DNA from: Dehalococcoidia bacterium | GTDB lineage: Bacteria > Chloroflexota > Dehalococcoidia > UBA2979 | Direction: 5' to 3' | Length of the DNA: 64,000 bases | Assembly (NCBI GenBank): GCA_965198045.1 | Contig: CBDAOL010000012.1 | Coordinates: 346,105-410,104 of the forward strand | Shown here: piece after piece, positions 1 to 64,000 of the stretch | Position numbering within the stretch: the first letter of the stretch is position 1 | How the letters are laid out: every line of letters starts with the position of its first letter | Notes under the pieces: generated by a model | The model's database searches: none | What the model saw: only the letters and a program-made list of their open reading frames with translations | Told to the model about the DNA's origin: nothing | Position numbers and translations under genes: made by a program

Positions 1-569
1 ACGTCCCCTGTCGCGGGGTCTTGCTCGGTCGCGTCCTCCGAGAAGGTGATGTCGATCCGCACGGCGTCGTCCGCCACGGAACCGGGTCGGGTTCCGGGCC
101 GAGTGTTGTGCAGCCGCCACGTCGAGCCCAGATGTGTGTCTTCGAGACGCTCGATCGTCCATCCGACCGGGTGGAGGAACGAGAACCCTCCGTCTTCGCT
201 GGTGAAGCGCACTCGCTCCGTGCCGGGCGGCAGTGGACGGGCCACGGGCACCGCCACCCGCTCGGGGCCCAAGACAGTGCCAAAGCGATCGGTGACGACC
301 GGCGTCTGCGCCGGGGTGGGCGGCCTCGTCGGCAGTAGCGGTGGGCTCGGGATGATCGACGGGCGTGCGCCCGGCGGCGAGGCCGGTCGGGGAGTCGGCA
401 GGGCCGGTCGGGGACCGGTGCGTGGCGTCGGTGTCGGCGGAGGTGGCGGCGGCGCTGTCGGATGCTCGGGCAGGGCACCGGCATCAGAGCCGCCGTCGAG
501 GTTGGTCGCGATCAGGACGCTCGCCAGGAGCAGAGAGAGTGCCGCGCCGACAATCAGTAGTCGTCGCAT
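1..569 (-). CDS. Secreted proline-rich protein, 5'-partial in window (start ATG at 569, runs off left edge)
   Basis: Minus-strand frame open from 569 to the window edge. N-terminus MRRLLIVGAALSLLLASVLIA is signal-peptide-like, followed by a Pro-rich linker and a globular-looking region. The annotated + ORF 46..675 is its Gly-rich antisense artifact. Confidence 0.4.
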   Translation of the reverse strand, partial: MRRLLIVGAALSLLLASVLIATNLDGGSDAGALPEHPTAPPPPPPTPTPRTGPRPALPTPRPASPPGARPSIIPSPPLLPTRPPTPAQTPVVTDRFGTVLGPERVAVPVARPLPPGTERVRFTSEDGGFSFLHPVGWTIERLEDTHLGSTWRLHNTRPGTRPGSVADDAVRIDITFSEDATEQDPATGD

Positions 570-687
570 GGTGGTACCGCCCTACCGTGCGCGAGGCTGC
601 GAGCTTCTTGACTGGCCAGAAGCGATACGTCCTCAATCCCCAAAAGTCAGTCAGAATGAACCGCCCCGGGTTTAGTGGAGACTCGGT

Positions 688-1895
<1,208 letters not shown>

Positions 1896-2515
1896 CGCTC
1901 CATCCTCTCAAGGACTGGAGCCTCCAACATTCCCGGGGCGGTTCAGAAAGAGAGAAAGAGCTGCTGTGGTCTCGAGGAAGCACCCCGATGGTTCGGCTGA
2001 CACCTCTACTCTGACTGTAGAGACCTGAGGCAGCCGGAACTCCGTCCTCATCGTGGGGGACGTTAGGCGGTTTGCGACAGTGCGGCGGTGATTGAGATCA
2101 CGAGTATTACCGGCAACACCCGCTTCGTGCCGAGTACGACGTGAACCGCAAGGCGGCGGGGAGGTGAAGCGCCGTGGCGGGAAGTGGACGCTGGGCAGCT
2201 GGATCGTGCGTCGCGCGACGGGCCGCCTAGTCTTCCGCCGGATCGCCCGCGAACATATGTGGCCTTGGGCACAAGCTCGCGAGAGCTGCGTGACATGCCG
2301 AGCGCTATCACCGCCTCCGCGGCGAGGGAGAGCCCGCACTCGGCTCACCAAGGTCTTCAAGCAGCGGGCTCGTTCGGAGACGAAGCCGCCCGTCCCCGAG
2401 GCCGACACCGCCGTCCGCTTCCGAAATGGATGACCAGCGGACTGTGGTGAGGGAGCTGGTGGCGTGGGGTGCCTCTCGTGACTGGTTGTCATCCACGGGA
2501 CTGGCCCACGAGCAG

Positions 2516-3244
2516 CTAGATATGGCGCAGCAGCAGCGCGCCTGCTAACAGCACCGCGGCCGCGGCGAGGAGCTTCAACGGCAGCTCCCAGGTGCCGAGC
2601 AGCAGCTCGCGGCTCCAACGGTGCTCATCGTCGAACTCAACGCTGGCAGAGTGTGTCTGGCGTCTGACGTACCGTGCGGGCGAGCTCAGCTTGCGCTGTG
2701 CAAGGCTGAGCGCCGTCGCGGCGAGCGCGGCAAGCAGGATCGCTCCATTGAGAGATTCGCTCTGTGACCAGAACCCCGCCAACGTGGGAAAGGCGCCCCA
2801 CAACGCCGCGAAGCCGAGGTCGGAGTGCAGCGGCTCCGGCCACCCGAGTGCATACGCCGCAGCCAGTGCGATACCAACAATGGCCCAGGGGAGCACCCAG
2901 ATGGAGATCACTAACGTGCCGAGCCCCGCCACCACTAGCGCACCGCCGAAGCCGGCGAGCGCAAGGCCGAGAAGGACGCGATCGGGGAGCCCGGTCCTGA
3001 GCGGGCGTCCCTGCCACTCGTCAAGTGCGTGTGCCGCAAGGCCGAGCCCCAGGAGAAACGCAGCGAGGGTTCCCGCCAGGCGTAGCCACTCGATCTCGGG
3101 AGCGAGGGCAGAGCCGATCGCTACGTAGGAGAGGTGCCAGGCCGTGTACGGCGGGTGCAAGATTGCGAGCAGGTCGCGGAACGGACCTCCGGGATGCGCA
3201 TAGAAGGCTGGGGGCAGACGGTCGCTCACGGTCGTCGACCCCAC
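2516..3244 (-). CDS. Hypothetical integral membrane protein (multi-TM)
   Basis: 242 aa with several hydrophobic helices (LAAFLLGLGLAA, ALVVAGLGTLVISIWVLPWAIVGIALAAAYALGW). No family recognised. Overlaps the downstream methyltransferase by 19 nt. Confidence 0.5.
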   Translation of the reverse strand: MGSTTVSDRLPPAFYAHPGGPFRDLLAILHPPYTAWHLSYVAIGSALAPEIEWLRLAGTLAAFLLGLGLAAHALDEWQGRPLRTGLPDRVLLGLALAGFGGALVVAGLGTLVISIWVLPWAIVGIALAAAYALGWPEPLHSDLGFAALWGAFPTLAGFWSQSESLNGAILLAALAATALSLAQRKLSSPARYVRRQTHSASVEFDDEHRWSRELLLGTWELPLKLLAAAAVLLAGALLLRHI

Positions 3245-3918
3245 ATCAGCAGACCGCCCCCGAGCGAGCGTCGTTCAGTGCGGACGTCGATCAGCCCCGC
3301 CTCTGTCCACAACGCGCTCAACTCGCCTGGTGGGAACCGGCGATGGAAGCCGTCGATGCTTGGCCCAAGGAAGGTCCCCACCTGCCGCCAGCCGTGCCCG
3401 ATCACAGCGCCTGCCACGGGGAGTGCCACGCGCGTGTAGAGCCACCACGGCGGACCCGTGAGGCCGCGCGGTCGCCCGAATTCGACCATCCCGATGCGGC
3501 CGCCGGGGCGTAGCACCCGCACCAGCTCGCGCATGCAAGCCGCGGGGTCCGCGACGTAGCGCAGGAGGTAGGTGAAGGTCAGCGCATCGAAGGTTCCGTT
3601 GGGCACAGGCAGCTGCTCTGCGGTCGCGCGTACGACGCTGAGCCTCGCGGATCGAGCCTGCTCCAGCATGTCTCCGCTCTGGTCGAGTGCGACCACGTCG
3701 CATCCGCGTTCGCTCGCGAGTCGCGCCACGGACCCGGTTCCGCAGGCGACATCGAGCAGTCGCTCGCCCGCGCGGAGCTCGAGCCCTTCCATCATCGCCT
3801 GCCGCCATCTCGGGTCTTGATAGAGGCTGAGCACCGCCGCCCAGCGTTCGTAGTCCCGTGCGATGGGCTCGAAGAGCCCGAGGGCGACGGCGTTCGGCTG
3901 GTCCGCCATGCGGGGCAT
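3226..3918 (-). CDS. Class I SAM-dependent methyltransferase (UbiE/MenG-like)
   Basis: Motif I LDVACGTGSV, then RPGGRIGMVEF. Size and motifs match UbiE/COQ5-type methyltransferases. Confidence 0.8.
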   Translation of the reverse strand: MPRMADQPNAVALGLFEPIARDYERWAAVLSLYQDPRWRQAMMEGLELRAGERLLDVACGTGSVARLASERGCDVVALDQSGDMLEQARSARLSVVRATAEQLPVPNGTFDALTFTYLLRYVADPAACMRELVRVLRPGGRIGMVEFGRPRGLTGPPWWLYTRVALPVAGAVIGHGWRQVGTFLGPSIDGFHRRFPPGELSALWTEAGLIDVRTERRSLGGGLLMWGRRP

Positions 3919-4085
3919 CTTCGCATGGAGTCTGGAGCAACGGCTGACGATCTACTAGGGCAGCCGCTCCTCAACCCCCTTCGCGCGCGTCGCACCCTCC
4001 CCGCCGACCTCCTCGACCAAGCACTCGATCACCTCATCGCCGTCAACGAGGGCGGCGGGAGTCCGCGTGGCTATTGGGTTTGAGG

Positions 4086-4113
4086 TGGCGACCCCGAACG
4101 GATTCGAACCGTC
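4086..4113. repeat. 28-bp direct repeat identical to the 3' end (T-arm through CCA) of tRNA-Asp; putative attL-like boundary
   Basis: tggcgaccccgaacggattcgaaccgtc at 4086..4113 is identical to 15581..15608 inside the tRNA-Asp gene. Sequence diverges immediately beyond. No tRNA body is present here. Confidence 0.7.
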
Positions 4114-4531
4114 TAACTGCGAACCGCGTCTGGTACGTGGCTGCGTAGCCTACTCACAGTCGAGACTCACAGCACCGTAGCGAGTTCAATCGAGACAGAG
4201 CTACGCCGGGCTATCATCGCGCTCGACTCTCCGGCGGGACGCAGGCGGGTGCAGCAGGCGCCGAGCCAGCGAGCTCAGGCGAATTGTTGGGTGAGCTCGG
4301 CGAACTCCTGCAGTCGCGAGCGGCGAAAGAGGCTGACGAGCGTCCGCTGCTGACGTTCCTGTCTCCCGATTCCGACGACCCCTGGAAGCAGTCGCGACCT
4401 TGCTGCCGGACGGACTAGCGCTGGGACTCTTCGTTGTGCACACCGAGCCTCGGCAGCTCCTCCGTCATGCGCGCGATCTCGGCCTCGATCAGCTCCTGCC
4501 GCCGTCGCCGCATCCTCGAGATCAGGACGAC

Positions 4532-5614
4532 CTACACCGTCATCAGGCTTGGCGCCCCGAGTTCCGGCCCCATCTCGGCCTCGGTCAGCGGATAGGCCTC
4601 CTTGCGGTAGACCTGCACGCGGTTGTAGCCGAAGTCGGCAACGAACATCCGGTCGCCGTCGATGCGCACCGAGGCCGGAGCGCGGAAGCGCTTCTCCGAC
4701 TCAAGGGTGGTCATCTCGCGCTGACGCAGCACCCTGGCGTTCGCCATGATGTACTCGCGCCCCGACTTCGAGACGGTGGCGTCGCCGATGAAGCGCTCGA
4801 CGTAGCGGCCGTTGCGGTCAAACAGCACGACGCGGTCGTTGCCGCGGTCGGCCACATAGATGTCGCCGTGCTGGTCGACGGCCACGCCCGCCGGTCGGTT
4901 CAGCTCGCCCTCGCCGTCCCCGCTCGAACCGATCGAGAGCAATGGCTCGCCAGAGGGGCTGAACTTCTGCACCCGGTCGTTGCGCCAGTTGCCGATGTAG
5001 ATGCAGCCCTCGGCGTCGAGGGCGATGCCCCACGGCATGTCGAGCTCACCGGGACCGCTGCCGTGCGTGCCGAAGCCATCGATGTACTTGCCCTCGACGG
5101 TGAAGCGCTGCACGCGGTGGTTCATCGTGTCGACCACGAGCAGGCGCCCCTCGCCGTCGAGGGCCATGTGCGCCGGGCGGTCGAGCTGGCCCGGCTCGCT
5201 CCCGTGCTCGCCCCACTCCGCCACTTGCTCGCACTCGCGCGTGATGGTGGTGATCGTGTGCGTGCCCTCGTCCGAGACGATCAGCCGCTCGTCGGGGTCG
5301 CAGATGATCCCGACGGGCCAGGCCCAACCACCGCGGAAGGGGTCAAACTTCCTGACCTCTTCGTTAGGGCGACTGATCAATCCAAGCTCCTCGTCGTCCC
5401 TGTTGATGACCAGGATCACGCCGCCCGCCTCGAACGGCCCCCGTCGGAGGCAATACACCCGACCCTCGTTGCCGAGGGCGATGTCGATCGGGTACCGCGA
5501 GCTGGTGTGCATCCCGATCGTCTTCTCGTAGGGGAAGCCCGCGCGCAGCAGCCCCGCGAACGTGCCGCTGGCGCTCGCCCCATCGCTCGCGCCGCCGTTC
5601 GTCTCCGCCGTCAT
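4532..5614 (-). CDS. NHL-repeat (six-bladed beta-propeller) protein
   Basis: 360 aa with repeated …G.l..P.GiAvD..G.iYVaD..N.RVq.F… units (RPAGVAVDQHGDIYVADRGNDRVVLFD, MPWGIALDAEGCIYIGNWRNDRVQKFS). Confidence 0.8.
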   Translation of the reverse strand: MTAETNGGASDGASASGTFAGLLRAGFPYEKTIGMHTSSRYPIDIALGNEGRVYCLRRGPFEAGGVILVINRDDEELGLISRPNEEVRKFDPFRGGWAWPVGIICDPDERLIVSDEGTHTITTITRECEQVAEWGEHGSEPGQLDRPAHMALDGEGRLLVVDTMNHRVQRFTVEGKYIDGFGTHGSGPGELDMPWGIALDAEGCIYIGNWRNDRVQKFSPSGEPLLSIGSSGDGEGELNRPAGVAVDQHGDIYVADRGNDRVVLFDRNGRYVERFIGDATVSKSGREYIMANARVLRQREMTTLESEKRFRAPASVRIDGDRMFVADFGYNRVQVYRKEAYPLTEAEMGPELGAPSLMTV

Positions 5615-6771
5615 CGCGCCGCCCCTGCCGTGGCCATCGCCTTGTACGGGTTGATCTGCTCAAACGTGCCGCCCACGATCGCGCTCGGGTCGACCCCCAT
5701 CCACTGGTCGAGCACCGTGCTGTAGACGCTGCGGAAGTCGATCGTGTGCCGCATATCCTCGCCGTAGAGCCAGTCCTTCTGCTCGATCGAGGGGTACTCG
5801 CCATAGAGGCCGCCCTCCACGCGGTCGCCGATCAGGTAGGCGCCGCCCCCAGAGCCGTGATCCGTACCGGAGCCGTTGTCCTTGATGCGACGGCCGAACT
5901 CGGAGAAGACGAGCACCACCACCTCATCGGACGCGTCGTGTTCCCGCAGATCCTGCATGAAGTCGCTGACCGCCTCGGTCAGCTCGGTGAGCAGCCCCGG
6001 CAGCATCGTCGACTCGTTCGAGTGCAGGTCGTAGCCCGCATGCTGTGTGTAGAAGATGCGCGTCCCCAGCCCCGCGGTGTGAACGCGGGCCACGTCGCGC
6101 AGCGCCTGCGCGATCGGGTTCGGCGCGTACTCGACCTCGGACGAGTAGCGCCCGGGCACGTCCTTCAGCATGTCAGCGCTCTTCAGCACGCTGCGCCCGG
6201 TCTGCGCCAGGTAGTCCTGCACGATCCCGGTCCCGACCGGCGTGTACATGCGGCGGAAGCTGTCGAGGTCCTTGCCCCGCTCCTCCTCCGCCTCGACGTC
6301 TGTCATCAACCCGAACTGATCGAGGTCGCCCACCGAGGTCACGGTCACGCCCGACGCGGCGAGCGCCCGAGGCAGATCGAGGCCGAAGCTGACGGCGGTC
6401 AGCGGGTTCTCCGATGCGGCGTCAAACTCGCGTGTCACCTTCGCGAGCCAGCCCTCGGTGGCGATTTCATCCGGCTCGCAGGTGTGCCAGATGTCCATGG
6501 CGCGGAAGTGGGAGCGGCTCGAGTTCTCCCAGCCGACGCCCTGCACAACGGCGACGTGGCCTGCGTCGTAGAGCTCCTTGAGCGCCTTCGCCGCCGGGTG
6601 CCAGGCCAGCTCGTCGTCGAGCGGCAGCGCGTCCTCCATCGGCACCATGACGTGCGGGCGGGCATCGCGGATGACGCCGCTCTGGTAGGGGATGAGCGTG
6701 TTCAGGAAGTCCAGCCCGCCGCTGAGCTGGATCACCACCAGCACCGGGGGCTTCTGTAGCTTCGTCGTCAT
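5611..6771 (-). CDS. DUF1501-family protein (sulfatase-like fold)
   Basis: 386 aa with the SGTDHG motif and overall DUF1501 composition. Sits immediately downstream of a DUF1800 gene, the conserved pairing. Confidence 0.85.
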   Translation of the reverse strand: MTTKLQKPPVLVVIQLSGGLDFLNTLIPYQSGVIRDARPHVMVPMEDALPLDDELAWHPAAKALKELYDAGHVAVVQGVGWENSSRSHFRAMDIWHTCEPDEIATEGWLAKVTREFDAASENPLTAVSFGLDLPRALAASGVTVTSVGDLDQFGLMTDVEAEEERGKDLDSFRRMYTPVGTGIVQDYLAQTGRSVLKSADMLKDVPGRYSSEVEYAPNPIAQALRDVARVHTAGLGTRIFYTQHAGYDLHSNESTMLPGLLTELTEAVSDFMQDLREHDASDEVVVLVFSEFGRRIKDNGSGTDHGSGGGAYLIGDRVEGGLYGEYPSIEQKDWLYGEDMRHTIDFRSVYSTVLDQWMGVDPSAIVGGTFEQINPYKAMATAGAAR

Positions 6772-6783
6772 CGTTGGCCCTCC

Positions 6784-8172
6784 CTAGGCGAACTGGTACT
6801 CGGGCGTGGCCACGATCAGCTGCACCATCCGTCCGATGCGGCCCTCGGCCTCCTCGCTCGCTCCGTTGCCGAACGAGAGCGGGCCCCCCTCCTCCGCGCG
6901 CTCCACGAGCGTCGCCCGCGTCTGCGCGCTCACATCGAGCGGGCCGCAGAGGTCGAGGCAGCGGTCGACCAACTCCTCGGGCGTCGCGTCCCCGGCGGCG
7001 GCGACGCGCTCGACGATCGCGGCGATGCCCGGCTTCGAGGTGTCCATCACCTGCTCGACCGCGAAATTGACGCGCTGGGTGAGTGTGCCGGAGTTGATCC
7101 ACCCTTGGCCCGTGTGCCAGCCCTCGACGGAGGGCGGGTTCATCAGGTCCTGACCCATCAGCCTCGTCGCCCGCGAGAGCCGCATCACCGAGAATTCGGG
7201 GAAGCGCGGCGCACCGACGAGCTTGATCACCCCACCGACGAACTCGGCCGGGCTCTTGACGCGCTGGAACCGCGCCGCCTTGAAAAAGTCGGAGTTGAGC
7301 AGCGTCCGCATCACCTCGCGGATATCGCCGTCGGACTCGACGAATGTGGCGGCGAGCGCGTCGACCGCGGCCTGGTCCCGCGGCGGCTCCTCGTTCCACG
7401 AGGGCACCGGCGGCTCGTCGGCGACGAAGAAGTTGTAGAGGTGCCGGCCGATGAACCGGGCGCAGGCCTCCTGCTTGACGATCACCTCGATCACGTCCTC
7501 GCCGTCGACGACGGTCTGGCCGAGGAACGTCTTCTGCTCGCTGTCGTGGTCCGCCTCGTCGAACTTGAAGAGGGAGTCGCCGATGCCGTAGGGGAAGTAC
7601 GAGAGCGGCTGCGTGAACGTCCAACCTGTGAACGCCCGCGCCACCTCCTTGATGTCGTCCTCGCTGTAGTTGCCGACGCCCAGCGAGAAGAGCTCGAGCA
7701 GTTCGCGCGCGTAGTTCTCGTTGTTCGCGTGCGCGTGGTTCTCCGAGTTGTCGAGCCAGTCGATCATCGCCGGGTCGCGCGAGAGGTCGAGCAGGATCTG
7801 GCGCATGTCGCCGAGCCCATTCTCGCGGAAGAGCTCAATCTGCGCCGCCGACGCCCGGGCATGCGAGCCAAACCCTGTCGCGAAGACCTGGTGCCAGAAC
7901 AGCGCCATCTTCTCGCGCAGCGGGCGACGGCCGCCCGCCAGGCTGTGCAGCCAGCGCGACGCCCAGGCCCCCCTTACTTCGGGGTTGGTTGACGTCGGGA
8001 GGTAACGGTCGAGTATGTCCCGGTCGGGATCGCCCAGCGCCTCAGGGTGCAGAAACTCCTCGACGACCTCTTCGTAGGGACGCTCGACCAACTCCTCGAG
8101 TTCGTCCCGCGTCGCGCCCACTCCGACGCGGCGCATCAGGTGCGCCATCAACTCAATGTGGTCGTCCGCCAT
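6784..8172 (-). CDS. DUF1800-family protein
   Basis: DUF1800-like sequence (…HLMRRVGVGAT…, FWHQVFATG, ENYARELLELFSLGVGNYSEDD). Real start is at MADDHIELMAHL (cat at 8170..8172). The 105 upstream codons in the track ORF (to 8487) are Arg-rich junk. Confidence 0.8.
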   Translation of the reverse strand: MADDHIELMAHLMRRVGVGATRDELEELVERPYEEVVEEFLHPEALGDPDRDILDRYLPTSTNPEVRGAWASRWLHSLAGGRRPLREKMALFWHQVFATGFGSHARASAAQIELFRENGLGDMRQILLDLSRDPAMIDWLDNSENHAHANNENYARELLELFSLGVGNYSEDDIKEVARAFTGWTFTQPLSYFPYGIGDSLFKFDEADHDSEQKTFLGQTVVDGEDVIEVIVKQEACARFIGRHLYNFFVADEPPVPSWNEEPPRDQAAVDALAATFVESDGDIREVMRTLLNSDFFKAARFQRVKSPAEFVGGVIKLVGAPRFPEFSVMRLSRATRLMGQDLMNPPSVEGWHTGQGWINSGTLTQRVNFAVEQVMDTSKPGIAAIVERVAAAGDATPEELVDRCLDLCGPLDVSAQTRATLVERAEEGGPLSFGNGASEEAEGRIGRMVQLIVATPEYQFA

Positions 8173-8659
8173 GGGAACCCCGCTCTCCAGCGTCCCCGGC
8201 CGCTGGTGGCGTCGGCTGTCAGCATCAGCAGCTACTGCTCTTATATCACGTACGTCGGGGCGCGCTGCGCGTCGTGGTAGGCGAGGCGTTTCGCTCGCAG
8301 GGCCTCGGCCGCGCGCTTGTGCCGTAGCTCCCAGAAGTTCGGTGCGCACTTGCAGTGTGAGGGGCGAGAATCGCCCTGAGTGACACCCATCTCGTGCTAC
8401 CCTCGCGGCCGCTGGGACGGTCGTCAGTGGGGAAACCGGCTCACGCCGGACGACATGGCGGCTCCCCCAGCAGCCTTCTCCCCGCACGCAGCGCTCGCGC
8501 GGGTGATGCGCCAGACCCCCTTATGGCACGTAACGATTCAGCCGCATAGCGACAGCGATAGGGTCCGCCCTGAACACGTTTCGAGCCGAGCTCGATGCAA
8601 AGCTCGCCGGCCCCGTTGCGCTCGACGACTACCGCGAGCTCGCCGAGAACATCTCGGAC

Positions 8660-8893
8660 ATGAAGCGCATCATGACGGCGCCACCAAAGGAGCGGTGGCA
8701 GGTTGTGGCTTCGTTGATCGAGCAGAGCTGGATCGACCTTGGCGAGAAACGACTGATGTACGTCTCTCCTGTTGCGGAACTCTTGCGACCTGCTCGACGC
8801 CGCAGCATCACGATCGTGCTAAGGGTATGGTGGAGACGAGGGGACGTAAATCCCGGTAACACCGCCGCTCGCTCGCGATCTGACCCCATGTGA
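8660..8893 (+). CDS. Small hypothetical protein (possible remnant of a longer decayed gene)
   Basis: Protein-like translation MKRIMTAPPKERWQVVASLIEQSWIDLGEKRLMYVSPVAELL. The same frame is open and protein-like from 8534 (…NTFRAELDAKLAGPVALDDYRELAENISD…) with no start codon. By eye the segment is lower-GC than its surroundings. Confidence 0.25.
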   Translation: MKRIMTAPPKERWQVVASLIEQSWIDLGEKRLMYVSPVAELLRPARRRSITIVLRVWWRRGDVNPGNTAARSRSDPM

Positions 8894-8953
8894 ATCCGGT
8901 GACCCCATCCCCGCCGAGAAAGTAGCGAGGGACCCCTGAGGCTCCGGCACGCG

Positions 8954-8979
8954 GGTAACACCGCTGCGGTAACACCGCC
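8954..8979. repeat. Tandem direct repeats GGTAACACCGC(T/C) (two adjacent copies; a third at 8855..8866)
   Basis: ggtaacaccgc at 8954..8964 and ggtaacaccgcc at 8968..8979, with another ggtaacaccgcc at 8855..8866. All lie in the non-coding stretch upstream of the DinB-family gene. Confidence 0.5.
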
Positions 8980-9002
8980 GCCGTCGGCGTATTCTGTCGC
9001 GG

Positions 9003-9605
9003 ATGAGTGACTTCATCGAAGATCTCTACCGCCAGAACGAGTGGGCGAACCCGACGATCATCGAGGTATGTCGGGGGCTCACCAGCGAGCAGCTCGACGC
9101 CACGGCGCCCGGGGCATTCGGATCGATCCGGAGCACGCTGATGCACCTCGTCGGGGCGGAGGCGCGCAACGTGCGGCGTCTCGGCGCCACACCGGCGCGT
9201 GAGCTCGCCTCGCGCGGGGCCCGGTGGCAGGGCTTCGATCCACTTGAGGACGTCGTGCGTTCGAGCGCCGAGGGATTGATCGAGCGTGCTCACGCCGTTG
9301 GTAACTCGACGATCGTCGTGGAGGAAGCACCGGGGGTGCGCTTCGAGATCGAAGCGAACGTGCTGCTGCTGCAGGTGATCAACGGCACGGACCACCGCAG
9401 CCAGATCTGCACGATCCTCACGGAACTGGGCGCGCTGCCGCCCTCGACGGACGACGAAGGTCAGACGATCGTAGACGCTTGGGCATGGTCCGACGCGATG
9501 GGCCTCGCAAGTCGCTTGCACAGAACTGAGCCGGAACGGCTGCTGCACACTTGGAATCTGGGCCCGCTGCACTTTCGTCGATTACAGCAATCGTCGATGT
9601 GCTGA
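9003..9605 (+). CDS. DinB/YfiT-family (DinB_2) four-helix-bundle metal-dependent protein
   Basis: 200 aa. …WANPTIIEVCRGLTSEQLD…GSIRSTLMHLVGAEA… matches the DinB_2 / mycothiol-maleylpyruvate-isomerase N-terminal-like pattern. Confidence 0.75.
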   Translation: MSDFIEDLYRQNEWANPTIIEVCRGLTSEQLDATAPGAFGSIRSTLMHLVGAEARNVRRLGATPARELASRGARWQGFDPLEDVVRSSAEGLIERAHAVGNSTIVVEEAPGVRFEIEANVLLLQVINGTDHRSQICTILTELGALPPSTDDEGQTIVDAWAWSDAMGLASRLHRTEPERLLHTWNLGPLHFRRLQQSSMC

Positions 9606-9608
9606 ACG

Positions 9609-10331
9609 GTGACGACAGGTTGCAGCCCCGCGTCGGGGCACCTCAGGCTCAGCCGCATGAACACGATGACGCCGGTCGTCGGATACACGAGCAGCACCGT
9701 TGCTGAAGTCGCCTATTGCGGCGTAACCGAAGCGGCTCAGCGCATGCGGATCGCCGAGCGAGCCGAGCGCGAGAACTGGCATGTGCTCTGGCTGGACGAC
9801 GACGGACAGCGCAGCGGCACGACGATCAGCCCGGCCCTCACTGAAGCGCTGCGCCTGCTTAGCTCTGGCGAGCGCGGCGCGCTGGTGGCGGCTTCGCTGC
9901 GGCACGTCACGCGCTCCACGCGGATGCTGAGCACGCTGCTCCATCGAAGCAAGAGCGACCGATGGTCACTCGTCGCTCCACCGATCGATACCCGTTCTCC
10001 TTTGGGGCAAGCTGACGCTGATGCGTGGCTCGCGCTGTTGCACTTCCAGCACGAGTCGCGCTCAGCGTCGGCCAGTGAAGCGCTGGCCGAACGCGCCGCT
10101 CGCGGTGTTCAACTCGGGCGGCCGCTCCGGACACCACATCCGGTCATCGACCGCATCGTCACGGAGCGCGACGCGGGAGCGACGCTGCGCGAGATTGCCG
10201 ACCGACTCACTGCTGACCACATCCACGGTTCGCAAGGAGCCGAGCGCTGGCATCCGTCCACGGTGGCGAGTGTGCTGCGCACGGCTGAACGAATGAGAGG
10301 AGCGATCAATGAGTCCACGACGGTTGCGTGA
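9609..10331 (+). CDS. Resolvase/serine-recombinase-like protein with C-terminal HTH, apparently degenerate at the catalytic serine
   Basis: DDDGQRSGTTISPALTEALRLL…LVAASLRHVTRSTRMLSTLL resembles the resolvase catalytic domain (D.G.SG…RP…R…R). Where Y-x-R-V-S-T is expected it reads GYTSSTV (Ser to Thr, Arg missing). C-terminus ATLREIADRLTADHIHG…STVASVLR is HTH-like. Start probably at MNTMTPVV (9657). Confidence 0.5.
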   Translation: MTTGCSPASGHLRLSRMNTMTPVVGYTSSTVAEVAYCGVTEAAQRMRIAERAERENWHVLWLDDDGQRSGTTISPALTEALRLLSSGERGALVAASLRHVTRSTRMLSTLLHRSKSDRWSLVAPPIDTRSPLGQADADAWLALLHFQHESRSASASEALAERAARGVQLGRPLRTPHPVIDRIVTERDAGATLREIADRLTADHIHGSQGAERWHPSTVASVLRTAERMRGAINESTTVA

Positions 10332-10602
10332 CCTGACTATCGATCGCGTGGCGATTGTCGATCGCGGCGCGGACCAAGATGCGGAGATCGTGATGTGGAA
10401 ACGCTTCGAGGGCGATGACACCACCAGCGACGGCGAGTCGGCCGAGGTGGCTATCGAGAAGATGGCCAAGTCGATCTGGGAGAGCGTGCCGTTCGGCGAT
10501 CTGACACGCGAGCAGGCTTACGCTGCCGCGCTGGAGACGCCTGAGGGCCGCGAGCTGTACTCGGCTTACAAGGCTCGGCGGCCGGGGTACACCGATGACT
10601 AG
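10309..10602 (+). CDS. Hypothetical small protein (phage-like)
   Basis: 97-aa acidic ORF with protein-like composition. Its stop overlaps the next ORF start (ATGA-type overlap at 10595..10602). Confidence 0.35.
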   Translation: MSPRRLRDLTIDRVAIVDRGADQDAEIVMWKRFEGDDTTSDGESAEVAIEKMAKSIWESVPFGDLTREQAYAAALETPEGRELYSAYKARRPGYTDD

Positions 10603-10882
10603 CAAGACGAAGCCGACCACAGGGTCGGTCACGGTCTTCACGCACCGCGTCGGCATCGACGGCAGGTTGATCAACGGCGAGCGCTTCTACGCCGGGGACA
10701 AAGTGCCAGCTGACGTCGATATCGAGCTGCTCCAAAAGATGCGGAACATCAAGTGGGTCCGAGACATCCCGCGTCGCAGTGGCAGCCGCCGTCCGAAGAG
10801 ATCGTGGCCGCGCGGCAGACGCGTCTCGACGACCGTGAGCGCCGTGCGTCGGAGGAGCTGGATCGGCTGCCCTCGCGGCTGA
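10595..10882 (+). CDS. Hypothetical protein, probably frameshifted/decayed after ~55 codons
   Basis: N-terminal MTSKTKPTTGSVTVFTHRVGIDGRLINGERFYAGDKVPADVDIELLQKMRNIKWVRD is protein-like, then the frame turns Arg-rich. Coiled-coil-like sequence continues in the other two frames up to the TAG at 11010..11012. Confidence 0.3.
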   Translation: MTSKTKPTTGSVTVFTHRVGIDGRLINGERFYAGDKVPADVDIELLQKMRNIKWVRDIPRRSGSRRPKRSWPRGRRVSTTVSAVRRRSWIGCPRG

Positions 10883-11030
10883 GCGCCAGAGTGACCCGTT
10901 GTGGCTGGCGGACCGACGCGTGGAGGAAGCCGAGCAACGCGTCCGCGACGCGGACCGTGATCGGCGGGCGGCTATCGGCGAACGAAACCGCGTGTCCGAG
11001 GAGCGAGCGTAGCGAGCGAACCGCCGGCTC

Positions 11031-11064
11031 GTATCACATGATACGCGTATATCATATGATACGC
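11031..11064. promoter_or_regulatory. Tandem operator-like palindromes GTATCACATGATACGC / GTATATCATATGATACGC in an AT-rich spacer upstream of the prim-pol genes
   Basis: gtatca-ca-tgatac (11031..11044) has perfect 6-bp inverted arms. The next unit (11047..11064) contains the perfect 12-bp palindrome tatcatatgata and the same GATACGC end. Confidence 0.5.
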
Positions 11065-11262
11065 TCTAGGAGAGCTTTTCTCCGACATCCTACCCGCCAA
11101 AATCGATTACGGGCTGATCCGTGTGAGTAGTTGCACGTTTTCTCTACCTCGTGCTACGGATCCCATGTGGAGACGGACCGGGTGCCTGCGCCACCCGGCG
11201 CCGTCCCCGCCCCGCGCATGGGGGGAGCACGAGGCTCGACCTGCGTACCAAAGGGAGAGCAA

Positions 11263-11823
11263 GTGCCCACGAACTACGACTTATCCGCAATCGAGCAAGA
11301 CTCACCGCCACGAGACGCAGCGCTTCTCTACGCGCGCCGAGGATGGTCCGTCGTCCCGGTGTGGCCTCACCGAGGCGGCGTGTGCACCTGTCCTCTTGAT
11401 GCGCGATGCACCTCCGCGGGCGCGCACCTGCATGAGCGGACGCCGACTATCGACTCGGCGACCAAGGATCTAGATGAGATTGCCTCTTGGCCTTCGGACG
11501 TGAACGTCGGCGTTGCCCTCGGGGAAGCGAACGATGGCCTCCGCGTTCTGATCCTCGACGAGCCTTTGAGTGAGATCGGCGTGTGCTTGGGCGCGGGCTT
11601 ACTGGTGGCGGCCGCGAGATGTGACGGTGCACTCGAACTCCACTACTACCAAATCGGCGCCGAGACACACCCGCACGATGAACACGGGTCGGTTGGTGAA
11701 CTTCTTGCTGACGGACGCTGGGTGCTTGCGCCTCCGTCTCCAGACGTCAGTGGCTGTCGCCACATGTGGGTCTCCAATGGCCCCTGGGCCGATCTCGAGG
11801 AGTCAAATGGCGCAGCCAACTGA
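11263..11823 (+). CDS. Truncated prim-pol (bifunctional DNA primase/polymerase N-terminal domain) paralog
   Basis: …PRDAALLYARRGWSVVPVWP…GVCTCPL…DVNVGVALGEANDGLRVLILDEPL aligns residue-for-residue with the N-terminal half of the downstream PrimPol. GTG start at 11263 with GGGAGAG RBS; an ATG at 11218 is an alternative. The track ORF from 11131 is over-extended. Lacks the second half of the domain; the KHP motif reads AHL and DD reads DE. Confidence 0.6.
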   Translation: MPTNYDLSAIEQDSPPRDAALLYARRGWSVVPVWPHRGGVCTCPLDARCTSAGAHLHERTPTIDSATKDLDEIASWPSDVNVGVALGEANDGLRVLILDEPLSEIGVCLGAGLLVAAARCDGALELHYYQIGAETHPHDEHGSVGELLADGRWVLAPPSPDVSGCRHMWVSNGPWADLEESNGAAN

Positions 11824-13759
11824 AGCGTACGAACCCGAGAGCGCGAACATGGGACTGCCGCTGCGACCGCGCGATGCGGCACGCTACTACGCGCGAAACG
11901 GATGGGCAGTCCTCGCCCTATGGCCCCCCGACGGGGACGGGTGCTCGTGTCGAATGGGCAAGAGTTGCCCCTCGCCAGGGAAGCACCCGCACGAGTACAC
12001 CCCCACCGTGTACGCGGCGACCTCCGACATCGACGAGATTGGAGCGTGGCCCGACGACGTGAACATCGGTGTCGCCCTCGGCGCGGCCAGCGGCGGGCTG
12101 ATGGCCATCAATGTTGACGATCCACCGCTCGCCGAGTCCCTGATTGCGTCGGGCGTCGCCGGAAACACTCCGCTTGAGCGGACTGGCAGGGGCTGTCACC
12201 TCTTCTTGCATACGACTGGCGACACGTCTGGCTTCAATCTGTCTGACAGGGACGGTAATCACATCGGTGAGGTCCGTGGCGATGGTCAGTACGTTGTGAC
12301 ATCGCCATCGCTGCATGTCAGCGGCGCCATCTACGAGTTCGTGGAGACGCCGACCCAGATGGTCTCGGTCGAAAACATGCGTGCCCTGGTGCCGAGGATG
12401 TTCGAGGAGCGACTGGGCGTTGTTCTCGCACCCGTGAGCGAACCTGTTCCGGCGGTGCCGGACGGCGTTGTTGTTACGCCAAAGCCGCTCCCCGCCGAGC
12501 TGATGGAGTCGGGCAAAGCTGATCTCAAGTTGCGCCAGCTCATGAGCGGCGCGATTCCATACACGCCGGACGATCGCAGCGACTTCCTCTACGAGGTGGC
12601 GATGCTTGCGGCCGAGGCATACGTGGCACACGGAATCGCCCTCGACGCCGAGGCGATTTCCGGACACGTCCTGTTCCTCCACGAGCTCCTCGGAATGGAT
12701 AAGTACACCGGGCGAAGCAAAGAGTTCTACCGGCTCGGTCTGAAGGCGGTAGCGAAGCATGGTCGGCCGCACAAGCCTGAGCCGGAGAACGACGACCAGG
12801 CCCATCCGCCTCGCCGCCAGGAGCCTCTCCTGATCGAGGAGCTGGCTGGCGATCTCGTCACCGAGCTACCGGAACCGATCCTCGACCCGTACGTCCAGCC
12901 GGACAGCGGCACGCTGCTGTTTGCGCCGCCGGACTCTGGCAAGACGTACGCCGCGCTGCTGATGGCGATCAGCATCGACGCCAGAGTCTGCACGTTCTGG
13001 AACGTCCAACAACGCAAGCTGATCTTCATCAACTTGGAGCGCTCGCGACTGTCCCTGTCTCGCCGCATCGCCCGAGTCAACCGCGCGCTTGGCCTGCCGC
13101 CGGAGCGGCCGCTGCTGGTCGTGAACGGGCGTGGCAAACGGCTGGCCGACATCGAGAACAAAATCGCGAGCGCGATTGACGAGTACGGCGTCGAGCTGGC
13201 CTTCCTCGACTCGGTCAGTCGTGCTGGTGTCGGGAGCCTGGTCGAAGACACGTCGGCCAACGACGTGATCGACATGCTGAATCGGCTCTGCCCGACCTGG
13301 TTCGCGATCGCGCACACGCCACGTGCCGACGACACACACGCCTACGGCTCGGTCATGCAGGATGCCGCTGCCGACGTGATGGTCCAGGTGGTCAGCGAGG
13401 AGCTGGCGGACGGCACGCGCGGCGTCGGCATGCAGATCACGAAGGCGAACGACATTCGCAAGCCACCGCTGGAGATCATCGCGCTCGAATTCGACGAGGT
13501 CGGGCTGACTACGGTCCGTCATGCCGACACGGCGGAGTTCCCGAACATCGGCAGGAAGAGCGGGAGCACCACGGCTGGCGAGCGGATTCGTGCAGCCCTG
13601 ATGCTGCGTGGACCAATGAACGTCAGCGACACAGCGAAGGCGGCCGGCGTCCACCGCCGCTCAGTCGGTCGCGCCCTGAAAGATGGCCTGATCGTCGCCG
13701 TCCCCACACCATCCGGCGGACGTGGCAGCTTCGTCGCTGCGGCTGCACCCCAACCGTGA
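11807..13759 (+). CDS. Replication protein: prim-pol domain + AAA_25-type P-loop (RepA/DnaB-like) + C-terminal HTH (RepPP-type)
   Basis: …DAARYYARNGWAVLALWP…GCSC…PGKHPH…VNIGVALGAASGGLMAINVDD…GCHLFLHT…IGEVRGDGQYVVTSPSLH is the prim-pol domain. …LLFAPPDSGKTYAALLMAIS… is a Walker A. C-terminal …SDTAKAAGVHRRSVGRALKDG is an HTH. ATG at 11807 with GAGGAG RBS; the annotated ORF from 11570 is an N-terminal over-extension overlapping the upstream gene. Confidence 0.85.
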   Translation: MAQPTEAYEPESANMGLPLRPRDAARYYARNGWAVLALWPPDGDGCSCRMGKSCPSPGKHPHEYTPTVYAATSDIDEIGAWPDDVNIGVALGAASGGLMAINVDDPPLAESLIASGVAGNTPLERTGRGCHLFLHTTGDTSGFNLSDRDGNHIGEVRGDGQYVVTSPSLHVSGAIYEFVETPTQMVSVENMRALVPRMFEERLGVVLAPVSEPVPAVPDGVVVTPKPLPAELMESGKADLKLRQLMSGAIPYTPDDRSDFLYEVAMLAAEAYVAHGIALDAEAISGHVLFLHELLGMDKYTGRSKEFYRLGLKAVAKHGRPHKPEPENDDQAHPPRRQEPLLIEELAGDLVTELPEPILDPYVQPDSGTLLFAPPDSGKTYAALLMAISIDARVCTFWNVQQRKLIFINLERSRLSLSRRIARVNRALGLPPERPLLVVNGRGKRLADIENKIASAIDEYGVELAFLDSVSRAGVGSLVEDTSANDVIDMLNRLCPTWFAIAHTPRADDTHAYGSVMQDAAADVMVQVVSEELADGTRGVGMQITKANDIRKPPLEIIALEFDEVGLTTVRHADTAEFPNIGRKSGSTTAGERIRAALMLRGPMNVSDTAKAAGVHRRSVGRALKDGLIVAVPTPSGGRGSFVAAAAPQP

Positions 13760-13799
13760 ATCACTCAACTGCGCGTAGTGCGCGCGCGCATGCGCATGG

Positions 13800-13826
13800 G
13801 GAGAAGTGCGAACTGCGCACTTCTCC
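13800..13826. promoter_or_regulatory. 11-bp perfect inverted repeat (GGAGAAGTGCG-aactg-CGCACTTCTCC) between the replication gene and the small-ORF/recombinase pair
   Basis: A perfect stem with a 5-nt loop and no downstream T-run, preceded by GC palindromes gcgcatgcgc. Position fits a protein-binding site or attP-arm-like element better than a terminator. Confidence 0.4.
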
Positions 13827-13865
13827 ATCCCTAAGCGCAGCGCACTTCGGTCGAGAGGAATCGAG

Positions 13866-14090
13866 ATGAGTGCAAAGCGCGGAAAACGACGACTTCCAGC
13901 GATCTACCCCGAGTCCGATCAGGAAGCGGAGCGTTTCTTGCGCGCGATCGTCGGCGATGACGTCTGGTCCGAGTATTGCGACTTCCAAGCGCGGCAGCGA
14001 GGGGAAGCCGAGTCGCTGGCTCAGCTACTCGCTGCTGTCTCGGCTCGCACTCGGACTAGCGATCACTTCCCAGACGAGATCGGGAGATGA
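13866..14090 (+). CDS. Small hypothetical protein translationally coupled to the serine recombinase (candidate excisionase/RDF or regulator)
   Basis: 74 aa, MSAKRGKRRLPAIYPESDQEAERFLRAIVGDD… with a GAGGAA RBS. Its TGA (14088..14090) overlaps the recombinase ATG (14087), giving an ATGA overlap. Confidence 0.4.
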   Translation: MSAKRGKRRLPAIYPESDQEAERFLRAIVGDDVWSEYCDFQARQRGEAESLAQLLAAVSARTRTSDHFPDEIGR

Positions 14091-15622
14091 AGGTGGCGCA
14101 GCAGCAGACCCGGCGCGCCGTTATCTACACGCGCGTCTCCAGCGAAGAGCAGGCACAAGGACACTCGCTCGAAACGCAACGCCGGGAACTCACGGCATGG
14201 GCCGAGCGCGAGAGCTGGGAGCTTGGGCGAGTCTACGAAGACGCGGGTGTGTCCGGCACAAGTGTGGCTGGGCGGCCTGCGTTCAGGGCAATGCTCTCCG
14301 ATGCGTACGACGGGCTCTTCGATGCCGTGCTTGTGCTTCGTCGCGATCGATTCGCGCGGAACATCGCGGAGGCGATGGCAACCGAGCAGTCGCTTCGGGA
14401 CACCGCCGAGGTGCGGGTTCTCTCGCACGACGAGCCAGCCGGGAATGACGACACACCGGACGGCTTCTGGAATCGGGGGATGTCTGACCTTCGGGCCGCT
14501 CACTACAGCGTTGAACTCTCGGAGAAGACGAGTGCTGGTTGGCGCACCCGCGCCGAAGAGGGCTTGCCGGCGGGTGACATTCCGTTCGCCTATCTGAGCA
14601 CCGGGCGGAAGTCCGCGCCGGCGGTCGTGGAGGAGGAGGCTGTCGCCCTACGCGCGATCTTCGAGCGCTACTCAGTGGGGAACGCATCGTTGAACCAGCT
14701 CGCCGACTGGCTCAATGAGCACGGTCACAAGCCGCGTTCGAAGCGCGGCTACACGACGTTCGGCGCGAAGTCCGTACGAGTCATGCTCTCGAATCGGTTC
14801 TACCTCGGCGACATCATGTACAAAGGCGAGCGGGTGGCCGAGGGGCAGCACGAGCCGATGATCGATGCCGATCTGTTCAACAAGGTTCAGGCCGTCCTGA
14901 AGCAGCGAGCACGGCGGCCACGATCATACGCAGCCAGCCCGCCGCGCGCGTACATACTTTCCGGCGTGGCGATCTGCGCGGGATGTGGCGGACCGCTGTG
15001 GGTGAACAGCACGAAGTCACAGCGCCATGCGTACTACCGGTGCAGCAGCCGGAGCCACGATGTCGGCTGCCCCGATCGCTTCGAGACGGTGCGCGGCGAT
15101 GTCGTCGAGGGCCAGGTTGCCGGACTATTCGAGGCGATGCGGCTGCCATCGCAGTGGCGCAGCCGAGTCGAAGAGCTGGCCGACTGCACCGACGACACAC
15201 GGACTGATCCAGCGACGCTCGAGGCACGGATCGAACGCGCTCGCGAGGGCTTCCTGTCCGGCGTGCTCGACGAGTCAACCGCTAAGGCAGCGGTCGTTGA
15301 CGCGGAGCGCGAGCTTGCCGCCATCCGACCAGCCGTCGCGGAGACAGTCAGTGCAGGCGAGTCGCTCGCCGATGTGCACGAGCTGTGGCCGCACATGACG
15401 GCGGAGGAGCGACGCGATCTGGTTCGGATGACGGTCGATGTGGTCGCCGTCGATCTCGGCTGCAACCAAGTGGTCGGCGTGCTGCCGAAAGACCACTTCG
15501 CGCCGCTGTTCAAGGTGATCTGTGATGAGGAAGGGGCCATCCGCGTGGCGGACTGGCCCCAATCTCATGAAGTTCGCGGATGGCGACCCCGAACGGATTC
15601 GAACCGTCGATCTCCACCGTGA
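14087..15622 (+). CDS. Large serine recombinase (phage-integrase type: resolvase domain + recombinase domain + zinc ribbon)
   Basis: N-terminal AVIYTRVSSEEQ catalytic-serine motif and …RRDRFARN…. Also a recombinase domain and a Cys cluster (CAGCGGPLW…YYRCSSRSHDVGCP). The last ~14 codons (…GWRPRTDSNRRSPP) are encoded by the 3' part of the tRNA-Asp gene on the opposite strand. Confidence 0.9.
   Translation: MKVAQQQTRRAVIYTRVSSEEQAQGHSLETQRRELTAWAERESWELGRVYEDAGVSGTSVAGRPAFRAMLSDAYDGLFDAVLVLRRDRFARNIAEAMATEQSLRDTAEVRVLSHDEPAGNDDTPDGFWNRGMSDLRAAHYSVELSEKTSAGWRTRAEEGLPAGDIPFAYLSTGRKSAPAVVEEEAVALRAIFERYSVGNASLNQLADWLNEHGHKPRSKRGYTTFGAKSVRVMLSNRFYLGDIMYKGERVAEGQHEPMIDADLFNKVQAVLKQRARRPRSYAASPPRAYILSGVAICAGCGGPLWVNSTKSQRHAYYRCSSRSHDVGCPDRFETVRGDVVEGQVAGLFEAMRLPSQWRSRVEELADCTDDTRTDPATLEARIERAREGFLSGVLDESTAKAAVVDAERELAAIRPAVAETVSAGESLADVHELWPHMTAEERRDLVRMTVDVVAVDLGCNQVVGVLPKDHFAPLFKVICDEEGAIRVADWPQSHEVRGWRPRTDSNRRSPP
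15581..15608. repeat. 28-bp direct repeat (attR-like core) inside the tRNA-Asp 3' end, identical to 4086..4113
   Basis: Perfect 28/28 identity with the upstream copy. Spans T-arm to CCA. Confidence 0.7.
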
Positions 15623-15657
15623 CAGGGTGGCGTGTTAGACCGCTACACTACGGGGCC
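15581..15657 (-). tRNA. tRNA-Asp (anticodon GTC), 77 nt including encoded CCA
   Basis: The reverse complement folds as a cloverleaf: acceptor GGCCCCG/CGGGGUC, D-stem GUGU/ACAC, anticodon stem CCACC/GGUGG with loop CUGUCAC (GUC), T-arm GACGG-UUCGAAU-CCGUU, discriminator G, CCA. Confidence 0.9.
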
Positions 15658-15789
15658 GCGTGCACCAGACACCGTACGAGGCGTCCTCAGCGTGGTCAAT
15701 CGCGCGGCCTTCCTCGTCTCTCTGCGTCGATCTACACTCGGAGCAGCTCGTGCTGCGCGGTGTCGCGCGGCGAGTAGAGGGGCGGAGCC

Positions 15790-16038
15790 ATGCCGAGTAG
15801 CAGTCGACGTCGGCAGCCGCGCCGGCGGCCGCCGCCGCGCCCCACTTACCGCGGCGCGCCCGTCGCGGAGGAGGTCGAGGAGCGACAGCCTTCCACCTCG
15901 GCACGCGCCTCGAGGCCGGCCGTGTACATCGCCCGGCAGACGCCCTACCTCTTCGGTGAGCTGCGGCGTGTGTTGCTGACGAGCGCGGCCTGCTTCGGCC
16001 TGCTCGTGCTGCTAATCGTCGTCGACCGGCTGCAGTAG
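15790..16038 (+). CDS. Hypothetical small membrane protein (basic N-terminus, single C-terminal TM)
   Basis: 82 aa. The C-terminal segment …FGELRRVLLTSAACFGLLVLLIVVD is TM-like. Low confidence because the region is GC-rich and ORFs are frequent. Confidence 0.3.
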   Translation: MPSSSRRRQPRRRPPPRPTYRGAPVAEEVEERQPSTSARASRPAVYIARQTPYLFGELRRVLLTSAACFGLLVLLIVVDRLQ

Positions 16039-16058
16039 TCGAACTCGCGGGCGCTGCG

Positions 16059-16571
16059 CTAGCGCAGTCGACCCCACGCCGCGACCGCGGTGATCGCCAC
16101 CAGGAACAGCCCCACGGTGTCGCGTAATACGTGCTCGATCGCGATGTCTGAGAAGACGATCCGGAGCGTACCGGCGGCTGCGACGCCTGCGACGGCGATC
16201 ACCTGCATGGTGACGCCGCGCTTGCCACTGGTCACTCTTCGGATCGACTCGGCGACGACCGCACCGGCGCCCGAGCCGGCCAGCAACGCGATGATCAGCG
16301 AGAAGAACCCGCCGGCCCGACTCTCCGGGATCACGATCGAACCGACGAAGCCGAGGGGAACGGCGAGGACTGCGACGACGGCGATTGCGAGCAGGATGTC
16401 ACGCGAGCCCAGCTCGTACATCGGCGGGCGGCGCATCTGGGCGCAGTCGGGGCAGCGGATGCCACCGGGTGTGTGGACGAGGCACTGCGGACAGATTGCG
16501 ACGCCGCAGCGGCCGCAGGTGAGAGCCGTCTCGGTGCCCGGATGGCGTTCGCAGTAGACGGGCGCGGTCAT
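16059..16571 (-). CDS. Zinc-ribbon domain membrane protein
   Basis: Real start is MTAPVYCERHPGTETALTCGRCGVAICPQC…CPDC (cat at 16569..16571, ATGA-overlapping the upstream PHP gene stop). Two CxxC pairs followed by 3 to 4 TM helices. The track ORF N-terminus to 17072 is Arg-rich junk. Confidence 0.6.
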   Translation of the reverse strand: MTAPVYCERHPGTETALTCGRCGVAICPQCLVHTPGGIRCPDCAQMRRPPMYELGSRDILLAIAVVAVLAVPLGFVGSIVIPESRAGGFFSLIIALLAGSGAGAVVAESIRRVTSGKRGVTMQVIAVAGVAAAGTLRIVFSDIAIEHVLRDTVGLFLVAITAVAAWGRLR

Positions 16572-17443
16572 GCCGAGGCCGGTTCCGGGATCGTACAGCC
16601 CCGGGCGGATGCCGCCTCCAGGAGTCGCTCGACGGCGTCGTCTGGGAACAGGATGTCGCCGGGCTCGTGCTCGTGTTCGCGATCGAGCCCGTGGAAATCG
16701 GACCCGCCCGATGCGATCAGGCCGTTCGCCTCGGCGGTCGTACGCAGTTCCTCGACGATCGCGGGGTCGTAGTGGCGGTAGTAGACCTCCATGCCGAAGA
16801 GCCCGGCCGCGACGAGCTCCGGGAGGTGTGTCTCGTAGTCCGTTGTGAACGGCGGGTGAGCCAGGACGGCGACCCCGCCGCCCTCGTGGATGAGCTCCAG
16901 CGCCTGCACCGGGAGGAGCCGTTCGCGCGCCACGTAGGCCGGGCTCGAAGTGTCGAGGTAGCGGTCGAAGGCCTCGTTGATGTCGTCGACGAAGCCCGCC
17001 TCGACGAGCGCCCGCGCGACGTGGGGCCGACCGATCGAGGCCTCGCCGGCGATCTCCTGCACGCGCTCCCACCGGATCGGCACGCCCAGCGCCTCGAGGG
17101 CGTTCACCATCTTCTCGCCCCGGGCCACGCGGGCTGCGCGCATGCGATCAAGTTCGTTCACGAAGCTGGAACGAGCGGAGTCGACGAAGAGCCCGAGCAG
17201 GTGCAGCTCGGTGCCCGGCAGATCGCACGACAGCTCGACGCCCGGCACGAGGCGAAAGCCCGGAATCGTTGCCGCGGCAGCGCGCGCCTCGTCGAGGCCG
17301 AGCAGCGTGTCGTGGTCGGTCAGCGCCAGGGTGCGCACGCCTCGGCCGGCGGCGAGCTGAACCACGTTGGTCGGGCTGCGCGTGCCGTCCGAGCGCGACG
17401 AGTGGCAGTGGAAGTCACCGATCGCGTGGCGGGGTTCGGTCAC
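16568..17443 (-). CDS. PHP-domain phosphoesterase (TrpH/YciV-like)
   Basis: N-terminal DFHCHSSRSDG…ALTDHDT and later histidine motifs (…SDFHG…) are typical of PHP-family metal-dependent phosphoesterases. Confidence 0.85.
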   Translation of the reverse strand: MTEPRHAIGDFHCHSSRSDGTRSPTNVVQLAAGRGVRTLALTDHDTLLGLDEARAAAATIPGFRLVPGVELSCDLPGTELHLLGLFVDSARSSFVNELDRMRAARVARGEKMVNALEALGVPIRWERVQEIAGEASIGRPHVARALVEAGFVDDINEAFDRYLDTSSPAYVARERLLPVQALELIHEGGGVAVLAHPPFTTDYETHLPELVAAGLFGMEVYYRHYDPAIVEELRTTAEANGLIASGGSDFHGLDREHEHEPGDILFPDDAVERLLEAASARGCTIPEPASA

Positions 17444-17465
17444 GCGCGGATCTCCTCGGCTGTAA

Positions 17466-18995
17466 CTAATGGGCGATCGCCTGGGCTCGGGTCTCGCGGA
17501 CGACCGTCACGCGGATCTCGCCGGGGTACTGCATCGTCTCCTCGATCTGCTTCGACACGTCGCGCGCCAGCCGCGCCGCGGCGAGGTCATCAACGACCTC
17601 TGGTTCGACGATGACCCGTACCTCGCGACCCGCCTGCACGGCGAAGGATCGCTGGACGCCCTCGAACGAGTTCGCGATCGCCTCCAGGGCTTCGAGACGG
17701 CGCACGTATTCCTCGCTGGACTCGCGGCGTGCGCCGGGGCGGCTGCCGGAAATGGCGTCGGCGATGATTACGATCACCGCCTCGGTGGTCTCGGGCTTGA
17801 CCTCTTCGTGGTGCGCCTCGATGCAGTGCACGACATCGCGCGGGATGCCGAAGCGGCGAGCGATGTCGGCGCCGATGCGCGCGTGTGGGCCCTCGAGTTC
17901 GCGATCCACTGCCTTGCCGAGGTCGTGCAACAGTCCGCCGGCGCGGCAGACCTCGACGTCCGCCCCCAGCTCGTGCGCCAGGGCGGCGGCCAGCCAGGAC
18001 GTTTCGATGCTGTGGCGCAGCTGGTTCTGGCCGTACGAGAAGCGAAAGCGCAGCCGTCCGAGGTGCTTCACCACCTCCGGATGCAGGCCCTGCACTTCGG
18101 CGTCGACTGTGGCCTCCTGGCCGGCCTGCTCGATCTGGTCGTCGATCTCGCTGCGCGCGCGCTCGACGGCCTCCTCGATGCGCGTGGGCTGGATACGACC
18201 GTCCTGGATCAACCGGGCGAGGGCGACACGGGCGATCTCCCGGCGTACCGGATCGAAGCCCGAGACTGTCACCAGCTCCGGCGTGTCGTCGATGATGAGG
18301 TCGCAGCCGGTGGCTGCCTCGAAGGCACGGATGTTGCGGCCTTCTCGGCCGATGATGCGCCCCTTGAGGTCGTCCGACGGGATGGGCAGGACACTCACCG
18401 TCGTCTCAGCCGTGACCTCCGAGGTGAGTCGCTGCATGACCGTCGCCAGCGTCTTACGTGCGCGCGTGTCCGCCTCGGCCTGCGCCGACGCTTCCATAGC
18501 GCGCACTCGCCGTCCGGACTCGTCGCGCAGCTCCACGTCGAGGCTGGACAACAGCTGCTCGCGCGCCTCCTCGGTGGTCAGGCGGGCGATACGCTCGAGG
18601 TCTGCTCGCGCCTGCTCCTCCGCCTGGTTCGACTCGTCCTCGCGGCGCTCGACCTGCTCTGCACGGTCGCGCAGCGATTGCTCACCACGGTCGAGGGTCT
18701 CGGCGCGGCGTTCGATCGCCTCCTCGCGCTGTTCGAGGCGGCGCTCCACGCGACCGAACTCGCGGCGTTCGTTGCGCAGTTCCTCCTCAGCCGCTTCGCG
18801 TCGTTCGAGGGCGCGTCGTTCAGCCTCGAGCTCCTGCGACTCGACACGACGTCGCGCCTCATCGAGGACCCGCTCGGCTTCCGTCTCGGCGCCGGCGAGC
18901 GCACTCGATGCGGAACGTTTCTGATAGACATAAGTACCGGCGATGCCGACGACGAACGCGCCGATCCCGACGATCGCGATGACCAGCGACTCCAT
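17466..18995 (-). CDS. rny: Ribonuclease Y
   Basis: N-terminal TM, a long coiled-coil, a KH domain (…LKGRIIGREGRNIRAFE…) and an HD domain (…LLHDLGKA…). 509 aa. Confidence 0.9.
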   Translation of the reverse strand: MESLVIAIVGIGAFVVGIAGTYVYQKRSASSALAGAETEAERVLDEARRRVESQELEAERRALERREAAEEELRNERREFGRVERRLEQREEAIERRAETLDRGEQSLRDRAEQVERREDESNQAEEQARADLERIARLTTEEAREQLLSSLDVELRDESGRRVRAMEASAQAEADTRARKTLATVMQRLTSEVTAETTVSVLPIPSDDLKGRIIGREGRNIRAFEAATGCDLIIDDTPELVTVSGFDPVRREIARVALARLIQDGRIQPTRIEEAVERARSEIDDQIEQAGQEATVDAEVQGLHPEVVKHLGRLRFRFSYGQNQLRHSIETSWLAAALAHELGADVEVCRAGGLLHDLGKAVDRELEGPHARIGADIARRFGIPRDVVHCIEAHHEEVKPETTEAVIVIIADAISGSRPGARRESSEEYVRRLEALEAIANSFEGVQRSFAVQAGREVRVIVEPEVVDDLAAARLARDVSKQIEETMQYPGEIRVTVVRETRAQAIAH

Positions 18996-19163
18996 GGGAG
19001 CACTCTCCGTCGGGCGGCTGACCCCGGGCGCCGCACACCGCGACCGCTGGCCGCGACGGTGTCGCCGAATGGTCGATAACTCGTTAACCGTGACGACCAG
19101 CGGACCGGTCGACGCGGCGCGCTCATCGTAGCACCACGTTGCCGGGCGGCCGGGGCGGCGTCG

Positions 19164-20612
19164 CTACTCGTACCCCGGCGGTGGCTGAAACCCGCCCGTC
19201 ACGTCGGCCAGGCGACGCGCGAAGTCGATCGGCGTGCGGTCCTCGAGGTGCGGACCAACGATCTGCATGCCGACGGGCAGGCCGTCTTCGCTGAGCCCGA
19301 TCGGTGCCACGGTTGCCGGGAGGTAGGCCATCGTGATCAGCCCAACCCAGCTCAGCTGGTCGAAGTAGTTGCGGTCCTCCCCGTTGATGGGGATGGTCCG
19401 TTCCTGCGCCGGACTGTGGTCGTGCTCGATCGCAGTCACCGGCGTGACCGGCATCAACAGCACGTCGTACTCGCGGAAGAAGTGTGACCACTCGTATCGG
19501 ATCTGCTCCCGCTTCTCGTTGAGGAAGAGCCACTCCCGGTGGCGCTGGGCGCCGTTGCGCTGAACGGCCGGTGGCTCCTCGTCGTCTTCCGAGGGCAATG
19601 CGTCCTCGACGGTCGTCGCACCCTCGAGGATCTCGCCGGTGAGCCCGCGACCGCCGTTGCCGGCCAGCAACGAGCGGTACACGCGGTTCGTCTCAGCGAA
19701 ATCGATACCCGGGCGGGCGGCCTCGTCCACCTCGACGCCGGCGGCGCGCAGGGCGCCGACCGTCGCCTCAAGGGGGGCCAGCACGGCCGCGTCGACGCTG
19801 CAGGCCGCGTCGTCGAGCCATGCAGCCACACGGTAGCCACGCAGCGTGGCGCGCCGCGGGGGCGGCAGCTCGAGGCGCCAGGCGGCCGACATGTCGGCCT
19901 CCGGTCCGGCCACGATCGACAGCTCCAGATCGAGATCCTCGGCGCTACGTCCGAGGGGCCCGGCGACGGACAGGTCGCCGACGGCCATGAACCCGGGCGG
20001 CTGCACGCGCTTGCGAGGCACGATGCCGAAGGTGGGCTTGTGTCCGTAGATGCCGCTGTAGTGAGCGGGGTTGCGGATGGAGCCACCAATGTCGCTGCCG
20101 AGGTCGAGCGCGCTCATGCCCGTCGCCAGCGCCACGGCCGTGCCTCCCGATGAACCGCCCGGGGCACGCGTCTGGTCCCATGGGTTGTTCGTCGTCCCGT
20201 AGACGTCGTTGTAGGTCTGCACGTCCATGCCGTTGAGCGGTGAGTTCGTCACGCCGAAGACCACTGCTCCCGCCGCCACGAGCCGGTCGACGGCCGGTGC
20301 ATTGGCCTCGGCGATCCGCTCCGCGAACTGCGGATCGCCGGAGGTCCAGGGGAAGCCCTTCGTCTCGAACAACTCCTTGATGGTCATCGGCAGGCCGTGG
20401 AGCGGGCCCCACAGCTCGCCCCGACCGAGCGCCGCGTCGGCCTCATCGGCGCGGGCGCGGGCCGTGTCGACGTCGGTCGCGACGATCGCGTTCAGCGCCG
20501 GGTTGAAGCGCTCCACGCGTTCGACGTAGTGCTCGAGGAGCTCCCGCGAGCCGATCTCCCGGCTGCGGAGTATCCCGGCCAGTTCAACCGCGGGTCGGAG
20601 AGCGATGTCCAT
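19164..20612 (-). CDS. Amidase-signature family amidase
   Basis: …GGSSGGTAVALATGMSALDLGSDIGGSIRNPA… is the canonical amidase-signature GGSS[GS]G…G[ST]D.GGS.R.P segment. 482 aa. Confidence 0.85.
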   Translation of the reverse strand: MDIALRPAVELAGILRSREIGSRELLEHYVERVERFNPALNAIVATDVDTARARADEADAALGRGELWGPLHGLPMTIKELFETKGFPWTSGDPQFAERIAEANAPAVDRLVAAGAVVFGVTNSPLNGMDVQTYNDVYGTTNNPWDQTRAPGGSSGGTAVALATGMSALDLGSDIGGSIRNPAHYSGIYGHKPTFGIVPRKRVQPPGFMAVGDLSVAGPLGRSAEDLDLELSIVAGPEADMSAAWRLELPPPRRATLRGYRVAAWLDDAACSVDAAVLAPLEATVGALRAAGVEVDEAARPGIDFAETNRVYRSLLAGNGGRGLTGEILEGATTVEDALPSEDDEEPPAVQRNGAQRHREWLFLNEKREQIRYEWSHFFREYDVLLMPVTPVTAIEHDHSPAQERTIPINGEDRNYFDQLSWVGLITMAYLPATVAPIGLSEDGLPVGMQIVGPHLEDRTPIDFARRLADVTGGFQPPPGYE

Positions 20613-20702
20613 GCTGTCGTCCGGATGATGCGGCTTAACGACGGTCGTCGCCTCGCGTGGCCGAGATGATAGCTGGCGTGCCGGTGCGTGCCCGTGGGCG
20701 AC

Positions 20703-21326
20703 TCAGTCGATGTCTATGTCGACCGCCAGCACCTCGGCGATCGCGCGCCGTGTCACGTCGTAGCTGAAGCCACGGCGCTGGAGGTAGCCGTACAACCGCT
20801 GCCGCCGGAGGTCCGGTTCGAGTCGGCGCAGGCTCGGGACGCGCCGTCGAGCCGTGGCGATCGCCGCCGCTGCTTCGTCGAGGTTGTCTGTGGCTGCCTC
20901 GACGTGCTCGCGGGGGACGCCGCGGCGCACGAGGTCCTGGCGCAAGCGTCGGGCGCCGAGCCGTCCGCGGCGCGCCTCGACGAACTCGGTCGCCCAGCGG
21001 GCGTCGTCCAGGTAGCCGAGCTGCCGCAGACGATCGACTGCGGTGTCGATCTCCTCGTCTGCGAACTGACGCCGGAGGCGCTGCCGCAGCTCATGTTCCG
21101 TGTGCGAGCGGCGCGAGAGCGACGCGAGTGCACGCTCGAGGGCGAGTCGTCGCCGACCGGTGGCCCGCAGCTCCGCCCATTCGCTCTCCTCAAGGGCGAC
21201 GCCTTCTGATAGCGCGCGCGCCTCGACGGGCTCGCGCGCGAGGAGATGCTCGCCCGGTTCGCCGGCCAGCTGGATGGCGATGGCGCCGCGGCGGCGCGTG
21301 ATCGACGTGACGGTCGGCATAACCAC
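20703..21326 (-). CDS. recX: Regulatory protein RecX
   Basis: 207 aa. Directly downstream of recA with 15-bp spacing. Arg/Leu-rich three-helix-repeat composition; RecX-like (…RSHTEHELRQRLRRQ…). Confidence 0.8.
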   Translation of the reverse strand: MVMPTVTSITRRRGAIAIQLAGEPGEHLLAREPVEARALSEGVALEESEWAELRATGRRRLALERALASLSRRSHTEHELRQRLRRQFADEEIDTAVDRLRQLGYLDDARWATEFVEARRGRLGARRLRQDLVRRGVPREHVEAATDNLDEAAAAIATARRRVPSLRRLEPDLRRQRLYGYLQRRGFSYDVTRRAIAEVLAVDIDID

Positions 21327-21341
21327 GACCCTCGTCGAGGA

Positions 21342-22466
21342 CTATGCGTCGATCGAGAGCTGCTCGGCCTCGGCTTCGGCCTCAGCGGCCACGGACTCGG
21401 CCTCCGCCTCGACGGCGGTCGGAGCCTCGTCCGGCTTGCCTACGGGCATGGCGTTGATCCCGGCGGCTTCCCGCACGAGGTTTTCGACCTCGTCGCGGAG
21501 GTCGAGGTGCTCGCGCATGAAGTCGCACGAGTTCATGCGCCCCTGGCCGAGGCGCTGGTCGCCGTACGAGTAGAACGAGCCGAGCTTGCGCACGATCTCG
21601 TGCTCCACGGCGAGGTCGAGGATGTCTCCCTCGCGGTTAATACCGTGCTGGTCGCCGGTGAACATGATGTCGAACTCGGCCATTCGGAAGGGCGGCGCGA
21701 CTTTGTTCTTGACGACCTTGCAGCGCACGCGGTTGCCGATGAACGTTTGGCCGTCTTTCAGCGACTCGATGCGGCGGATGTCGATGCGCACGGAGGAGTA
21801 GAACTTGAGCGCGCGGCCACCCGGGGTGGTCTCCGGGTTCCCGAAGACGACGCCAATCTTCTCGCGCAGCTGGTTGATGAAAATGAGTGCGGTGTCGGTG
21901 CGAGCGACTGCCGCGGTCAGCTTACGCAGTGCCTGCGACATCAACCGCGCCTGCAGGCCCGGCAGGGAGTCGCCCATGTCGCCTTCGATCTCCGCGCGCG
22001 GGACGAGTGCCGCGACCGAGTCGATGACCACCGCCTCGACGGCGCCCGAGCGGATCAGCGCCTCGCAGATTTCGAGCGCCTGTTCGCCGGTGTCGGGCTG
22101 CGACACGAGCAGCTCGTCGACGTCGATGCCACAGGCGGCGGCGTACTCCGGGTCGAGTGCGTGTTCGACGTCGATGTAAGCCGTCGTCCCGGTCTTCTGC
22201 GCCTCCGCGATAATGTGCTGCGCCAGCGTGGACTTGCCCGCCGATTCGGGACCGAAGATCTCGGTGACACGCCCGCGAGGCAGGCCGCCGATGCCCAGCG
22301 CGATATCGAGGGAGAGTGACCCGGTTGGGATGGCGGAGACGTTCATCGCTGCCTCGGGATCGCCGAGACGCATGATCGCGCCCTTGCCGAAGTCCTTCGT
22401 GATCTGTTCGAGGGCCTTCTCGAGGGTGTCGGGGTGTTCCTTCGGTTGCTTCTTCTTGGCGGCCAT
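21342..22466 (-). CDS. recA: Recombinase RecA
   Basis: Walker [12 protein letters not shown] plus strong RecA identity throughout (…[36 protein letters not shown]…, ...[14 protein letters not shown]…). Real start is MAAKKKQ (cat at 22464..22466). The track's 39-codon upstream extension is junk. Confidence 0.95.
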
Positions 22467-22585
22467 GGCGTGTCCCTGTTTCGTTCCGTCGTACCGGTTC
22501 TTCTTGTCTCGTGCCCTCGCTCCAGAACGCCTGTGGCTCGTGCCACGCTGGCCGCTGTGCAGCCCCCACCGCGTTCCGAACACTA

Positions 22586-22601
22586 GTAGAACGCCCGTTC
22601 T
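22586..22601. promoter_or_regulatory. Cheo-box-type LexA (SOS) operator TAGAAC-GCCC-GTTCTA upstream of recA
   Basis: Perfect GAAC-N4-GTTC palindrome extended to AGTAGAACG/CGTTCTACT, about 120 bp upstream of the recA start. This matches the Gram-positive/actinobacterial LexA-box consensus. Confidence 0.7.
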
Positions 22602-22728
22602 ACTGTCAAGCCGGCCGAACGGGCGGACGTGAGTGGTGCCTCGATCCTACGCCGAAGATCGGATCACGTGCGTGTGCAGTATGGAACTCTGGCGTGATAG
22701 AAATCTCGCGCCAACCGTGTCTCGAGGG

Positions 22729-23307
22729 CTACTCGAAGTGGGGCGCGAAGTCCGGATTCGCGGCTGCGAACTCCTCGGCGGTGATGCCGAATAGCACCTC
22801 GTCGAAGTAGCGGCCGCCGGTCAGATACGCGCGCCGTCGCCGGCCCTCCTCGACGAACCCGAGCTGCTCATGCATGACGAGCGAGGGCGCGTTGAACTCA
22901 TAGACCTCGGCGTGACCTTTCTGGAAGCCCAGTTCGCCGAAGTAGTAGCGCAGCAGGATGCGCACGGCGTCGCGGGCGTACCCGCGGCGACGGTGCTCGG
23001 CGAAGATGCCGATCCCGTACCAGAAGACGCCGCTGCGGGGGTCGGTGCGCGAGGCGCTCAGCGAGCCGACGATCTCTCCCTCGGCCGACTCGATCACGAA
23101 GCTGCGGTCGCGTCCGTCACGGTTGAGCGCGTGTTCTTCAACCCACTTCTTCGTCGCCGCGGCGGACTGAGGCGGCGTGACCCACCAGCCGGCGCGGGCC
23201 ATCTCCGTGTCCTGGTCGTGGCTCCAGAACGTTTCCCAGTCGTCCGTCTCGTGCGCACGCAACCGCACGAGGTCTCCGCGGAACAGGTTCGGCAGCTCTT
23301 CGGTCAT
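22729..23307 (-). CDS. GNAT-family N-acetyltransferase (RimJ/RimL-like)
   Basis: …FAEHRRRGYARDAVRILLRYYFGELGFQKGHAEVYEFNAPSLVMHEQLGF… is an acetyl-CoA-binding GNAT core. Start is MTEELPNLF (cat at 23305..23307) with a GAGGGGGA RBS. Confidence 0.8.
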   Translation of the reverse strand: MTEELPNLFRGDLVRLRAHETDDWETFWSHDQDTEMARAGWWVTPPQSAAATKKWVEEHALNRDGRDRSFVIESAEGEIVGSLSASRTDPRSGVFWYGIGIFAEHRRRGYARDAVRILLRYYFGELGFQKGHAEVYEFNAPSLVMHEQLGFVEEGRRRRAYLTGGRYFDEVLFGITAEEFAAANPDFAPHFE

Positions 23308-23358
23308 GTGTCCCCCTCGACGTTGTGCGGGTCCACGCCGAGGGGCGAGCATAGGGCG

Positions 23359-23637
23359 ATGCCACGCCCGGACACAGCGCGCGCGCTGCTCGACGTTCGA
23401 CTCACCCCTCGTGCTTCGCGTGGCAGCGTCGAGGTCGACGGCGACCTCGTGCGGGTGCGCGTCACGGCGCCGCCCGTTGACGGTCGCGCGAACGCCGCGC
23501 TGGTCGAACTGCTGGCCAAGCGCCTCGGCGTCCCGAAGCGCGATGTGGCGATCGTGCGCGGGCTGTCGTCGAGGACGAAGCGCGTGGCGGTCGAGGGGAT
23601 GACGGTCGCTGAAGCCTTCGAACGGCTTCGCGCCTAG
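23359..23637 (+). CDS. DUF167 (YggU) family protein
   Basis: 92 aa. …VRVRVTAPPVDGRANAALVELLAKRLGVPKRDVAIVRGLSSRTKRVAVEG… matches the YggU/DUF167 consensus (…AppveGkAN.al..fLak.l…v.i..G..sr.K…). Confidence 0.75.
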   Translation: MPRPDTARALLDVRLTPRASRGSVEVDGDLVRVRVTAPPVDGRANAALVELLAKRLGVPKRDVAIVRGLSSRTKRVAVEGMTVAEAFERLRA

Positions 23638-23643
23638 GGCGGA

Positions 23644-23895
23644 TCAGCCCTGATAGTCGGTCAGGACACCCGCGATGATGAAGAGCGTGATGATCGCGAC
23701 CATCGGGCTGATGTCGATCATCCCGATCCGCGGGATGATCCGGCGCAGCGGTTCGAGCACCGGATCGGTGATCGCCTCGAGGGCCCGCACGACCGGGCCG
23801 CCGCGGTCGATGGGGAACCAGGAGATGATGGCGCGCGCGAAAATAGCGAACGCCAGCAGCTGTACCAGCAAACCGACGCCCTGAACGACTTCTAC
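23644..23895 (-). CDS. yggT: YggT-family membrane protein
   Basis: …LLVQLLAFAIFARAIISWFPIDRGGPVVRALEAITDPVLEPLRRIIPRIGMIDISPMVAIITLFI… fits the YggT pattern. Probable GTG start near 23895; the track ORF start at 23949 would overlap proC by 50 nt. Confidence 0.65.
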   Translation of the reverse strand, partial: VEVVQGVGLLVQLLAFAIFARAIISWFPIDRGGPVVRALEAITDPVLEPLRRIIPRIGMIDISPMVAIITLFIIAGVLTDYQG

Positions 23896-23899
23896 CAAG

Positions 23900-24709
23900 C
23901 TATGCCCCCAGCTCTCTGCCTCGATTATATGCGGCCTCGATGGCAGCATCGAAAGCTGCGCGTGCGGCGTGCGCGTCGAGTGCCGCGAGCCCCGCGGCGG
24001 TGGTGCCGCCGGGCGAGGTGACGGCGTTGCGCAGCTCGGCGAGCGTCTCGTCGCTCTCGCGCGCCCAACGCGCCGTGCCCTCGAACGTCGCGAGCGCGAG
24101 CGCTTCGGCGTCGGGGCGTTTGAGGCCGAGCCGAATGGCGGCGTCGATCATCGCCTCCATCGCCAGCAGGACAAAGGCCGGTCCGCTGCCGTGGAGCGCC
24201 GTGCCGACATCGATCAGCGCGTCGCTATCCACCTCGACGACCGCGCTCGCGACCGCGCCGAGGATCTCCTGCACGTGCGCACGTTGCGCCTCGCTGACGG
24301 CCGGGGCGACGAAGTAGGCGGCCGCGCCCGCACCGACCGAGGCGGGCAAATTCGGCATCACACGCACCACCGCTTCGTGTTGCGTGCGTTCGCGCAGCTC
24401 GCCGAGTGTGATGCCGGCGGCGATCGAGATTACGACTGCGTCGGAGGGGATATCGCCAGCCATCTCCTCGGCGACCGTCGCGAAGTCCTGCGGTTTCACG
24501 GCAATCAGCACGACATCCGCCGCCGCGAGAGAGTCGGCGGCGTTCGCGGTGACCGATACGCTGTAGCGCTCCGCCAGTTCGAGGCGACGCGCGGGGAAGA
24601 TCTCGGCGACGGTCACGGTGTTGGGCTCGGCTACCTCGGCGCGCAGCATCCCGGCGAGAAAGCCCTCGCCCATCTTCCCGCCGCCGACGAGGGCGACGCG
24701 CAGCGCCAT
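23900..24709 (-). CDS. proC: Pyrroline-5-carboxylate reductase
   Basis: N-terminal Rossmann fold VALVGGGKMGEGFLAGM and a P5CR C-terminal dimerisation domain (…TSPGGTTAAGLAAL…). Confidence 0.9.
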   Translation of the reverse strand: MALRVALVGGGKMGEGFLAGMLRAEVAEPNTVTVAEIFPARRLELAERYSVSVTANAADSLAAADVVLIAVKPQDFATVAEEMAGDIPSDAVVISIAAGITLGELRERTQHEAVVRVMPNLPASVGAGAAAYFVAPAVSEAQRAHVQEILGAVASAVVEVDSDALIDVGTALHGSGPAFVLLAMEAMIDAAIRLGLKRPDAEALALATFEGTARWARESDETLAELRNAVTSPGGTTAAGLAALDAHAARAAFDAAIEAAYNRGRELGA

Positions 24710-25401
24710 CAGCGCGCCCGTTCCTGCCGCGGCCCAAAGATCGCGCGACCGACGCGGACCACGGTCGCGCCCTCTTCGATCGCGACTTCGAAGTCGTCGG
24801 TCATGCCCATCGAGAGGCCGTCGAGGCCGTGTGCAGCGGCGAGCGTGGCCAGCTCGCGGAATAGCGTGCGCAGGTCCTCGGGGTCGTCGGCCTGCGGCGC
24901 GACGGTCATGAGGCCGCGCAGCTCCACCGCCTCGCTTTGTCGCGCAGCCTCGAGGATCGGTGCGACGTCGGAGGGCGCGAGGCCGTGCTTCTGCGCCTCG
25001 CCGCCAATGTTGACCTCGACGTAGCAGTCGCGGGGGCGCATGCCCTCGGAGCGGCGCTCGATTTCCGTGAGGAGGCGCTCGGAGTCCAGCGAGTGGAGGA
25101 CAGCGATGTGGGCCAGCACCTGGCGCACCTTGTTTCGCTGGAGGTGCCCGACGAAGTGCCAGCGCGGCTCCAGGCCTGCCTCGGCGGCCGTCTCGGCCTT
25201 CGGCGCGAACTCCTGTGCCCGATTTTCGCCTAGATCGACGAGGCCGGCGTCGAGGGCATCCCGCACGGCCTCGACGCCATGCGTCTTCGACACGCCGACC
25301 AGCTGCACCCCGGTGGGATCGCGGTCAACGCGGTCACAGGCCGCGTGGATGCGCGCCCGCACCTCGGCGAGCCGCAGGGCGAGCTGAGTGATTGTGATCA
25401 T
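24709..25401 (-). CDS. yggS: YggS-family pyridoxal-phosphate homeostasis protein
   Basis: …LVGVSKTHGVEAVRDALDAGLVDLGENRAQE… and …WHFVGHLQRNKV… match the YggS/PLPHP consensus. 230 aa. Confidence 0.9.
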   Translation of the reverse strand: MITITQLALRLAEVRARIHAACDRVDRDPTGVQLVGVSKTHGVEAVRDALDAGLVDLGENRAQEFAPKAETAAEAGLEPRWHFVGHLQRNKVRQVLAHIAVLHSLDSERLLTEIERRSEGMRPRDCYVEVNIGGEAQKHGLAPSDVAPILEAARQSEAVELRGLMTVAPQADDPEDLRTLFRELATLAAAHGLDGLSMGMTDDFEVAIEEGATVVRVGRAIFGPRQERAR

Positions 25402-26300
25402 ACCACCAAGTGTAGTGCGCTGATTGATGCGATCGACTGTGCTGACGCGGCTACGGAGCCTCTGCGGTCACCACCCACGTCGCTGAGTCGGTCTGCACGC
25501 CCTCGGGGCCGAGGTGGTCCGCGAGCACGTCTCCGATCGAGCCTCGGATCGCGGCCGCCAGCTCCGGGTCGCGCTCGTCGAGGCCCGGCGACCCCGGGGT
25601 TGAGGGTGTACATGAAGTCAACCGCCTCCTCGAGCGTGTCGCCGAGCTGGACCTGGAGCCGCACGTCCTGGAGGTTCACCTCGGCGTAACCTGCTTCGCC
25701 GAGGATGCTGCGGACGCGCTCAGGGTCGGCGAGCGAGAGCGGCCCGGGCGCGGTGGGGTCGCCGCCCATGGGAAACTCGATGTGCTGCCGCGCCGCCATG
25801 ATCGGCTTCGATACCCAGGGGTTGTCCGCCGCGCCCTGCCAGCAGGAGAAGACCATGCGCCCGCCGGCACGCAAGCCCGAGCGGAGATTGGCGAAGGCAG
25901 CGACCGGGTCCGCGAAGAACATCACGCCGAAGCGCGAGAAGATGAGGTCGTAGGCGTCCGCCTCGAACGCATGCGCCTGCGCGTCGGCGGTGAGGAACGA
26001 GATGTTCGAGGCGCCTGCCGCTTCGGCACGTGCGCTGGCCGCGTCGACCATGGTCTGGCTGAGGTCGAGCGCGACGACCACGCCATCGGGCGCAACCGCT
26101 GCGGCCAGCGGCACTGCGGTGGTGCCGGTGCCGCAGCCAACGTCGAGGACGCGCTTGCCCGGCTGCGCTGCGGCCACATCGAGGGCGCTCTGGCCATGCT
26201 CCGCAACCTGAGCGTCGAGCTGGTCCTGCATTGCGGCCCAGATGGGGCCGACGTTGGCCCAGAACTTGGCCTGCGGTTCGTTGCCCGGGGCGATCTGCAT
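25398..26300 (-). CDS. Class I SAM-dependent methyltransferase with an apparent frameshift near a CCCCGGGG homopolymer (C-terminus probably in another frame, ending ~25451)
   Basis: Motif I VLDVGCGTGT plus a methyltransferase core. After …AVDFMYTLNPG (about 25600) the annotated frame becomes Arg-rich junk. The +1 frame gives protein-like …PGLDERDPELAAAIRGSIGDVLADHLGPEGVQTDSATWVVTAEAP ending with a stop at 25451..25453. Confidence 0.65.
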   Translation of the reverse strand: MQIAPGNEPQAKFWANVGPIWAAMQDQLDAQVAEHGQSALDVAAAQPGKRVLDVGCGTGTTAVPLAAAVAPDGVVVALDLSQTMVDAASARAEAAGASNISFLTADAQAHAFEADAYDLIFSRFGVMFFADPVAAFANLRSGLRAGGRMVFSCWQGAADNPWVSKPIMAARQHIEFPMGGDPTAPGPLSLADPERVRSILGEAGYAEVNLQDVRLQVQLGDTLEEAVDFMYTLNPGVAGPRRARPGAGGRDPRLDRRRARGPPRPRGRADRLSDVGGDRRGSVAASAQSIASISALHLVV

Positions 26301-26387
26301 CGTGGCTCCTGACTGTCCGCACGCGGACGTGCGCCATGTGCGGCGGTGAGCCTACCGCATCTGCTTCAGGCGGTGTCGTGTGGTCTG

Positions 26388-28034
26388 TTAGCAGACGCCG
26401 CAAAGCTTGCAGCCGACCTCGGGGGGCGGGCAGGCGATGGTGGATTTCACCCGGTGGTGCTTGTCCATCTCGCGCAGCAGGAAGGGCTCCGTCAGGCCAA
26501 CGTCCACGATGTGCCATGGCGGCGCTTCGCCCTCCCACGGGCGAGGGCCATCGAGGCCATGTTCGCGGATGGCGCGGCGGTAGCTGCCGAGGCTGTTGTC
26601 GGTCATGTCCTCGAGCATCGTCGCGACGCGATCGTCGCCACGCGAGAGCACGTCGTCGACGCGGGCTGTCCAGGCGGAATCGGTGCGCAACTCGATGCCG
26701 TTGGGGGCCAGGCGCTGCTTGAGGATGCCCTGGCGTTCTTTGACCATCCGGATATCGTTCGCGTCCTCGTACTGGTACGCCGTCCAAGGCTTCGGCACCG
26801 TGGGGCTGACCGACATCACGAGCCGGGTGTCCCTGCCGCCGGCGTCGAGGCGTTCCTTGATGCGGTTGCCGAGTTCGGCCATGGCATAGACGTCGTTGTC
26901 CTCTTCGCCCGGCAGGCCGACCATGAAATAGAGCTTGAAGCGCCGCGCGCCGGACTGGCCGACGAGGTCGGCGCCTTCGAGGATCTGCTCCTCCGTCACG
27001 CCCTTGTTGATCGCGGCGCGCATCCGTTCCGAGCCGGCCTCGGGCGCGACGGTGACCGTCTTCGTGCCGCCGGCGGCCAGGGCCTCGAGCACGTCCGCCC
27101 TCAGGTTGTCGACGCGCAGCGAGGAGATCGAGACGCGCGCGCCTCGTTCATGAGCGCCGACGACGAGCTCGGAGAGGTCCGGGTGGTCCGCGACGGCGGC
27201 GCCGAGGAGCCCGACGCGCTCGGTGTGCTCGACCGAGTGCTCGATGAGCTCGAACAACTCCTCGAGGGGCCGGTAGCGCGGTGGGCGGAACACGTAGCCC
27301 GCGATGCAGAAGCGACAGCCGCGGCCGCAGCCGCGGGCGCATTCGATCAGCGTCATGTCGGACAGCTCAGTGTCCTCGGTGATGACGGTCGAATATGCCT
27401 CGGTGCCCGCGAGGTCGTGGACGTACTGGCGTTCGATGGCGCCGAAGGCCGGCGGGCGCGTCGGCACGTAGACCCCCGGGATCGTGGCGAGCGTGTCGAG
27501 CAGATCCGCGCGCGAGCCATAGAGACCATCGCGCCACGCGGAGACGAGGTGCGGAACGATCTCCTCGGCCTCGCCGACGATCGCGGCGTCGAGGAAGGGC
27601 GCGACCGGCGCGGGGTTGGTGAGCATGCAAGCCCCACCGGCGATCACGAGCGGATGGCGGTCGTCGCGTTCCTCGGCGCGCAGGGGGATGTTGGCGCTGC
27701 GCAGGCACTGGATCATGTTGAAGTAGTCGAACTCGTAGGACAGCGTGAACGCGACGACCGAGAAGTCCTGCAGCGGCCGCTGCGACTCCAGCGACACGAC
27801 CGGCATCGGGTGGTATTCGCCGGGCCCCGGCGGGTCGTAGAAGGCGCGCTCGCAGACGAAGTCGTCGTAGGCGTTCAGCATCGAGTAGATGGTCTGCAAC
27901 GCCAGGTTCGACATGCCGATGTAGTACGAGTTCGGGTACGTGATCGCCACGGGGATGCGGGCGCCCCAGTCCTTGGAGGTGCCCCCCCGCTCCTTGCGGA
28001 GCCGGTCACGGGCGATCTGCCGCACATCAGCCAT
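26388..28034 (-). CDS. B12-binding-domain radical SAM protein
   Basis: N-terminal B12-binding-like region, a radical SAM cysteine motif (CARGCGRGCRFCIAGY) and a C-terminal domain. 548 aa. Confidence 0.8.
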   Translation of the reverse strand: MADVRQIARDRLRKERGGTSKDWGARIPVAITYPNSYYIGMSNLALQTIYSMLNAYDDFVCERAFYDPPGPGEYHPMPVVSLESQRPLQDFSVVAFTLSYEFDYFNMIQCLRSANIPLRAEERDDRHPLVIAGGACMLTNPAPVAPFLDAAIVGEAEEIVPHLVSAWRDGLYGSRADLLDTLATIPGVYVPTRPPAFGAIERQYVHDLAGTEAYSTVITEDTELSDMTLIECARGCGRGCRFCIAGYVFRPPRYRPLEELFELIEHSVEHTERVGLLGAAVADHPDLSELVVGAHERGARVSISSLRVDNLRADVLEALAAGGTKTVTVAPEAGSERMRAAINKGVTEEQILEGADLVGQSGARRFKLYFMVGLPGEEDNDVYAMAELGNRIKERLDAGGRDTRLVMSVSPTVPKPWTAYQYEDANDIRMVKERQGILKQRLAPNGIELRTDSAWTARVDDVLSRGDDRVATMLEDMTDNSLGSYRRAIREHGLDGPRPWEGEAPPWHIVDVGLTEPFLLREMDKHHRVKSTIACPPPEVGCKLCGVC

Positions 28035-28102
28035 TGGATCAGTGTACGGGCGGAATCAGTCGAGGGCAGCGCGACCTCGATGTCGGTCTGCGTCCCCGAA
28101 GG

Positions 28103-28393
28103 TCAGGCGTAGGGGTCGGGTCGGCCCTCTCTGATCGCCTCTTCGCGCTCATCCTGGATGCGCTTGTCTCGGCGCACCAGCGGCCAGGCGCCGAAGACGA
28201 TCACCGCGAGCGGGATCAGAGCGAGGATTGCGTTCGCCAGCAAGAAATACAGCGTGAGCATCAGCAGCGCGATCGCCCCGAGGAACATCGCGAGCGGCGG
28301 TCCCAGTACCGCGAAGACCGCCCTGAGGATGGCCCAGACCTCGCTCCAGGTTCCGGCCTGCGGGTCATCCTGCGGATCGTATCCATACGACAT
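28103..28393 (-). CDS. Small hypothetical membrane protein
   Basis: Real start MSYGYDPQDDPQAGTWSEVW (cat at 28391..28393). Two TM helices (…ILRAVFAVLGPPLAMFLGAIALLMLTLYFLLANAILALIPLAVIVFGAW…). Confidence 0.5.
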   Translation of the reverse strand: MSYGYDPQDDPQAGTWSEVWAILRAVFAVLGPPLAMFLGAIALLMLTLYFLLANAILALIPLAVIVFGAWPLVRRDKRIQDEREEAIREGRPDPYA

Positions 28394-28493
28394 GGCGACA
28401 GTGTACGGGCTCCGCGAAGCCCGCTTCGGACGCCGAAGCCGGCCGTGGTAGCGTGTCGCCTCGAACGTCGCGACAGGCGAAGGGAAGTCCTCG

Positions 28494-28910
28494 ATGGAGA
28501 TGCCGCCCCAGGAGTACGAGCCGCTGCTGATGGAGGCGAACCACGCCATCATCACGGTCTCTCGTGGCGACGGCCGGCCGCCGCACTCGACGCCGGTCTG
28601 GTACGTCTACGGCGAGGGTCGTTTCTACGTCTCGATGACGAAGGACACTGTGAAGTACCGGCTGATGCAGCAGCGCCCAGAGATCTCGCTGACCATCGAC
28701 TCGGACGGCCCGACGGTCGTGGTCGAGGGCACAGCCGTGCTGCGCGACGACGACGGCTTCCTCCTGCAGATGGCGAAGGAGGTCAACGCGCTCTACCGAC
28801 CCAGCCTTGAGCTGCCACCCGACGAGGAGCTGCTGGCGCAGCGGAAGGCGGAGAACCGCACCGTGCTCATGCTCGAACCCTCGAGGGTGAAGGCGTGGGG
28901 CCTGTCGTGA
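28494..28910 (+). CDS. Pyridoxamine 5'-phosphate oxidase-like (PPOX class, probably F420/FMN-binding) protein
   Basis: 138 aa. …ANHAIITVSRGDGRPPHSTPVWYVYGEGRFYVSMTKDTVKYRLMQQRPEISLTID… fits the split-barrel PPOX family. Confidence 0.7.
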   Translation: MEMPPQEYEPLLMEANHAIITVSRGDGRPPHSTPVWYVYGEGRFYVSMTKDTVKYRLMQQRPEISLTIDSDGPTVVVEGTAVLRDDDGFLLQMAKEVNALYRPSLELPPDEELLAQRKAENRTVLMLEPSRVKAWGLS

Positions 28911-29791
28911 CGGAGGGCGTCTCCTCGACGTTGTACTTCGGCGATGTCGCGGTCACCCGCGTCGAGGAGTTGGTCCTGCCCACGGCGATGTGGTGGCTGC
29001 TCCCCGACGCGCCCGAGGACGCGGTGGAGCGCCATCGCGAGTGGATGGCGCCCTTCGTCAACGAGCGTGGCCACATCCTCCAGAGCATCCACACGTTTGT
29101 CGTGAAGGCGGACGGCCTGACGATCCTCGTCGACACCGGGGTCGGCAACGGCAAGGAACGCGACGGCGGGATCCCGGCCTTCCACATGCTCGACACGCCC
29201 TACCTCGAGCGGCTGGCCGCGGCCGGCGCAGCGCCCCAGGACATCGACCTCGTGCTCATCACGCACATGCACACGGACCACTGTGGCTGGAACACCACAC
29301 TCGTCGACGGCGCGTGGCAGCCGACGTTTCCGAACGCGCGCACCCTCTACGTGCGGCGCGAGTGGGAGTACTGGGACGGCCTGGCGCGCAGCGACGAGGG
29401 CAATCAGCTCGTCGAGGACAGCCTGCGGCCGGTCGAGGCGGCCGGCCTCGCCGACCTCGTCGAGGCGGACCATGTCGTCACGCCCTCGCTGCGGCTCGAG
29501 CCGAGCCACGGGCACACGCCCGGCCACGTCTGTGTGCGCATCAGCTCCGGCGGCGACGAGGCGGTCATCACCGGCGACGTCATGCACTCGCCGATCCAGT
29601 GCGCCTACCCCGACCCGCAGCCGCGGCTCGAGAACGACGCCGAACCCGCACGCCTGGCCCGCCGCGCCTTCCTCGAGCGCTACGCCGACAGCGGCGTCAC
29701 GGTCCTCGGCACGCACTTCGGCGGCCCTACCGCCGGTCACATCACCGCCGACGGCGACGCCTACCGCTTCGACGTGGTCGAGGGGTTCTAG
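28895..29791 (+). CDS. MBL-fold metallo-hydrolase (lactonase-like)
   Basis: HxHxDH motif ITHMHTDHCGW, with later His/Asp ligands (…HGHTPGH…). Confidence 0.85.
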   Translation: MGPVVTEGVSSTLYFGDVAVTRVEELVLPTAMWWLLPDAPEDAVERHREWMAPFVNERGHILQSIHTFVVKADGLTILVDTGVGNGKERDGGIPAFHMLDTPYLERLAAAGAAPQDIDLVLITHMHTDHCGWNTTLVDGAWQPTFPNARTLYVRREWEYWDGLARSDEGNQLVEDSLRPVEAAGLADLVEADHVVTPSLRLEPSHGHTPGHVCVRISSGGDEAVITGDVMHSPIQCAYPDPQPRLENDAEPARLARRAFLERYADSGVTVLGTHFGGPTAGHITADGDAYRFDVVEGF

Positions 29792-30306
29792 GCGGGTCCG
29801 GCGTCTCGCGCGAGGTGGTAGCGCACGCTGGGCGTGCCGTGGTCGTCGTAGCGCGCCACCAGCGAGGCGCCGAGGCGTGCCGCGACGCCCCGCGCGCCGC
29901 GGTTGGCAACTGCCGTCTCGATGATGACCTCAGAGAGGTGGAACGCCTCGAACGTGTAGCCGACGAGGGCGCCTGCGGCCTCCGTAGCGATGCCGGCGCC
30001 GCGGGCGTTCGGATCGAGGGCGTAGCCGACCTCTCCGTGATTGGCGCGCCGCACGAGGCTCAGCAGGCCGATCAGTGCGCCATCCTCGACGCGCTCGATC
30101 GCGAGGTCGAAGAGGGCGTCGAGCTGCCAGGCATCGAGCGCGGCCTGTACGTAAGCGGCCGCGGCCTCCTCGGTCCTCCCGAGATTCGCCGCAGCGGCGT
30201 AGACATCGGGATCGGCGTTCAGTTCCAGGATCGCGGGTACGTCGGAGGGCTCGAAGCGACGAAGCAGCAGCCGCCTCGTGAGGATCGGGAGTCCGTCGTC
30301 ACGCAC
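29788..30306 (-). CDS. GNAT-family N-acetyltransferase
   Basis: 172 aa. …LVRRANHGEVGYALDPNARGAGIATEAAGALVGYTFEAFHLSEVI… is a GNAT acetyl-CoA-binding core. Confidence 0.8.
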   Translation of the reverse strand: MRDDGLPILTRRLLLRRFEPSDVPAILELNADPDVYAAAANLGRTEEAAAAYVQAALDAWQLDALFDLAIERVEDGALIGLLSLVRRANHGEVGYALDPNARGAGIATEAAGALVGYTFEAFHLSEVIIETAVANRGARGVAARLGASLVARYDDHGTPSVRYHLARDAGPA

Positions 30307-30308
30307 GG

Positions 30309-32540
30309 TCAGCTACAGCGCGTGTAGCCGCAGCTCTGGCAGGTGAGGCAGCGTTCGAGGTATTCCATCTGCTGGCCGCAGTCCGGGCACGTCAGGCCCG
30401 AGGCCTCGGCGACCGCTGGCGCCACCGCATCGCCGGCGTCGGCGAGGCCGAAGTGCAGCCGCAGCCAACGGAAGATGTAGTCGAGGACGCTCGTGGCAAA
30501 GGGGATCTCCGCGTTGGCGGTGATGCCGTAAGGCTCGAAGCGCGTCTGTTCGAGCTTCGCTGCGATCTTCTCGAGGCTGACGCCGTATTGGAGCGCGATC
30601 GAGGTCATCAGCGCGACGGCGTCGGTCAGTCCGGAGACGGTCGAGCCCTCCTTCGCCATCTTCACGAAGACCTCGCCCGGGGTGCCGTCCTCGAAGAGCC
30701 CGACCGTGACGTAGCCCTCCTGGTCGCCAACCCGGAACTTGTGCGTGATCGACTGGCGCTCGTCGGGGAGGTGGCGGCGGTAGGGCTCGCTCGCCGGGCG
30801 GTGCGCCGGCGTTTCGTCCGAGGCGTGAGCGAGGACCTGGACCGCGCGCGAGCCATCGCGGTAGACCGTCACGCCCTTGCAGCCGAGCTCGTGCGCCAGC
30901 TCGTAGACCTCGCGAATCTCCTCGACGGTGGCCTCGCGCCGGAGGTTCTCGGTCTTCGAGACGGCGAGGTCAGTGTGGGCCTGGAACGCGGCTTGCATGC
31001 GCACGTGCGTCTCGGCCGGCACCTCGTGCGCTGTCGCGAAGCGCTCGCGGAGGTCGTCCGGCACCTCGCTGCGGTCCGCCAGGGAAACGCCCGCGGCCAG
31101 CGCCTGGTCGAGATCGTCGGACGCGAATCCGGCGGCGTCCGCGGCTGCTCGGAAGGCGGCATTGACCTCCGGCAGCAGCGTGCCGTCGCCCATGCGGCGC
31201 TGGTGGGCCAGTGAGAACAGCGGCTCGATGCCCGAAGAGGCGCCGGCGATGATCGCGATCGTGCCAGTGGGGGCGATGCAGGTACGGGTGGCGTTGCGGA
31301 AGGTGCGCCCGCCGGCGTAGACCGACTGCTCCCAGTTCGGGAAGACACCCTTCTCGATCCCCAGCTCTGCCGAGGCGTCATCGGCGGCCGCGCCGACCTC
31401 GGACGAGAGCCGCGTAGCGAGGGCGATCGCCTCGGCAGTCCCGTAGGGGAGGCTGGCCGCGATCAGCAAGTCGGCGAAGCCCATCATGCCGAGGCCGATC
31501 TTGCGATTGCCTCGCACCGCCTCGGCGATCTGCGGGACCGGGAACGTGTTCGCCTCCACGACGTTGTCGAGGAAGCGGACCGCAAAGCGGACGGTCGCTC
31601 GCAGCGCGGACCAGTCGAGGTCGCGCGTGGACTCGTCCCAGAAGCGCGCGACGTTGATCGAGCCGAGCGTGCAGGCCTCCCACGGCAAGAGCGGCACTTC
31701 GCCGCAGGGGTTGGTCGCCTCGATCTCGCCGAGGAGCGGTGTGGGGTTGGTGCGATTGATCGTGTCGAGGAAGACGAGCCCCGGGTCGCCGGTCTGCCAG
31801 GCCGAACGACAGATCTCGTTGAGCAGCTCGGCGGCGTCCACCTCGCCACGTGGCGAGCCGTCGCGAGGGTCGCGCAGCGGGTAGCTCTCGCCGGCGGCTG
31901 CGGCGCGCATGAAGGCGTCTGTCACGCCGACGGAGATGTTGAAGCGCGTTGCCGTAACGCCGTCGTCCTTTGCGTGGACGAACTCACGGATGTCGGGATG
32001 ATCGACGCGCAGCACGGCCATGTTCGCCCCGTCGCGCTTGCCGCCCTGCGTCACGAGGCGCGAAACGTCGTCGTAGTGCTGCAGGACGGAGACGGGCCCG
32101 CAGGCGGCCCCGTGCGTCGTGGCGATGGGCTCGCCGACGCCTCGCAGCCGGGAGAGCGAGAACCCAGTGCCGCCGCCGTACTTCTGCACCAGGGCGGTGG
32201 CCTGAGCGGTGGACATGATCGATTCGAGCGTGTCCTCGACGGGCAGGACGAAGCAGGCGGCGAGGGTGCCCTGACCCGTGCCCGCGTTCATCAGCGTCGG
32301 TGAGTTCGGCAGGAAGCGGAGCGCCGCCATCTCGTCGTAGAAACGCTGCGCCCAGAGCAGGCGCGCCGGCTCGTCCGTCTCCACCTCGGCGATGGCCGTC
32401 GCCACGCGCGCCAGCATCTCCTCGGGCGTTTCGCGCAGCTCACCCTCCGCGTCACGCAGCAGGTAGCGCCGTTCGAGGACCGTACGGGCGTTGTCGGTCA
32501 GCTCGACGGGTGTCGTGCGGACATCGCTGGTGGCGACCAT
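30309..32540 (-). CDS. nrdJ: Class II (adenosylcobalamin-dependent) ribonucleotide reductase
   Basis: 743 aa with the class II RNR core (…NPCGEVPLLPWEACTLGSINV…) and a C-terminal zinc ribbon (CPDCGQQMEY…CLTCQSCGYTRC). Confidence 0.95.
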   Translation of the reverse strand: MVATSDVRTTPVELTDNARTVLERRYLLRDAEGELRETPEEMLARVATAIAEVETDEPARLLWAQRFYDEMAALRFLPNSPTLMNAGTGQGTLAACFVLPVEDTLESIMSTAQATALVQKYGGGTGFSLSRLRGVGEPIATTHGAACGPVSVLQHYDDVSRLVTQGGKRDGANMAVLRVDHPDIREFVHAKDDGVTATRFNISVGVTDAFMRAAAAGESYPLRDPRDGSPRGEVDAAELLNEICRSAWQTGDPGLVFLDTINRTNPTPLLGEIEATNPCGEVPLLPWEACTLGSINVARFWDESTRDLDWSALRATVRFAVRFLDNVVEANTFPVPQIAEAVRGNRKIGLGMMGFADLLIAASLPYGTAEAIALATRLSSEVGAAADDASAELGIEKGVFPNWEQSVYAGGRTFRNATRTCIAPTGTIAIIAGASSGIEPLFSLAHQRRMGDGTLLPEVNAAFRAAADAAGFASDDLDQALAAGVSLADRSEVPDDLRERFATAHEVPAETHVRMQAAFQAHTDLAVSKTENLRREATVEEIREVYELAHELGCKGVTVYRDGSRAVQVLAHASDETPAHRPASEPYRRHLPDERQSITHKFRVGDQEGYVTVGLFEDGTPGEVFVKMAKEGSTVSGLTDAVALMTSIALQYGVSLEKIAAKLEQTRFEPYGITANAEIPFATSVLDYIFRWLRLHFGLADAGDAVAPAVAEASGLTCPDCGQQMEYLERCLTCQSCGYTRCS

Positions 32541-32593
32541 GGTTCAGCCCCGCGCTCCGGACCCGATCCGCGGCTGGACCAGCCGGCGGGGAG

Positions 32594-32609
32594 TAGAACA
32601 TATATTCTA
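32594..32609. promoter_or_regulatory. Cheo-box-like palindrome TAGAAC-ATAT-ATTCTA in the nrdR-nrdJ intergenic region (nrdJ promoter)
   Basis: agtagaacatatattctact (32591..32612 with flanks) shares the extended arms AGTAGAAC…TTCTACT with the recA operator. One mismatch to GAAC-N4-GTTC. Does not fit the NrdR-box consensus. Confidence 0.5.
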
Positions 32610-32703
32610 CTCGCTGACAAGCGGACGCCACAAGGGTCCACGATCCAGTTTAGACCGCGGGCTCGGAGGCCGTGGTGGCGGGCGGTAACGCCTGTGCCTG
32701 AAC

Positions 32704-33327
32704 CTAGACCGGCCGCGCCGCGCGTGCGGCGTCGAGGGAGATCGGTGAGGCGGTCGCCGCCGCCTCCTCGATCGGGGCGTCCTCGATCGGTGCGTCCGAG
32801 GGCTCGGCGAGCGGCTCGTCCTCGAGGGCGGCGGCAAGTTCGTCGGCGAAGAGGCGCTGCTGCTCGGGGCCGGGCGGGTCGGGCGTGAGGGCGAGACGCT
32901 GCAGCTCTTCGAGCATCTCCTCGAGCGACACGAACTGGTGGTAGACGCTCGCGAAGCGGATGTAGGCGATCGGGTCGAGCGGCTTCAGCCGGGAGATCGC
33001 CATCTCACCGATCACGCGGCTCGCGACCTCGCTCTGGGTCGAGCCAGTGAGGCGCTGCTCGATGTCTTCGACGATGGCGTCGATGGCGCCTGTGGCGAGG
33101 GGGCGCTTGCGCGCCGAGATGCGCAGGCCCGTCAGCAGCTTCTCGCGCTGGAACTCCTCGCGTCGGCCGTCCTTCTTGACGACCATGACAGTTCGTCGCT
33201 GGACCTGCTCGAGGGTCGAGAAGCGCTGTTCGCAGTGCTGGCAGAGCCGTCGGCGGCGGATCCCGCCCTCACCGGTGCGCGAGTCGACGACCTTGCTGGC
33301 GGTGCGGCCACAGAACGGGCACTTCAT
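32704..33327 (-). CDS. nrdR: Transcriptional repressor NrdR (with extended acidic C-terminal tail)
   Basis: N-terminal MKCPFCG…SKVVDSR…RRRRLCQHCEQRFSTLE zinc ribbon plus an ATP-cone. Acidic tail extends from ~150 aa. Confidence 0.9.
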   Translation of the reverse strand: MKCPFCGRTASKVVDSRTGEGGIRRRRLCQHCEQRFSTLEQVQRRTVMVVKKDGRREEFQREKLLTGLRISARKRPLATGAIDAIVEDIEQRLTGSTQSEVASRVIGEMAISRLKPLDPIAYIRFASVYHQFVSLEEMLEELQRLALTPDPPGPEQQRLFADELAAALEDEPLAEPSDAPIEDAPIEEAAATASPISLDAARAARPV

Positions 33328-33579
33328 GACGAACGAGCACTCTCTGGGGGAGCTCGGCAGTGGCTCGAGTGACGGTCTGGGGGGTCCGGTCGGGTGGGTG
33401 ACCTCGACGCAGCCAGTACAGCACGCGACTCATCGAGGCCACAACGGGACTCGTCAACAGGTCGTTGCGATGTTGTCCCAATCGACGGTTTGCGCTGTGG
33501 AGTGTGGCCGCCGCGGGCGCGCCGAACGCGACGACGGCGGCCCTCACGGGGCCGCCGTCGCTTGGTCCGTCCAGGCCTG

Positions 33580-35139
33580 CTAGCGGCTGGTGAAACTCCG
33601 CCGCAGGAAGGTCGGCAGGTCAGCCTCGGTCAGCGAGTCGGTGGGGTCTGGCGTGATCTCGCCGAGCTTGATCGTGGCCGCCTCCATCTCCTCAGCCATC
33701 GTCTGACGGATCTGCGTCGGGCGCGTGCCCGAGAAGCCGGTGGCGATCACGGTCACCCGCACCTCGTCGGCCACGCTCTCATCCACGGCGGTACCGAAGA
33801 TGATTTCGGCGTCCGGGTCGACGACCTCGGCGATCACGCGCGCAGCGAGATCGAGCTCGCGGAGCGAGAGGTTGGCGGGGCCAGTGACGTTGAACAGCAC
33901 GCCCGTTGCGCCGGTGATGTCCACCTCGAGGAGCGGGCTGGCGATGGCCTGCCGCGCCGCGTCGATGGCCCGCGCCTCGCCTCGGCCGCTGCCGATGGCC
34001 ATGAGCGCCGGTCCAGCGTCGGTCATGATCTTGCGCACGTCGGCGAAGTCGAGGTTGACCATGCCGGGGACAGTGATCAACTCGCTGATGCCCTGGATGC
34101 CCTGGCGCAGCACATCGTCGGCGGCGCGGAAGGCGTTCTCGATCGAGATCGCGTCATCCGAGAGGTGCAGCAGCCGATCGTTGGGGATGACGATCAGCGT
34201 GTCGACCTTGTCCTGGAGGTCGCGGACGCCTTCCTCCGCCTGTTGACGCCGCTTGGCGCCCTCGAACGTGAACGGCTTCGTCACCACGCCGATGGTCAGC
34301 GCGCCGAGCTCCCGCGCCACCTCGGCCACGATCGGGGCCGCGCCGGTGCCGGTGCCGCCGCCGAGGCATGCCGTGACGAACACCATCTCCGCGCTGGCGA
34401 GCGCCTCGGCCAGGGCCTCGCGTGACTCCTCGGCGGCGCGCTGGCCGCGCAGTGGGTCGCTGCCCGCGCCGAGGCCACGCGTCAAGCGGTCGCCGATGCG
34501 CACCTTGACCTCCGCCGGGCAGTGCTCCAGCGCCTGAATGTCCGTGTTGATGGCGACGTACTGCACCCCCGGCAGCCTCGCGTCGATCATGCGGGTGACG
34601 GCGTTCGAGCCGCCTCCGCCGACTCCGGCGACCTTGATCGGCGGCAGTCCTTCGTAGCGTTCCAGCATCTCCTGCTCCTGTTCCGCCGAGGCGCTGCCGC
34701 TCGGCGTGCCGGTCGCGGGGCGTCCGGCGCTTGCTCGCTTGTTCTTGGCCGCTGCGGCGGGCGCCGGATCGGCCTCAAATTCAGACTGGATCTCCGCCGC
34801 CGGCTGCTCGGCCGTCAGGTCGAGTGCCGGCTGCTCCTCGAGTTCCGCCGAGGGCAGCATTGGAATCTCGGCCCCGTCGGCCGGCTCGTCGACGGCGACG
34901 AGCTGGAAGGCGGGTCGCGACGCCTGCTCGGCGGTGGACGCTTCGTCCGCCCCCTCGCCTGCGGCGGAGGCGCCCGCGCGTCGCGCCTCCTCGCGCGCGG
35001 CGGCGAGGTAGTCGAAGAGCGTGCCCGCACCGATCGACGGTCCGCTGCCCTGACTCGTGGTCGCGGCATCGGTGGCGGCATCCGCCGTCGCCGTCGCCTC
35101 GGTTGCGACCCCGGTTGTTGCTGTGTCCTGGTCGCTCAT
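33580..35139 (-). CDS. ftsZ: Cell division GTPase FtsZ, apparently with a ~157-aa acidic low-complexity N-terminal extension
   Basis: Core starts …[24 protein letters not shown]… with the GGGTGTG tubulin signature and a C-terminal DLPTFLRR peptide. The in-frame upstream 157 codons are Ala/Thr/Glu/Asp-rich (not Arg-rich junk) and close the gap to ftsA (48 bp). Alternative canonical start is the ATG at 34668. Confidence 0.9.
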
Positions 35140-35187
35140 TTGTGTCCCATTCCTCTCGCCTGTCGTGCTCGGGGCATGCCGCGGTGG

Positions 35188-36426
35188 TTACTGCGGCAGT
35201 ACGACACGCATCAGGTGCGCCACCTTCTTGATGAATCCGCCCAGGGGAGCAACGGGCCCCGGCGCCGAGCGGAGCAGGATTTCCTGCTCCTTCAGCGCCC
35301 AGCGCAGCAACCCGACCGACGTGGCGTAGGCCGGGTCCTGCAAGATGTCGGAGAGTCCAGCGAGGTGCCGTGGCCGCCCGATGCGGGCGGGGAGCATCAG
35401 CACCTCCTCGGCGAGCGCATCGAGGCCGGGGAGGGCCGCTGCGCCGCCGGTGATCACGACGCCGGCCGAGAGCATCTCGGGCTCGGCGCCTCGCTTAATT
35501 TCGGCCAGCGCGAGCTCAAAGAGCTCCTCGCACCGGGCCTGGAGCACCTCGGCCATGAGCCGGCGGCTAACGGTCTTCGTGCCGTCCGCGCCGAACGCAT
35601 CGACCTCGATCTCCTCGTCTTCGTCGACCAGGGAGGGGATGGCCTGGCCGTACTCACGTTTGGCCTGCTCGGCGGCGGGCTGGGGGACCCGCAATGCGAC
35701 GACCAAATCCTTCGTCATGTGCATGCCGCCGATCGGCAGCACCGCCGTGTGCACGATCGCGCCGTTGATGTAGACGCCAATGTCAGTGGTGCCACCGCCG
35801 ACGTCGATCACGGCGACGCCCTGCTCGAGCTCCTCCTGCTCGACGACCGCCTCTGCCGACGCGAGCGGCTCGAGGATCAACGAGTCGACGCTCACGCCGG
35901 CGCCCTCGACACACTGCGCGAGGTTGTTCATCGCCGAAGTTGAGGCGGTGACGATGTGTGTTTCCACGTCCAGCCGAGAGCCGAACATGCCGTTCGGATT
36001 GACGACGTGGTCCTGCCCATCGACGAGGTAGCAGCGAGGCACGACGTGGATCACCTCGCGGTTGTTGGGCACGTTGACGATGCGGGCGCTCTCCATCGCG
36101 CGCCCCACGTCCTCCTCGGTGATGGGGTGGCGCGGGTCGGCGATGGCGACGATGCCGCGCGAGTTCATCGAGGAGACATGCGGACCGGCGATGCCCACCT
36201 GCGCGCAGGCGATGCGGGTGCCGGACGCGCGCTCGGCGCGCTCCACGGACGATGCGATCGCCTCGATGGCCGCATGGATGTTGTCGACCATCCCGCGCGA
36301 CAGCCCGGCCGAGGGCCCGATGCCGACCCCGAGGATGCGCAGTTGCTGCTGCGGCGTGACCTCGGCCACGATCGTGCAGACCTTCGTCGTGCCGACATCG
36401 ATGGCGGCGATACTGGGATGGGCCAT
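35188..36426 (-). CDS. ftsA: Cell division protein FtsA
   Basis: N-terminal IAAIDVGTTKVCTIVAEV actin-like ATPase fold, 412 aa. Immediately upstream of ftsZ. Confidence 0.9.
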   Translation of the reverse strand: MAHPSIAAIDVGTTKVCTIVAEVTPQQQLRILGVGIGPSAGLSRGMVDNIHAAIEAIASSVERAERASGTRIACAQVGIAGPHVSSMNSRGIVAIADPRHPITEEDVGRAMESARIVNVPNNREVIHVVPRCYLVDGQDHVVNPNGMFGSRLDVETHIVTASTSAMNNLAQCVEGAGVSVDSLILEPLASAEAVVEQEELEQGVAVIDVGGGTTDIGVYINGAIVHTAVLPIGGMHMTKDLVVALRVPQPAAEQAKREYGQAIPSLVDEDEEIEVDAFGADGTKTVSRRLMAEVLQARCEELFELALAEIKRGAEPEMLSAGVVITGGAAALPGLDALAEEVLMLPARIGRPRHLAGLSDILQDPAYATSVGLLRWALKEQEILLRSAPGPVAPLGGFIKKVAHLMRVVLPQ

Positions 36427-36478
36427 CAGCTGCGTCCCGTCTGCCGGCTCCCGGCATGTCGTGTGGCGTGCCGCCGCG

Positions 36479-37363
36479 TCATCGCAGCACCACCTGTCGC
36501 CCGAACCGCAGGTCGATCTCGGTAACGCCGAGGGCGCGCTGCGCGAGCTGGATGTCGATCTGGACCCATGTGGCGAGCTTGAAATCGTAGCTCGAGGAGT
36601 CCCCGAAGACGACGCTCGGCGCGTCCTCGAAGTGCACGGTCAGGCCGCGCTCCTGTTCGAAGATGAATGCCACGGGCGCCGTGCCGCGCTCCTCGAACCG
36701 CGGATCCTCAATCAGCCGGGCGGCGAGCTGGACGGCGTCCGGGTCCGGCGTGACCGGCGCATCGCCCTCGCGCGCTGCGGCGAACTCGATGATGGTGGGA
36801 GCGTCCGGCGGCGCGGGGCGCGAGGCGACGAGGGCGTTCCCCTCGCGATCGACCGCGACGCGGTCGCCGCCCTCCTGCCAGTAGCCCCAGGCCTGATGCT
36901 CGACGATCTCGATGCGCACCGTCCCCGGCCACGATCGCGAGACGGTGACCGCCTTCACCGAGTCCAGCGCGGTGATGCGCTCACTGGCGCCGCTGCCGTC
37001 GAGGGTGAACATCAGGTCGTTGCCGAGGTCAGCGGCGGCGACGATCGCCTGCGGCGACGTCACTTCGACGCCCTCGATCGCGATCTGCCTGACGCGGAAG
37101 GTGTCGCTCTGCACCACCCAGAGCGCGACGTAGGCGAGGACGGCCACCGCCGCGACGCCGGCCAGCCGGCGCAGCCACGAGGCGGCGTCGAACCCTGCGG
37201 GTGGCGCTGGAGGCGCGGCGCGGCCGAGTTTGAAGCGGCGGCTGCGATCACCTCGGCGCGAGGGGCCACGCTGCCGGCCGGGCAGCATGAACAGGCGCCA
37301 GAACGCCAGCCGTCCGAAGCGGCTACGAGAGCGAGCCGGCATGCTGCCGCCTCCTCTCCGCAC
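36479..37363 (-). CDS. ftsQ: Cell division protein FtsQ/DivIB (POTRA domain)
   Basis: Basic cytoplasmic N-terminus, one TM helix (VAAVAVLAYVALWVV) and a POTRA-like segment (FRVRQIAIEGVEVTSPQAIV). Positioned between ddl and ftsA. Start may be the second Met (37342). Confidence 0.8.
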   Translation of the reverse strand: MRRGGGSMPARSRSRFGRLAFWRLFMLPGRQRGPSRRGDRSRRFKLGRAAPPAPPAGFDAASWLRRLAGVAAVAVLAYVALWVVQSDTFRVRQIAIEGVEVTSPQAIVAAADLGNDLMFTLDGSGASERITALDSVKAVTVSRSWPGTVRIEIVEHQAWGYWQEGGDRVAVDREGNALVASRPAPPDAPTIIEFAAAREGDAPVTPDPDAVQLAARLIEDPRFEERGTAPVAFIFEQERGLTVHFEDAPSVVFGDSSSYDFKLATWVQIDIQLAQRALGVTEIDLRFGRQVVLR

Positions 37364-38411
37364 GCTCGAGGCCGAGGTCGACCAGCCGTGAAATCAGGGT
37401 GCTGTAGCCGACCCCAGCCTCCTGCCAGAGCCGTGGATACATCGAGATCGGCGTGAATCCGGGCAGGGTGTTGATTTCGATGCAACGCACCTCGCCGGTG
37501 GCGCTGACGAAGAAGTCCACGCGAGACAGGCCCGCCGCGTCGATCGCCAGGAAGGCGCGCAACGCCAGCTCGCGGACGCGCTCGGTCGTCGCCTCGTCGA
37601 GTTCGGCCGGCACGATCAGCGCGGCGCTGTCGTCGAGGTACTTCGACTGATAGTCGTAGAACTCGGCGGAGGGGCGAATCTCGCCGACCGGCGACGCCTC
37701 GGGCGCGTCGTTGCCGAGCACCGCGCACTCGACCTCCTGGCCCTCGAGCGCCTCCTCGATCATCACCTTGCGGTCATGGCGCAGCGCCTCGGCGACCGCC
37801 TCCTGCACGTCCTCGCGCGAGCGGGCCTTCGAGATACCGACCGAGGAGCCGGCGTTGCAAGGTTTGACGAAGCAGGGGTAGCCGAACGTCGCCTCGACGT
37901 CCCGGAGCGACTCGTTCGGTGGCGGGACGCCGTCGATCTCGCGCAGTACGAGGTGGCGCGCCTGCGGGATCTCGTGCGCCTCGAACACGGCGCGCATCAG
38001 CTCTTTGTCCATCCCCACGGCGCTCGCAGCGACTCCGGCGCCGACGTAAGCGACGTTCGCCAGCTCGAACAGGCCCTGTAGCGTGCCGTCCTCGCCGTAG
38101 CGGCCGTGGATGATGGGGAACGCGATGTCGAGGCCGCCCAGCACCTCAAGCACTTCGGGGTAGGCGAGCACGCCCTCGCGACGGTCGTCGCCGATGTCGC
38201 GCATCTGCTCGTCGGCCGTCCGTTCGAGGCGGCGGCGCGATTCCTCGGGCGTGAGCCATTGCCCGCCGCGCGTGACGCCGAGCGGAACGACCTCGAAGCG
38301 CTCCTCGTCGGCCTCGCGCAGGATCGAGCGCGCGGAAGTCACGGAGACCTCGTGCTCGGTGGAGAGCCCGCCGAAGATGACGCCCAGCCGCTCCCGGCTG
38401 GCGGCGGTCAC
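37323..38411 (-). CDS. ddl: D-alanine--D-alanine ligase
   Basis: …RLGVIFGGLSTEHEVSVTSARSIL… plus an ATP-grasp core. GTG start at 38411 forms a GTGA overlap with the murC stop. The track's upstream extension is Arg-rich junk. Confidence 0.9.
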   Translation of the reverse strand: MTAASRERLGVIFGGLSTEHEVSVTSARSILREADEERFEVVPLGVTRGGQWLTPEESRRRLERTADEQMRDIGDDRREGVLAYPEVLEVLGGLDIAFPIIHGRYGEDGTLQGLFELANVAYVGAGVAASAVGMDKELMRAVFEAHEIPQARHLVLREIDGVPPPNESLRDVEATFGYPCFVKPCNAGSSVGISKARSREDVQEAVAEALRHDRKVMIEEALEGQEVECAVLGNDAPEASPVGEIRPSAEFYDYQSKYLDDSAALIVPAELDEATTERVRELALRAFLAIDAAGLSRVDFFVSATGEVRCIEINTLPGFTPISMYPRLWQEAGVGYSTLISRLVDLGLERAERRRQHAGSLS

Positions 38412-39787
38412 GGCGCGGCCTCCAGGCGTTCGAGGAGCAGGTCCGGCAGCTCCGTCACGGTCCCTGCGCCGAGTGTGATGCAGACATCGCCGCCCGTAAG
38501 CCGCTCGAGCAGGGCTTCGACCGCCTCCTCGAACGAATCGACCAGCACGGGCGGAGGCGACTCGATCTCCGCGGCGAGCGCCGCCGCATCGAGCCCGCGG
38601 TCCGGTGTCTCGCGGGCGGCGTAGGTCGGCAGCAGGATCAGCTCGTCGAGGCCTTCGAAGCACTCGCGGAAGCCGTCGAGCAGGTAGCTCGAGCGGGTGT
38701 AGGTATGCGGCTGGAAGCAGCCGATGATGCGACGGCCCGGGAAACGCTGACGGGCGGCCGCGATGCTGACGCGCACCTCGGTCGGGTGGTGGGCGTACTC
38801 GTCGACGAGCGTGATCGGACCCTCGGCAGCCTCGACCTCGCCGCGCAGTTCGAAGCGGCGGCGCGCGCCCGAGAACGTGCCGAGGGCGGCGGCCGCGCGG
38901 TGAAAGTCGACGCCCGCGCGCATCCCGGCAGCCAGCGCGGCGAGCGCGTTCTGGATGTTGTGCCGACCGGGCACGCCAAGCGAGAGTTCGCCCAGCTCCG
39001 TCCCGTCGAGGTGCACCCGCGCGTCAAGGCCGCCGTGGTCGTTGAAGCGCAGCCGCGAGGCGTACCACTCCGCACTGCTGTTCTCGACAGAGGTGCGCTC
39101 GACCCGTGCGCCAGCGGCGCGACGCGCCTCGGCCAGGGCTCCCGACCGCGGCGTGTCGATGCCGACGAGGAGCATGCCGTCGTCGGTCACACGCTCGGCG
39201 AAGGTCGCGAACGCCGCCTCGTAGCGCTCTGGCGTGCCGTAGTAGTCGAGGTGGTCGAACTCGATGTTGTTGATAACGGCGATCTGCGGCGTGTACTGCA
39301 GGAACGCCTCGGCGTACTCGTCCGCCTCGACGATCGCGTGGCGTCCATCGCCGTCGCGCGCGTTCGTGTCGCCGAGGTCGCGTGCGTCGCCGCCGAGGAG
39401 CACCAGCGGGTCGAGCCCGCCCTCGACCGCGATCAGCGTCAGCATCGAGGTGGTGGTGGTCTTGCCGTGGGTGCCCGAGACTGCGAGGACATCGCGCTCG
39501 GCGATCAGCGCCTGCACCATCTCCGCTCGCGATAGCACCGGCACGTCGCGCGCGTTCGCTTCGGCCACCTCGGGGTTGTCGGCGGCAGCCGCGGCCGTTG
39601 CGACGAGCAGTTCGGCCCGCCCGAGGTTGGCGGCGGCGTGGCCGGTGTAGATCGTGCCGCCCAGCGCCTCCAGGCGTCGAGTGTACTCGGAGGCCTCGAG
39701 GTCGGAGCCGGTCACGGTATGGCCGCGCTGCAGCAGGATCTGACCGATCGCGGACATGTGGATCCCGCCGGCGCCGACGAGGTGCAC
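38408..39787 (-). CDS. murC: UDP-N-acetylmuramate--L-alanine ligase
   Basis: MHLVGAGGIHMSAIGQ…, GTHGKTTTTSM P-loop, and the DEYAHHPTEV motif characteristic of MurC. Confidence 0.9.
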   Translation of the reverse strand: MHLVGAGGIHMSAIGQILLQRGHTVTGSDLEASEYTRRLEALGGTIYTGHAAANLGRAELLVATAAAAADNPEVAEANARDVPVLSRAEMVQALIAERDVLAVSGTHGKTTTTSMLTLIAVEGGLDPLVLLGGDARDLGDTNARDGDGRHAIVEADEYAEAFLQYTPQIAVINNIEFDHLDYYGTPERYEAAFATFAERVTDDGMLLVGIDTPRSGALAEARRAAGARVERTSVENSSAEWYASRLRFNDHGGLDARVHLDGTELGELSLGVPGRHNIQNALAALAAGMRAGVDFHRAAAALGTFSGARRRFELRGEVEAAEGPITLVDEYAHHPTEVRVSIAAARQRFPGRRIIGCFQPHTYTRSSYLLDGFRECFEGLDELILLPTYAARETPDRGLDAAALAAEIESPPPVLVDSFEEAVEALLERLTGGDVCITLGAGTVTELPDLLLERLEAAP

Positions 39788-39840
39788 GCGCTGCGGAATC
39801 TTGTTCCCGTTGTCCTGTCGAGAGCGCTGTTTGAGGACGA

Positions 39841-40917
39841 TCAGAGCACCGCCTCTCGCATCAACACGGCGATGCGCTGCGTCGCGTCCGGGCGGGCGAG
39901 GGCGCGCATGGCCTCGGCCATCGCTTCGCGCCTCGCGGCGTCGCCGAGCAACTCGAGCACCAGCGGTGCGAGGTCGTCGAGCGCGTCGCCGGGCACTGTC
40001 ATGGCCGCCCCGCGATCCTCGAGGTAGGCGGCGTTGTCCCGCTGGTCGGAGAAGGGGCCGGGGATGACGACGGCGGGTAGTCCGCTGACCGGCAGCTCGC
40101 CGAGCGTCGAGGCTCCAGCGCGCGCGACCGCCAGGTCGGCGGCGGCCATCGCCAGTGCGATCTGGTCGGTGTAGGCCAGCGGGTGGTATCGCGCACGCAG
40201 CTCAGGCGTTGGCAGCGCGTCGCGAGCGCGGACGAGCCAGTGCTCCTCGTCAGCTCCGGTGATGTGCACGACCTGCGCCCCGGCGAGCAGGTCTTCGAGC
40301 GCGTCGTGGATCACGAGGTTGATGGCGTGTGCTCCGAGCGAGCCGCCCATCACCAGTAGCGTTGGCAACGTCGGGTCGAGGTCGAACGCGCGCTGCCCGT
40401 CCTCGCGGCTGGCCGAGGCGAAGGCGGCGCGAACCGGGTAGCCGGTGACCACGCCCTTTGAGCCGACGAACTCGAGCGAGGGCTCCACCGCGCAGGCGAC
40501 CGTCGATGCGTAGCGCTGCAGGAGGCGGACGGCCCAGCCGGGGCGTACGTCTGGGAGGAAGACGACCACCGGCACCCGCCGCCGCTTCGCCGGCCGGCCG
40601 ACCGGGGCCGAGGCATACCCGCCCGTCGCGAACACGGCGTCCGGGCGGTCGCGATCGAGGTAGCGACCAGCGTCGCGCATGCCTCGCCAGAGGTTGATCG
40701 GCCCGCCGATGAGGCGACGGGGGGTGCGTCCTCGGATGGCGGAGGCCGTGAGCACGCGGAACTGGATGTCCGCGGCGATCGCCGCGTCGCGCTCCGGTCC
40801 ATGCTTGGTTCCGTAGTACACGAGCTCGGTGTCGAGGTGCTGACGTAACTCCTCGGCCACCGCGATCGCGGGGTAGACGTGGCCGCCCGTGCCGCCGCCG
40901 GCGAGCGCGAACTTCAT
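39841..40917 (-). CDS. murG: UDP-N-acetylglucosamine--N-acetylmuramyl-(pentapeptide)-pyrophosphoryl-undecaprenol N-acetylglucosamine transferase
   Basis: Real start MKFALAGGGTGGHVYPAIAVAEEL (cat at 40915..40917, ATGA overlap with the ftsW stop). The 209-codon upstream extension in the track is Arg-rich junk. Confidence 0.9.
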   Translation of the reverse strand: MKFALAGGGTGGHVYPAIAVAEELRQHLDTELVYYGTKHGPERDAAIAADIQFRVLTASAIRGRTPRRLIGGPINLWRGMRDAGRYLDRDRPDAVFATGGYASAPVGRPAKRRRVPVVVFLPDVRPGWAVRLLQRYASTVACAVEPSLEFVGSKGVVTGYPVRAAFASASREDGQRAFDLDPTLPTLLVMGGSLGAHAINLVIHDALEDLLAGAQVVHITGADEEHWLVRARDALPTPELRARYHPLAYTDQIALAMAAADLAVARAGASTLGELPVSGLPAVVIPGPFSDQRDNAAYLEDRGAAMTVPGDALDDLAPLVLELLGDAARREAMAEAMRALARPDATQRIAVLMREAVL

Positions 40918-42125
40918 CGCACACCCCCTCGCACGGCCTCGCGTGCGCGGCGCAACGACCACGGCCGAGCCGCATCGGCAGCCTCGGCGTCGGCGACGTG
41001 GTCGCGGGTGTAGCGACTGACCGAGACCAGGACGCCGATCGCCGTGAGCGTGATCGCGAGCGACGATCCGCCGTACGAGAGCAGCGGGAGCGGAATGCCG
41101 GTGAGCGGAATGATGCGAGTCACGCCGCCGACGTTGAGCAGCATCTGGAAGCCGAGCCAGGCGATGATGCCCGCCGCCAGCAGGGAGCCGAACTGATCGT
41201 CGGCGCGCTTCATGATCAGCCAGCCGCGCCAGAGCACGAGCATGAAGAGCGCCAGCACGAGCATCGTCCCGATGAAGCCGAGCTCCTCGCCGACGATGGC
41301 GAGCACGCCGTCCGTGTGCGAGCCGGGGAGGTAGAAGAACTTCTGCCGCGATACGCCTAGGCCGAGGCCGGTGAGGCCGCCCGAGCCGAAGGCGACCAGC
41401 AGCTGCAGCGTCTGGAACCCGAGTCCGGAGGGGTCCGCCTCGGCGGAGGTAAAGCTGAAGATGCGGTCGAGGCGATAGCCGCCGAGGAGGATCAGGAGCG
41501 AGGCGATCCCCGTACCGCTGGCAGCGAGGATGAGGACGTGCCACAGCCGGGCGCCGGCCAGGAAGAACAGCGTGCCGGTGATGATCGCGATCATTACAGC
41601 GGTGCCCAGGTCCGGCTCAAGCACGATCAGGGCGCCGACGAGGCCCACCATCAGCACGAAGGGCAGGACGCCGAGCGACCAGTCCTTGACCGCGTCGCCC
41701 TTCGAGGCGAGCCAGGCCGCCATGTAGATGATCACGGCGAGCTTCGCGAACTCGCTCGGCTGCATCGGCGGGAGCGAGCCGATCTGGATCCAGCGCTGCG
41801 CGCCGTTCGCCTCGTGGCCGAAACTCGGCAGCAGCACGAGCACGAGGCCGCCGATCGCCGCCAGCATCAGCAGCGGGCTCAAGCGGGCGAGGAAGTGGTA
41901 GTTGACGTTCATCGCCACGAGTAGCCCGAGCAGCCCGATCCCGGCCATCACCGCCTGCTGCTTCGCGTAGTAGTTGGGGTCGCCCGTCTCCGCGTCGGCG
42001 AGGGCGTACGAGGCGGAGTAGACGGTGATCAGCCCGAGGATCAGCAGCACCAGCGTCGCCGTGAGCAGCCCGTAGTCGGGCGCATGCCGCACCGCCGCGG
42101 TCAGCCGTTCGCGTGCGCGGGCCAT
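40914..42125 (-). CDS. ftsW: SEDS-family peptidoglycan glycosyltransferase FtsW
   Basis: 403 aa polytopic membrane protein with FtsW/RodA-family motifs. Positioned between murD and murG. Confidence 0.9.
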   Translation of the reverse strand: MARARERLTAAVRHAPDYGLLTATLVLLILGLITVYSASYALADAETGDPNYYAKQQAVMAGIGLLGLLVAMNVNYHFLARLSPLLMLAAIGGLVLVLLPSFGHEANGAQRWIQIGSLPPMQPSEFAKLAVIIYMAAWLASKGDAVKDWSLGVLPFVLMVGLVGALIVLEPDLGTAVMIAIITGTLFFLAGARLWHVLILAASGTGIASLLILLGGYRLDRIFSFTSAEADPSGLGFQTLQLLVAFGSGGLTGLGLGVSRQKFFYLPGSHTDGVLAIVGEELGFIGTMLVLALFMLVLWRGWLIMKRADDQFGSLLAAGIIAWLGFQMLLNVGGVTRIIPLTGIPLPLLSYGGSSLAITLTAIGVLVSVSRYTRDHVADAEAADAARPWSLRRAREAVRGGVR

Positions 42126-43510
42126 CAGGCGCTCAACCTGGCGACGGCGACGCGGAACGCGACGCCGCGAGCCTCGAAGTTCGGGTACGCATCGAACGAG
42201 GTGCCGCCCGGCGAGAACAGGACGACGTCGCCGAACTCGGCCACCGCGGCTGCCGCGCGGACCGCGGTCGGGACATCGTTGACGCGCGTGACCGCGAGGT
42301 CCTCGCCGGCGGCCTCGCGGAGGGCCTCGCGGACGGCCGAGGCGTAGAGATCTCCGGCCTCACCGAACGTGATCACGGCTCGGCAGCGCTGCGCCGCCTC
42401 AGCGGCCAGCTCGCTCAGCGGCAGACGCTTGTCGCGACCGCCCATGAGCAGGACGAGCGGTTCGTCATAGGAGCGGAGGCCGGCAAGTGTGCGCTCGGGC
42501 GTAGTCGCGATGGAGTCGTTGACGTAACGGACACCGGCGAATTCGTCGATCGGTTCGAGCCGGTGGGGGACGCCGAGGAATCCGCGGATGCCGTCCGCTA
42601 TCGCCTCGTCACTGACGCCCAGTTCGGCCGCGAGCGCGACTGCCGACAGTACGTTGTCGACGTTATGGTCGCCGCGTAACGCGATCTCATCGCGCGTGAC
42701 GATGGGCAGCCGCGCGTCGCCGTGCTGCCGCACGACGCGATCGTCGACCAGCGCCGCCCCGTCGCCTTGAATCGCGTGGCGACGCGAGGTGGAGGCGACC
42801 CGCGCTGGCGCCTCGGCGGCGAAGCCGGAGCAGACCTCGTCATCGATGTTGAACACCGCCAGGTCGTCGCCGGACTGGTACTCGAAGATGCGCCGCTTCA
42901 GCGCGACATAATCCGTCCACGAGTAGGCGTCGAGGTGGTTCGGTGTCACGTTGGTCACGCAGGCCACGTGCGGGCTCACCTCGAGGCTCTCGAGCTGCGT
43001 GTGCGAGAGCTCGACGACCACCTGTGTGCTCGGTCCGATGTCGTCGAGGAGCGAGAGCAGGCCGACACCGATGTTGCCGCCGACGACATAATCTGCGCCG
43101 TCGGCGACCAGCATCTCGCCGAGCAGGGCGGTGGTAGTGGTCTTGCCGGAGGAGCCGGTGACGCCCGTGATCGGCGCGGCGCAGCGCTCGAAGAAGAGCC
43201 GGCTCATCGACGATACCGGCGTGCCGATCGCGCGGGCGTGGTCGAGCATCGGCAGGCCCGGCGGGACGCCCTGTGAGACGAAGACGGCGGCCACATCCTC
43301 GGCATCCGTCTCGCGGTGCTCGCCCAACGAGAGGGTGGCATCGCAGTCCTCGATGGCGGCGAGCGGCTCGGCGAGCTGCTCGGCCGAACGGCGGTCGGAG
43401 ACGGTCACCGCGGCGCCCTCCGCACTGAGGAAACGGACGAGGTCGATGCCCTCGATGCCGAGGCCGACGACGGTCACGCGCTTCCCCTCGAGGTTATGTT
43501 CAAGTGTCAT
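42125..43510 (-). CDS. murD: UDP-N-acetylmuramoylalanine--D-glutamate ligase
   Basis: Real start MTLEHNLEGKRVTVVGLGIEGIDLV (cat at 43508..43510), GVTGSSGKTTTT P-loop, VNDSIATTPERT. The 193-codon upstream extension is junk. Confidence 0.9.
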   Translation of the reverse strand: MTLEHNLEGKRVTVVGLGIEGIDLVRFLSAEGAAVTVSDRRSAEQLAEPLAAIEDCDATLSLGEHRETDAEDVAAVFVSQGVPPGLPMLDHARAIGTPVSSMSRLFFERCAAPITGVTGSSGKTTTTALLGEMLVADGADYVVGGNIGVGLLSLLDDIGPSTQVVVELSHTQLESLEVSPHVACVTNVTPNHLDAYSWTDYVALKRRIFEYQSGDDLAVFNIDDEVCSGFAAEAPARVASTSRRHAIQGDGAALVDDRVVRQHGDARLPIVTRDEIALRGDHNVDNVLSAVALAAELGVSDEAIADGIRGFLGVPHRLEPIDEFAGVRYVNDSIATTPERTLAGLRSYDEPLVLLMGGRDKRLPLSELAAEAAQRCRAVITFGEAGDLYASAVREALREAAGEDLAVTRVNDVPTAVRAAAAVAEFGDVVLFSPGGTSFDAYPNFEARGVAFRVAVARLSA

Positions 43511-43542
43511 CGCGGGTGAGCCGTTTCCTCTCCGGAGGTATA

Positions 43543-44565
43543 TCACACCGACAGAGCCAGAGCGATGCCGACCATCGCTCCGGCAATGCCGAGGAGATAG
43601 AGCCGCATCACGACCTGGGGCTCGCTCCAGCCGAGCAATTCCAGGTGGTGGTGGAACGGCGTCATGCGGAAGAGGCGCTGCCCACCGGTGGTCTGGAAGT
43701 AGGCGATTTGCAGCACATCGGAGACCGCCTCGAGGACGAACACGATGCCGACGACGGGGAGCAGCAGCCAGTGCCCCGTCATCAGCGCGACCGTCGCCAA
43801 CGACGCGCCTAGGGGCAGGGCGCCGGTGTCGCCCATGAACACCGAGGCCGGCCAGGCGTTGTACCAGAGGAATCCGAGCAGTGCGCCGACGACGGTGAAC
43901 GAGAACGTGGCGAGGAACGCCTGCCCCTGCACGAACGCGATCACCGCGTATGCGGCAAACGCCAACGCCGCCGTACCGGCGAGCAGGCCGTCCAGTCCGT
44001 CGGTGATCGAGACGGCCGAGGTGGTCGCGAAGACGGTGATCACCGCGATGCCGATGTAGACATAACCGAGCTCGTATTGTCCGGCCCACGGGACGTTCAC
44101 GCTCTCGGCGTCGAAGCCGAAGAACAGCACGAGCGCCACCACGATCGACAGCGCGAGGATGAGCGTGAACTTGAGGCGCCAGCTCAGCCCGCCGTGCCCT
44201 CGGCCGCCGGTCAGCGTGCCGAGGTCGTCCCAGAAGCCGATGGCCATCGCCGCGACGACGACGGCGAGGGGCAGCAGGATCGAGCCTCGCTCGAGGATGA
44301 TCGAGCCGTCTTCGATCTCGAAGACGTTCGTCGCGGCCGTCACCAGCGCGACCGTGCCGTAGATGAACAGGCCGCCCATCGTCGGGGTGCCCTCTTTGAC
44401 CGAGTGCGTCGAGGGACCGTCCGCCGAGATCTGCTTGCCGACGTTGCGCTCGCGTAGGCGAGCGATCGTCGGCCCTCCGAGGACGAGCGCGACGACGAAG
44501 GCAGAACCACCCACGAGCAGCGAGAAGATCACGAGTCCACCTCGACTCCGCGCCGCTTGAGCCAC
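43543..44565 (-). CDS. mraY: Phospho-N-acetylmuramoyl-pentapeptide transferase
   Basis: 340 aa membrane protein, …GPSTHSVKEGTPTMGG… MraY motif. Start may be slightly downstream because of the 37-nt overlap with murF. Confidence 0.9.
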   Translation of the reverse strand: MAQAARSRGGLVIFSLLVGGSAFVVALVLGGPTIARLRERNVGKQISADGPSTHSVKEGTPTMGGLFIYGTVALVTAATNVFEIEDGSIILERGSILLPLAVVVAAMAIGFWDDLGTLTGGRGHGGLSWRLKFTLILALSIVVALVLFFGFDAESVNVPWAGQYELGYVYIGIAVITVFATTSAVSITDGLDGLLAGTAALAFAAYAVIAFVQGQAFLATFSFTVVGALLGFLWYNAWPASVFMGDTGALPLGASLATVALMTGHWLLLPVVGIVFVLEAVSDVLQIAYFQTTGGQRLFRMTPFHHHLELLGWSEPQVVMRLYLLGIAGAMVGIALALSV

Positions 44566-45929
44566 TGAGCGACCAGCCGGTCCAGCCCGAGCGCCCGCGA
44601 GCCTTTGATCAGCACGGCATCGCCCGGCTGGACCGTCGCGTCGAGGCCCTCGAGGGCGCTCGCGGCGTCCACGTAGTGCTGGACCTCGGCCACGCCGGCC
44701 GCCTCGGCGGCACGTCCGATCTGCGCGCCCAGCTCGCCGATGGTGAGCAGCACGTCGAGAGTGGTCGCGGCCTCCCGGCCGGCCGTCCGGTGCGCCGCGT
44801 CGCTCTCCTCACCGAGCTCAAGCATGTCGCCGAGGAGTGCCATGTGGCGTCCCGGCAGTTCGGCGAGCAGCGTCAGCGCGGCGCTCATCGAGGCCGGGTT
44901 CGCGTTGTAGGTGTCGTCGATCAGACGGACGCCGCCGCTGAGATCGACGAGGCGGGTCCGCAACGGCACGTCGAGCCGTTCGAGGGCATCGCAGACCTCG
45001 GCGAAGGCGATGTCATCGGCGAGCCCGACCGTCATCGCGGCCAGCACATTCGAGGCGAGGTAGGCGCCCGGCAGCGGCACGTGGATTCGCCGCGACTTGT
45101 CGCCATACGTGATCGTCAGCTCGAAGCCCTCGACACCGCTGGAGGTGAGAGCGCTGCCTCGTACGTCGGCGTCGTCGTTGAAGCCGAAGCGCCAGACGCG
45201 CGCCGGGGTGCTCGCGGCCATGGCGCTGACGTCGGCGTCGTCGGCGTTGAGAACGGCGTGACCGTCCGCGCGCAACGCTTCGACCAGCTCGCGCTTGGCG
45301 GCGACGATCGTCGCCATCGATCCCGCACGTTCGAGGTGCACCGGCCCCACGTTGAGGACGACGCCGATGCGCGGCCGCGCCCACTCGCAGAGCAACGCGA
45401 TCTCGCCGGTGGTGTACATCCCCATCTCGATCACGGCGCGCTCCGTCGAGGCGTCGAGTTCGAGCAGGCAGAGGGGCACGCCGATCTCGTTGTTGTAGTT
45501 GTTGTCCGTCGCCTCGGTCCGGTAGCGGGCTCGCAACACGGCGGCGATCATGCCCTTCGTCGTGGTCTTGCCGACGTTGCCCGTGACACCCACGACCTCC
45601 GTGGCCTCGAGGGCGTCGCGCCAGCGAGCGCCGAGCGCCTGCAGGCCTGCCAGCGAGTCGTCCACGATGAAGCGCGCGGTCGGCTCGGTGCCGTCGATGG
45701 GACGTTCGAGGAGGCAGCCGCTCGCGCCTGCGGAGACGGCGGCGGCGGCGAAGTCGTGGCCGTCGACGCGCTCACCGGGGAGCGCGACGAAGAGATCGCC
45801 CGGTGCGGCGACGCGCGAGTCGATGATGGCGCGTACGAAGGTGGCGTCCGGTCCCTCGCGGCCACGCAGGCGGTCGCCGAGCGCGCCGGCCACGAAGCTG
45901 GCGTCGAGGACCGGCGCCGGCGGCGTCAC
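44529..45929 (-). CDS. murF: UDP-N-acetylmuramoyl-tripeptide--D-alanyl-D-alanine ligase
   Basis: …IDSRVAAPGDLFVALPGERVDGHDF…, GVTGNVGKTTTK P-loop, and IDDTYNANPASM (MurF-type DxYNANP, not the DNPR of MurE). Confidence 0.9.
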   Translation of the reverse strand: MTPPAPVLDASFVAGALGDRLRGREGPDATFVRAIIDSRVAAPGDLFVALPGERVDGHDFAAAAVSAGASGCLLERPIDGTEPTARFIVDDSLAGLQALGARWRDALEATEVVGVTGNVGKTTTKGMIAAVLRARYRTEATDNNYNNEIGVPLCLLELDASTERAVIEMGMYTTGEIALLCEWARPRIGVVLNVGPVHLERAGSMATIVAAKRELVEALRADGHAVLNADDADVSAMAASTPARVWRFGFNDDADVRGSALTSSGVEGFELTITYGDKSRRIHVPLPGAYLASNVLAAMTVGLADDIAFAEVCDALERLDVPLRTRLVDLSGGVRLIDDTYNANPASMSAALTLLAELPGRHMALLGDMLELGEESDAAHRTAGREAATTLDVLLTIGELGAQIGRAAEAAGVAEVQHYVDAASALEGLDATVQPGDAVLIKGSRALGLDRLVAQWLKRRGVEVDS

Positions 45930-47665
45930 TGCGCCGCGGCCAGCGCGACGCCCGAGGGCGGCACATCGAGGTAGTCCATCAGCTCGGCGGCGAGCCCGGA
46001 GAATATCGGCGCCGCCACCTCTCCACCGAGGATGCGCTCGCCGCTGGGCTCGTCGATCTTCACGAGGATCGAGATCTGCGGATCCTCATCGGGGAGGAAG
46101 CCGACGAACGAGACGATCGTCGTGCCCGGGTCGTAGCTGCCTCCCGTCGACACCTCGGTCGTTCCCGTCTTGCCCGCGACCGAGTAGCCCTCGACGGTGG
46201 CGCGGTGGAACGGCACACCGTCGACGACATCGTTCATCAGCGCCGCAATCGTGTCGGCGGTCTGCTGCGACACCACCTGGCGCACCACGACGGGCTCGTA
46301 GGTGCGCACATCGTCCTCCGTGACGACACGCGAGATCACGTAGGGGCGCATCAACATCCCGCCGTTGGCGAAGGTGTTGACGGCGGACAGGACCTGCAGC
46401 GGCGTCACGTTCACGCCATGCCCGAACGAGTTCGCGCCGAGGTCGGCCAGGCACCAGTTGTCGTCCGTTGGAACTCGCATCACGCCTTCGGCCTCACCCG
46501 TCAGTCCGACGTGCGTGAGTTCCCCGATGCCGAAGCGTTGGACATAGTCATAGAACACCTCGGCGCCGACTTCCTGGGCGAGCCAGACCGCGCCGGTGTT
46601 GAGCGAGCGCTGGAGCAGGGTGCGCACGTCGGTCGGGCCGTTCACGCTGAAGTCCCAATTCGCGATGGTGCGACCGCCGATCTCGACGGGCCCGGTGTCG
46701 TCGTACGTGGTCTCCGGTGTGACACGCCCCGTGTCGATGGCGATCGCAGCCGTCAGCGTCTTGAACACCGAACCGGGCTCGTACATGTCGGTCACGATGC
46801 GGTTGCGCACGCTGTCCTGGAGGTTCGGATCGTCGAGGGTGATGCCGCCCAGGCCGACCGCGGGCCAGTTGGCCATGGCGAGCACGGCGCCGGTCCGAGG
46901 ATCCATCACCAGGATCGAGCCGCCGGAGGCGCCGTGTTCGGCGATCGCCTCCCGCAGGTAGCGCTCAGCTAGTGCCTGGATGACGCGGTCGACGGTGAGG
47001 TGGATCTCGCCGCCCGGTTCGGCGGCACGCTCGCTGCGAGGACTGAATGCCAGCGGCCGCCCCCGCGCGTCGCGCTCCAGGGCAATCACGCCGTCGCGGC
47101 CGCGCAGGATGTGGTCGAAGTCCGCCTCGATCCCCCAGAGACCGGCCTGGTCGCCGCCGACCCAGCCGAGTACCGGACCGGCCAGGTCACCCTCGGGGTA
47201 GACGCGAACGGCAGAAGGCAGCACGCGAACGCCCCAGAGGTCAAGCTCCTGGAGCGCGCGGCCCGAGTCGTAGTCGAGGTCGCGCCTGACACGGACATCC
47301 CCAGTCTGCTCGTCCTGTCCTTGCTTGAGCAGCCCTTCGCGCGAGAGGTCCAGGACCGCACCCAGCTCGGCGGCGGCGGTCCGCGCCTCGTCGGGGCTCA
47401 GGTTCCACAGGTAGCGGTCGATGTAGATGTCCCAGGTGTCGACCGAGATGGCGAGCGGGTAGCCGCCAGTGTCGAGGATCGGTCCTCGCGGCGCTGGGAG
47501 GACGGCAGCGCCGGCTCGCGCTTCCGATGCCTGCTTCAGGTAACGGTCGTGGTCGGCGATCTGCAGCTGGGCGAGGCGCGCGACCACGACGAGCACGGCC
47601 GCCACCATCAGCAGCGCCAGCAGGCGATGTCGCCAGGTCAGATGATCAGCGGCGCGGTCGCTCAA
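45926..47665 (-). CDS. ftsI: Class B penicillin-binding protein (FtsI-type transpeptidase)
   Basis: N-terminal TM, dimerisation domain, transpeptidase motifs (…SVFKTLT…, SxN, KTGT). Confidence 0.9.
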   Translation of the reverse strand: MSDRAADHLTWRHRLLALLMVAAVLVVVARLAQLQIADHDRYLKQASEARAGAAVLPAPRGPILDTGGYPLAISVDTWDIYIDRYLWNLSPDEARTAAAELGAVLDLSREGLLKQGQDEQTGDVRVRRDLDYDSGRALQELDLWGVRVLPSAVRVYPEGDLAGPVLGWVGGDQAGLWGIEADFDHILRGRDGVIALERDARGRPLAFSPRSERAAEPGGEIHLTVDRVIQALAERYLREAIAEHGASGGSILVMDPRTGAVLAMANWPAVGLGGITLDDPNLQDSVRNRIVTDMYEPGSVFKTLTAAIAIDTGRVTPETTYDDTGPVEIGGRTIANWDFSVNGPTDVRTLLQRSLNTGAVWLAQEVGAEVFYDYVQRFGIGELTHVGLTGEAEGVMRVPTDDNWCLADLGANSFGHGVNVTPLQVLSAVNTFANGGMLMRPYVISRVVTEDDVRTYEPVVVRQVVSQQTADTIAALMNDVVDGVPFHRATVEGYSVAGKTGTTEVSTGGSYDPGTTIVSFVGFLPDEDPQISILVKIDEPSGERILGGEVAAPIFSGLAAELMDYLDVPPSGVALAAAQ

Positions 47666-47753
47666 CCTGTCACTTCCTCGCTGGACCGAAGGTCCGCGCT
47701 TCCCCGCCGCTCCCGTCGCGCCTCCGCTCTCCCGGTGTCGATCTCAGCCGGCG

Positions 47754-48236
47754 CTACTGCGCCCCCAGCAGCTGCGCGAGCAGCCGCTCCCACCAGGCCG
47801 ACCCGCGCATCGCTTCGAGCTCACCGGCGGCCGCCGTCTCGACGAAGCGCCGAGGCACGGCGGGCCCGGCCGGCGCCGGCTCGTCGACGCTGATGCGAAA
47901 CGCCGGCTCAGCCAGGAGCATGTCCAGGCCCTGGAGCGCCCGCTCCTCTGCGGCGGCGCGGGTGCCCTCGTTGGCGATCGCAACCTTCACCTGGCGGATC
48001 TCGGCCTGCAGGAGCGTCCGCTCAAACTCCAGCGCGCTCAGCTCGTAGCCCAGCGTGGCGACCTGGCTCGTCTGCAAGACCTGGAACACGCCGAGCGCGC
48101 CCAGCAGCAGCAGGACGAAGCCGAGCAATACGGTGCGCGAGATTCTCGCCGGCAGCGCCCACCGGCGCACGCGCGGGAGGGTGTGCGAGCCGTTGCCATC
48201 GAGCGGCAGGTCGAGGGTGCGGTCGAGCGTCGCCAT
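47754..48236 (-). CDS. ftsL: Cell division protein FtsL-like (septum formation initiator)
   Basis: Real start MATLDRTL (cat at 48234..48236, ATGA overlap with the rsmH stop). Single TM (VLLGFVLLLLGALGVF) followed by a coiled-coil. Confidence 0.65.
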   Translation of the reverse strand: MATLDRTLDLPLDGNGSHTLPRVRRWALPARISRTVLLGFVLLLLGALGVFQVLQTSQVATLGYELSALEFERTLLQAEIRQVKVAIANEGTRAAAEERALQGLDMLLAEPAFRISVDEPAPAGPAVPRRFVETAAAGELEAMRGSAWWERLLAQLLGAQ

Positions 48237-49204
48237 CAGGCGGCCTTTTCCAGCGCCTCGGCGACCCGCATCCGTGCGGAGCGGGCGCGCGGGTTGCGCT
48301 TCACCTCTGCGGCGCCTGGGCGCAGCACGCGCCGCGGCACACCACGCAGCGAAGCAACGTGCCCGCAGGTGCAGACCGGCTGGCGCGGCGGGCAGATGCA
48401 ATCGCGCGACTGCGTCGCGACGTAGTTCTTTACCTCGCGATCCTCGAGCGAGTGGAACGAGATCACGACGAGGCGGCCGCCGGGTCGCCGCAACACGCTC
48501 TCGGCCCCGGCGAGCGCGGTTCGCAGCTGTTCGATCTCGTCGTTCACCTCGATGCGGATCGCCTGAAACGTCTGCGTCGCCGGGTGGATGCGGCCGCGCC
48601 GGCCGCGACCCAGTGCGGCCTCGACCGCCTCGCGCAGCTCGAGCGTCGAGGCAAGCGGCCGGCGCTCGACGATGGCCCGGGCGACGCGACGGCTGCGTGG
48701 CTCCTCGCCGTAGCGGTAGATGACCGCCGCCAGCCGCTCCTCGTCGTAGCCGTTCACAACCTCGGCGGCGGTGAGGTCTGAGTCGGGGTCCATCCGCATG
48801 TCGAGGGGTTCGTCGAGCTGGAAGGAGAAACCGCGCCCGGCCGACTCGAGCTGGTAGCTGGATACGCCAGCGTCGATCAGCACCCCGTCTACCGGCGCGA
48901 ACCCGTGCTCGGCGCAGATGTCGGCGATGGTGGCGAAGTCACCGCGGGCGAAGATGCAGCGGTCGCCGAAGCGCGCGAGTCGCTCCCGCGCCAGCTCGAG
49001 CGCGCCGGGATCGCGGTCGATGGCGAGCAGGCGCCCGTCCGGAGCCGATGCCTCGGCGATGCGTTCGGCGTGGCCGCCGAGGCCGGTCGTGGCGTCGATG
49101 TAACGGCCGCCGGGTCGAACAACGAGGCCTGCGAGAGCCTCGTCGAGCATCACCGGCTCGTGGTGTGGCTGCTGGGGTGGGCGTGGGGTGTGGGGAGCGG
49201 TCAC
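48236..49204 (-). CDS. rsmH: 16S rRNA (cytosine1402-N4)-methyltransferase RsmH (MraW)
   Basis: …HEPVMLDEAL…YIDATTGLGGHAE…DRDP…DLGVSSYQL… are RsmH hallmarks. Confidence 0.9.
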   Translation of the reverse strand: MTAPHTPRPPQQPHHEPVMLDEALAGLVVRPGGRYIDATTGLGGHAERIAEASAPDGRLLAIDRDPGALELARERLARFGDRCIFARGDFATIADICAEHGFAPVDGVLIDAGVSSYQLESAGRGFSFQLDEPLDMRMDPDSDLTAAEVVNGYDEERLAAVIYRYGEEPRSRRVARAIVERRPLASTLELREAVEAALGRGRRGRIHPATQTFQAIRIEVNDEIEQLRTALAGAESVLRRPGGRLVVISFHSLEDREVKNYVATQSRDCICPPRQPVCTCGHVASLRGVPRRVLRPGAAEVKRNPRARSARMRVAEALEKAA

Positions 49205-49225
49205 GCCTCGGTCAACTCTCAGTGG

Positions 49226-49643
49226 CTAAGCGTCTGTGTCGTCGTCTTCTTCGCCCTCGTCACGTAGGCCATCGAGTTCCTGGCCCCAGGCGGCCGGCGA
49301 CCACAGTTCGAGGTAGTCGCCGCAGCCGACGATGACCATGCGGCCGTCACCGTCCTCCTCCGCGCGGAGCTGTTGAGGAAGCAGCACTCGGCCCTGGCGG
49401 TCGAGTTCGACCGAGAAGGCATTGTGCAAGAAGGAGCGTCGGATGCGGCGTCCGGAGCGTTGCCGGTTGCCAGACCCAGTGCCCAGACGGCGCTGAATCT
49501 CCTCGTCGAATGCGGATTCTGTGTAGAGCTCGATGCAACCTTCAGGGCCGTCCCGGAGGACACCCCCGTCGACGAACGCGCGCCGGTAGCGGGCGGGGAT
49601 TGCTAACCGACCGCGTTCGTCGATGGAGTGTTCGAAGGTGCCG
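49226..49643 (-). CDS. mraZ: Transcriptional regulator MraZ
   Basis: VYFFGTFEHSIDERGRLAIPARYR… and a second …DRQGRVLLPQQLR… repeat give the duplicated MraZ DxxxR fold. GTG start at 49643 with a GAGGGA RBS. The track ORF to 49786 is over-extended. Confidence 0.8.
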
Positions 49644-49876
49644 AAGAAGTACACAAGGCCGACATCCCTCGAATTCCGTTGGGGATGGGAATCTCGCCCA
49701 TTTCTCCCCATATCGCTTCCGCAAGGTACAGATCGCCCCCATCGCGTGTCAAGCCCCCGCGTACGAAAAAGTGGAAAATCTTCCACCGATCCCTGAGATC
49801 ACCCGTCACTGCTACGATTTCTAGGCCCTACGAGGCAGCGAATCGGTCCTCGCAGTCGTCCGAAAAGGTAGCGGCG

Positions 49877-50419
49877 ATGCCAGACGCCCCCACAGAAACT
49901 CCGGATCACAGCTTCACGGCCGCGATCCTCACGATCAGCGACCTCGGCTCGCGCGGTGAGCGCGAAGACACGGCGGGCCCGGCGGTGGCCCGCATCCTCG
50001 AAGCAGCGGGTTTCAGCGTCGAGGAACGCGACATGGTCCCTGACGACGAGGAGCAGATCGCGAGCAAGCTCGTCGAATGGGCGGATCGCGGCCTCTCCCT
50101 GGTGCTGACGGCCGGCGGCACCGGCCTCGCGCCGCGGGACCGCACACCCCAGGCGACCGCGTCCGTCATCGAGTACCGCGTCCCGGGGATGGAGGAGGCG
50201 ATGCGCGCCGCGGCCGCCCCACAGGTCCCCACGGCGATCCTCTCGCGCGGGATGGCCGGGGTGCGCAGACAGACGCTGATCATCAACCTGCCCGGCAGCG
50301 AGCGCGGCGCCACAGAGAACCTCGAGGTGGTGCTCCCGGTGCTCGCGCACGCCTGTTCTCAGCTGCAGGGCGATGCCGCCGAAGCGCAGCAGCTGCACGG
50401 ACGCCTCGCCGGTGACTGA
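49877..50419 (+). CDS. mog: MogA/MoaB-family molybdenum-cofactor biosynthesis protein
   Basis: …[27 protein letters not shown]… and …[19 protein letters not shown]… (the GGTG motif). ATG at 49877. Confidence 0.8.
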
Positions 50420-51191
50420 GCCGACGCCCGGGCCCGCCTCGTCGATCCGCTTCGATGTCCTCACGCTCTTCCCCGGCATGTTCCAGGGGCCGCTCGACCA
50501 GTCGATCCTGCACCGCGCTCGCGAGGCGGGGCTGATCGAGCTGGCGCTGCACGACCTGCGCGACTGGGCCCACGACCGCCACGGCACCGTCGACGACTAC
50601 CCGTTCGGTGGTGGCCCCGGGATGGTGATGAAGCCCGAGCCGCTGTTCGAGGCGATCGAGGCGATCCAGCCGCTGGCCGATCCGCCCGCCACCGTCGTCC
50701 TGATGACGCCGCAGGGTCGCCGCCTCGACCGCGCACTCGTCGACGAACTCGCCTCGATGCCACGACTGCTCCTCGTCTGCGGCCGCTACGAGGGCGTCGA
50801 CGAACGGGTCCGCGAGCATGGGGTGGACCTCGAGGTGAGCGTCGGCGACGTCGTCGTCTCGGGCGGCGAACTGCCGGCGCTGTTGCTGATCGATGCCGTC
50901 GCGCGCCGGGTACCGGGCGTGCTGGGAGGCGACGGCGCGCTCGACGAGGAGTCGTTCGAGGAGGGGCTGCTGGAGTATCCGCAGTACACGCGACCCGCCA
51001 AATTCCGCGGCTGGTCTGTGCCCGACGTGTTGCTCTCCGGCCACCACGGCGAGGTCGATCGCTGGCGACGCCTGCAGCGACTCCTGCGCACGCGACAGCG
51101 CCGGCCGGACCTCCTCGAACAGGCGCACTTGAGCCCGGCGGATCGCGATTGGCTGGCACGCGAAGAGGACTCAGTGGAGCCGCTGGACTAG
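50412..51191 (+). CDS. trmD: tRNA (guanine37-N1)-methyltransferase
   Basis: …[25 protein letters not shown]… and …[34 protein letters not shown]… are TrmD hallmarks. Probable GTG start at 50412 overlapping the mog stop; an ATG at 50373 is an alternative. Confidence 0.85.
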
Positions 51192-51305
51192 AGCGGCCGG
51201 AGGGCACTGACACCTCGACGGTAGCGGACCGCGGGCTCTAGACTGGTGTTCTGGTGACGCGCGAGTGCGTCGCGCGAACGAGCCCGACAGCCCCGGAGCC
51301 CTGCG

Positions 51306-51704
51306 ATGTCCGTTGATCTTCGTGAGCTGGCGCAGCCGCGCAATCCACAGATCCCTAAGTTCGGCCCGGGCGACACCGTTCGCGTCCAGGCGCGCGTCGT
51401 CGAGGGTGACCGCGAGCGCCTGCAGTCCTTCGAGGGTGTCGTGATCCGCGTCAAGAACGGCGCCGCCGGCAACTTCACCGTTCGTCGCGTCGCCTCGGGC
51501 GTAGGCGTCGAGCGCACATTCCCGTTCAACAGCCCGCGCCTGGACTCGGTCGAGGTCACGCGGCAGGGTCGGGTGCGCCGTTCGCGCCTCTACTACCTGC
51601 GTGGCCGCACCGGCCGCGCCGCTCGCGTCAAGGAGGCACGTCGCACTGTTGCCCCCGCCGCGGCCAGCGCCGCCGGAGGCCGCCGCGCCCGAGAGCGCGC
51701 CTGA
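51306..51704 (+). CDS. rplS: 50S ribosomal protein L19 (with Arg/Ala-rich C-terminal tail)
   Basis: …[59 protein letters not shown]… is L19. Confidence 0.9.
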
Positions 51705-51808
51705 GAACGACACGGCCGCCGAAGCCGAAGAGTAGCCGGCTCCTCGAACCGCTCGTCCCTGTCTGCTCGTCGCGTCCCGGGTGAACGCGCGCTGCGTATG
51801 ATGGTCGT

Positions 51809-54520
51809 ATGGCGGGGCACCCCGACGAGGGGCCCGGCGGACGGCCTCAGTACGTCAAGGTCGCCGTCAACTCGGGCCGCTCGACCTCACTGACCTTTTC
51901 CTACGCCGTCGAACGCGACCGTGAGGTCGCGCCCGGCGAGGTCGTGCACGTCCCGTGGGGCCAACGCACGCTGCAGGGCATCGTCGTCGAAGGTCCCTTC
52001 GACACGCCGGGCTACGACCCCTCTGCGGTGCGCCCGCTCGAACCGCCCGTCGAGGATGCGCCGCTCGTCCCACCGGAGCGCATGGACCTCGCCGCGTGGG
52101 TGCAGTACACCTACCTCGCGCCGCCGTGGGAGGCACACGCACTGTTCCTGCCGCCCGGGGCCGGTGAACGGCCGCGCACCTCGATCGTGCGAGGCGCCGC
52201 CGCCGTCGAGGACCGCGAGCGCGCACTCTCCGAGCGGCAGGCGGTGATCCTCGAGGTGCTGACGGAGGAGCCGCGGGAACTGATGGAGCTGCGGTCGAGC
52301 CTGTCGGAGCAGATGCCGGCGCGCGGGTTTGACTCCGCCTTGCGCGGGCTCGTGCAGCGAGGGCTTGCGGAGCGACGTTACTTCCTCGACCGCCCGCGCG
52401 GCCGTGCCCGGGTGGCCGAAGTGGCTCGGCTCGTCGTCGAGCCTGCCGATGCGAGACGCTTCGCGGCCAGCGTCGAGGGCCGTCGCGCCTCTCGTCGCGG
52501 CCGCGCGATTCGCGCGCTCGTCGCCGCCGATGGGCCGCTGACGTTCAACGAGGTGGCGCGTGAGGCGCGGGGTGCACCCGCGGTCGAGACGTTGATCGAG
52601 GAGGGCGCGCTCGCACGCGATGGGGACGACGTGCGGTTGCTCCTGGACGAGACGGAGACCGCGACGCGGCTCCGCAAGCTGTCGCGAGGGCAGGCGGACC
52701 AATCGGCCGTCGAGCTGCTCGGGCGCCTGGCCGACCTCGGCGATGCCGGCGAGCCGCCGCTGTTGCCGCTGCGTGGGCTGGCCGGGGAGGTCGGTCCGGG
52801 CGCGCGTGAGGGCGTGAAGCGCCTCGAGGCGGCGGGCCTCGTGCGGGTCGAGGAGATCTTTGACCGCCGCGATCCGCTGAGCGGCCTCGATGTGGTGCGC
52901 CGGCCGCCTGTCGAGCTCGTGGCCGAGCAACGTGAGGTCGCGGCCGAGGTTCGGCGTGCCCTGGACGCCCGAACCGGCGAGGCGATGCTGCTGTGCGGCG
53001 TCACCGGCAGCGGCAAGACCGAGGTCTACCTCGACGCGCTGCGACACACCGTGGAGCAGGGTCGCCGCGGCGTGGTGCTCGTGCCGGAGATTGCGCTGAC
53101 CCCCCAGACGGTGCGCCGCTTCGCCGAACGCTTCCCCGGCCGCGTGGGCGTGCTGCACTCGGGGCTGAGCCTCGGCGAAGCCTTCGACGAGTGGCACGCC
53201 ATCGAGGCGGGTGAGTACGACGTCGTCATCGGCTCGCGCTCGGCGATCTTCGCGCCCCAACCGGACCTCGGACTGATCGTGATCGACGAGGCCCACGAGT
53301 GGACCTACAAACAGCAGGACCCGGCGCCGCGGTACGACGCACGAGCGGTGGCTCGCGAGCTGGCCAGTCGCAGCGGCGCGACGCTGATCCTCGGCACGGC
53401 CACCCCCACCGTCGAGGACTGGTACGGGGCGGACCAGGGCGACTTGCGCCGCCTCGACCTGCCGCGGCGGATCCGCCCGGTCCCGCAGCCGGGCGGCGGC
53501 ACACAGCTCTGGCCGTCCGACGAGCTGCCCGAGGTCGAGGTCGTCGACATGCGCGGCGCACGGCAGCTCTTCAGCGGCGCGCTCGTGGAGGCGCTCGGCG
53601 AGGTCCTCGATCGCGACGAGCAGGCGATCCTGTTCCTCAACCGCCGGGGCCTCGCAGGGTATCTGCTCTGCCCGCAGGGCCACACCCCGACGTGCAGCTC
53701 GTGCGACGTCTCGTTAGCGCTGCACGAGCCGAAGCGCCTGCTCTGCCACCAGTGCGGGCGTTCGCGGCCGGTGCCGCCCGCCTGCAGCGAATGCGGCGCG
53801 CCGCTGAGCCAGATGAGCGCCGGTACTCAGGCCGTCGAACGCGAGGTGCGGAAGCACTACCCGACGGCTCGTGTGCAGCGCTGGGACCGCGACGCCGCGC
53901 GCACGGCCGACCAGCACGAAGCGATCCTGACCGCCTTCCAACGCCGCGAGGCGGACGTCCTCGTCGGCACGCAGATGGTGGCGAAGGGCCTCGATCTGCC
54001 GATGGTGACGCTCGTCGGGATCGTGCTCGCCGACTACTCGCTGCGGGAGGGTGACTTCCGCGCACGCGAGCGGGCGCTGCAGCTGATGGTGCAGGTGGCC
54101 GGCCGCGCCGGTCGCGCGGACCGCCACGGCCGCGTGATCTTGCAGACGATGCAGCCAGAGAGCCCAGCCGTCGAAGCCGCCGCCAACGACGATCTCGAGG
54201 CGTTCTACGAGGACGAGTTGCAGTGGCGCGCCGACCGTGGCTATCCACCGTTCCGACGCCTCGTGCGGCTCGTCTTCAGCCACACCAGCGGCGCCTTCGC
54301 CGCCGAAGAGGCGAACCGCCTGGCCGACGAACTCCGCGACCGCGCGCTGGAACACGCGGCGATCGAGGTGATCGGTCCAACGCCGCCTCGTGTGGCCCGC
54401 GTGCGAGGCCGGCACCGCTGGTCGATCCTGCTGCGCGGTCGCGATCCGGTCGAGGTGCTGCGCGACGTGGAGCTCCCGGGCGGCTGGGCGATCGACATCG
54501 ATCCGGTGATCGTCGATTGA
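51809..54520 (+). CDS. priA: Primosomal protein N' (PriA helicase)
   Basis: 903 aa, Walker A GVTGSGKTEVY, a DEAH-like box (VIDEAHE) and a Cys4 zinc module (CPQGHTPTCSSCD…CHQCG…CSECG). Confidence 0.9.
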   Translation: MAGHPDEGPGGRPQYVKVAVNSGRSTSLTFSYAVERDREVAPGEVVHVPWGQRTLQGIVVEGPFDTPGYDPSAVRPLEPPVEDAPLVPPERMDLAAWVQYTYLAPPWEAHALFLPPGAGERPRTSIVRGAAAVEDRERALSERQAVILEVLTEEPRELMELRSSLSEQMPARGFDSALRGLVQRGLAERRYFLDRPRGRARVAEVARLVVEPADARRFAASVEGRRASRRGRAIRALVAADGPLTFNEVAREARGAPAVETLIEEGALARDGDDVRLLLDETETATRLRKLSRGQADQSAVELLGRLADLGDAGEPPLLPLRGLAGEVGPGAREGVKRLEAAGLVRVEEIFDRRDPLSGLDVVRRPPVELVAEQREVAAEVRRALDARTGEAMLLCGVTGSGKTEVYLDALRHTVEQGRRGVVLVPEIALTPQTVRRFAERFPGRVGVLHSGLSLGEAFDEWHAIEAGEYDVVIGSRSAIFAPQPDLGLIVIDEAHEWTYKQQDPAPRYDARAVARELASRSGATLILGTATPTVEDWYGADQGDLRRLDLPRRIRPVPQPGGGTQLWPSDELPEVEVVDMRGARQLFSGALVEALGEVLDRDEQAILFLNRRGLAGYLLCPQGHTPTCSSCDVSLALHEPKRLLCHQCGRSRPVPPACSECGAPLSQMSAGTQAVEREVRKHYPTARVQRWDRDAARTADQHEAILTAFQRREADVLVGTQMVAKGLDLPMVTLVGIVLADYSLREGDFRARERALQLMVQVAGRAGRADRHGRVILQTMQPESPAVEAAANDDLEAFYEDELQWRADRGYPPFRRLVRLVFSHTSGAFAAEEANRLADELRDRALEHAAIEVIGPTPPRVARVRGRHRWSILLRGRDPVEVLRDVELPGGWAIDIDPVIVD

Positions 54521-54612
54521 ACGCGCCGGCCAGCCCTCCGGCGCTCGCTAGCGGCGAACGTCGGTACACTGACGCTCGTGACCAGAGAGCGACGACAGAG
54601 GGGCACAGGCCC

Positions 54613-55119
54613 GTGACGGTGCGCCCGATCCGGTACCTCGGCGATCCGGTGCTGCGCAAGCCGGCGAAGAAAGTGCGCCGGATCGACGACTCGATCCGGC
54701 GGCTGGTCGACGACCTGATCGAGTCGATGATCGCGGCCCAGGGCGTGGGTCTGGCAGCGCCGCAGGTCGGCGTCAGCATGCGCGTCGTCGTCTTCGGCAT
54801 GCCGGGCGAAGAGCCGTTCCCGCTGATCAACCCGGTAGTCGTGCGCCGTGCCGGCGAACGGCGTCTCGACGAGGGATGCCTGTCCGTGCCGGGCTACCGC
54901 GGGCCGGTCACGCGCGCGCAGCGAGTCACGATCAAGGGCCTCAACCTCGACGGTAAAGAGGTGCGCTTCCGCGAGGACGACACCGTGCTGGCGCAGGCGT
55001 TCGAGCACGAGACCGACCACGTCAACGGCACGCTGTACATCGACCGGCTCGACTCGAAGGACGACCTGATCAAGCTGTCGGACCTGGCGCCCGCCTCGGC
55101 GGACGAACCTGAGTCGTAG
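54613..55119 (+). CDS. def: Peptide deformylase
   Basis: Motifs GVGLAAPQVG, EGCLSVPG, HETDHVNG. GTG start at 54613 with a GAGGGG RBS; the track ORF from 54223 is an over-extension. Confidence 0.9.
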   Translation: MTVRPIRYLGDPVLRKPAKKVRRIDDSIRRLVDDLIESMIAAQGVGLAAPQVGVSMRVVVFGMPGEEPFPLINPVVVRRAGERRLDEGCLSVPGYRGPVTRAQRVTIKGLNLDGKEVRFREDDTVLAQAFEHETDHVNGTLYIDRLDSKDDLIKLSDLAPASADEPES

Positions 55120-55127
55120 GAGGCACC

Positions 55128-55496
55128 GTGGACCCCGTCATCCTGATCCTGCTCTTCGCCGTCGGAGCGTTCTACTTCATCCTGCTGCGACCCGTCCTCA
55201 ATCAGCAGCGCGCCCGCCGCGCCTCGATCTCGTCGCTCGAGGTCGGCGACGAAGTCATGACCACCGCTGGTTTCTACGCCGTCATCGACGAGATCAACAC
55301 GGTCGAAGACGGTCCGATGGAGATCGTCTTCGAGCTGGCCGACGACGTCTTCGTGCGCGGCACCCCAGACGCGATCGTGCAGGTCGTGGGGCACGAGGAA
55401 CCGGATGAGAGCGCCGACTCGGGGGACGGGCTCGACGCCGAGCCCTCGGCCGGGGAGGATGGTGGGGACGAAGCTCAGGAGCGGAACGACGACTGA
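55128..55496 (+). CDS. yajC: Preprotein translocase subunit YajC (acidic C-terminal tail)
   Basis: N-terminal TM + …LEVGDEVMTTAGFYAVIDEI… YajC core. Immediately upstream of secD. Confidence 0.8.
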   Translation: MDPVILILLFAVGAFYFILLRPVLNQQRARRASISSLEVGDEVMTTAGFYAVIDEINTVEDGPMEIVFELADDVFVRGTPDAIVQVVGHEEPDESADSGDGLDAEPSAGEDGGDEAQERNDD

Positions 55497-55552
55497 GGAC
55501 TGAACCCCGCCACCCGGAGGACTCTCCCACTACAAGGAAGTTACCCCGCTAG

Positions 55553-56986
55553 ATGCCCTCGCTGTCTCGTCTCATGCCGTTGATCGGCATCGCTATCCTG
55601 GCTGGCGCCGCGCTCGTGATCGTGTGGCCGAGCGAGCCTGAACGCTTTCTGCCGGACGCGGTGCCGTGGCCCGAGGGGCAGGGCGTCTCGATCGGCGGCT
55701 TCGAGCGCGAGACGATGCGCCTCGGCCTCGATCTGCAGGGCGGGACACGGCTCCTGCTCCGCGCGGAGGAGCCCGAGGACTTCACCGGCGACATCGGCGA
55801 GGCACTGGACGGCACCGTCCGCGTACTGCGACGCCGCGTCGACGCCTCGGGCGTGTCGGAGTCGGAGATCACACGGCAGGGCGAGCAGAACATCTCGGTC
55901 CAGCTTCCCGGCCTGACGATCGATGAGGCGCGATCACTCCTCGGACGCACGGCGCAGCTGCGCTTCTGCGAGCGGGCCACGGTAGAGATCGACAACGTTG
56001 GCGCGTGCGACAGCTCGGGCCAATGGCAACAGGCCGTCGGCAACATCGATGGCCAGCCGGTGGCGCTGACCGGCCGGTTCCTCAAGTCGAACGCCTTCGT
56101 CGCGACGGACCAGCTTGGGCTGCCCTCGGTCAGCTTCGAGCTTCAGAACGATGGACCAGAGCTGTTCCAGCAGATCACGACCCGCCTCGTCGGCGAGCAG
56201 ATGGCGATCTTCCTCGACGCGGAGCTGCTCTCCGCGCCGGTGATCCAGACGGTCATTCGCGATCAGGGACAGATCACCGGCCTCAGCTTCGAGCGCGCGC
56301 AGGACCTCGTGATTCAGCTGAACGCTGGCGCGCTGCCCCTCGAGCTGACGGTGCTGCAGGAACAGACGGTCGACGCGACCCTCGGCGAGGACTCGGTGCG
56401 ACGCAGCGTGCTGGCCGGCGAGATCGGGCTGATCCTCGTCGCGCTGTACATGGTGCTGTATTACCGCCTGCCCGGCGTCGTCGCGACGCTGGCCCTGGCG
56501 TCCTACACAGTGCTGACGATGGCCGTGTTCAAGTTGATCCCAGTCACACTCACGCTCGCCGGCATTGGAGCGTTCGTGCTCTCGGTCGGTATGGCCGTCG
56601 ACGCGAACATCCTGATCTTCGAGCGGATGAAGGAGGAGATGCGCGCGGGGCGGTCCTACGCCGCCTCGATCGAGAGCGGCTTCCGCCGCGCCTGGCCCTC
56701 GATCCGTGACTCCAACGTCGCCACGCTGATCACCACGGGCATTCTCTTCGCCCTCGGCGGCGGCATCGAGTTGCCCGGGCTCGGCACGTTCGACGCACCG
56801 CTGGTGCAAGGCTTTGCCATCACGCTGGCCATCGGCGTGCTCGTCTCGATGTTCTCGGCGATCGTCGTGACGAGGTCGATCATGCGCGCCTTCATCGGCA
56901 CACCGCTGGCGCGCCGGACTGACTGGATCGTCACTGACCTTGACGAAGACTCACAGTTCGAACTCGCCGAGGAGCGTGCGGACTGA
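55553..56986 (+). CDS. secD: Protein translocase subunit SecD
   Basis: 477 aa, large periplasmic domain + 6 TM. SecD-family sequence (…LGLDLQGG…), followed by secF. Confidence 0.9.
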   Translation: MPSLSRLMPLIGIAILAGAALVIVWPSEPERFLPDAVPWPEGQGVSIGGFERETMRLGLDLQGGTRLLLRAEEPEDFTGDIGEALDGTVRVLRRRVDASGVSESEITRQGEQNISVQLPGLTIDEARSLLGRTAQLRFCERATVEIDNVGACDSSGQWQQAVGNIDGQPVALTGRFLKSNAFVATDQLGLPSVSFELQNDGPELFQQITTRLVGEQMAIFLDAELLSAPVIQTVIRDQGQITGLSFERAQDLVIQLNAGALPLELTVLQEQTVDATLGEDSVRRSVLAGEIGLILVALYMVLYYRLPGVVATLALASYTVLTMAVFKLIPVTLTLAGIGAFVLSVGMAVDANILIFERMKEEMRAGRSYAASIESGFRRAWPSIRDSNVATLITTGILFALGGGIELPGLGTFDAPLVQGFAITLAIGVLVSMFSAIVVTRSIMRAFIGTPLARRTDWIVTDLDEDSQFELAEERAD

Positions 56987-58272
56987 TGCGCACCAGGGAC
57001 GGCGGGATCGATCTGGTCGGCCTGCGCCCGATCCTGTTCGCGATCAGCGGCGCTGCGGTGTTGATTTCGGTGGTCCTCCTCGCCATCCCTCCGACGCTCG
57101 TTCCCGGGATCGAGTTCACGGCCGGCACCACCACGCTGATTCGCTTCGATGCGCCCGTCACCCAGTCGGAGTTGCGAGCCGTCTACGACGACCTGGGACA
57201 CGACGAGGCGCGCATCCAGTCGACCGGAGCGGGCGAGTTCTTGATCCGCACGAGTGAGCTGGATGTACCACCCGGTTCCTTCACCGAGGTCGCTCCAGAC
57301 CCGACGGGAGAGATCGTGCCTCCCGGGCCGAGCCCGGCGGAGGAGATCGGCACTGTCCTCCTCGGCGCCGAGGGCCTCGAGGCGGGGACCGAGGTGCTGC
57401 TGCGCGCGCCCTCGTTCGGCGATAGCTGCGACTTTGGCGGCGTGGCCGGCCGGCATCCGGCCGGTACCGTCGCGACGATCGCGGAGAACCTCGTGTGCGC
57501 GGACGGCGTCACCTTCCGTGTCGTGGTGGGCGAGGACGTGGGTCTGATCCGCGAGGTCGACACGCACGACTTCACGCCGCCGCCAGCGCCTGAGCCGCCG
57601 GTGGCGCAGGGGGCCGGCGAGCGCACCGAGATCGAGACGCGGCTGTTCGAGGAGTTCGGCAACTTCGCGGTCCTCGAGTTTGCGAGCGTCTCTGCCGTCG
57701 TCTCCCGCGTCGCCGTGCGCAACGCCACGATCGCGGTGATCGTCGCTTCGCTCTTCATCATGGCCTACGTCGCGTTCGCCTTCTCCTCGGTTCCGAGCCC
57801 GTTCCGCTATGCGACCTGCGCGATCATCGCGCTGGTCCACGACGTGGTGATCGTGCTCGGCGCGTTCTCGCTCTTCGGCAAGCTGTTCGGGCTCGAGATC
57901 AATCTGATGTTCGTGACGGGCCTGCTAACGGTGATCGGCTTCTCGGTCCACGACTCGATCGTGGTCTTCGACCGCATCCGCGAAAACGTCAGCGCCTCAC
58001 CAAACGCGCCGCTCTCTGACAACGTGAACGCTGCGCTGCTGCAGACCATGGCGAGGTCGCTCAACACGTCGCTCACGCTGCTGGTGACGGTGATAGCCCT
58101 GCTCACGCTCGGCGGCGTCACGATCCAGGCGTTCCTGTTGGTGATCCTGGTCGGCGTGATCGCCGGGACCTACTCGAGCATCGCGGTCGCGGCGCAGCTC
58201 CTCGTGGCGTGGGAGGAAGGCGACATCGGTCGGCTCTTCCGCCGACGCCGCGAGGCGAGCGAGGCGGCCTGA
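56986..58272 (+). CDS. secF: Protein translocase subunit SecF (with extended N-terminal periplasmic region)
   Basis: 428 aa with an RND-like TM bundle (…LVTGLLTVIGFSVHDSIVVFDRIREN…) typical of SecF. Confidence 0.9.
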   Translation: MRTRDGGIDLVGLRPILFAISGAAVLISVVLLAIPPTLVPGIEFTAGTTTLIRFDAPVTQSELRAVYDDLGHDEARIQSTGAGEFLIRTSELDVPPGSFTEVAPDPTGEIVPPGPSPAEEIGTVLLGAEGLEAGTEVLLRAPSFGDSCDFGGVAGRHPAGTVATIAENLVCADGVTFRVVVGEDVGLIREVDTHDFTPPPAPEPPVAQGAGERTEIETRLFEEFGNFAVLEFASVSAVVSRVAVRNATIAVIVASLFIMAYVAFAFSSVPSPFRYATCAIIALVHDVVIVLGAFSLFGKLFGLEINLMFVTGLLTVIGFSVHDSIVVFDRIRENVSASPNAPLSDNVNAALLQTMARSLNTSLTLLVTVIALLTLGGVTIQAFLLVILVGVIAGTYSSIAVAAQLLVAWEEGDIGRLFRRRREASEAA

Positions 58273-58291
58273 GCCGAGCTAGCCGTCTACG

Positions 58292-60142
58292 TCAGACCAA
58301 CACGCGAGCATCGCCCTGGCGACGGGTCACGCCTCCGCGGTCGAGCGTCTCGAGGACTGCCTGCGCTGTGCGCCGATTCGTTTCGAGGGCATCCCGGGCG
58401 TTCGCCAGGGTGACCTCACCGTGCTCGCGGATGAGCGCCTCGATCTGCGCCTGCGCGGCGTCGAACGCCGTTCGCGCCAGCACCACTCCATCGCCGCAGT
58501 CGACCGCTCGCCCGGCGCCCTCGAGGTGCGCCACGACCTCGGCGTCGGCGTTGAGACGCGGGGGTTGCGCGCCGCCCGTGTCGAGGGCGCTTGCGACCTC
58601 CTCGATGGCGGCCTGCTGTGCCGCGCTGGGTGATGGCGTCCAGCCGGCGTCGACGACGCCGTCGCGCTCCGCGACGAGGTCGGGCGCGAGCGCACGCAGC
58701 ACCGCTCCGAACGCGCGAGGCGCGAGACCGAGACGGCTGCGCAGCTCCTCGCGCGGCATCGCGAAGCGCAGGGGGAAGTCTTGGTGGTACAGGGTGAGGG
58801 CGTTCGCCGCGCCCGCACGGAAGCCGGCGATGCCGGCCGCAGAGAGGTAGAGGGGCGCTCCGCCCTCGACCGGCAGGGCGAACACGGCCCCTTCCTCGAC
58901 AAGCGCTACGAGCGTGTCGTCGAGTTCCTCCCGCGCCAGTTCGATGTTCCCCGCGAAGTCGTCGAGGGGGGCCGGTTCCACGCCCCCGAGCGCGGCCAGC
59001 ACGCGCGCCTCCGGCGTGCCGGCGGCACGTGCCTCGATGCGAGCGATAGTCTCCGCTGACGAACGGCGATGCCGCGGCGGATTGACCTCGATGATGCGTC
59101 CACCGGCAATGGTCTCGTCTGAGACGCGGAGCACAAAGAGGTCGCCCGGCACGGCAGCGGCTGGCTCGGACAGCACGATCTGCACCCAGCCCTCCTCGCT
59201 GGCGGCGATCGCGTCGCCTTCGAGGATCCGCACCCGCGCCTGCACATCGGCCGCGCCCACGTGGAGCGCGACCCGCAGGTTGTGTCGCAGCGCCCGGTGC
59301 TCGAGCACCCGCACGCGGGCGTCCAGCGCGGTGACCGTCTGCAGCCGCCCGGGCGCTGCGAGCACCTGCCCGCGATGCACGTCCTCGAGGTCGACACCGG
59401 CCAGGTTCACGGCGACGCGGCTTCCGGGCTGGGCCTCGTCGACGGCCTGTTGATGCGTCTGCAGCCCGCGGATGCGCGCCGTGTCGGTACCGGGCGTGAG
59501 TTCGACTGAGTCCCCGACGCGCAGACGGCCGTCGAGCAGCGTGCCGGTGACGACCGTGCCGAAGCCGGACATGGTGAACACGCGATCGACGCCGAGGCGC
59601 GGCCTGCCGATGTCCCGCGGTTCGTCGACGGCGTCGACGGCGAGGTCCAGCGTCGAACGGAGCTCGTCGAGACCGTCGCCGCTCACGCTCGATACCTCGA
59701 CGATCGGCGCATCGGCGAGGCGAGTGTGCTCGAGGATGCTGCGCACCTCCTCGGCGACGAGCTCCGACCAGTCCCCGTCGACGAGGTCGCGCTTCGTCAG
59801 CGCCACGACGGCGTGCTCCACCTCGAGCAGATCGAGGATCTCCAGGTGCTCCCGGGTCTGCGGCATCACGCCCTCGTCGGCCGCGATCACCAGCAGGGCG
59901 AGGTCGATGCCGCCGGCGCCGGCCAGCATGTGGCGGACGAAGCGCACGTGGCCCGGCACGTCGATGATCGAGATCTCGCGACCGGAGGGCAGCGTCATCC
60001 AGGCGAACCCGAGCTCGATCGTGAGCCCACGTTCCTGCTCCTCGCGGAGCCGGTCGGGGTTGATGCCGGTCAGTGCCTGGATGAGGGCGGACTTGCCGTG
60101 GTCGACGTGTCCAGCCGTCCCGACGACGAACATGGCGGGCAT
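58292..60142 (-). CDS. selB: Selenocysteine-specific translation elongation factor SelB
   Basis: N-terminal GTPase VVGTAGHVDHGKSAL…DVPGHVRF…, EF-Tu-like domains II/III, and a ~250-aa winged-helix C-terminal extension. 616 aa, matching SelB and not EF-Tu. Confidence 0.9.
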   Translation of the reverse strand: MPAMFVVGTAGHVDHGKSALIQALTGINPDRLREEQERGLTIELGFAWMTLPSGREISIIDVPGHVRFVRHMLAGAGGIDLALLVIAADEGVMPQTREHLEILDLLEVEHAVVALTKRDLVDGDWSELVAEEVRSILEHTRLADAPIVEVSSVSGDGLDELRSTLDLAVDAVDEPRDIGRPRLGVDRVFTMSGFGTVVTGTLLDGRLRVGDSVELTPGTDTARIRGLQTHQQAVDEAQPGSRVAVNLAGVDLEDVHRGQVLAAPGRLQTVTALDARVRVLEHRALRHNLRVALHVGAADVQARVRILEGDAIAASEEGWVQIVLSEPAAAVPGDLFVLRVSDETIAGGRIIEVNPPRHRRSSAETIARIEARAAGTPEARVLAALGGVEPAPLDDFAGNIELAREELDDTLVALVEEGAVFALPVEGGAPLYLSAAGIAGFRAGAANALTLYHQDFPLRFAMPREELRSRLGLAPRAFGAVLRALAPDLVAERDGVVDAGWTPSPSAAQQAAIEEVASALDTGGAQPPRLNADAEVVAHLEGAGRAVDCGDGVVLARTAFDAAQAQIEALIREHGEVTLANARDALETNRRTAQAVLETLDRGGVTRRQGDARVLV

Positions 60143-60175
60143 TGTAGCCGCCGCGCACGCTGTCTTGCCGCGCGG

Positions 60176-60454
60176 CTAATCGAGGACGCGATGCCCCTCG
60201 AGCGTCGCGCGCTGACAGGCCGGGCAGCGCGCGGGCAGGTCGTCGCGCGGCACGATCTCGCGCGTCCCCGAGACGCCGACCCAGATGTCGTCGCGCAGCC
60301 TCAGCGCGCGGTCTGGTGCGCCACGCTCGCCGCGCGCGGCCGGGCGGCGCTCCTCCTCGAGGCGGCGCGCGATCTCGGCCTCGCTCATCTCACCTTCGCG
60401 CCGTACGAGGACTTCGCGACCGCAGTGCGTGCAGCGGTAGACATCGACCGCCAT
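60176..60454 (-). CDS. FmdB-family zinc-ribbon protein
   Basis: MAVDVYRCTHCGREVLV… plus a C-terminal CPACQ second zinc knuckle. 92 aa. Confidence 0.6.
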   Translation of the reverse strand: MAVDVYRCTHCGREVLVRREGEMSEAEIARRLEEERRPAARGERGAPDRALRLRDDIWVGVSGTREIVPRDDLPARCPACQRATLEGHRVLD

Positions 60455-60455
60455 C

Positions 60456-61715
60456 TCAGGCCTTCGGTTCCGGTGCGTCGGGGTCCGGCAACAGGTCGAC
60501 GAAGAGCTCGTTCGAGAGCAGCAGGCCCCGGTCCGTCAGCCGCAGGCGGCCGTCGCCACGGTCGAGGATGCCCAGCGCCTCGTACCTGGCCAGCGCTGGC
60601 CCAAAGCTCGCCTCGAGGTTGGCGCCGAACCGCGCCTCAAACGGCGCCACCTCGACGCCGTCGGTCAGGCGCAGGCCGAGGATCAGCGCGTCGGCGAGGG
60701 CGGTCGCAGCGTCCGGCGTCTCGCCGCTGCTGATCTGGTGCAGGGCGCCGTGACCGTTGGCCTCGCGCTCCTCGTACGACTCGTTGACAGCGTCGACGTA
60801 GCGCTGCGGCGCGTTGACGTTGGCGAGCCGGTTGCCGGAGAAGTAGGAGTGCGCGCCGGCGCCGAGGCCGAGGTACGGCTGCGTCCGCCAGTAGACGAGG
60901 TTGTGCCGGCACTCGCGGCCCGGTCGCGCCCAGTTCGAGATTTCATATTGGTGGCAGCCAGCCTCGACGAGCCGCTCGCGTGTCCACTCGTACTGATCGG
61001 CGGCCACGTCGGGATCTGGTTCCGGCAACTGGCCCTTCTCGACCTGGTAGTACAGCGCCGTGCCCGGCTCCACCGTCAGGGCATAGCAGGAGAGATGTTC
61101 CGGCCCCAGCTCGATCGCTCGTTCGAGGGTGGATTGCCAACGTTCGAGGGGTTGGCCGATCAGCCCGAAGATGAGGTCGAGGTTGACGTTCTCGAACCCG
61201 GCTGCACGGACGTCGTTGAACGCTTCGACCGCCCGCTCCGCCGAGTGCAGCCGGTCGAGCTGCTGCAGCTCATCGTCGTGCAGCGACTGGACGCCCATCG
61301 ACAGGCGATTGATGCCGACGCCGCGTAGGCCCTCCAGGTGCTCGCGCGTCAGCTCGCTCGGATTCGCCTCGAGCGTCCATTCGGCGTCGGCGGCGATAGC
61401 GAACCGCTCGCGGATGGCCGTCACGATCGAGGTGAGGTCGTCGATCGCTGTCAGGCTGGGCGTGCCGCCGCCAAAGAACACCGTATCCACGCGATGTCCC
61501 TGCGCCGCGGGCGCCCACAGCCCGATCTCGCGGACGAGAGCGGGCGTGTAGTCCGGCACGAGGTGATCGAGGCCCTCGTACGAGTTGAAGTCGCAGTAGC
61601 CGCACTTCGCAGTGCAGAACGGGATGTGCAGATAGAGCGCCAACGGCTCGAGATCACCGCTTGCGGCGGTGCGAGCGGCCGTTTCGGTGTTCCGCGTGGC
61701 CTCGGTGCTGGTCAT
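60456..61715 (-). CDS. hemW: Radical SAM family heme chaperone HemW / coproporphyrinogen-III-oxidase-like protein
   Basis: …LYLHIPFCTAKCGYCDFNS… (CxxxCxxC), HemN/HemW C-terminal domain. 419 aa. Confidence 0.85.
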   Translation of the reverse strand: MTSTEATRNTETAARTAASGDLEPLALYLHIPFCTAKCGYCDFNSYEGLDHLVPDYTPALVREIGLWAPAAQGHRVDTVFFGGGTPSLTAIDDLTSIVTAIRERFAIAADAEWTLEANPSELTREHLEGLRGVGINRLSMGVQSLHDDELQQLDRLHSAERAVEAFNDVRAAGFENVNLDLIFGLIGQPLERWQSTLERAIELGPEHLSCYALTVEPGTALYYQVEKGQLPEPDPDVAADQYEWTRERLVEAGCHQYEISNWARPGRECRHNLVYWRTQPYLGLGAGAHSYFSGNRLANVNAPQRYVDAVNESYEEREANGHGALHQISSGETPDAATALADALILGLRLTDGVEVAPFEARFGANLEASFGPALARYEALGILDRGDGRLRLTDRGLLLSNELFVDLLPDPDAPEPKA

Positions 61716-61866
61716 GGATTGAGCGTATCAGGGGCGATCGGCGGGTGCGATCGGCGCGCGACCGTGTGCGGTCTGCCGAACGGAGCTGCGCGATCATGCG
61801 TTGATCACAGTACCCACCTACGCTGATGCTGCGGCGAGCGGCGGCTGTTGGAGAGCGACGACGCGC

Positions 61867-63060
61867 ATGAATCGCACGATGACCGGCGCGCTGGCAATAG
61901 CTGTCGCCGTGCTGGCGCTGATCGCCGGCGCCTGCGGTGGCGATGACGGCGCGAGCGGAGGCGGCAACGACGCTGGCGCGACGTTCGAGCAGACTCCGGA
62001 CGTCGCTACGCCGAAGGCGACCGCTACGCCCGCCGCGCCCTCGACGCCCGTACCGACCCCGGAGCCGCGCCCCGACGGGCTGACCGGTGCTCCGGTCGAC
62101 CTCCCGAGCGCGGAGTCGGCGGCTTTCGATTCGGACCTCCTCAACGTCAACGCTGGCTCGTTCCCCTCGCTGGACTATCCGAGCCTCGTTACGGCCGAGG
62201 AGGCGACGTGGCTGGCCGACGACTCGGCCGTCCTCGGCGCGGTGCAGAACGGCGAGGCGCGTGCCTACCCGCTGGCGATGATGCGCTTCCACCATGTGGC
62301 GAACGACGAGCTGGGAGGCGAGTCGTACCTCGTCACCTTCTGAATCGTCTGTTCTTCCGGGGTCGGGTTCGACCCCGTCATCGATGGAGAAACGCTCCTC
62401 TTCACCACTGCTGGGCTCTACCAGGGCGTCTTCACGATGTGGGACGACATCACGGGCAGCGTCTGGTCGCACCTCGATGGGTCGGCGCTCAGCGGGTCTT
62501 CGGCCGGCCGGCAGCTCGAGATCCTGCCGTTGCAGACGACGACTTGGGCAGCCTGGTCGGCGCAGTACCCGGAGACGACCACGCCCAACATCGACACGCT
62601 GCGGCGGAACTCCTACCGGGAGCCGCTGTTGGGACTCGACTCGATCTCCGGTCTCTTCCTCGACACGCTGGGCGAACTCGACACGCGCCTCGACACCGGC
62701 GAGCTCGTGATCGGTGTGCTCGCGGGCGCCGAGGCGGTGGCGTTCCCGATCGAGACAGCGGCGCCCGACGGCCCGATGCAAGCCGAGGTTGGCGGCGTGC
62801 CGGTCGTGATCCTCGAGGGTGAGGACGGCGTGCCGACGCTCGCCTACCACCGCGCGCTGACCGATGGGCGCGTGCTCGACTTCGTCCGCGAAGGCGACGC
62901 CGTCATCGATCTGCAGACCGGGTCGAGCTGGAATGCGAGCGGCGTCGCCGTGAGCGATGACCTCGAGGGCGTCCAGCTCACCTTCGTCACCTCGTTCTTC
63001 ACGGAGTGGTACGGCTGGGCCGCGTTCCACCCGGACACCTCGATCTACGAGCCGGCTTAG
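61867..63060 (+). CDS. DUF3179-family lipoprotein with an in-frame TGA (candidate selenocysteine, UxxC motif); annotated as two ORFs in the track
   Basis: ORFs 61801..62343 and 62437..63060 share one frame and are separated only by the TGA at 62341..62343: …GESYLVTF-TGA-IVCSSGVGFDPVIDGETLLFTTAGLYQGVFTMWDDITGSVWSHL…. Both halves match my recollection of the DUF3179 family (…AYPL…H.vaND…, C-terminal FFTEWYGWAAFHPDTSIY), and the TGA sits where the family has the first Cys of a CxxC. N-terminus MNRTMTGALAIAVAVLALIAGACGG is a lipoprotein signal. selB is 1.7 kb away. Confidence 0.6.
62341..62377 (+). other. Candidate bacterial SECIS element: UGA + 14-nt spacer + 7-bp GC hairpin with GGGUUC apical loop
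   Basis: tga-atcgtctgttctt-CGGGGTC-gggttc-GACCCCG. Perfect 7-bp stem at 62358..62364 / 62371..62377. The loop has GGU, as in the E. coli fdhF SECIS apical loop contacted by SelB. Confidence 0.45.
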
Positions 63061-63179
63061 GCCGCACCGCACCGTCTCCTCCTTGCGCGAGCGCTCGCTA
63101 GAACGCGCTGAGGGCGCATGCGACACTCGCTGCGACGCCGCGTTTGCCGGTGCAACGGGCGTGCGAGGAGGGCGCGAGC

Positions 63180-64000
63180 GTGCTCAAGACCCACGAGTGC
63201 GGTGAGCTGAGGGCCGAGCACGCGGGGCAAGACGTCACGTTGGCCGGCTGGGTACACCGCCGCCGCGATCACGGCGGGCTCGTCTTCGTCGACTTGCGCG
63301 ACTCGAGCGGCCTCGTGCAGGTGGTCTTCCACCCCGAGACCGCACCCGAGGCGACCGCGCTCGCCGGCGACATCCGCAACGAGTTCGTGATCCAGGTCCA
63401 GGGCGCCGTCGCGCCCCGCCAGACCGGTACCGAGAACGACGATCTACCGACCGGCGCGATCGAGGTGCAGGTCGCCTCGGCGGTGGTACTCAATCCCTCC
63501 GCCACGCCCCCGTTCGCTGTCAACGAGGAGACCGAGGTCGGCGAGGCCACGCGACTCCGCTACCGCTACGTCGACCTGCGCCGCGAGCGCATGGCGGCGA
63601 ACCTGCGGCTCCGGCACTCGATCACGAAGTACATCCGCGACTTCCTCTCGGAGCGAGGCTTCCTCGAAGTTGAGACGCCGACCCTGGGGCTCGCCACGCC
63701 GGAGGGCGCGCGCGATTACCTCGTGCCGTCGCGGGTGCAGCCGGGGTCGTTCTACGCGCTGCCGCAGTCGCCGCAGCAGCTGAAGCAGCTGTTGATGGTG
63801 GCCGGCGTCGACCGCTACTTCCAGATCGCGCGCTGCTACCGCGACGAGGATCTGCGCAGCGACCGGCAGCCCGAGTTCACGCAGCTCGACCTCGAGGTCG
63901 CGTTCGCCGAGGAGTCGGACATCCTGGATCTGACCGAGGATCTCTACCGCGGCATCGCGACCGCGGTGACACCTCACTTCGACCTGCCGCAGCCGTTCCA
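63180..64000 (+). CDS. aspS: Aspartate--tRNA ligase, 3'-partial (runs off window end)
   Basis: [41 protein letters not shown]… (OB-fold N-terminus), then the class II core (…[13 protein letters not shown]…). GTG start at 63180 with a GAGGAGGG RBS. Confidence 0.9.

Follow-up and report, generated by a model that had tools for sequence, protein, structure and literature searches.

Is the class II ribonucleotide reductase gene nrdJ of this Dehalococcoidia bacterium controlled by the protein that controls recA, so that dNTP synthesis would belong to the SOS response? The question arises from the 64-kb stretch of DNA analysed here (64,000 nucleotides; hereafter the window), in which the original prediction saw the same extended palindrome ahead of recA and in the nrdR-nrdJ intergenic region. 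Profile matches showed the assignments of recA, nrdJ and nrdR to be correct. The genes concerned are as follows.

20703..21326, minus strand: recX, directly downstream of recA (RecX family models, E 5e-25, under the curated cut-offs).
21342..22466, minus strand: recA (TIGR02012, 511 bits).
30309..32540, minus strand: nrdJ, the gene for a class II (adenosylcobalamin-dependent) ribonucleotide reductase, 743 aa in length (TIGR02504 NrdJ_Z, 632.7 bits; cut-off 400).
32704..33327, minus strand: nrdR, whose 207-aa product has a long C-terminal tail (TIGR00244, 157.6 bits; cut-off 124.65).

The N-terminus of NrdJ (MVAT...) is kept among relatives. The nrdJ site lies between nrdR and nrdJ, where 163 nt separate the stop of the former from the start of the latter. 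No terminator-like site was found in positions 32300-33700, and no Rfam family matched at E values up to 1 in positions 20000-36000, the nrdJ leader included. A riboswitch or terminator reading of this leader was rejected because it has neither a GC-rich hairpin followed by a T-run nor an Rfam family match.

The two candidate operators lie 119 nt ahead of the recA start and 52 nt ahead of the nrdJ start, respectively.

22585..22604, no strand assigned: recA operator, AGTAGAACGCCCGTTCTACT, a perfect palindrome of 20 bp found on both strands alike; core at 22589-22600.
32592..32611, no strand assigned: nrdJ operator, a 20-bp near-palindrome, AGTAGAACATATATTCTACT; Cheo-type core at 32596-32607, which reads GAATATATGTTC on the nrdJ-sense strand.

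The recA site is indeed a perfect GAAC-N4-GTTC element with extended arms, and the nrdJ site carries the single core mismatch that had been described for it (ATTC for GTTC on the plus strand, that is, GAAT for GAAC on the nrdJ-sense strand), leaving 7 of 8 core bases matched. Both 20-mers exist, although the coordinates originally given for them were one base off at the start and at the end. The nrdJ site keeps 9 of 10 palindromic pairs, and its four flanking pairs are identical to those of the recA site. It is a single box, with no tandem partner in the window. The pattern that the two sites share, AGTAGAAC-N5-TTCTACT, occurred in 0 of 100 dinucleotide-preserving shuffles of the window, and they are the only two sites in the 64 kb that lie within one mismatch of TAGAAC-N4-GTTCTA.

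Both palindromes are embedded in putative promoter elements.

22604..22609, minus strand: putative recA -35 element, TTGACA, 3 nt upstream of the operator core; TTGAC is conserved beside the box in the recA alignment.
22580..22585, minus strand: putative recA -10 element, TAGTGT, 18 nt after the -35; most relatives likewise have a conserved TA(c/g)TGT behind the box.
32615..32620, minus strand: putative nrdJ -35 element, TTGTCA, 7 nt upstream of the operator core; a conserved TTGC occupies columns -13 to -10 of an alignment of 48 nrdJ sites.
32592..32600, minus strand: putative extended nrdJ -10 element, TG-t-TCTACT, 17 nt after the -35, overlapping the operator in its promoter-proximal half; the predicted transcription start is about 7 nt downstream of TCTACT.

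At recA, the operator fills the spacer between the putative -35 and -10 elements. At nrdJ, columns +7 to +15 of the 48-site alignment are rich in information and give T G T T C T n A T, and the box sits between the conserved TTGC of the -35 and the extended -10, overlapping the latter. On a promoter recognized in this way, by conservation, the position of the box would permit repression. A generic sigma-70 scan called no promoter at the recA or nrdJ site, so the models of both promoters rest on conservation.

The relatives used to assess conservation are distinct GTDB species (Dehalococcoidia/Chloroflexota), with a close set of 54 whose NrdJ is at least 67% identical. An actinobacterial origin of the window, which its high GC content and the recA-recX pair had suggested, was rejected on the grounds of these NrdJ relatives. 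The related loci are not near-identical copies, as NrdJ identity ranges from 67 to 78% and the flanks have diverged. Counting as a box any GAAC-N4-GTTC with at most one mismatch located 25-65 nt before the nrdJ ATG, we found one in 47 of the 54 species (27 perfect, 20 with one mismatch) and none in the other 7. The chance expectation per locus is 5.3% for at most one mismatch and 0.6% for a perfect core, giving binomial p values of about 1e-54 and 1e-45, respectively. At recA, all 22 promoters compared (the window and 21 loci) have a perfect GAAC-N4-GTTC, after which TA follows. Of the 66 perfect cores in the 1.43 Mb of sequence, nrdJ accounts for about 31 and recA for about 22, which leaves about 13 at other places. 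Judged by sequence, then, the nrdJ promoter is one that carries a recA-type repressor palindrome, and likewise in about 50 related uncultured Chloroflexota species.

These comparisons also bear on the extent of the putative regulon, which had been proposed to include nrdJ or the whole nrdR-nrdJ unit. The conservation of the box at both recA and nrdJ favours the inclusion of nrdJ, with LexA as the presumed regulator, but not that of nrdR. In most species nrdR is directly upstream of nrdJ; in seven, unrelated genes, some of them on the opposite strand, part the two, and the box is still found directly upstream of nrdJ. The box thus travels with nrdJ, and because it lies downstream of nrdR, nrdR would be outside the control of this operator.

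To compare the two classes of site on one scale, we scored 1.43 million positions with a symmetrised matrix derived from the recA sites alone. Nearly all positions that reach at least 10 bits are upstream of recA or nrdJ. In the window, the recA site scores 28.6 bits and the nrdJ site 15.9 bits; the latter ranks approximately 32nd of the 1.43 million positions, only 30 of which score at least 16 bits. With one core mismatch and the lower score, the nrdJ site is by this measure a weaker putative operator than the recA site. Taken together, these analyses establish the motif and its place over conserved promoter elements, its conservation in about 50 species, and its correspondence to the recA operator in both core and spacing.

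The nrdJ palindrome could be accidental, or could be plain promoter sequence that binds no repressor. Its right half, which overlaps the putative -10, is better conserved than its left half, and the empty result of the generic promoter scan makes the promoter model itself inferential. However, the left half-site G(a)AC is conserved across the 48-site alignment even though it lies in the spacer region, where promoter function constrains little. Cores with at most one mismatch are enriched about 16-fold over background and perfect cores about 80-fold, and, as noted above, none of the shuffles reproduced the pattern shared with recA. We therefore regard this explanation as very improbable and already close to refuted.

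A true LexA site in an ancestor could also have decayed, such that the C-to-T change in the core has largely freed nrdJ from SOS control in this species and has left the palindrome to function chiefly as promoter sequence. The core position in question is C in 46 of the 48 nrdJ sites, the exceptions being the window and its sister locus L005, so the operator may be weak in the window species. The drop in matrix score between the recA and nrdJ sites and the complete loss of the box from the seven related species that lack it point in the same direction. Set against this, the window site has retained nearly all of its palindromic pairs, including the four flanking pairs found at recA, and its score exceeds that of almost every non-target position in the 1.43 Mb. 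Because 20 of the 47 sites in the relatives also carry one mismatch, imperfect operators are the norm at the nrdJ promoter. The window site is identical in L005, although the 97% NrdJ identity of this locus gives that observation little weight. Overall, decay of the site seems quite improbable.

Ribonucleotide reductase operons are usually regulated by NrdR, which recognizes a 16-bp palindrome of consensus acaCwAtATaTwGtgt, usually present as two boxes in tandem (PMC2808921). The nrdJ element resembles NrdR boxes in its target, nrdJ being typical of the genes they control, in being an AT-rich palindrome near a promoter, and in the adjacent nrdR gene. It differs from them in its half-sites and their spacing and in being a single box instead of a tandem with centres 31-32 nt apart. 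In the NrdR consensus, AA and TT are four bases apart (PMC2808921), as opposed to six here, so the two motifs are not superposable; an NrdR-box reading of the nrdJ palindrome was rejected because both sequence and spacing disagree. As had been noted originally, the window has no canonical NrdR box, here at up to 5 mismatches to ACACWATATATWGTGT, and none was found in the close-clade loci at up to 4 mismatches. The same scan readily detects boxes in the distant loci L058-L079, which served as a positive control, and tandems 31-32 nt apart are confined to distant loci (L067, L069 and L076, for example). Upstream of nrdR in this clade there is a conserved GGACAA / TGTGGAC pair, a possible candidate for NrdR binding. 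Across loci, canonical NrdR boxes and Cheo boxes at nrdJ are distributed in a nearly complementary way. The suggestion that LexA acts in addition to NrdR finds no support here: no canonical NrdR box is present near nrdR or nrdJ in this clade.

This pattern raises the alternative that the resemblance to the recA site is partial and the nrdJ palindrome is bound by another regulator, candidates being a diverged NrdR and a LexA-like paralogue with a preference for AT-rich spacers. The spacers of the nrdJ boxes are AT-rich (GTAT or ATAT, conserved as (G/A)TAT), whereas those of the recA boxes are GC-rich. The clade keeps nrdR, mostly directly upstream of nrdJ, while lacking canonical NrdR boxes, and the near-complementary distribution of the two box types would fit this alternative. 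In addition, a tblastn search with the E. coli and B. subtilis LexA proteins as probes found no lexA in the window or in the 80 genomic loci, and Pfam scans found no S24 peptidase or LexA domain among the 40 open reading frames of the window. A scan of a public collection for the box pattern, at 14 specified bases, gave random hits among the matches listed.

Several features of the nrdJ sites speak against a different binder. They have exactly the half-sites and the spacing of the recA operator, and they are among the top scores of a matrix built from recA sites only. The distance between AA and TT and the occurrence of one box instead of a tandem both depart from what is normal for NrdR. Locus L058 has both kinds of element, an NrdR-like box ahead of nrdR and, ahead of nrdJ, a perfect Cheo box. 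The TG of the extended -10 explains the T that ends the nrdJ spacer and with it part of the difference in spacers, a difference that still leaves room for another binder. The argument for a single binder from shared extended arms, made originally for the window, extends only to the window and L005: in other relatives the left flank varies, and the conserved right flank (TCTnAT) coincides with the putative -10 hexamer. On balance, we consider binding by a different regulator unlikely.

The best explanation, in which we place good but not complete confidence, is that nrdJ has a promoter of its own, which LexA represses until DNA damage lifts the repression. Because the same Cheo-type operator is found at recA and nrdJ, nrdJ is likely to be a member of the SOS regulon, and its contribution to dNTP synthesis is probably raised by the DNA-damage response. 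The palindrome at 32592-32611 would be a GAAC-N4-GTTC operator, of the 'Cheo box' kind found in Gram-positive bacteria, placed over the spacer and -10 of the nrdJ promoter. It would be occupied by the same protein as the recA operator, most probably a LexA dimer, which would block RNA polymerase and keep nrdJ transcription low. Upon DNA damage, RecA filaments would stimulate LexA self-cleavage and so free the promoter, and the additional class II ribonucleotide reductase would supply dNTPs for repair and restart. For nrdJ, we infer three points from the DNA: that LexA is the binder, that its binding represses, and that damage induces.

An argument against this model is that repression of what is possibly the sole ribonucleotide reductase may seem costly unless it is partial. 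Basal expression would be expected, through leaky repression and read-through from the nrdR promoter, given the weaker nrdJ operator and the lack of a predicted terminator between nrdR and nrdJ. A broader and more tentative reading, possible but short of an even chance, is that the whole clade has been rewired: canonical NrdR boxes would have been lost and a LexA operator would stand in their place on a dedicated nrdJ promoter, with nrdR retained next door and NrdR acting elsewhere or through a diverged site. If so, dNTP synthesis would be a core, clade-wide SOS function in an uncultured high-GC clade of Dehalococcoidia.

The content of the SOS regulon varies widely among bacterial groups and reveals what each lineage needs to survive DNA damage. 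Reports of direct control of a ribonucleotide reductase by LexA are sporadic (Leptospira nrdA is one case), and our search of the literature on LexA with nrdJ, Chloroflexi or Dehalococcoides found no earlier report linking LexA to nrdJ. With a LexA-type operator fixed at nrdJ in about 50 species, the supply of dNTPs would count as a conserved SOS function across a large uncultured branch of the Chloroflexota, and the clade would provide a clean case in which NrdR sites are absent where LexA sites are present. The analysis also supplies a motif and two targets, recA and nrdJ, for reconstruction of the SOS regulon in these genomes.

The closest known operator is the Cheo box, CGAAC-RNRY-GTTCG, to which LexA (DinR) binds in Gram-positive bacteria, Bacillus subtilis among them. 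The sites described here share with it the GAAC-N4-GTTC core, its spacing, a dyad symmetry suited to a dimer, a location on or near promoter elements, and occurrence at recA. Their N4 spacers fit the RNRY of the B. subtilis consensus, and some nrdJ sites, for example GAACATATGTTC, are the same as the idealised palindrome of Bacillus. They differ in having flanks of (T)A...TA(Y)T instead of C...G and in their high-GC Chloroflexota host, in which LexA binding is putative. To our knowledge, nrdJ is not in the Bacillus LexA regulon. Within the Dehalococcoidia, the same class as the present clade, Fernandez de Henestrosa et al. reportedly showed by gel shift (J Bacteriol, 2002) that Dehalococcoides ethenogenes LexA binds a GAAC-N4-GTTC box, indicating that Chloroflexi use the Gram-positive motif. 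That LexA is said to have bound the lexA and uvrA promoters but not recA, whereas the high-GC clade studied here always has the box at recA and usually at nrdJ.

Reductase genes have been placed in the SOS regulon elsewhere. In Leptospira interrogans, a LexA1 ChIP-seq peak lies upstream of nrdA, which is induced by UV (PMC4756842), so the presence of a reductase within this regulon is not new in principle, and nrdJ would be a new regulon member under a mechanism that is not new. The Leptospira case involves a class I enzyme, another LexA motif and a site more than 300 bp from the gene in one species, whereas the sites described here are in the core promoter and are found clade-wide. The LexA/SOS set derived from RegPrecise for Marinobacter includes both subunits of the aerobic reductase (PMC8233155). 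Like ours, this is a prediction from comparative genomics that puts a reductase operon in the LexA regulon, but it concerns a gammaproteobacterium, a CTGT-N8-ACAG motif and a class I enzyme; in the same study nrdJ was induced but was not among the listed LexA targets (PMC8233155). In E. coli, damage induction of nrdAB is independent of LexA (PMC6590174). The physiological logic is the same, with damage raising reductase levels and dNTP pools, but here a LexA-type operator sits on the nrdJ promoter itself.

Both palindromes claimed by the original prediction are present in the window, one ahead of recA and one ahead of nrdJ, although the coordinates given for them were one base off at either end. 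The genes and sites are as follows, with gene identities taken from NCBIfam models.

20703-21326, minus strand, recX
21342-22466, minus strand, recA
22585-22604, recA-side palindrome AGTAGAACGCCCGTTCTACT, perfect over 20 bp and matching on both strands, 119 nt 5' of the recA ATG
30309-32540, minus strand, nrdJ, class II, B12-dependent reductase, 743 aa
32592-32611, nrdJ-side site AGTAGAACATATATTCTACT, 52 nt 5' of the nrdJ ATG
32704-33327, minus strand, nrdR, 207 aa

The nrdJ site lies within the 163-nt gap between the nrdR stop codon and nrdJ. In the 64-kb window the recA copy is the only perfect GAAC-N4-GTTC (Cheo box core), and TAGAAC-N4-GTTCTA with up to one mismatch is found only at the recA and nrdJ sites. 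The common pattern AGTAGAAC-N5-TTCTACT did not occur in 100 dinucleotide-preserving shuffles. Scanning of the window revealed no Cheo-like box near priA (51785-54520) or near a DinB/YfiT-family gene (PF05163, not DNA polymerase IV; 8973-9605).

The G+C content of the window is 64-73%, and its NrdJ relatives are all from uncultured Dehalococcoidia/Chloroflexota genomes, the closest being the sister species (locus L005; 97% identity), which rules out an actinobacterial origin. In the region 23644-49225, the nrdR-nrdJ pair sits immediately after ftsZ and closes a division and cell-wall cluster containing rsmH, ftsI, mur ligases, mraY, ftsW, a murC-like gene, ftsQ, ftsA and ftsZ; recA is 8 kb beyond on the same strand. 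The usual followers of ftsZ, a YggS/YlmE-like PLP protein (24709-25467) and yggT (23644-24147), are shifted downstream to just ahead of a GNAT gene and recA. The region at about 9600-16000 is probably an integrated mobile element: its G+C content is lower (64-65%), and it encodes a resolvase, a Prim-Pol/AAA_25 protein and a large serine recombinase. An IS-type integrase (rve) is encoded at 688-1653.

Scanning a genome collection with NrdJ gave 80 loci from as many GTDB species, including flanks of up to 10 kb. A perfect GAAC-N4-GTTC is found 47-186 nt upstream of recA in all 20 loci in which this gene is reachable. The tally rises to 22/22 with the window and a box in L008, a locus without a recA match in which the gene downstream of the box was not identified. 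For nrdJ we considered the 54 loci with NrdJ at least 67% identical. Up to 130 nt from the start codon, the core is perfect in 27 of them, has one mismatch in 20 and is absent from 7. Background densities in the same 1.43 Mb are 0.046 perfect and 0.36 one-mismatch cores per kb, giving chance expectations per locus of 0.6% (perfect; binomial tail about 1e-45) and 5.3% (up to one mismatch; binomial tail about 1e-54). About 31 of the 66 perfect cores in this DNA are ahead of nrdJ, about 22 ahead of recA and about 13 elsewhere. The DNA flanking the boxes cannot be aligned between species, and thus the box has been kept by selection rather than by recent common descent. With these frequencies, it is highly improbable that the nrdJ site is a chance or promoter-only sequence. 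The proposal of an SOS-type operator at nrdJ therefore appears right from its occurrence in 47/54 relatives and 22/22 recA sites. The nrdJ box is also perfect in three more distant loci with 47% NrdJ identity, L056-L058, the last of which is labelled Tepidiformaceae; other distant nrdJ genes mostly lack a box. One locus, L010, has two perfect cores 77 nt apart ahead of nrdJ (4343-4354 and 4420-4431).

We built a symmetrised weight matrix with the 22 recA sites as sole input. It scores the recA site of the window at 28.6 bits and the nrdJ site at 15.9 bits, and of 1.43 million positions only 30 reach 16 bits and 57 reach 10 bits, nearly all of the latter upstream of recA or nrdJ. Half-sites and spacing are identical between the recA and nrdJ boxes. 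Their spacers differ, being G/A-S-S-C/T at recA and (G/A)(T/C)AT at nrdJ, but both are compatible with RNRY, the spacer consensus of Bacillus subtilis LexA. The archetypal LexA target is recA, and GAAC-N4-GTTC is the site recognised by LexA of Firmicutes and Actinobacteria and, reportedly, of Dehalococcoides. LexA is therefore the likely binder, although sequence searches and Pfam scans detected no lexA in the window or in any of the 80 loci. Given the identical half-sites, it seems unlikely, despite the differing spacers, that the nrdJ site is occupied by a LexA paralogue, a diverged NrdR or some other protein.

When 48 nrdJ sites are aligned on the box, a conserved TTGC (columns -13 to -10) precedes seven non-conserved bases, the box and then T-n-A-T-A. 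The last T of the nrdJ spacer and the G of GTTC form a TG exactly at the extended -10 position. From conservation only, we predict a promoter of the form TTGCgc-N17-TCTnAT with TG before TCTnAT; a generic sigma-70 scan called no promoter at the nrdJ or recA site. The predicted elements in the window are:

32620 to 32615, minus strand, -35 TTGTCA
32600-32599, minus strand, TG of the extended -10
32597 to 32592, minus strand, -10 TCTACT

Because the extended -10 overlaps the box, the promoter-proximal half-site GTTC would fall within the -10 region. All 48 sites have it unchanged, and in the distal half-site the second base varies (A 33, T 10, G 3, C 2). The extended arms that had been put forward as evidence for a common binding protein are present, but carry less weight than supposed: the right arm is partly explained by the position of GTTC within the -10 region, and the left arm, AGTA, is confined to the window species and its sister. 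In the 22-site recA alignment, TA invariably follows the right half-site and the left flank is variable. At recA the predicted promoter has TTGAC(A) adjoining the box and TA(c/g)TGT after it, such that the operator would occupy the spacer.

Unrelated genes, some on the opposite strand, separate nrdR from nrdJ by 1-3 kb in seven species; from the translations, their products include a putative membrane protein, one hydrolase-like and one dehydrogenase-like protein, and zinc-ribbon membrane proteins. In all seven, the box and -35 stay immediately ahead of nrdJ, which argues for a dedicated nrdJ promoter and places nrdR, originally included as part of an nrdR-nrdJ unit, beyond the control of the operator. 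The nrdR-nrdJ gap of the window has no predicted terminator, so read-through may add basal nrdJ expression. The seven box-less relatives (L009, L011, L016, L017, L033, L036 and L048) have an unrelated short nrdJ upstream region and, right after nrdR, a GC-rich hairpin (for example, gacgcccggcc...ggccgggcgtc) that is not present in the window and looks like a terminator.

The absence of a canonical NrdR box was correctly noted: ACACWATATATWGTGT has no match in the window at up to five mismatches or in close-clade loci at up to four. Additional control of nrdJ by NrdR is thus wrong or unproven. The same scan located NrdR boxes just 5' of nrdR or nrdJ in distant loci (L058-L079), several in tandem 31-32 nt apart (L067, L069 and L076), which validates it. 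The Cheo core is not itself an NrdR box, as the AA and TT of the NrdR consensus are four bases apart (PMC2808921) rather than six and the two cannot be superposed. Across loci the two box types are almost mutually exclusive. Distant Dehalococcoidia and other phyla (L058-L079) have NrdR boxes, often in tandem, without a Cheo box, except for L058, which has both; L001-L055, L078, L080 and the window have Cheo boxes and lack canonical NrdR boxes, yet keep nrdR. NrdR of the window and its sister is 207 aa in both and has a tail of about 50 residues past the ATP-cone, and its tblastn matches to other relatives stop at residue 160. Just 5' of the nrdR -35, 43/44 loci share a conserved pair of elements: (G/T)GGACAA(c) is separated by about 21 nt from a similarly oriented cTGTGGA(c/t), after which come cgTTGtc and GTGcTGTACT. 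The corresponding region of the window, 33415-33479, contains:

33479-33472, minus strand, GGGACAAC
33459-33453, minus strand, TGTTGAC
33444-33439, minus strand, TTGTGG
33420-33415, minus strand, TGTACT

The paired elements are similar to high-GC DnaA boxes (TGTGGACAA), and the palindrome in which the second is embedded, CCACAG-n-CTGTGG, may be an NrdR-type site in shortened form.

A LexA dimer at the nrdJ operator would block the -10 region of PnrdJ, and DNA damage, through RecA-stimulated LexA cleavage, would free the operator and yield more reductase. We consider this repression and its relief by damage probable as the whole mechanism. In the window the nrdJ operator is weaker than that of recA, with one core mismatch, which might indicate an operator decaying in this species; we regard this as rather improbable, with an imperfect nrdJ operator in 20 of the 47 relatives that carry the box. 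The recA operators are never imperfect. A weaker, often imperfect operator fits LexA repression of an enzyme that is needed at a basal level.

We found no report of a LexA-nrdJ link in the literature on LexA with nrdJ, Chloroflexi or Dehalococcoides. For Marinobacter there is a LexA/SOS gene set labelled reg_LexA_SOS, which we take to be derived from RegPrecise. This set includes a class I reductase (PMC8233155), and in Leptospira a ChIP-seq peak of LexA1 lies 5' of the UV-induced nrdA (PMC4756842). Damage induction of E. coli nrdAB is LexA-independent (PMC6590174). Because a reductase already belongs to the Leptospira and Marinobacter LexA sets, the mechanism proposed here would not itself be new; nrdJ would instead be a new and well-conserved addition to an established type of regulon, in a lineage for which that regulon is undescribed.

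Follow-up and report, generated by a model that had tools for sequence, protein, structure and literature searches.

Proteins of the DUF3179 (PF11376) family have already been tabulated as selenoproteins with the motif UxxC/T in two reviews (PMC9312934, 2022; PMC13188914, 2026). Both credit the DUF3179 selenoprotein to Zhang & Gladyshev (2007; PMC1976440), who described new selenoprotein families from the symbionts of Olavius algarvensis and thereby gave the first report of it; one of the names used in 2007, OS_HP1 or OS_HP2, would correspond to DUF3179, by elimination only. Dehalococcoidia MAGs with 46–49 selenoproteins are also on record. Here we analysed a 64-kb stretch of a Dehalococcoidia (Chloroflexota) chromosome, called the window below, and we are highly confident that it carries a functional selenoprotein gene of this already described family. 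An earlier note on the same DNA had held the selenoprotein to be possibly undescribed. This claim of novelty fails, because both reviews already count DUF3179 among the selenoprotein families, and one homologue even bears the NCBI name 'DUF3179 domain-containing (seleno)protein'; the gene is a correct but ordinary find, which adds no new selenoprotein family. With the known members it shares the Pfam family, the position of Sec as the first residue of U-x-x-C, the pairing of Sec and Cys forms and a stem-loop after the UGA. However, the known case comes from a deltaproteobacterial symbiont whereas the present copy lies on a Dehalococcoidia chromosome, and the subclade to which it belongs has the motif U-[IV]-[VA]-C-S-S-G-V-G-F-[DN]-P as opposed to the C-P-L-C-N-S of the majority.

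The complete gene occupies positions 61867..63060 of the window on the plus strand and has 397 codons, including one Sec-UGA, with a TAG stop at 63058..63060. When this region is read in a single frame, the only internal stop is the TGA at 62341..62343, which lies in the translated context GGESYLVTF-stop-IVCSSGVGFDP and divides the gene in the list of open reading frames into 61801..62343 and 62437..63060. The Pfam model PF11376 matches the stop-replaced protein over residues 98–391 without interruption at the TGA (201.5 bits, cut-off 27; E 2.6e-59; model positions 3–292 of 292 covered), and since this single match runs through the TGA there is no frameshift, in agreement with the earlier note; an NCBIfam search with the protein assigned no family. 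The TGA is the codon of residue 159, in the peptide ESYLVTF-U-IVCSSGVGFDPVIDGETLLF, and Cys162, which closes the U-x-x-C motif, is encoded at 62350..62352. A conserved histidine, His142, which is found in 76 of 78 full-length homologues, precedes the Sec residue by 16 residues (codon 62290..62292). Judged by eye from the translation, the product begins with a putative signal peptide (61867..61935) ending in the lipobox-like sequence L-I-A-G-A-C with Cys23, and this is followed in the translation by a Pro/Thr/Ala-rich linker of about residues 24–95. The putative lipobox MNRTMTGALAIAVAVLALIAGA-C23 fits the permissive PROSITE pattern, but has Ala, not Leu, Val or Ile, at position −3; similar N-termini (LTGC, LLAGC, LVACG) are seen in the full-length homologues.

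In the alignment of homologues, the TGA falls on the first cysteine of the C-P-L-C motif of the family, where the earlier note had placed it; this column is Cys in 77 of the 78 full-length homologues, with the consensus VT[FY]-C-P-L-C-N-S. The U-I-V-C of the window protein aligns with C-P-L-C or C-P-L-T, and while the first cysteine is nearly invariant, the column of Cys162 holds Cys in 80 of 88 sequences and Thr in 6, in line with the published UxxC/T, and Ala is also found in some members. The same codon is a TGA in all nine related loci from Dehalococcoidia genomes, which are 54–93% identical to the window gene. Presence of the codon in orthologues had been suggested as a check, and once metagenomes are included it is found in 89 of 92 loci of the subfamily with the signature xxCSSGVGF[DN]P, down to about 40% identity, the metagenome scan having been done with the closer alignment A2. 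The three exceptions are one Cys form with TGC, one locus with TGG (L045) and one long-read assembly with a 1-nt indel beside the TGA (L018). These counts are evidence that Sec would be the rule in this clade. In the nearest orthologue, L001 (93% identical, with an identical TGA codon), the part after the TGA differs from that of the window gene by 27 synonymous codon changes and 13 non-synonymous ones. This part, of 238 amino acids, is an open frame without another stop and shows 60–95% identity to the orthologues, about the same conservation as before the TGA. As TGA also terminates many ordinary genes within the window, the recoding would have to be site-specific. Taken together with the hairpin described below, the comparison of sequences strongly supports the reading of the TGA at 62341..62343 as a selenocysteine codon.

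According to the criteria published for bacterial SECIS elements (PMC13188914, Fig. 2), a loop of 3–9 nt with a G within its first two positions tops a stem of 4–16 bp, 16–37 nt separate the UGA from the loop and the minimum free energy is −7.5 kcal/mol or lower. The hairpin at 62358..62377 on the plus strand, C-GGGGUCG-[GGUU]-CGACCCC-G, has all of these features: it begins 14 nt past the TGA, its 8-bp stem (62358–62365/62370–62377) carries a GGUU apical loop (62366–62369) with G as first base 22 nt after the UGA, and the isolated hairpin folds with −16.2 kcal/mol. The earlier note had described it as a 7-bp hairpin with a GGGUUC loop; position and spacing are as given there, and the stem becomes 8 bp with a GGUU loop if the closing G–C pair is counted. 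This closing pair is missing in 12 of 68 related sequences, which leaves a 6-nt AGUUUC loop. Like the elements modelled by bSECISearch, for which E. coli fdhF is the paradigm, the hairpin is part of the coding sequence, follows the UGA closely on its 3′ side and has a loop starting GG-U, but unlike that paradigm it has no bulged U and no evident extended lower stem. Its bases double as codons for S-G-V-G-F-D-P-V. Paired changes of peptide and RNA were seen in the stem, namely Val to Ile with a synonymous Asp change, and a synonymous Val change with Asp to Asn.

The fold of the single sequence is suggestive and not decisive, with z = −2.87 for the isolated hairpin (3 of 200 shuffles as good) and a z-score of only −1.0 in its 60-nt GC-rich context. 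That the hairpin goes beyond chance follows from the comparative evidence. Across 68 distinct sequences 95.6% of the stem cells are paired, whereas slid controls reach 33–64%. Double-change cells in the stem number 26 versus 6.9±2.0 in shuffles (none of 500 reaches that number), and the RNAalifold consensus is the same stem. Three stem pairs covary, as CG/UA (48/16), GC/AU (56/4) and CG/GC/AU (46/4/1). The metagenome loci were retrieved by the pattern [VI]CSSG[VI][GA]F[DN], which is partly encoded by the hairpin and therefore inflates sequence conservation there; the covarying and synonymous hairpin positions, however, are not fixed by this pattern. In Cys forms the hairpin decays gradually, with 7, 6, 5, 4 and then 2–4 of the 8 pairs left, and the Pro codon is CCG as opposed to CCC. 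The 7 of 8 pairs belong to L101, a close Cys form, which indicates that the hairpin is in part a by-product of the peptide and of GC-rich codon usage.

The window also encodes, on the minus strand at 58292..60142 and 1.7 kb from the DUF3179 gene, the selenocysteine-specific elongation factor SelB, a protein of 616 amino acids (TIGR00475, 332 bits, cut-off 242). The gene is full-length, as had been stated before, and intact; its product contains the EF-Tu domains, a SelB beta-barrel and the winged-helix domains 2 and 3, and its orthologue at L001 is 96% identical. We considered whether the adjacency of selB is a conserved functional linkage and rejected this, as it is kept only in part across relatives: it is retained in L001 and loosened in L006, and at L003 no selB was found within 6 kb of flank, where hemW and a zinc-ribbon gene are retained. 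The conserved neighbour of DUF3179 is this divergent hemW/zinc-ribbon pair, and the proximity of selB is largely housekeeping-gene synteny. That the window contains no selA, selD or tRNA-Sec was noted earlier and is borne out by Pfam, ARAGORN and Rfam. Among about 45 window open reading frames Pfam detected no selA or selD domain; in the whole 64 kb ARAGORN found tRNA-Asp only and Rfam tRNA-Asp and an ALIL element only. No tRNA-Sec was detected in 11 related loci either, and downstream of the L001 orthologue, where just aspS and the genes of an oligopeptide ABC transporter lie, there is no selA or selD. A search of the window for further selenoproteins, as pairs of same-frame reading frames separated by one stop, gave two candidates which were both rejected, the 20703 pair being ordinary recA/recX/amidase/RNase Y genes and the 23644 pair ordinary YGGT/GNAT genes.

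A sequencing error, or a fresh nonsense mutation in a pseudogene, would be expected to show itself in just this way, as a lone stop in a gene that is intact elsewhere, and the TGG of L045 and the indel of L018 beside the codon show that errors do occur in these data. Yet the TGA is shared by independent and in part distant loci, the downstream part is open and conserved with more synonymous than non-synonymous changes, and the codon is followed by a covarying hairpin, so that the comparative sequence data effectively refute this explanation, to which we give almost no weight; in particular, the suggestion that the gene might be a truncated pseudogene does not agree with the state of its second half. 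It could also be argued that the locus consists of two genes, a 158-aa N-terminal lipoprotein ending at the TGA and a separately initiated C-terminal protein, and gene callers indeed cut the orthologues precisely at the TGA codon and annotate them as two adjacent DUF3179 fragments. However, the first in-frame ATG, GTG or TTG lies 31 codons past the TGA and beyond the most conserved stretch, CSSGVGFDP, so that separate initiation would leave the IVCSSGVGFDP segment untranslated; moreover, Cys homologues have this region as one continuous domain and, in the structure model discussed below, the split would sever a single Rieske-like domain. We therefore regard two genes as very improbable. Recoding of the UGA to a residue other than Sec, either by near-cognate read-through with Trp or Cys or by SelB-delivered Cys-tRNA(Sec) under selenium limitation, might appeal to the TGG codon of L045 and to the absence of selA and selD from the window reading frames and from the fetched flanks of relatives. 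Against this stand a conserved and covarying SelB-type hairpin with canonical spacing and loop, an intact selB, a homologue column of Cys and not Trp, and the acceptance of DUF3179 as a Sec/Cys family, and we consider such recoding unlikely. Incorporation of Sec at residue 159 is thus the reading that we adopt.

Assuming that the established bacterial mechanism applies, the UGA at 62341 would be read as selenocysteine in translation: a SelB·GTP·Sec-tRNA(Sec) complex would bind the hairpin at 62358..62377 through the C-terminal winged-helix domains of SelB and, by the same analogy, would deliver Sec to the ribosomal A site. The product is expected to be exported and probably lipid-anchored, and to consist of two tandem Rieske-like beta domains. 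The last of these predictions comes from a model of the Cys homologue P0014, which is 38% identical to the window protein; as P0014 was modelled in its place, the structural statements hold by homology. The top structural matches of the model are Rieske-like and include no protein with a thioredoxin fold, and on the basis of the model the DUF3179 family would be an internal tandem duplication of a Rieske-like beta domain. The site His142...Sec159-x-x-Cys162 would lie in the first domain copy, and only this copy has kept the motif. DUF3179 has no sequence similarity to Rieske [2Fe-2S] domains (8hn2, 2qpz, 3gce) or to the cluster-less Rieske-like NirD (3c0d); the DUF3179 protein gave no Rieske match in Pfam, and the family profile matched no PDB sequence even at E ≤ 10. 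In further contrast to Rieske proteins, DUF3179 would have its domain duplicated in tandem and, where the Rieske cluster is bound by C-x-H...C-x-x-H, has H142...U159-x-x-C162 instead, and hence not the Rieske ligand set. DUF3179 resembles thioredoxin-fold oxidoreductases (DsbA, thioredoxin-like and AhpC-like selenoproteins) in its U/C-x-x-C motif, of which the N-terminal residue is the most conserved, and in its predicted extracytoplasmic location, but differs from them in that its modelled fold is not thioredoxin-like. In one protein, P0072, DUF3179 is naturally fused to a DsbA-like thioredoxin domain.

Because the classic redox argument from CxxC is one from the motif alone, and because the modelled fold is Rieske-like and not thioredoxin-like, a thiol/selenol redox role is one that we infer from the motif, the fold and the one domain fusion. 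Sec159 would take the place of the nearly invariant first cysteine in the C-x-x-C/T loop of the first copy, beside the conserved His142, and would most likely act as the reactive nucleophile in a selenol/thiol redox site outside the cytoplasm. It is conceivable, though we doubt it, that His142 together with Sec159/Cys162 forms a metal site (e.g. for Cu, Fe, Zn or Hg) on the Rieske-like scaffold and not a selenenylsulfide couple. Such a site would have three conserved candidate ligands only, and Rieske Pfam matches are lacking; the first cysteine hardly varies, whereas the second gives way to Thr or Ala in some members, which is the pattern expected for a nucleophilic redox cysteine, and the fusion to a DsbA-like domain likewise argues for redox chemistry. 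The history of the family could be pictured as follows, as a speculation that we hold only tentatively. DUF3179 may have arisen by tandem duplication of a Rieske-derived domain, the cluster loops of the first copy being remodelled to an outer-face His...Sec/Cys-x-x-Cys site; Sec may then have nearly displaced Cys in a large, mostly Dehalococcoidia clade, and the SECIS stem may have become locked into the S-G-V-G-F-D-P codons, with peptide and RNA co-evolving. Our literature search found nothing on the fold of DUF3179 or on a coupling of peptide and SECIS, the mentions of DUF3179 found being table entries only.

For annotation, these results mean that the fragments 61801..62343 and 62437..63060 should be joined and annotated as a single Sec-containing DUF3179 gene, and the same mis-call affects most of the orthologues in public databases. 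What is added to the known family is a controlled comparative demonstration of the DUF3179 SECIS element, with covariation and with Cys forms as controls. In addition, the modelled tandem Rieske-like domain with its His...U-x-x-C site may serve as a structural lead and offers a hypothesis for a family of unknown function. If it is true that DUF3179 holds, outside the cytoplasm and on a Rieske scaffold, a selenol redox centre or metal centre of a new kind, this would be new chemistry for the Rieske fold.

The DUF3179 gene (61867..63060, forward strand) occupies a single frame of 397 codons with one internal stop, a TGA at 62341..62343 on the same strand in the context LGGESYLVTF-TGA-IVCSSGVGFDPVIDG. 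When this stop is masked, the Pfam match to PF11376 crosses it unbroken (residues 98-391; 201.5 bits, cut-off 27, E 2.6e-59), and therefore the two halves constitute one gene in one frame, as proposed in the earlier note. In the databases, every one of the nearest proteins (55-67% identical) is a fragment of 220-250 aa that starts immediately past the TGA position, and contig look-ups placed the end of the N-terminal fragment and the start of the C-terminal fragment on adjacent bases of the orthologue contigs; gene callers have split the orthologues at the same stop. Zero further stops are present in the orthologues over the 238 residues that follow the TGA, and this part is 60-95% identical between the orthologues and the window protein, a conservation similar to that of the part preceding the TGA. 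Compared with L001, a 93% identical orthologue from a Dehalococcoidia MAG, the post-TGA codons of the window gene show 27 synonymous and 13 non-synonymous differences. Independent initiation of the C-terminal half was considered and rejected, since the earliest in-frame start lies 31 codons past the TGA, beyond the best-conserved segment, and hence cannot account for this conservation. TGA is also the terminator of many ordinary genes in the window, indicating that the genetic code is standard and that the recoding is local.

Alignment with full-length homologues places the TGA at the first Cys of the family C-P-L-C motif (consensus VT[FY]-C-P-L-C-N-S), the position named in the earlier note; the closest Cys forms read C-V-V-C-S-S-G. 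Among the sequences that cover this column, 77/78 have Cys and 1/78 has Ser. The second Cys of the motif is Cys in 80/88 and Thr in 6/88 sequences, and His142, 17 positions upstream of the TGA column, is His in 76/78. A genome scan with one genome per species returned L001 and eight further Dehalococcoidia/Tepidiformaceae loci with 54-66% identity, and in 9/9 the codon is TGA; a metagenome scan added 80 further loci. Taking both scans together, TGA is found in 89 of the 92 loci bearing the xxC[S/N/T][S/T]G[V/I]xF[D/N] motif. The three non-TGA or disturbed loci are L015, a Cys form with TGC, L045 with TGG, and L018 with a 1-nt insertion beside the TGA.

Several of these loci deserve separate mention. 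The metagenomic orthologue L045 has TGG (Trp) at the Sec codon (L045:1238-1240) and an intact hairpin; this Trp codon could be genuine, could have arisen by recent mutation or could stem from faulty sequencing. In L018, a 4.49-Mb long-read contig, one extra A after the TGA shifts the frame (L018:2904-2910), probably through a homopolymer assembly error; its hairpin, GGGGGUUG-GAUU-CAACCCCC, is intact. The Dehalococcoidia orthologue L007 has a frameshift approximately 20 codons before its Sec codon (L007:2840-2850), due either to an assembly error or to pseudogene formation, and retains the TGA and the hairpin, in which the outer stem pair is now A-U. In the MAG of L001 there is also another complete Sec paralogue, L004, together with two DUF3179 3' remnants consisting of approximately the last 90 codons only (L011:6001-6237 and L012:6001-6237). 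Both remnants are preceded by unrelated sequence, an arrangement that points to disruption of the gene through an insertion or a duplication.

The SECIS-like hairpin reported 3' of the TGA is present. It spans 62358..62377, begins 14 nt past the TGA and has a GGUU loop on a stem of 8 bp, CGGGGUCG/CGACCCCG. Folded alone it has an energy of -16.2 kcal/mol (z = -2.87; 3/200 shuffles were as stable), although in its 60-nt GC-rich context the z is only -1.0, and the single-sequence fold is therefore not decisive. We compared 68 distinct 60-nt segments round the TGA in a gap-free alignment. Standard pairs fill 95.6% of the cells of the 8-pair stem as opposed to 33-64% in controls with the 3' arm shifted by 1-3 columns, with the caveat that the retrieval peptide overlaps the hairpin coding sequence, which inflates plain conservation. 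Changes on both sides of a pair were counted in 26 cells compared with 6.9±2.0 in shuffles (0/500 as high), and three pairs covary (CG:48/UA:16/UG:4; GC:56/GU:8/AU:4; CG:46/UG:5/GC:4/AU:1/GU:1). RNAalifold independently returned the same stem. The compensatory changes couple an amino-acid replacement with a synonymous one, namely GTC(Val) to ATC(Ile) with GAC to GAT(Asp), and GTC to GTT(Val) with GAC(Asp) to AAC(Asn); these Val/Asp codon combinations are not imposed by the retrieval pattern. The published bacterial SECIS model calls for a loop of 3-9 nt with a G within the first two positions, a stem of 4-16 bp, a UGA-to-loop distance of 16-37 nt and an MFE ≤ -7.5 kcal/mol (PMC13188914, Fig. 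2), and the window hairpin, with its 4-nt GGUU loop, 8 bp, 22 nt and -16.2 kcal/mol, lies within these limits. In a subclade of 12/68 sequences (e.g. L040, L048 and L051; alignment A3, columns 34-39), G-V-S-F-D-P is encoded with an AGU Ser codon, which leaves the closing pair open and gives a 6-nt AGUUUC loop (A first, G second) that still satisfies the model.

In the Cys forms, which served as controls, the stem decays with distance: 7/8 pairs remain in L101, whose CCUU loop is without a G, 6/8 in L015, where the stem is interrupted and absent from the MFE fold, 5/8 in L102, 4/8 in L103 and 2-4/8 in distant CPLC forms. The Pro codon is CCC in Sec forms and CCG in Cys forms. The stem of L101, a close Cys form (L101:1001-2137; CVVCSSGVAFDP), may be a fossil SECIS that has outlived a change of Sec back to Cys, or it may simply follow from the peptide together with its GC-rich codons. 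As judged from this locus, the stem would be due in part to the peptide and GC-rich codon usage.

The window is a segment of a Dehalococcoidia chromosome with a GC content of 68.8%, the taxonomy being taken from the MAG with the 93% identical orthologue L001. The nearby selB gene (58292..60142, reverse strand) is complete, as described previously, matching TIGR00475 with 332 bits (cut-off 242) and containing the SelB beta-barrel and winged-helix domains. Neither selA nor selD domains were found among the approximately 45 window ORFs scanned, and the sole tRNA gene in the window is a tRNA-Asp, so that the reported lack of selA, selD and tRNA-Sec within the window stands. No further selenoprotein genes are evident within the window. 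The neighbours of the DUF3179 gene are housekeeping genes: secD, secF, selB, a 92-aa zinc-ribbon gene and hemW on the low-coordinate side, the last three on the opposite strand with hemW divergent from the DUF3179 gene, and aspS downstream; priA, trmD, the dcw cluster, an nrdJ-like RNR with nrdR, and recA-recX-RNase Y lie farther away. The zinc-ribbon ORF (CxxC...CxxC; 60176..60454, reverse strand) is located between hemW and selB, and adjoins hemW in L001 and in the related loci L003 and L006 (59-92% identity). The hemW/zinc-ribbon/DUF3179 order is common to these three loci; selB adjoins only in L001 and is approximately 3.7 kb further away in L006, while no selB turned up within the 6 kb of flank examined for L003. 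The closeness of selB therefore reflects synteny rather than a dedicated linkage.

Elsewhere in the window, an insertion sequence of the IS3 type (688..1907, reverse strand), made up of orfA (HTH_Tnp_1) and orfB (rve integrase), carries an ALIL programmed-frameshift pseudoknot at the orfA/orfB overlap (1504..1617, reverse strand; Rfam, 91 bits). A Prim-Pol and AAA_25 (primase/helicase-like) gene (11570..13759, forward strand) lies approximately 1.8 kb from the tRNA-Asp gene (15581..15657, reverse strand), and this region may be a mobile element integrated at the tRNA site. A DUF1800/DUF1501 pair is followed by an NHL-repeat beta-propeller gene (4532..8520, reverse strand); the pair shares one frame with a TAG between, and they look like two ordinary adjacent genes.

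By all sequence-level tests applied, the window gene belongs with the DUF3179 family and with bacterial selenoprotein genes, and we consider it very probable that it encodes a selenoprotein. While the factual statements of the earlier note all proved correct, its suggestion that this might be an undescribed selenoprotein family did not. DUF3179/PF11376 has been tabulated as a selenoprotein family with a UxxC/T motif, with MBW1804167.1 (PMC9312934, 2022) and MDJ0986319.1 (PMC13188914, 2026) as examples, and both papers cite Zhang & Gladyshev 2007 (PMC1976440). That study of the Olavius symbiont metagenome described six new families and presented Sec/Cys alignments and SECIS-like stem-loops for every one of them; by elimination, DUF3179 is OS_HP1 or OS_HP2. 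The database homologue P0040 has already been named 'DUF3179 domain-containing (seleno)protein' by NCBI, and Dehalococcoidia MAGs with 46-49 selenoproteins are listed in the BSepDB paper. In the searchable literature DUF3179 is mentioned by three papers, in table entries only, and neither a comparative SECIS analysis nor the putative tandem Rieske-like architecture was found for it; these are the small additions made here.

Read by eye, the N terminus (MNRTMTGALAIAVAVLALIAGA-C23) resembles a lipoprotein signal peptide followed by a Pro/Thr/Ala-rich linker, and homologue N termini are similar. A structure model was obtained for the Cys homologue P0014, which is 38% identical to the window protein, from an 89-sequence alignment (pLDDT 87.4, pTM 0.82). 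The two halves of DUF3179 are mutually homologous (hhalign probability 99.9%, E 1.4e-32), and the domain is an internal duplication with a putative tandem Rieske-like architecture. Only the first half retains His142 and U/C159-x-x-C162, and the CxxC is located at a beta-hairpin tip in the P0014 model. The Rieske signature CxH...CxxH has a spacing of 15-17, and the gap of 16 residues between His142 and Sec falls inside this range. The ligand motif is not that of a true Rieske protein, and the fold is not that of the thioredoxin-type CxxC enzymes. A metal site on a Rieske-like scaffold is the main alternative to a redox site, and we regard it as the less likely of the two. The first Cys/Sec of the motif is near-invariant and the second is at times Thr or Ala, a pattern that fits a nucleophilic redox residue. 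In addition, P0072, a homologue of 574 aa from outside the window, combines a full DUF3179 domain (CPLC) with a C-terminal DsbA-like Thioredoxin_4 domain that has its own CPSC, which hints that the family may be active in thiol-disulfide chemistry. Based on this conservation pattern and the DsbA-like fusion, we somewhat favour the idea that the protein carries an extracytoplasmic selenol/thiol redox site.
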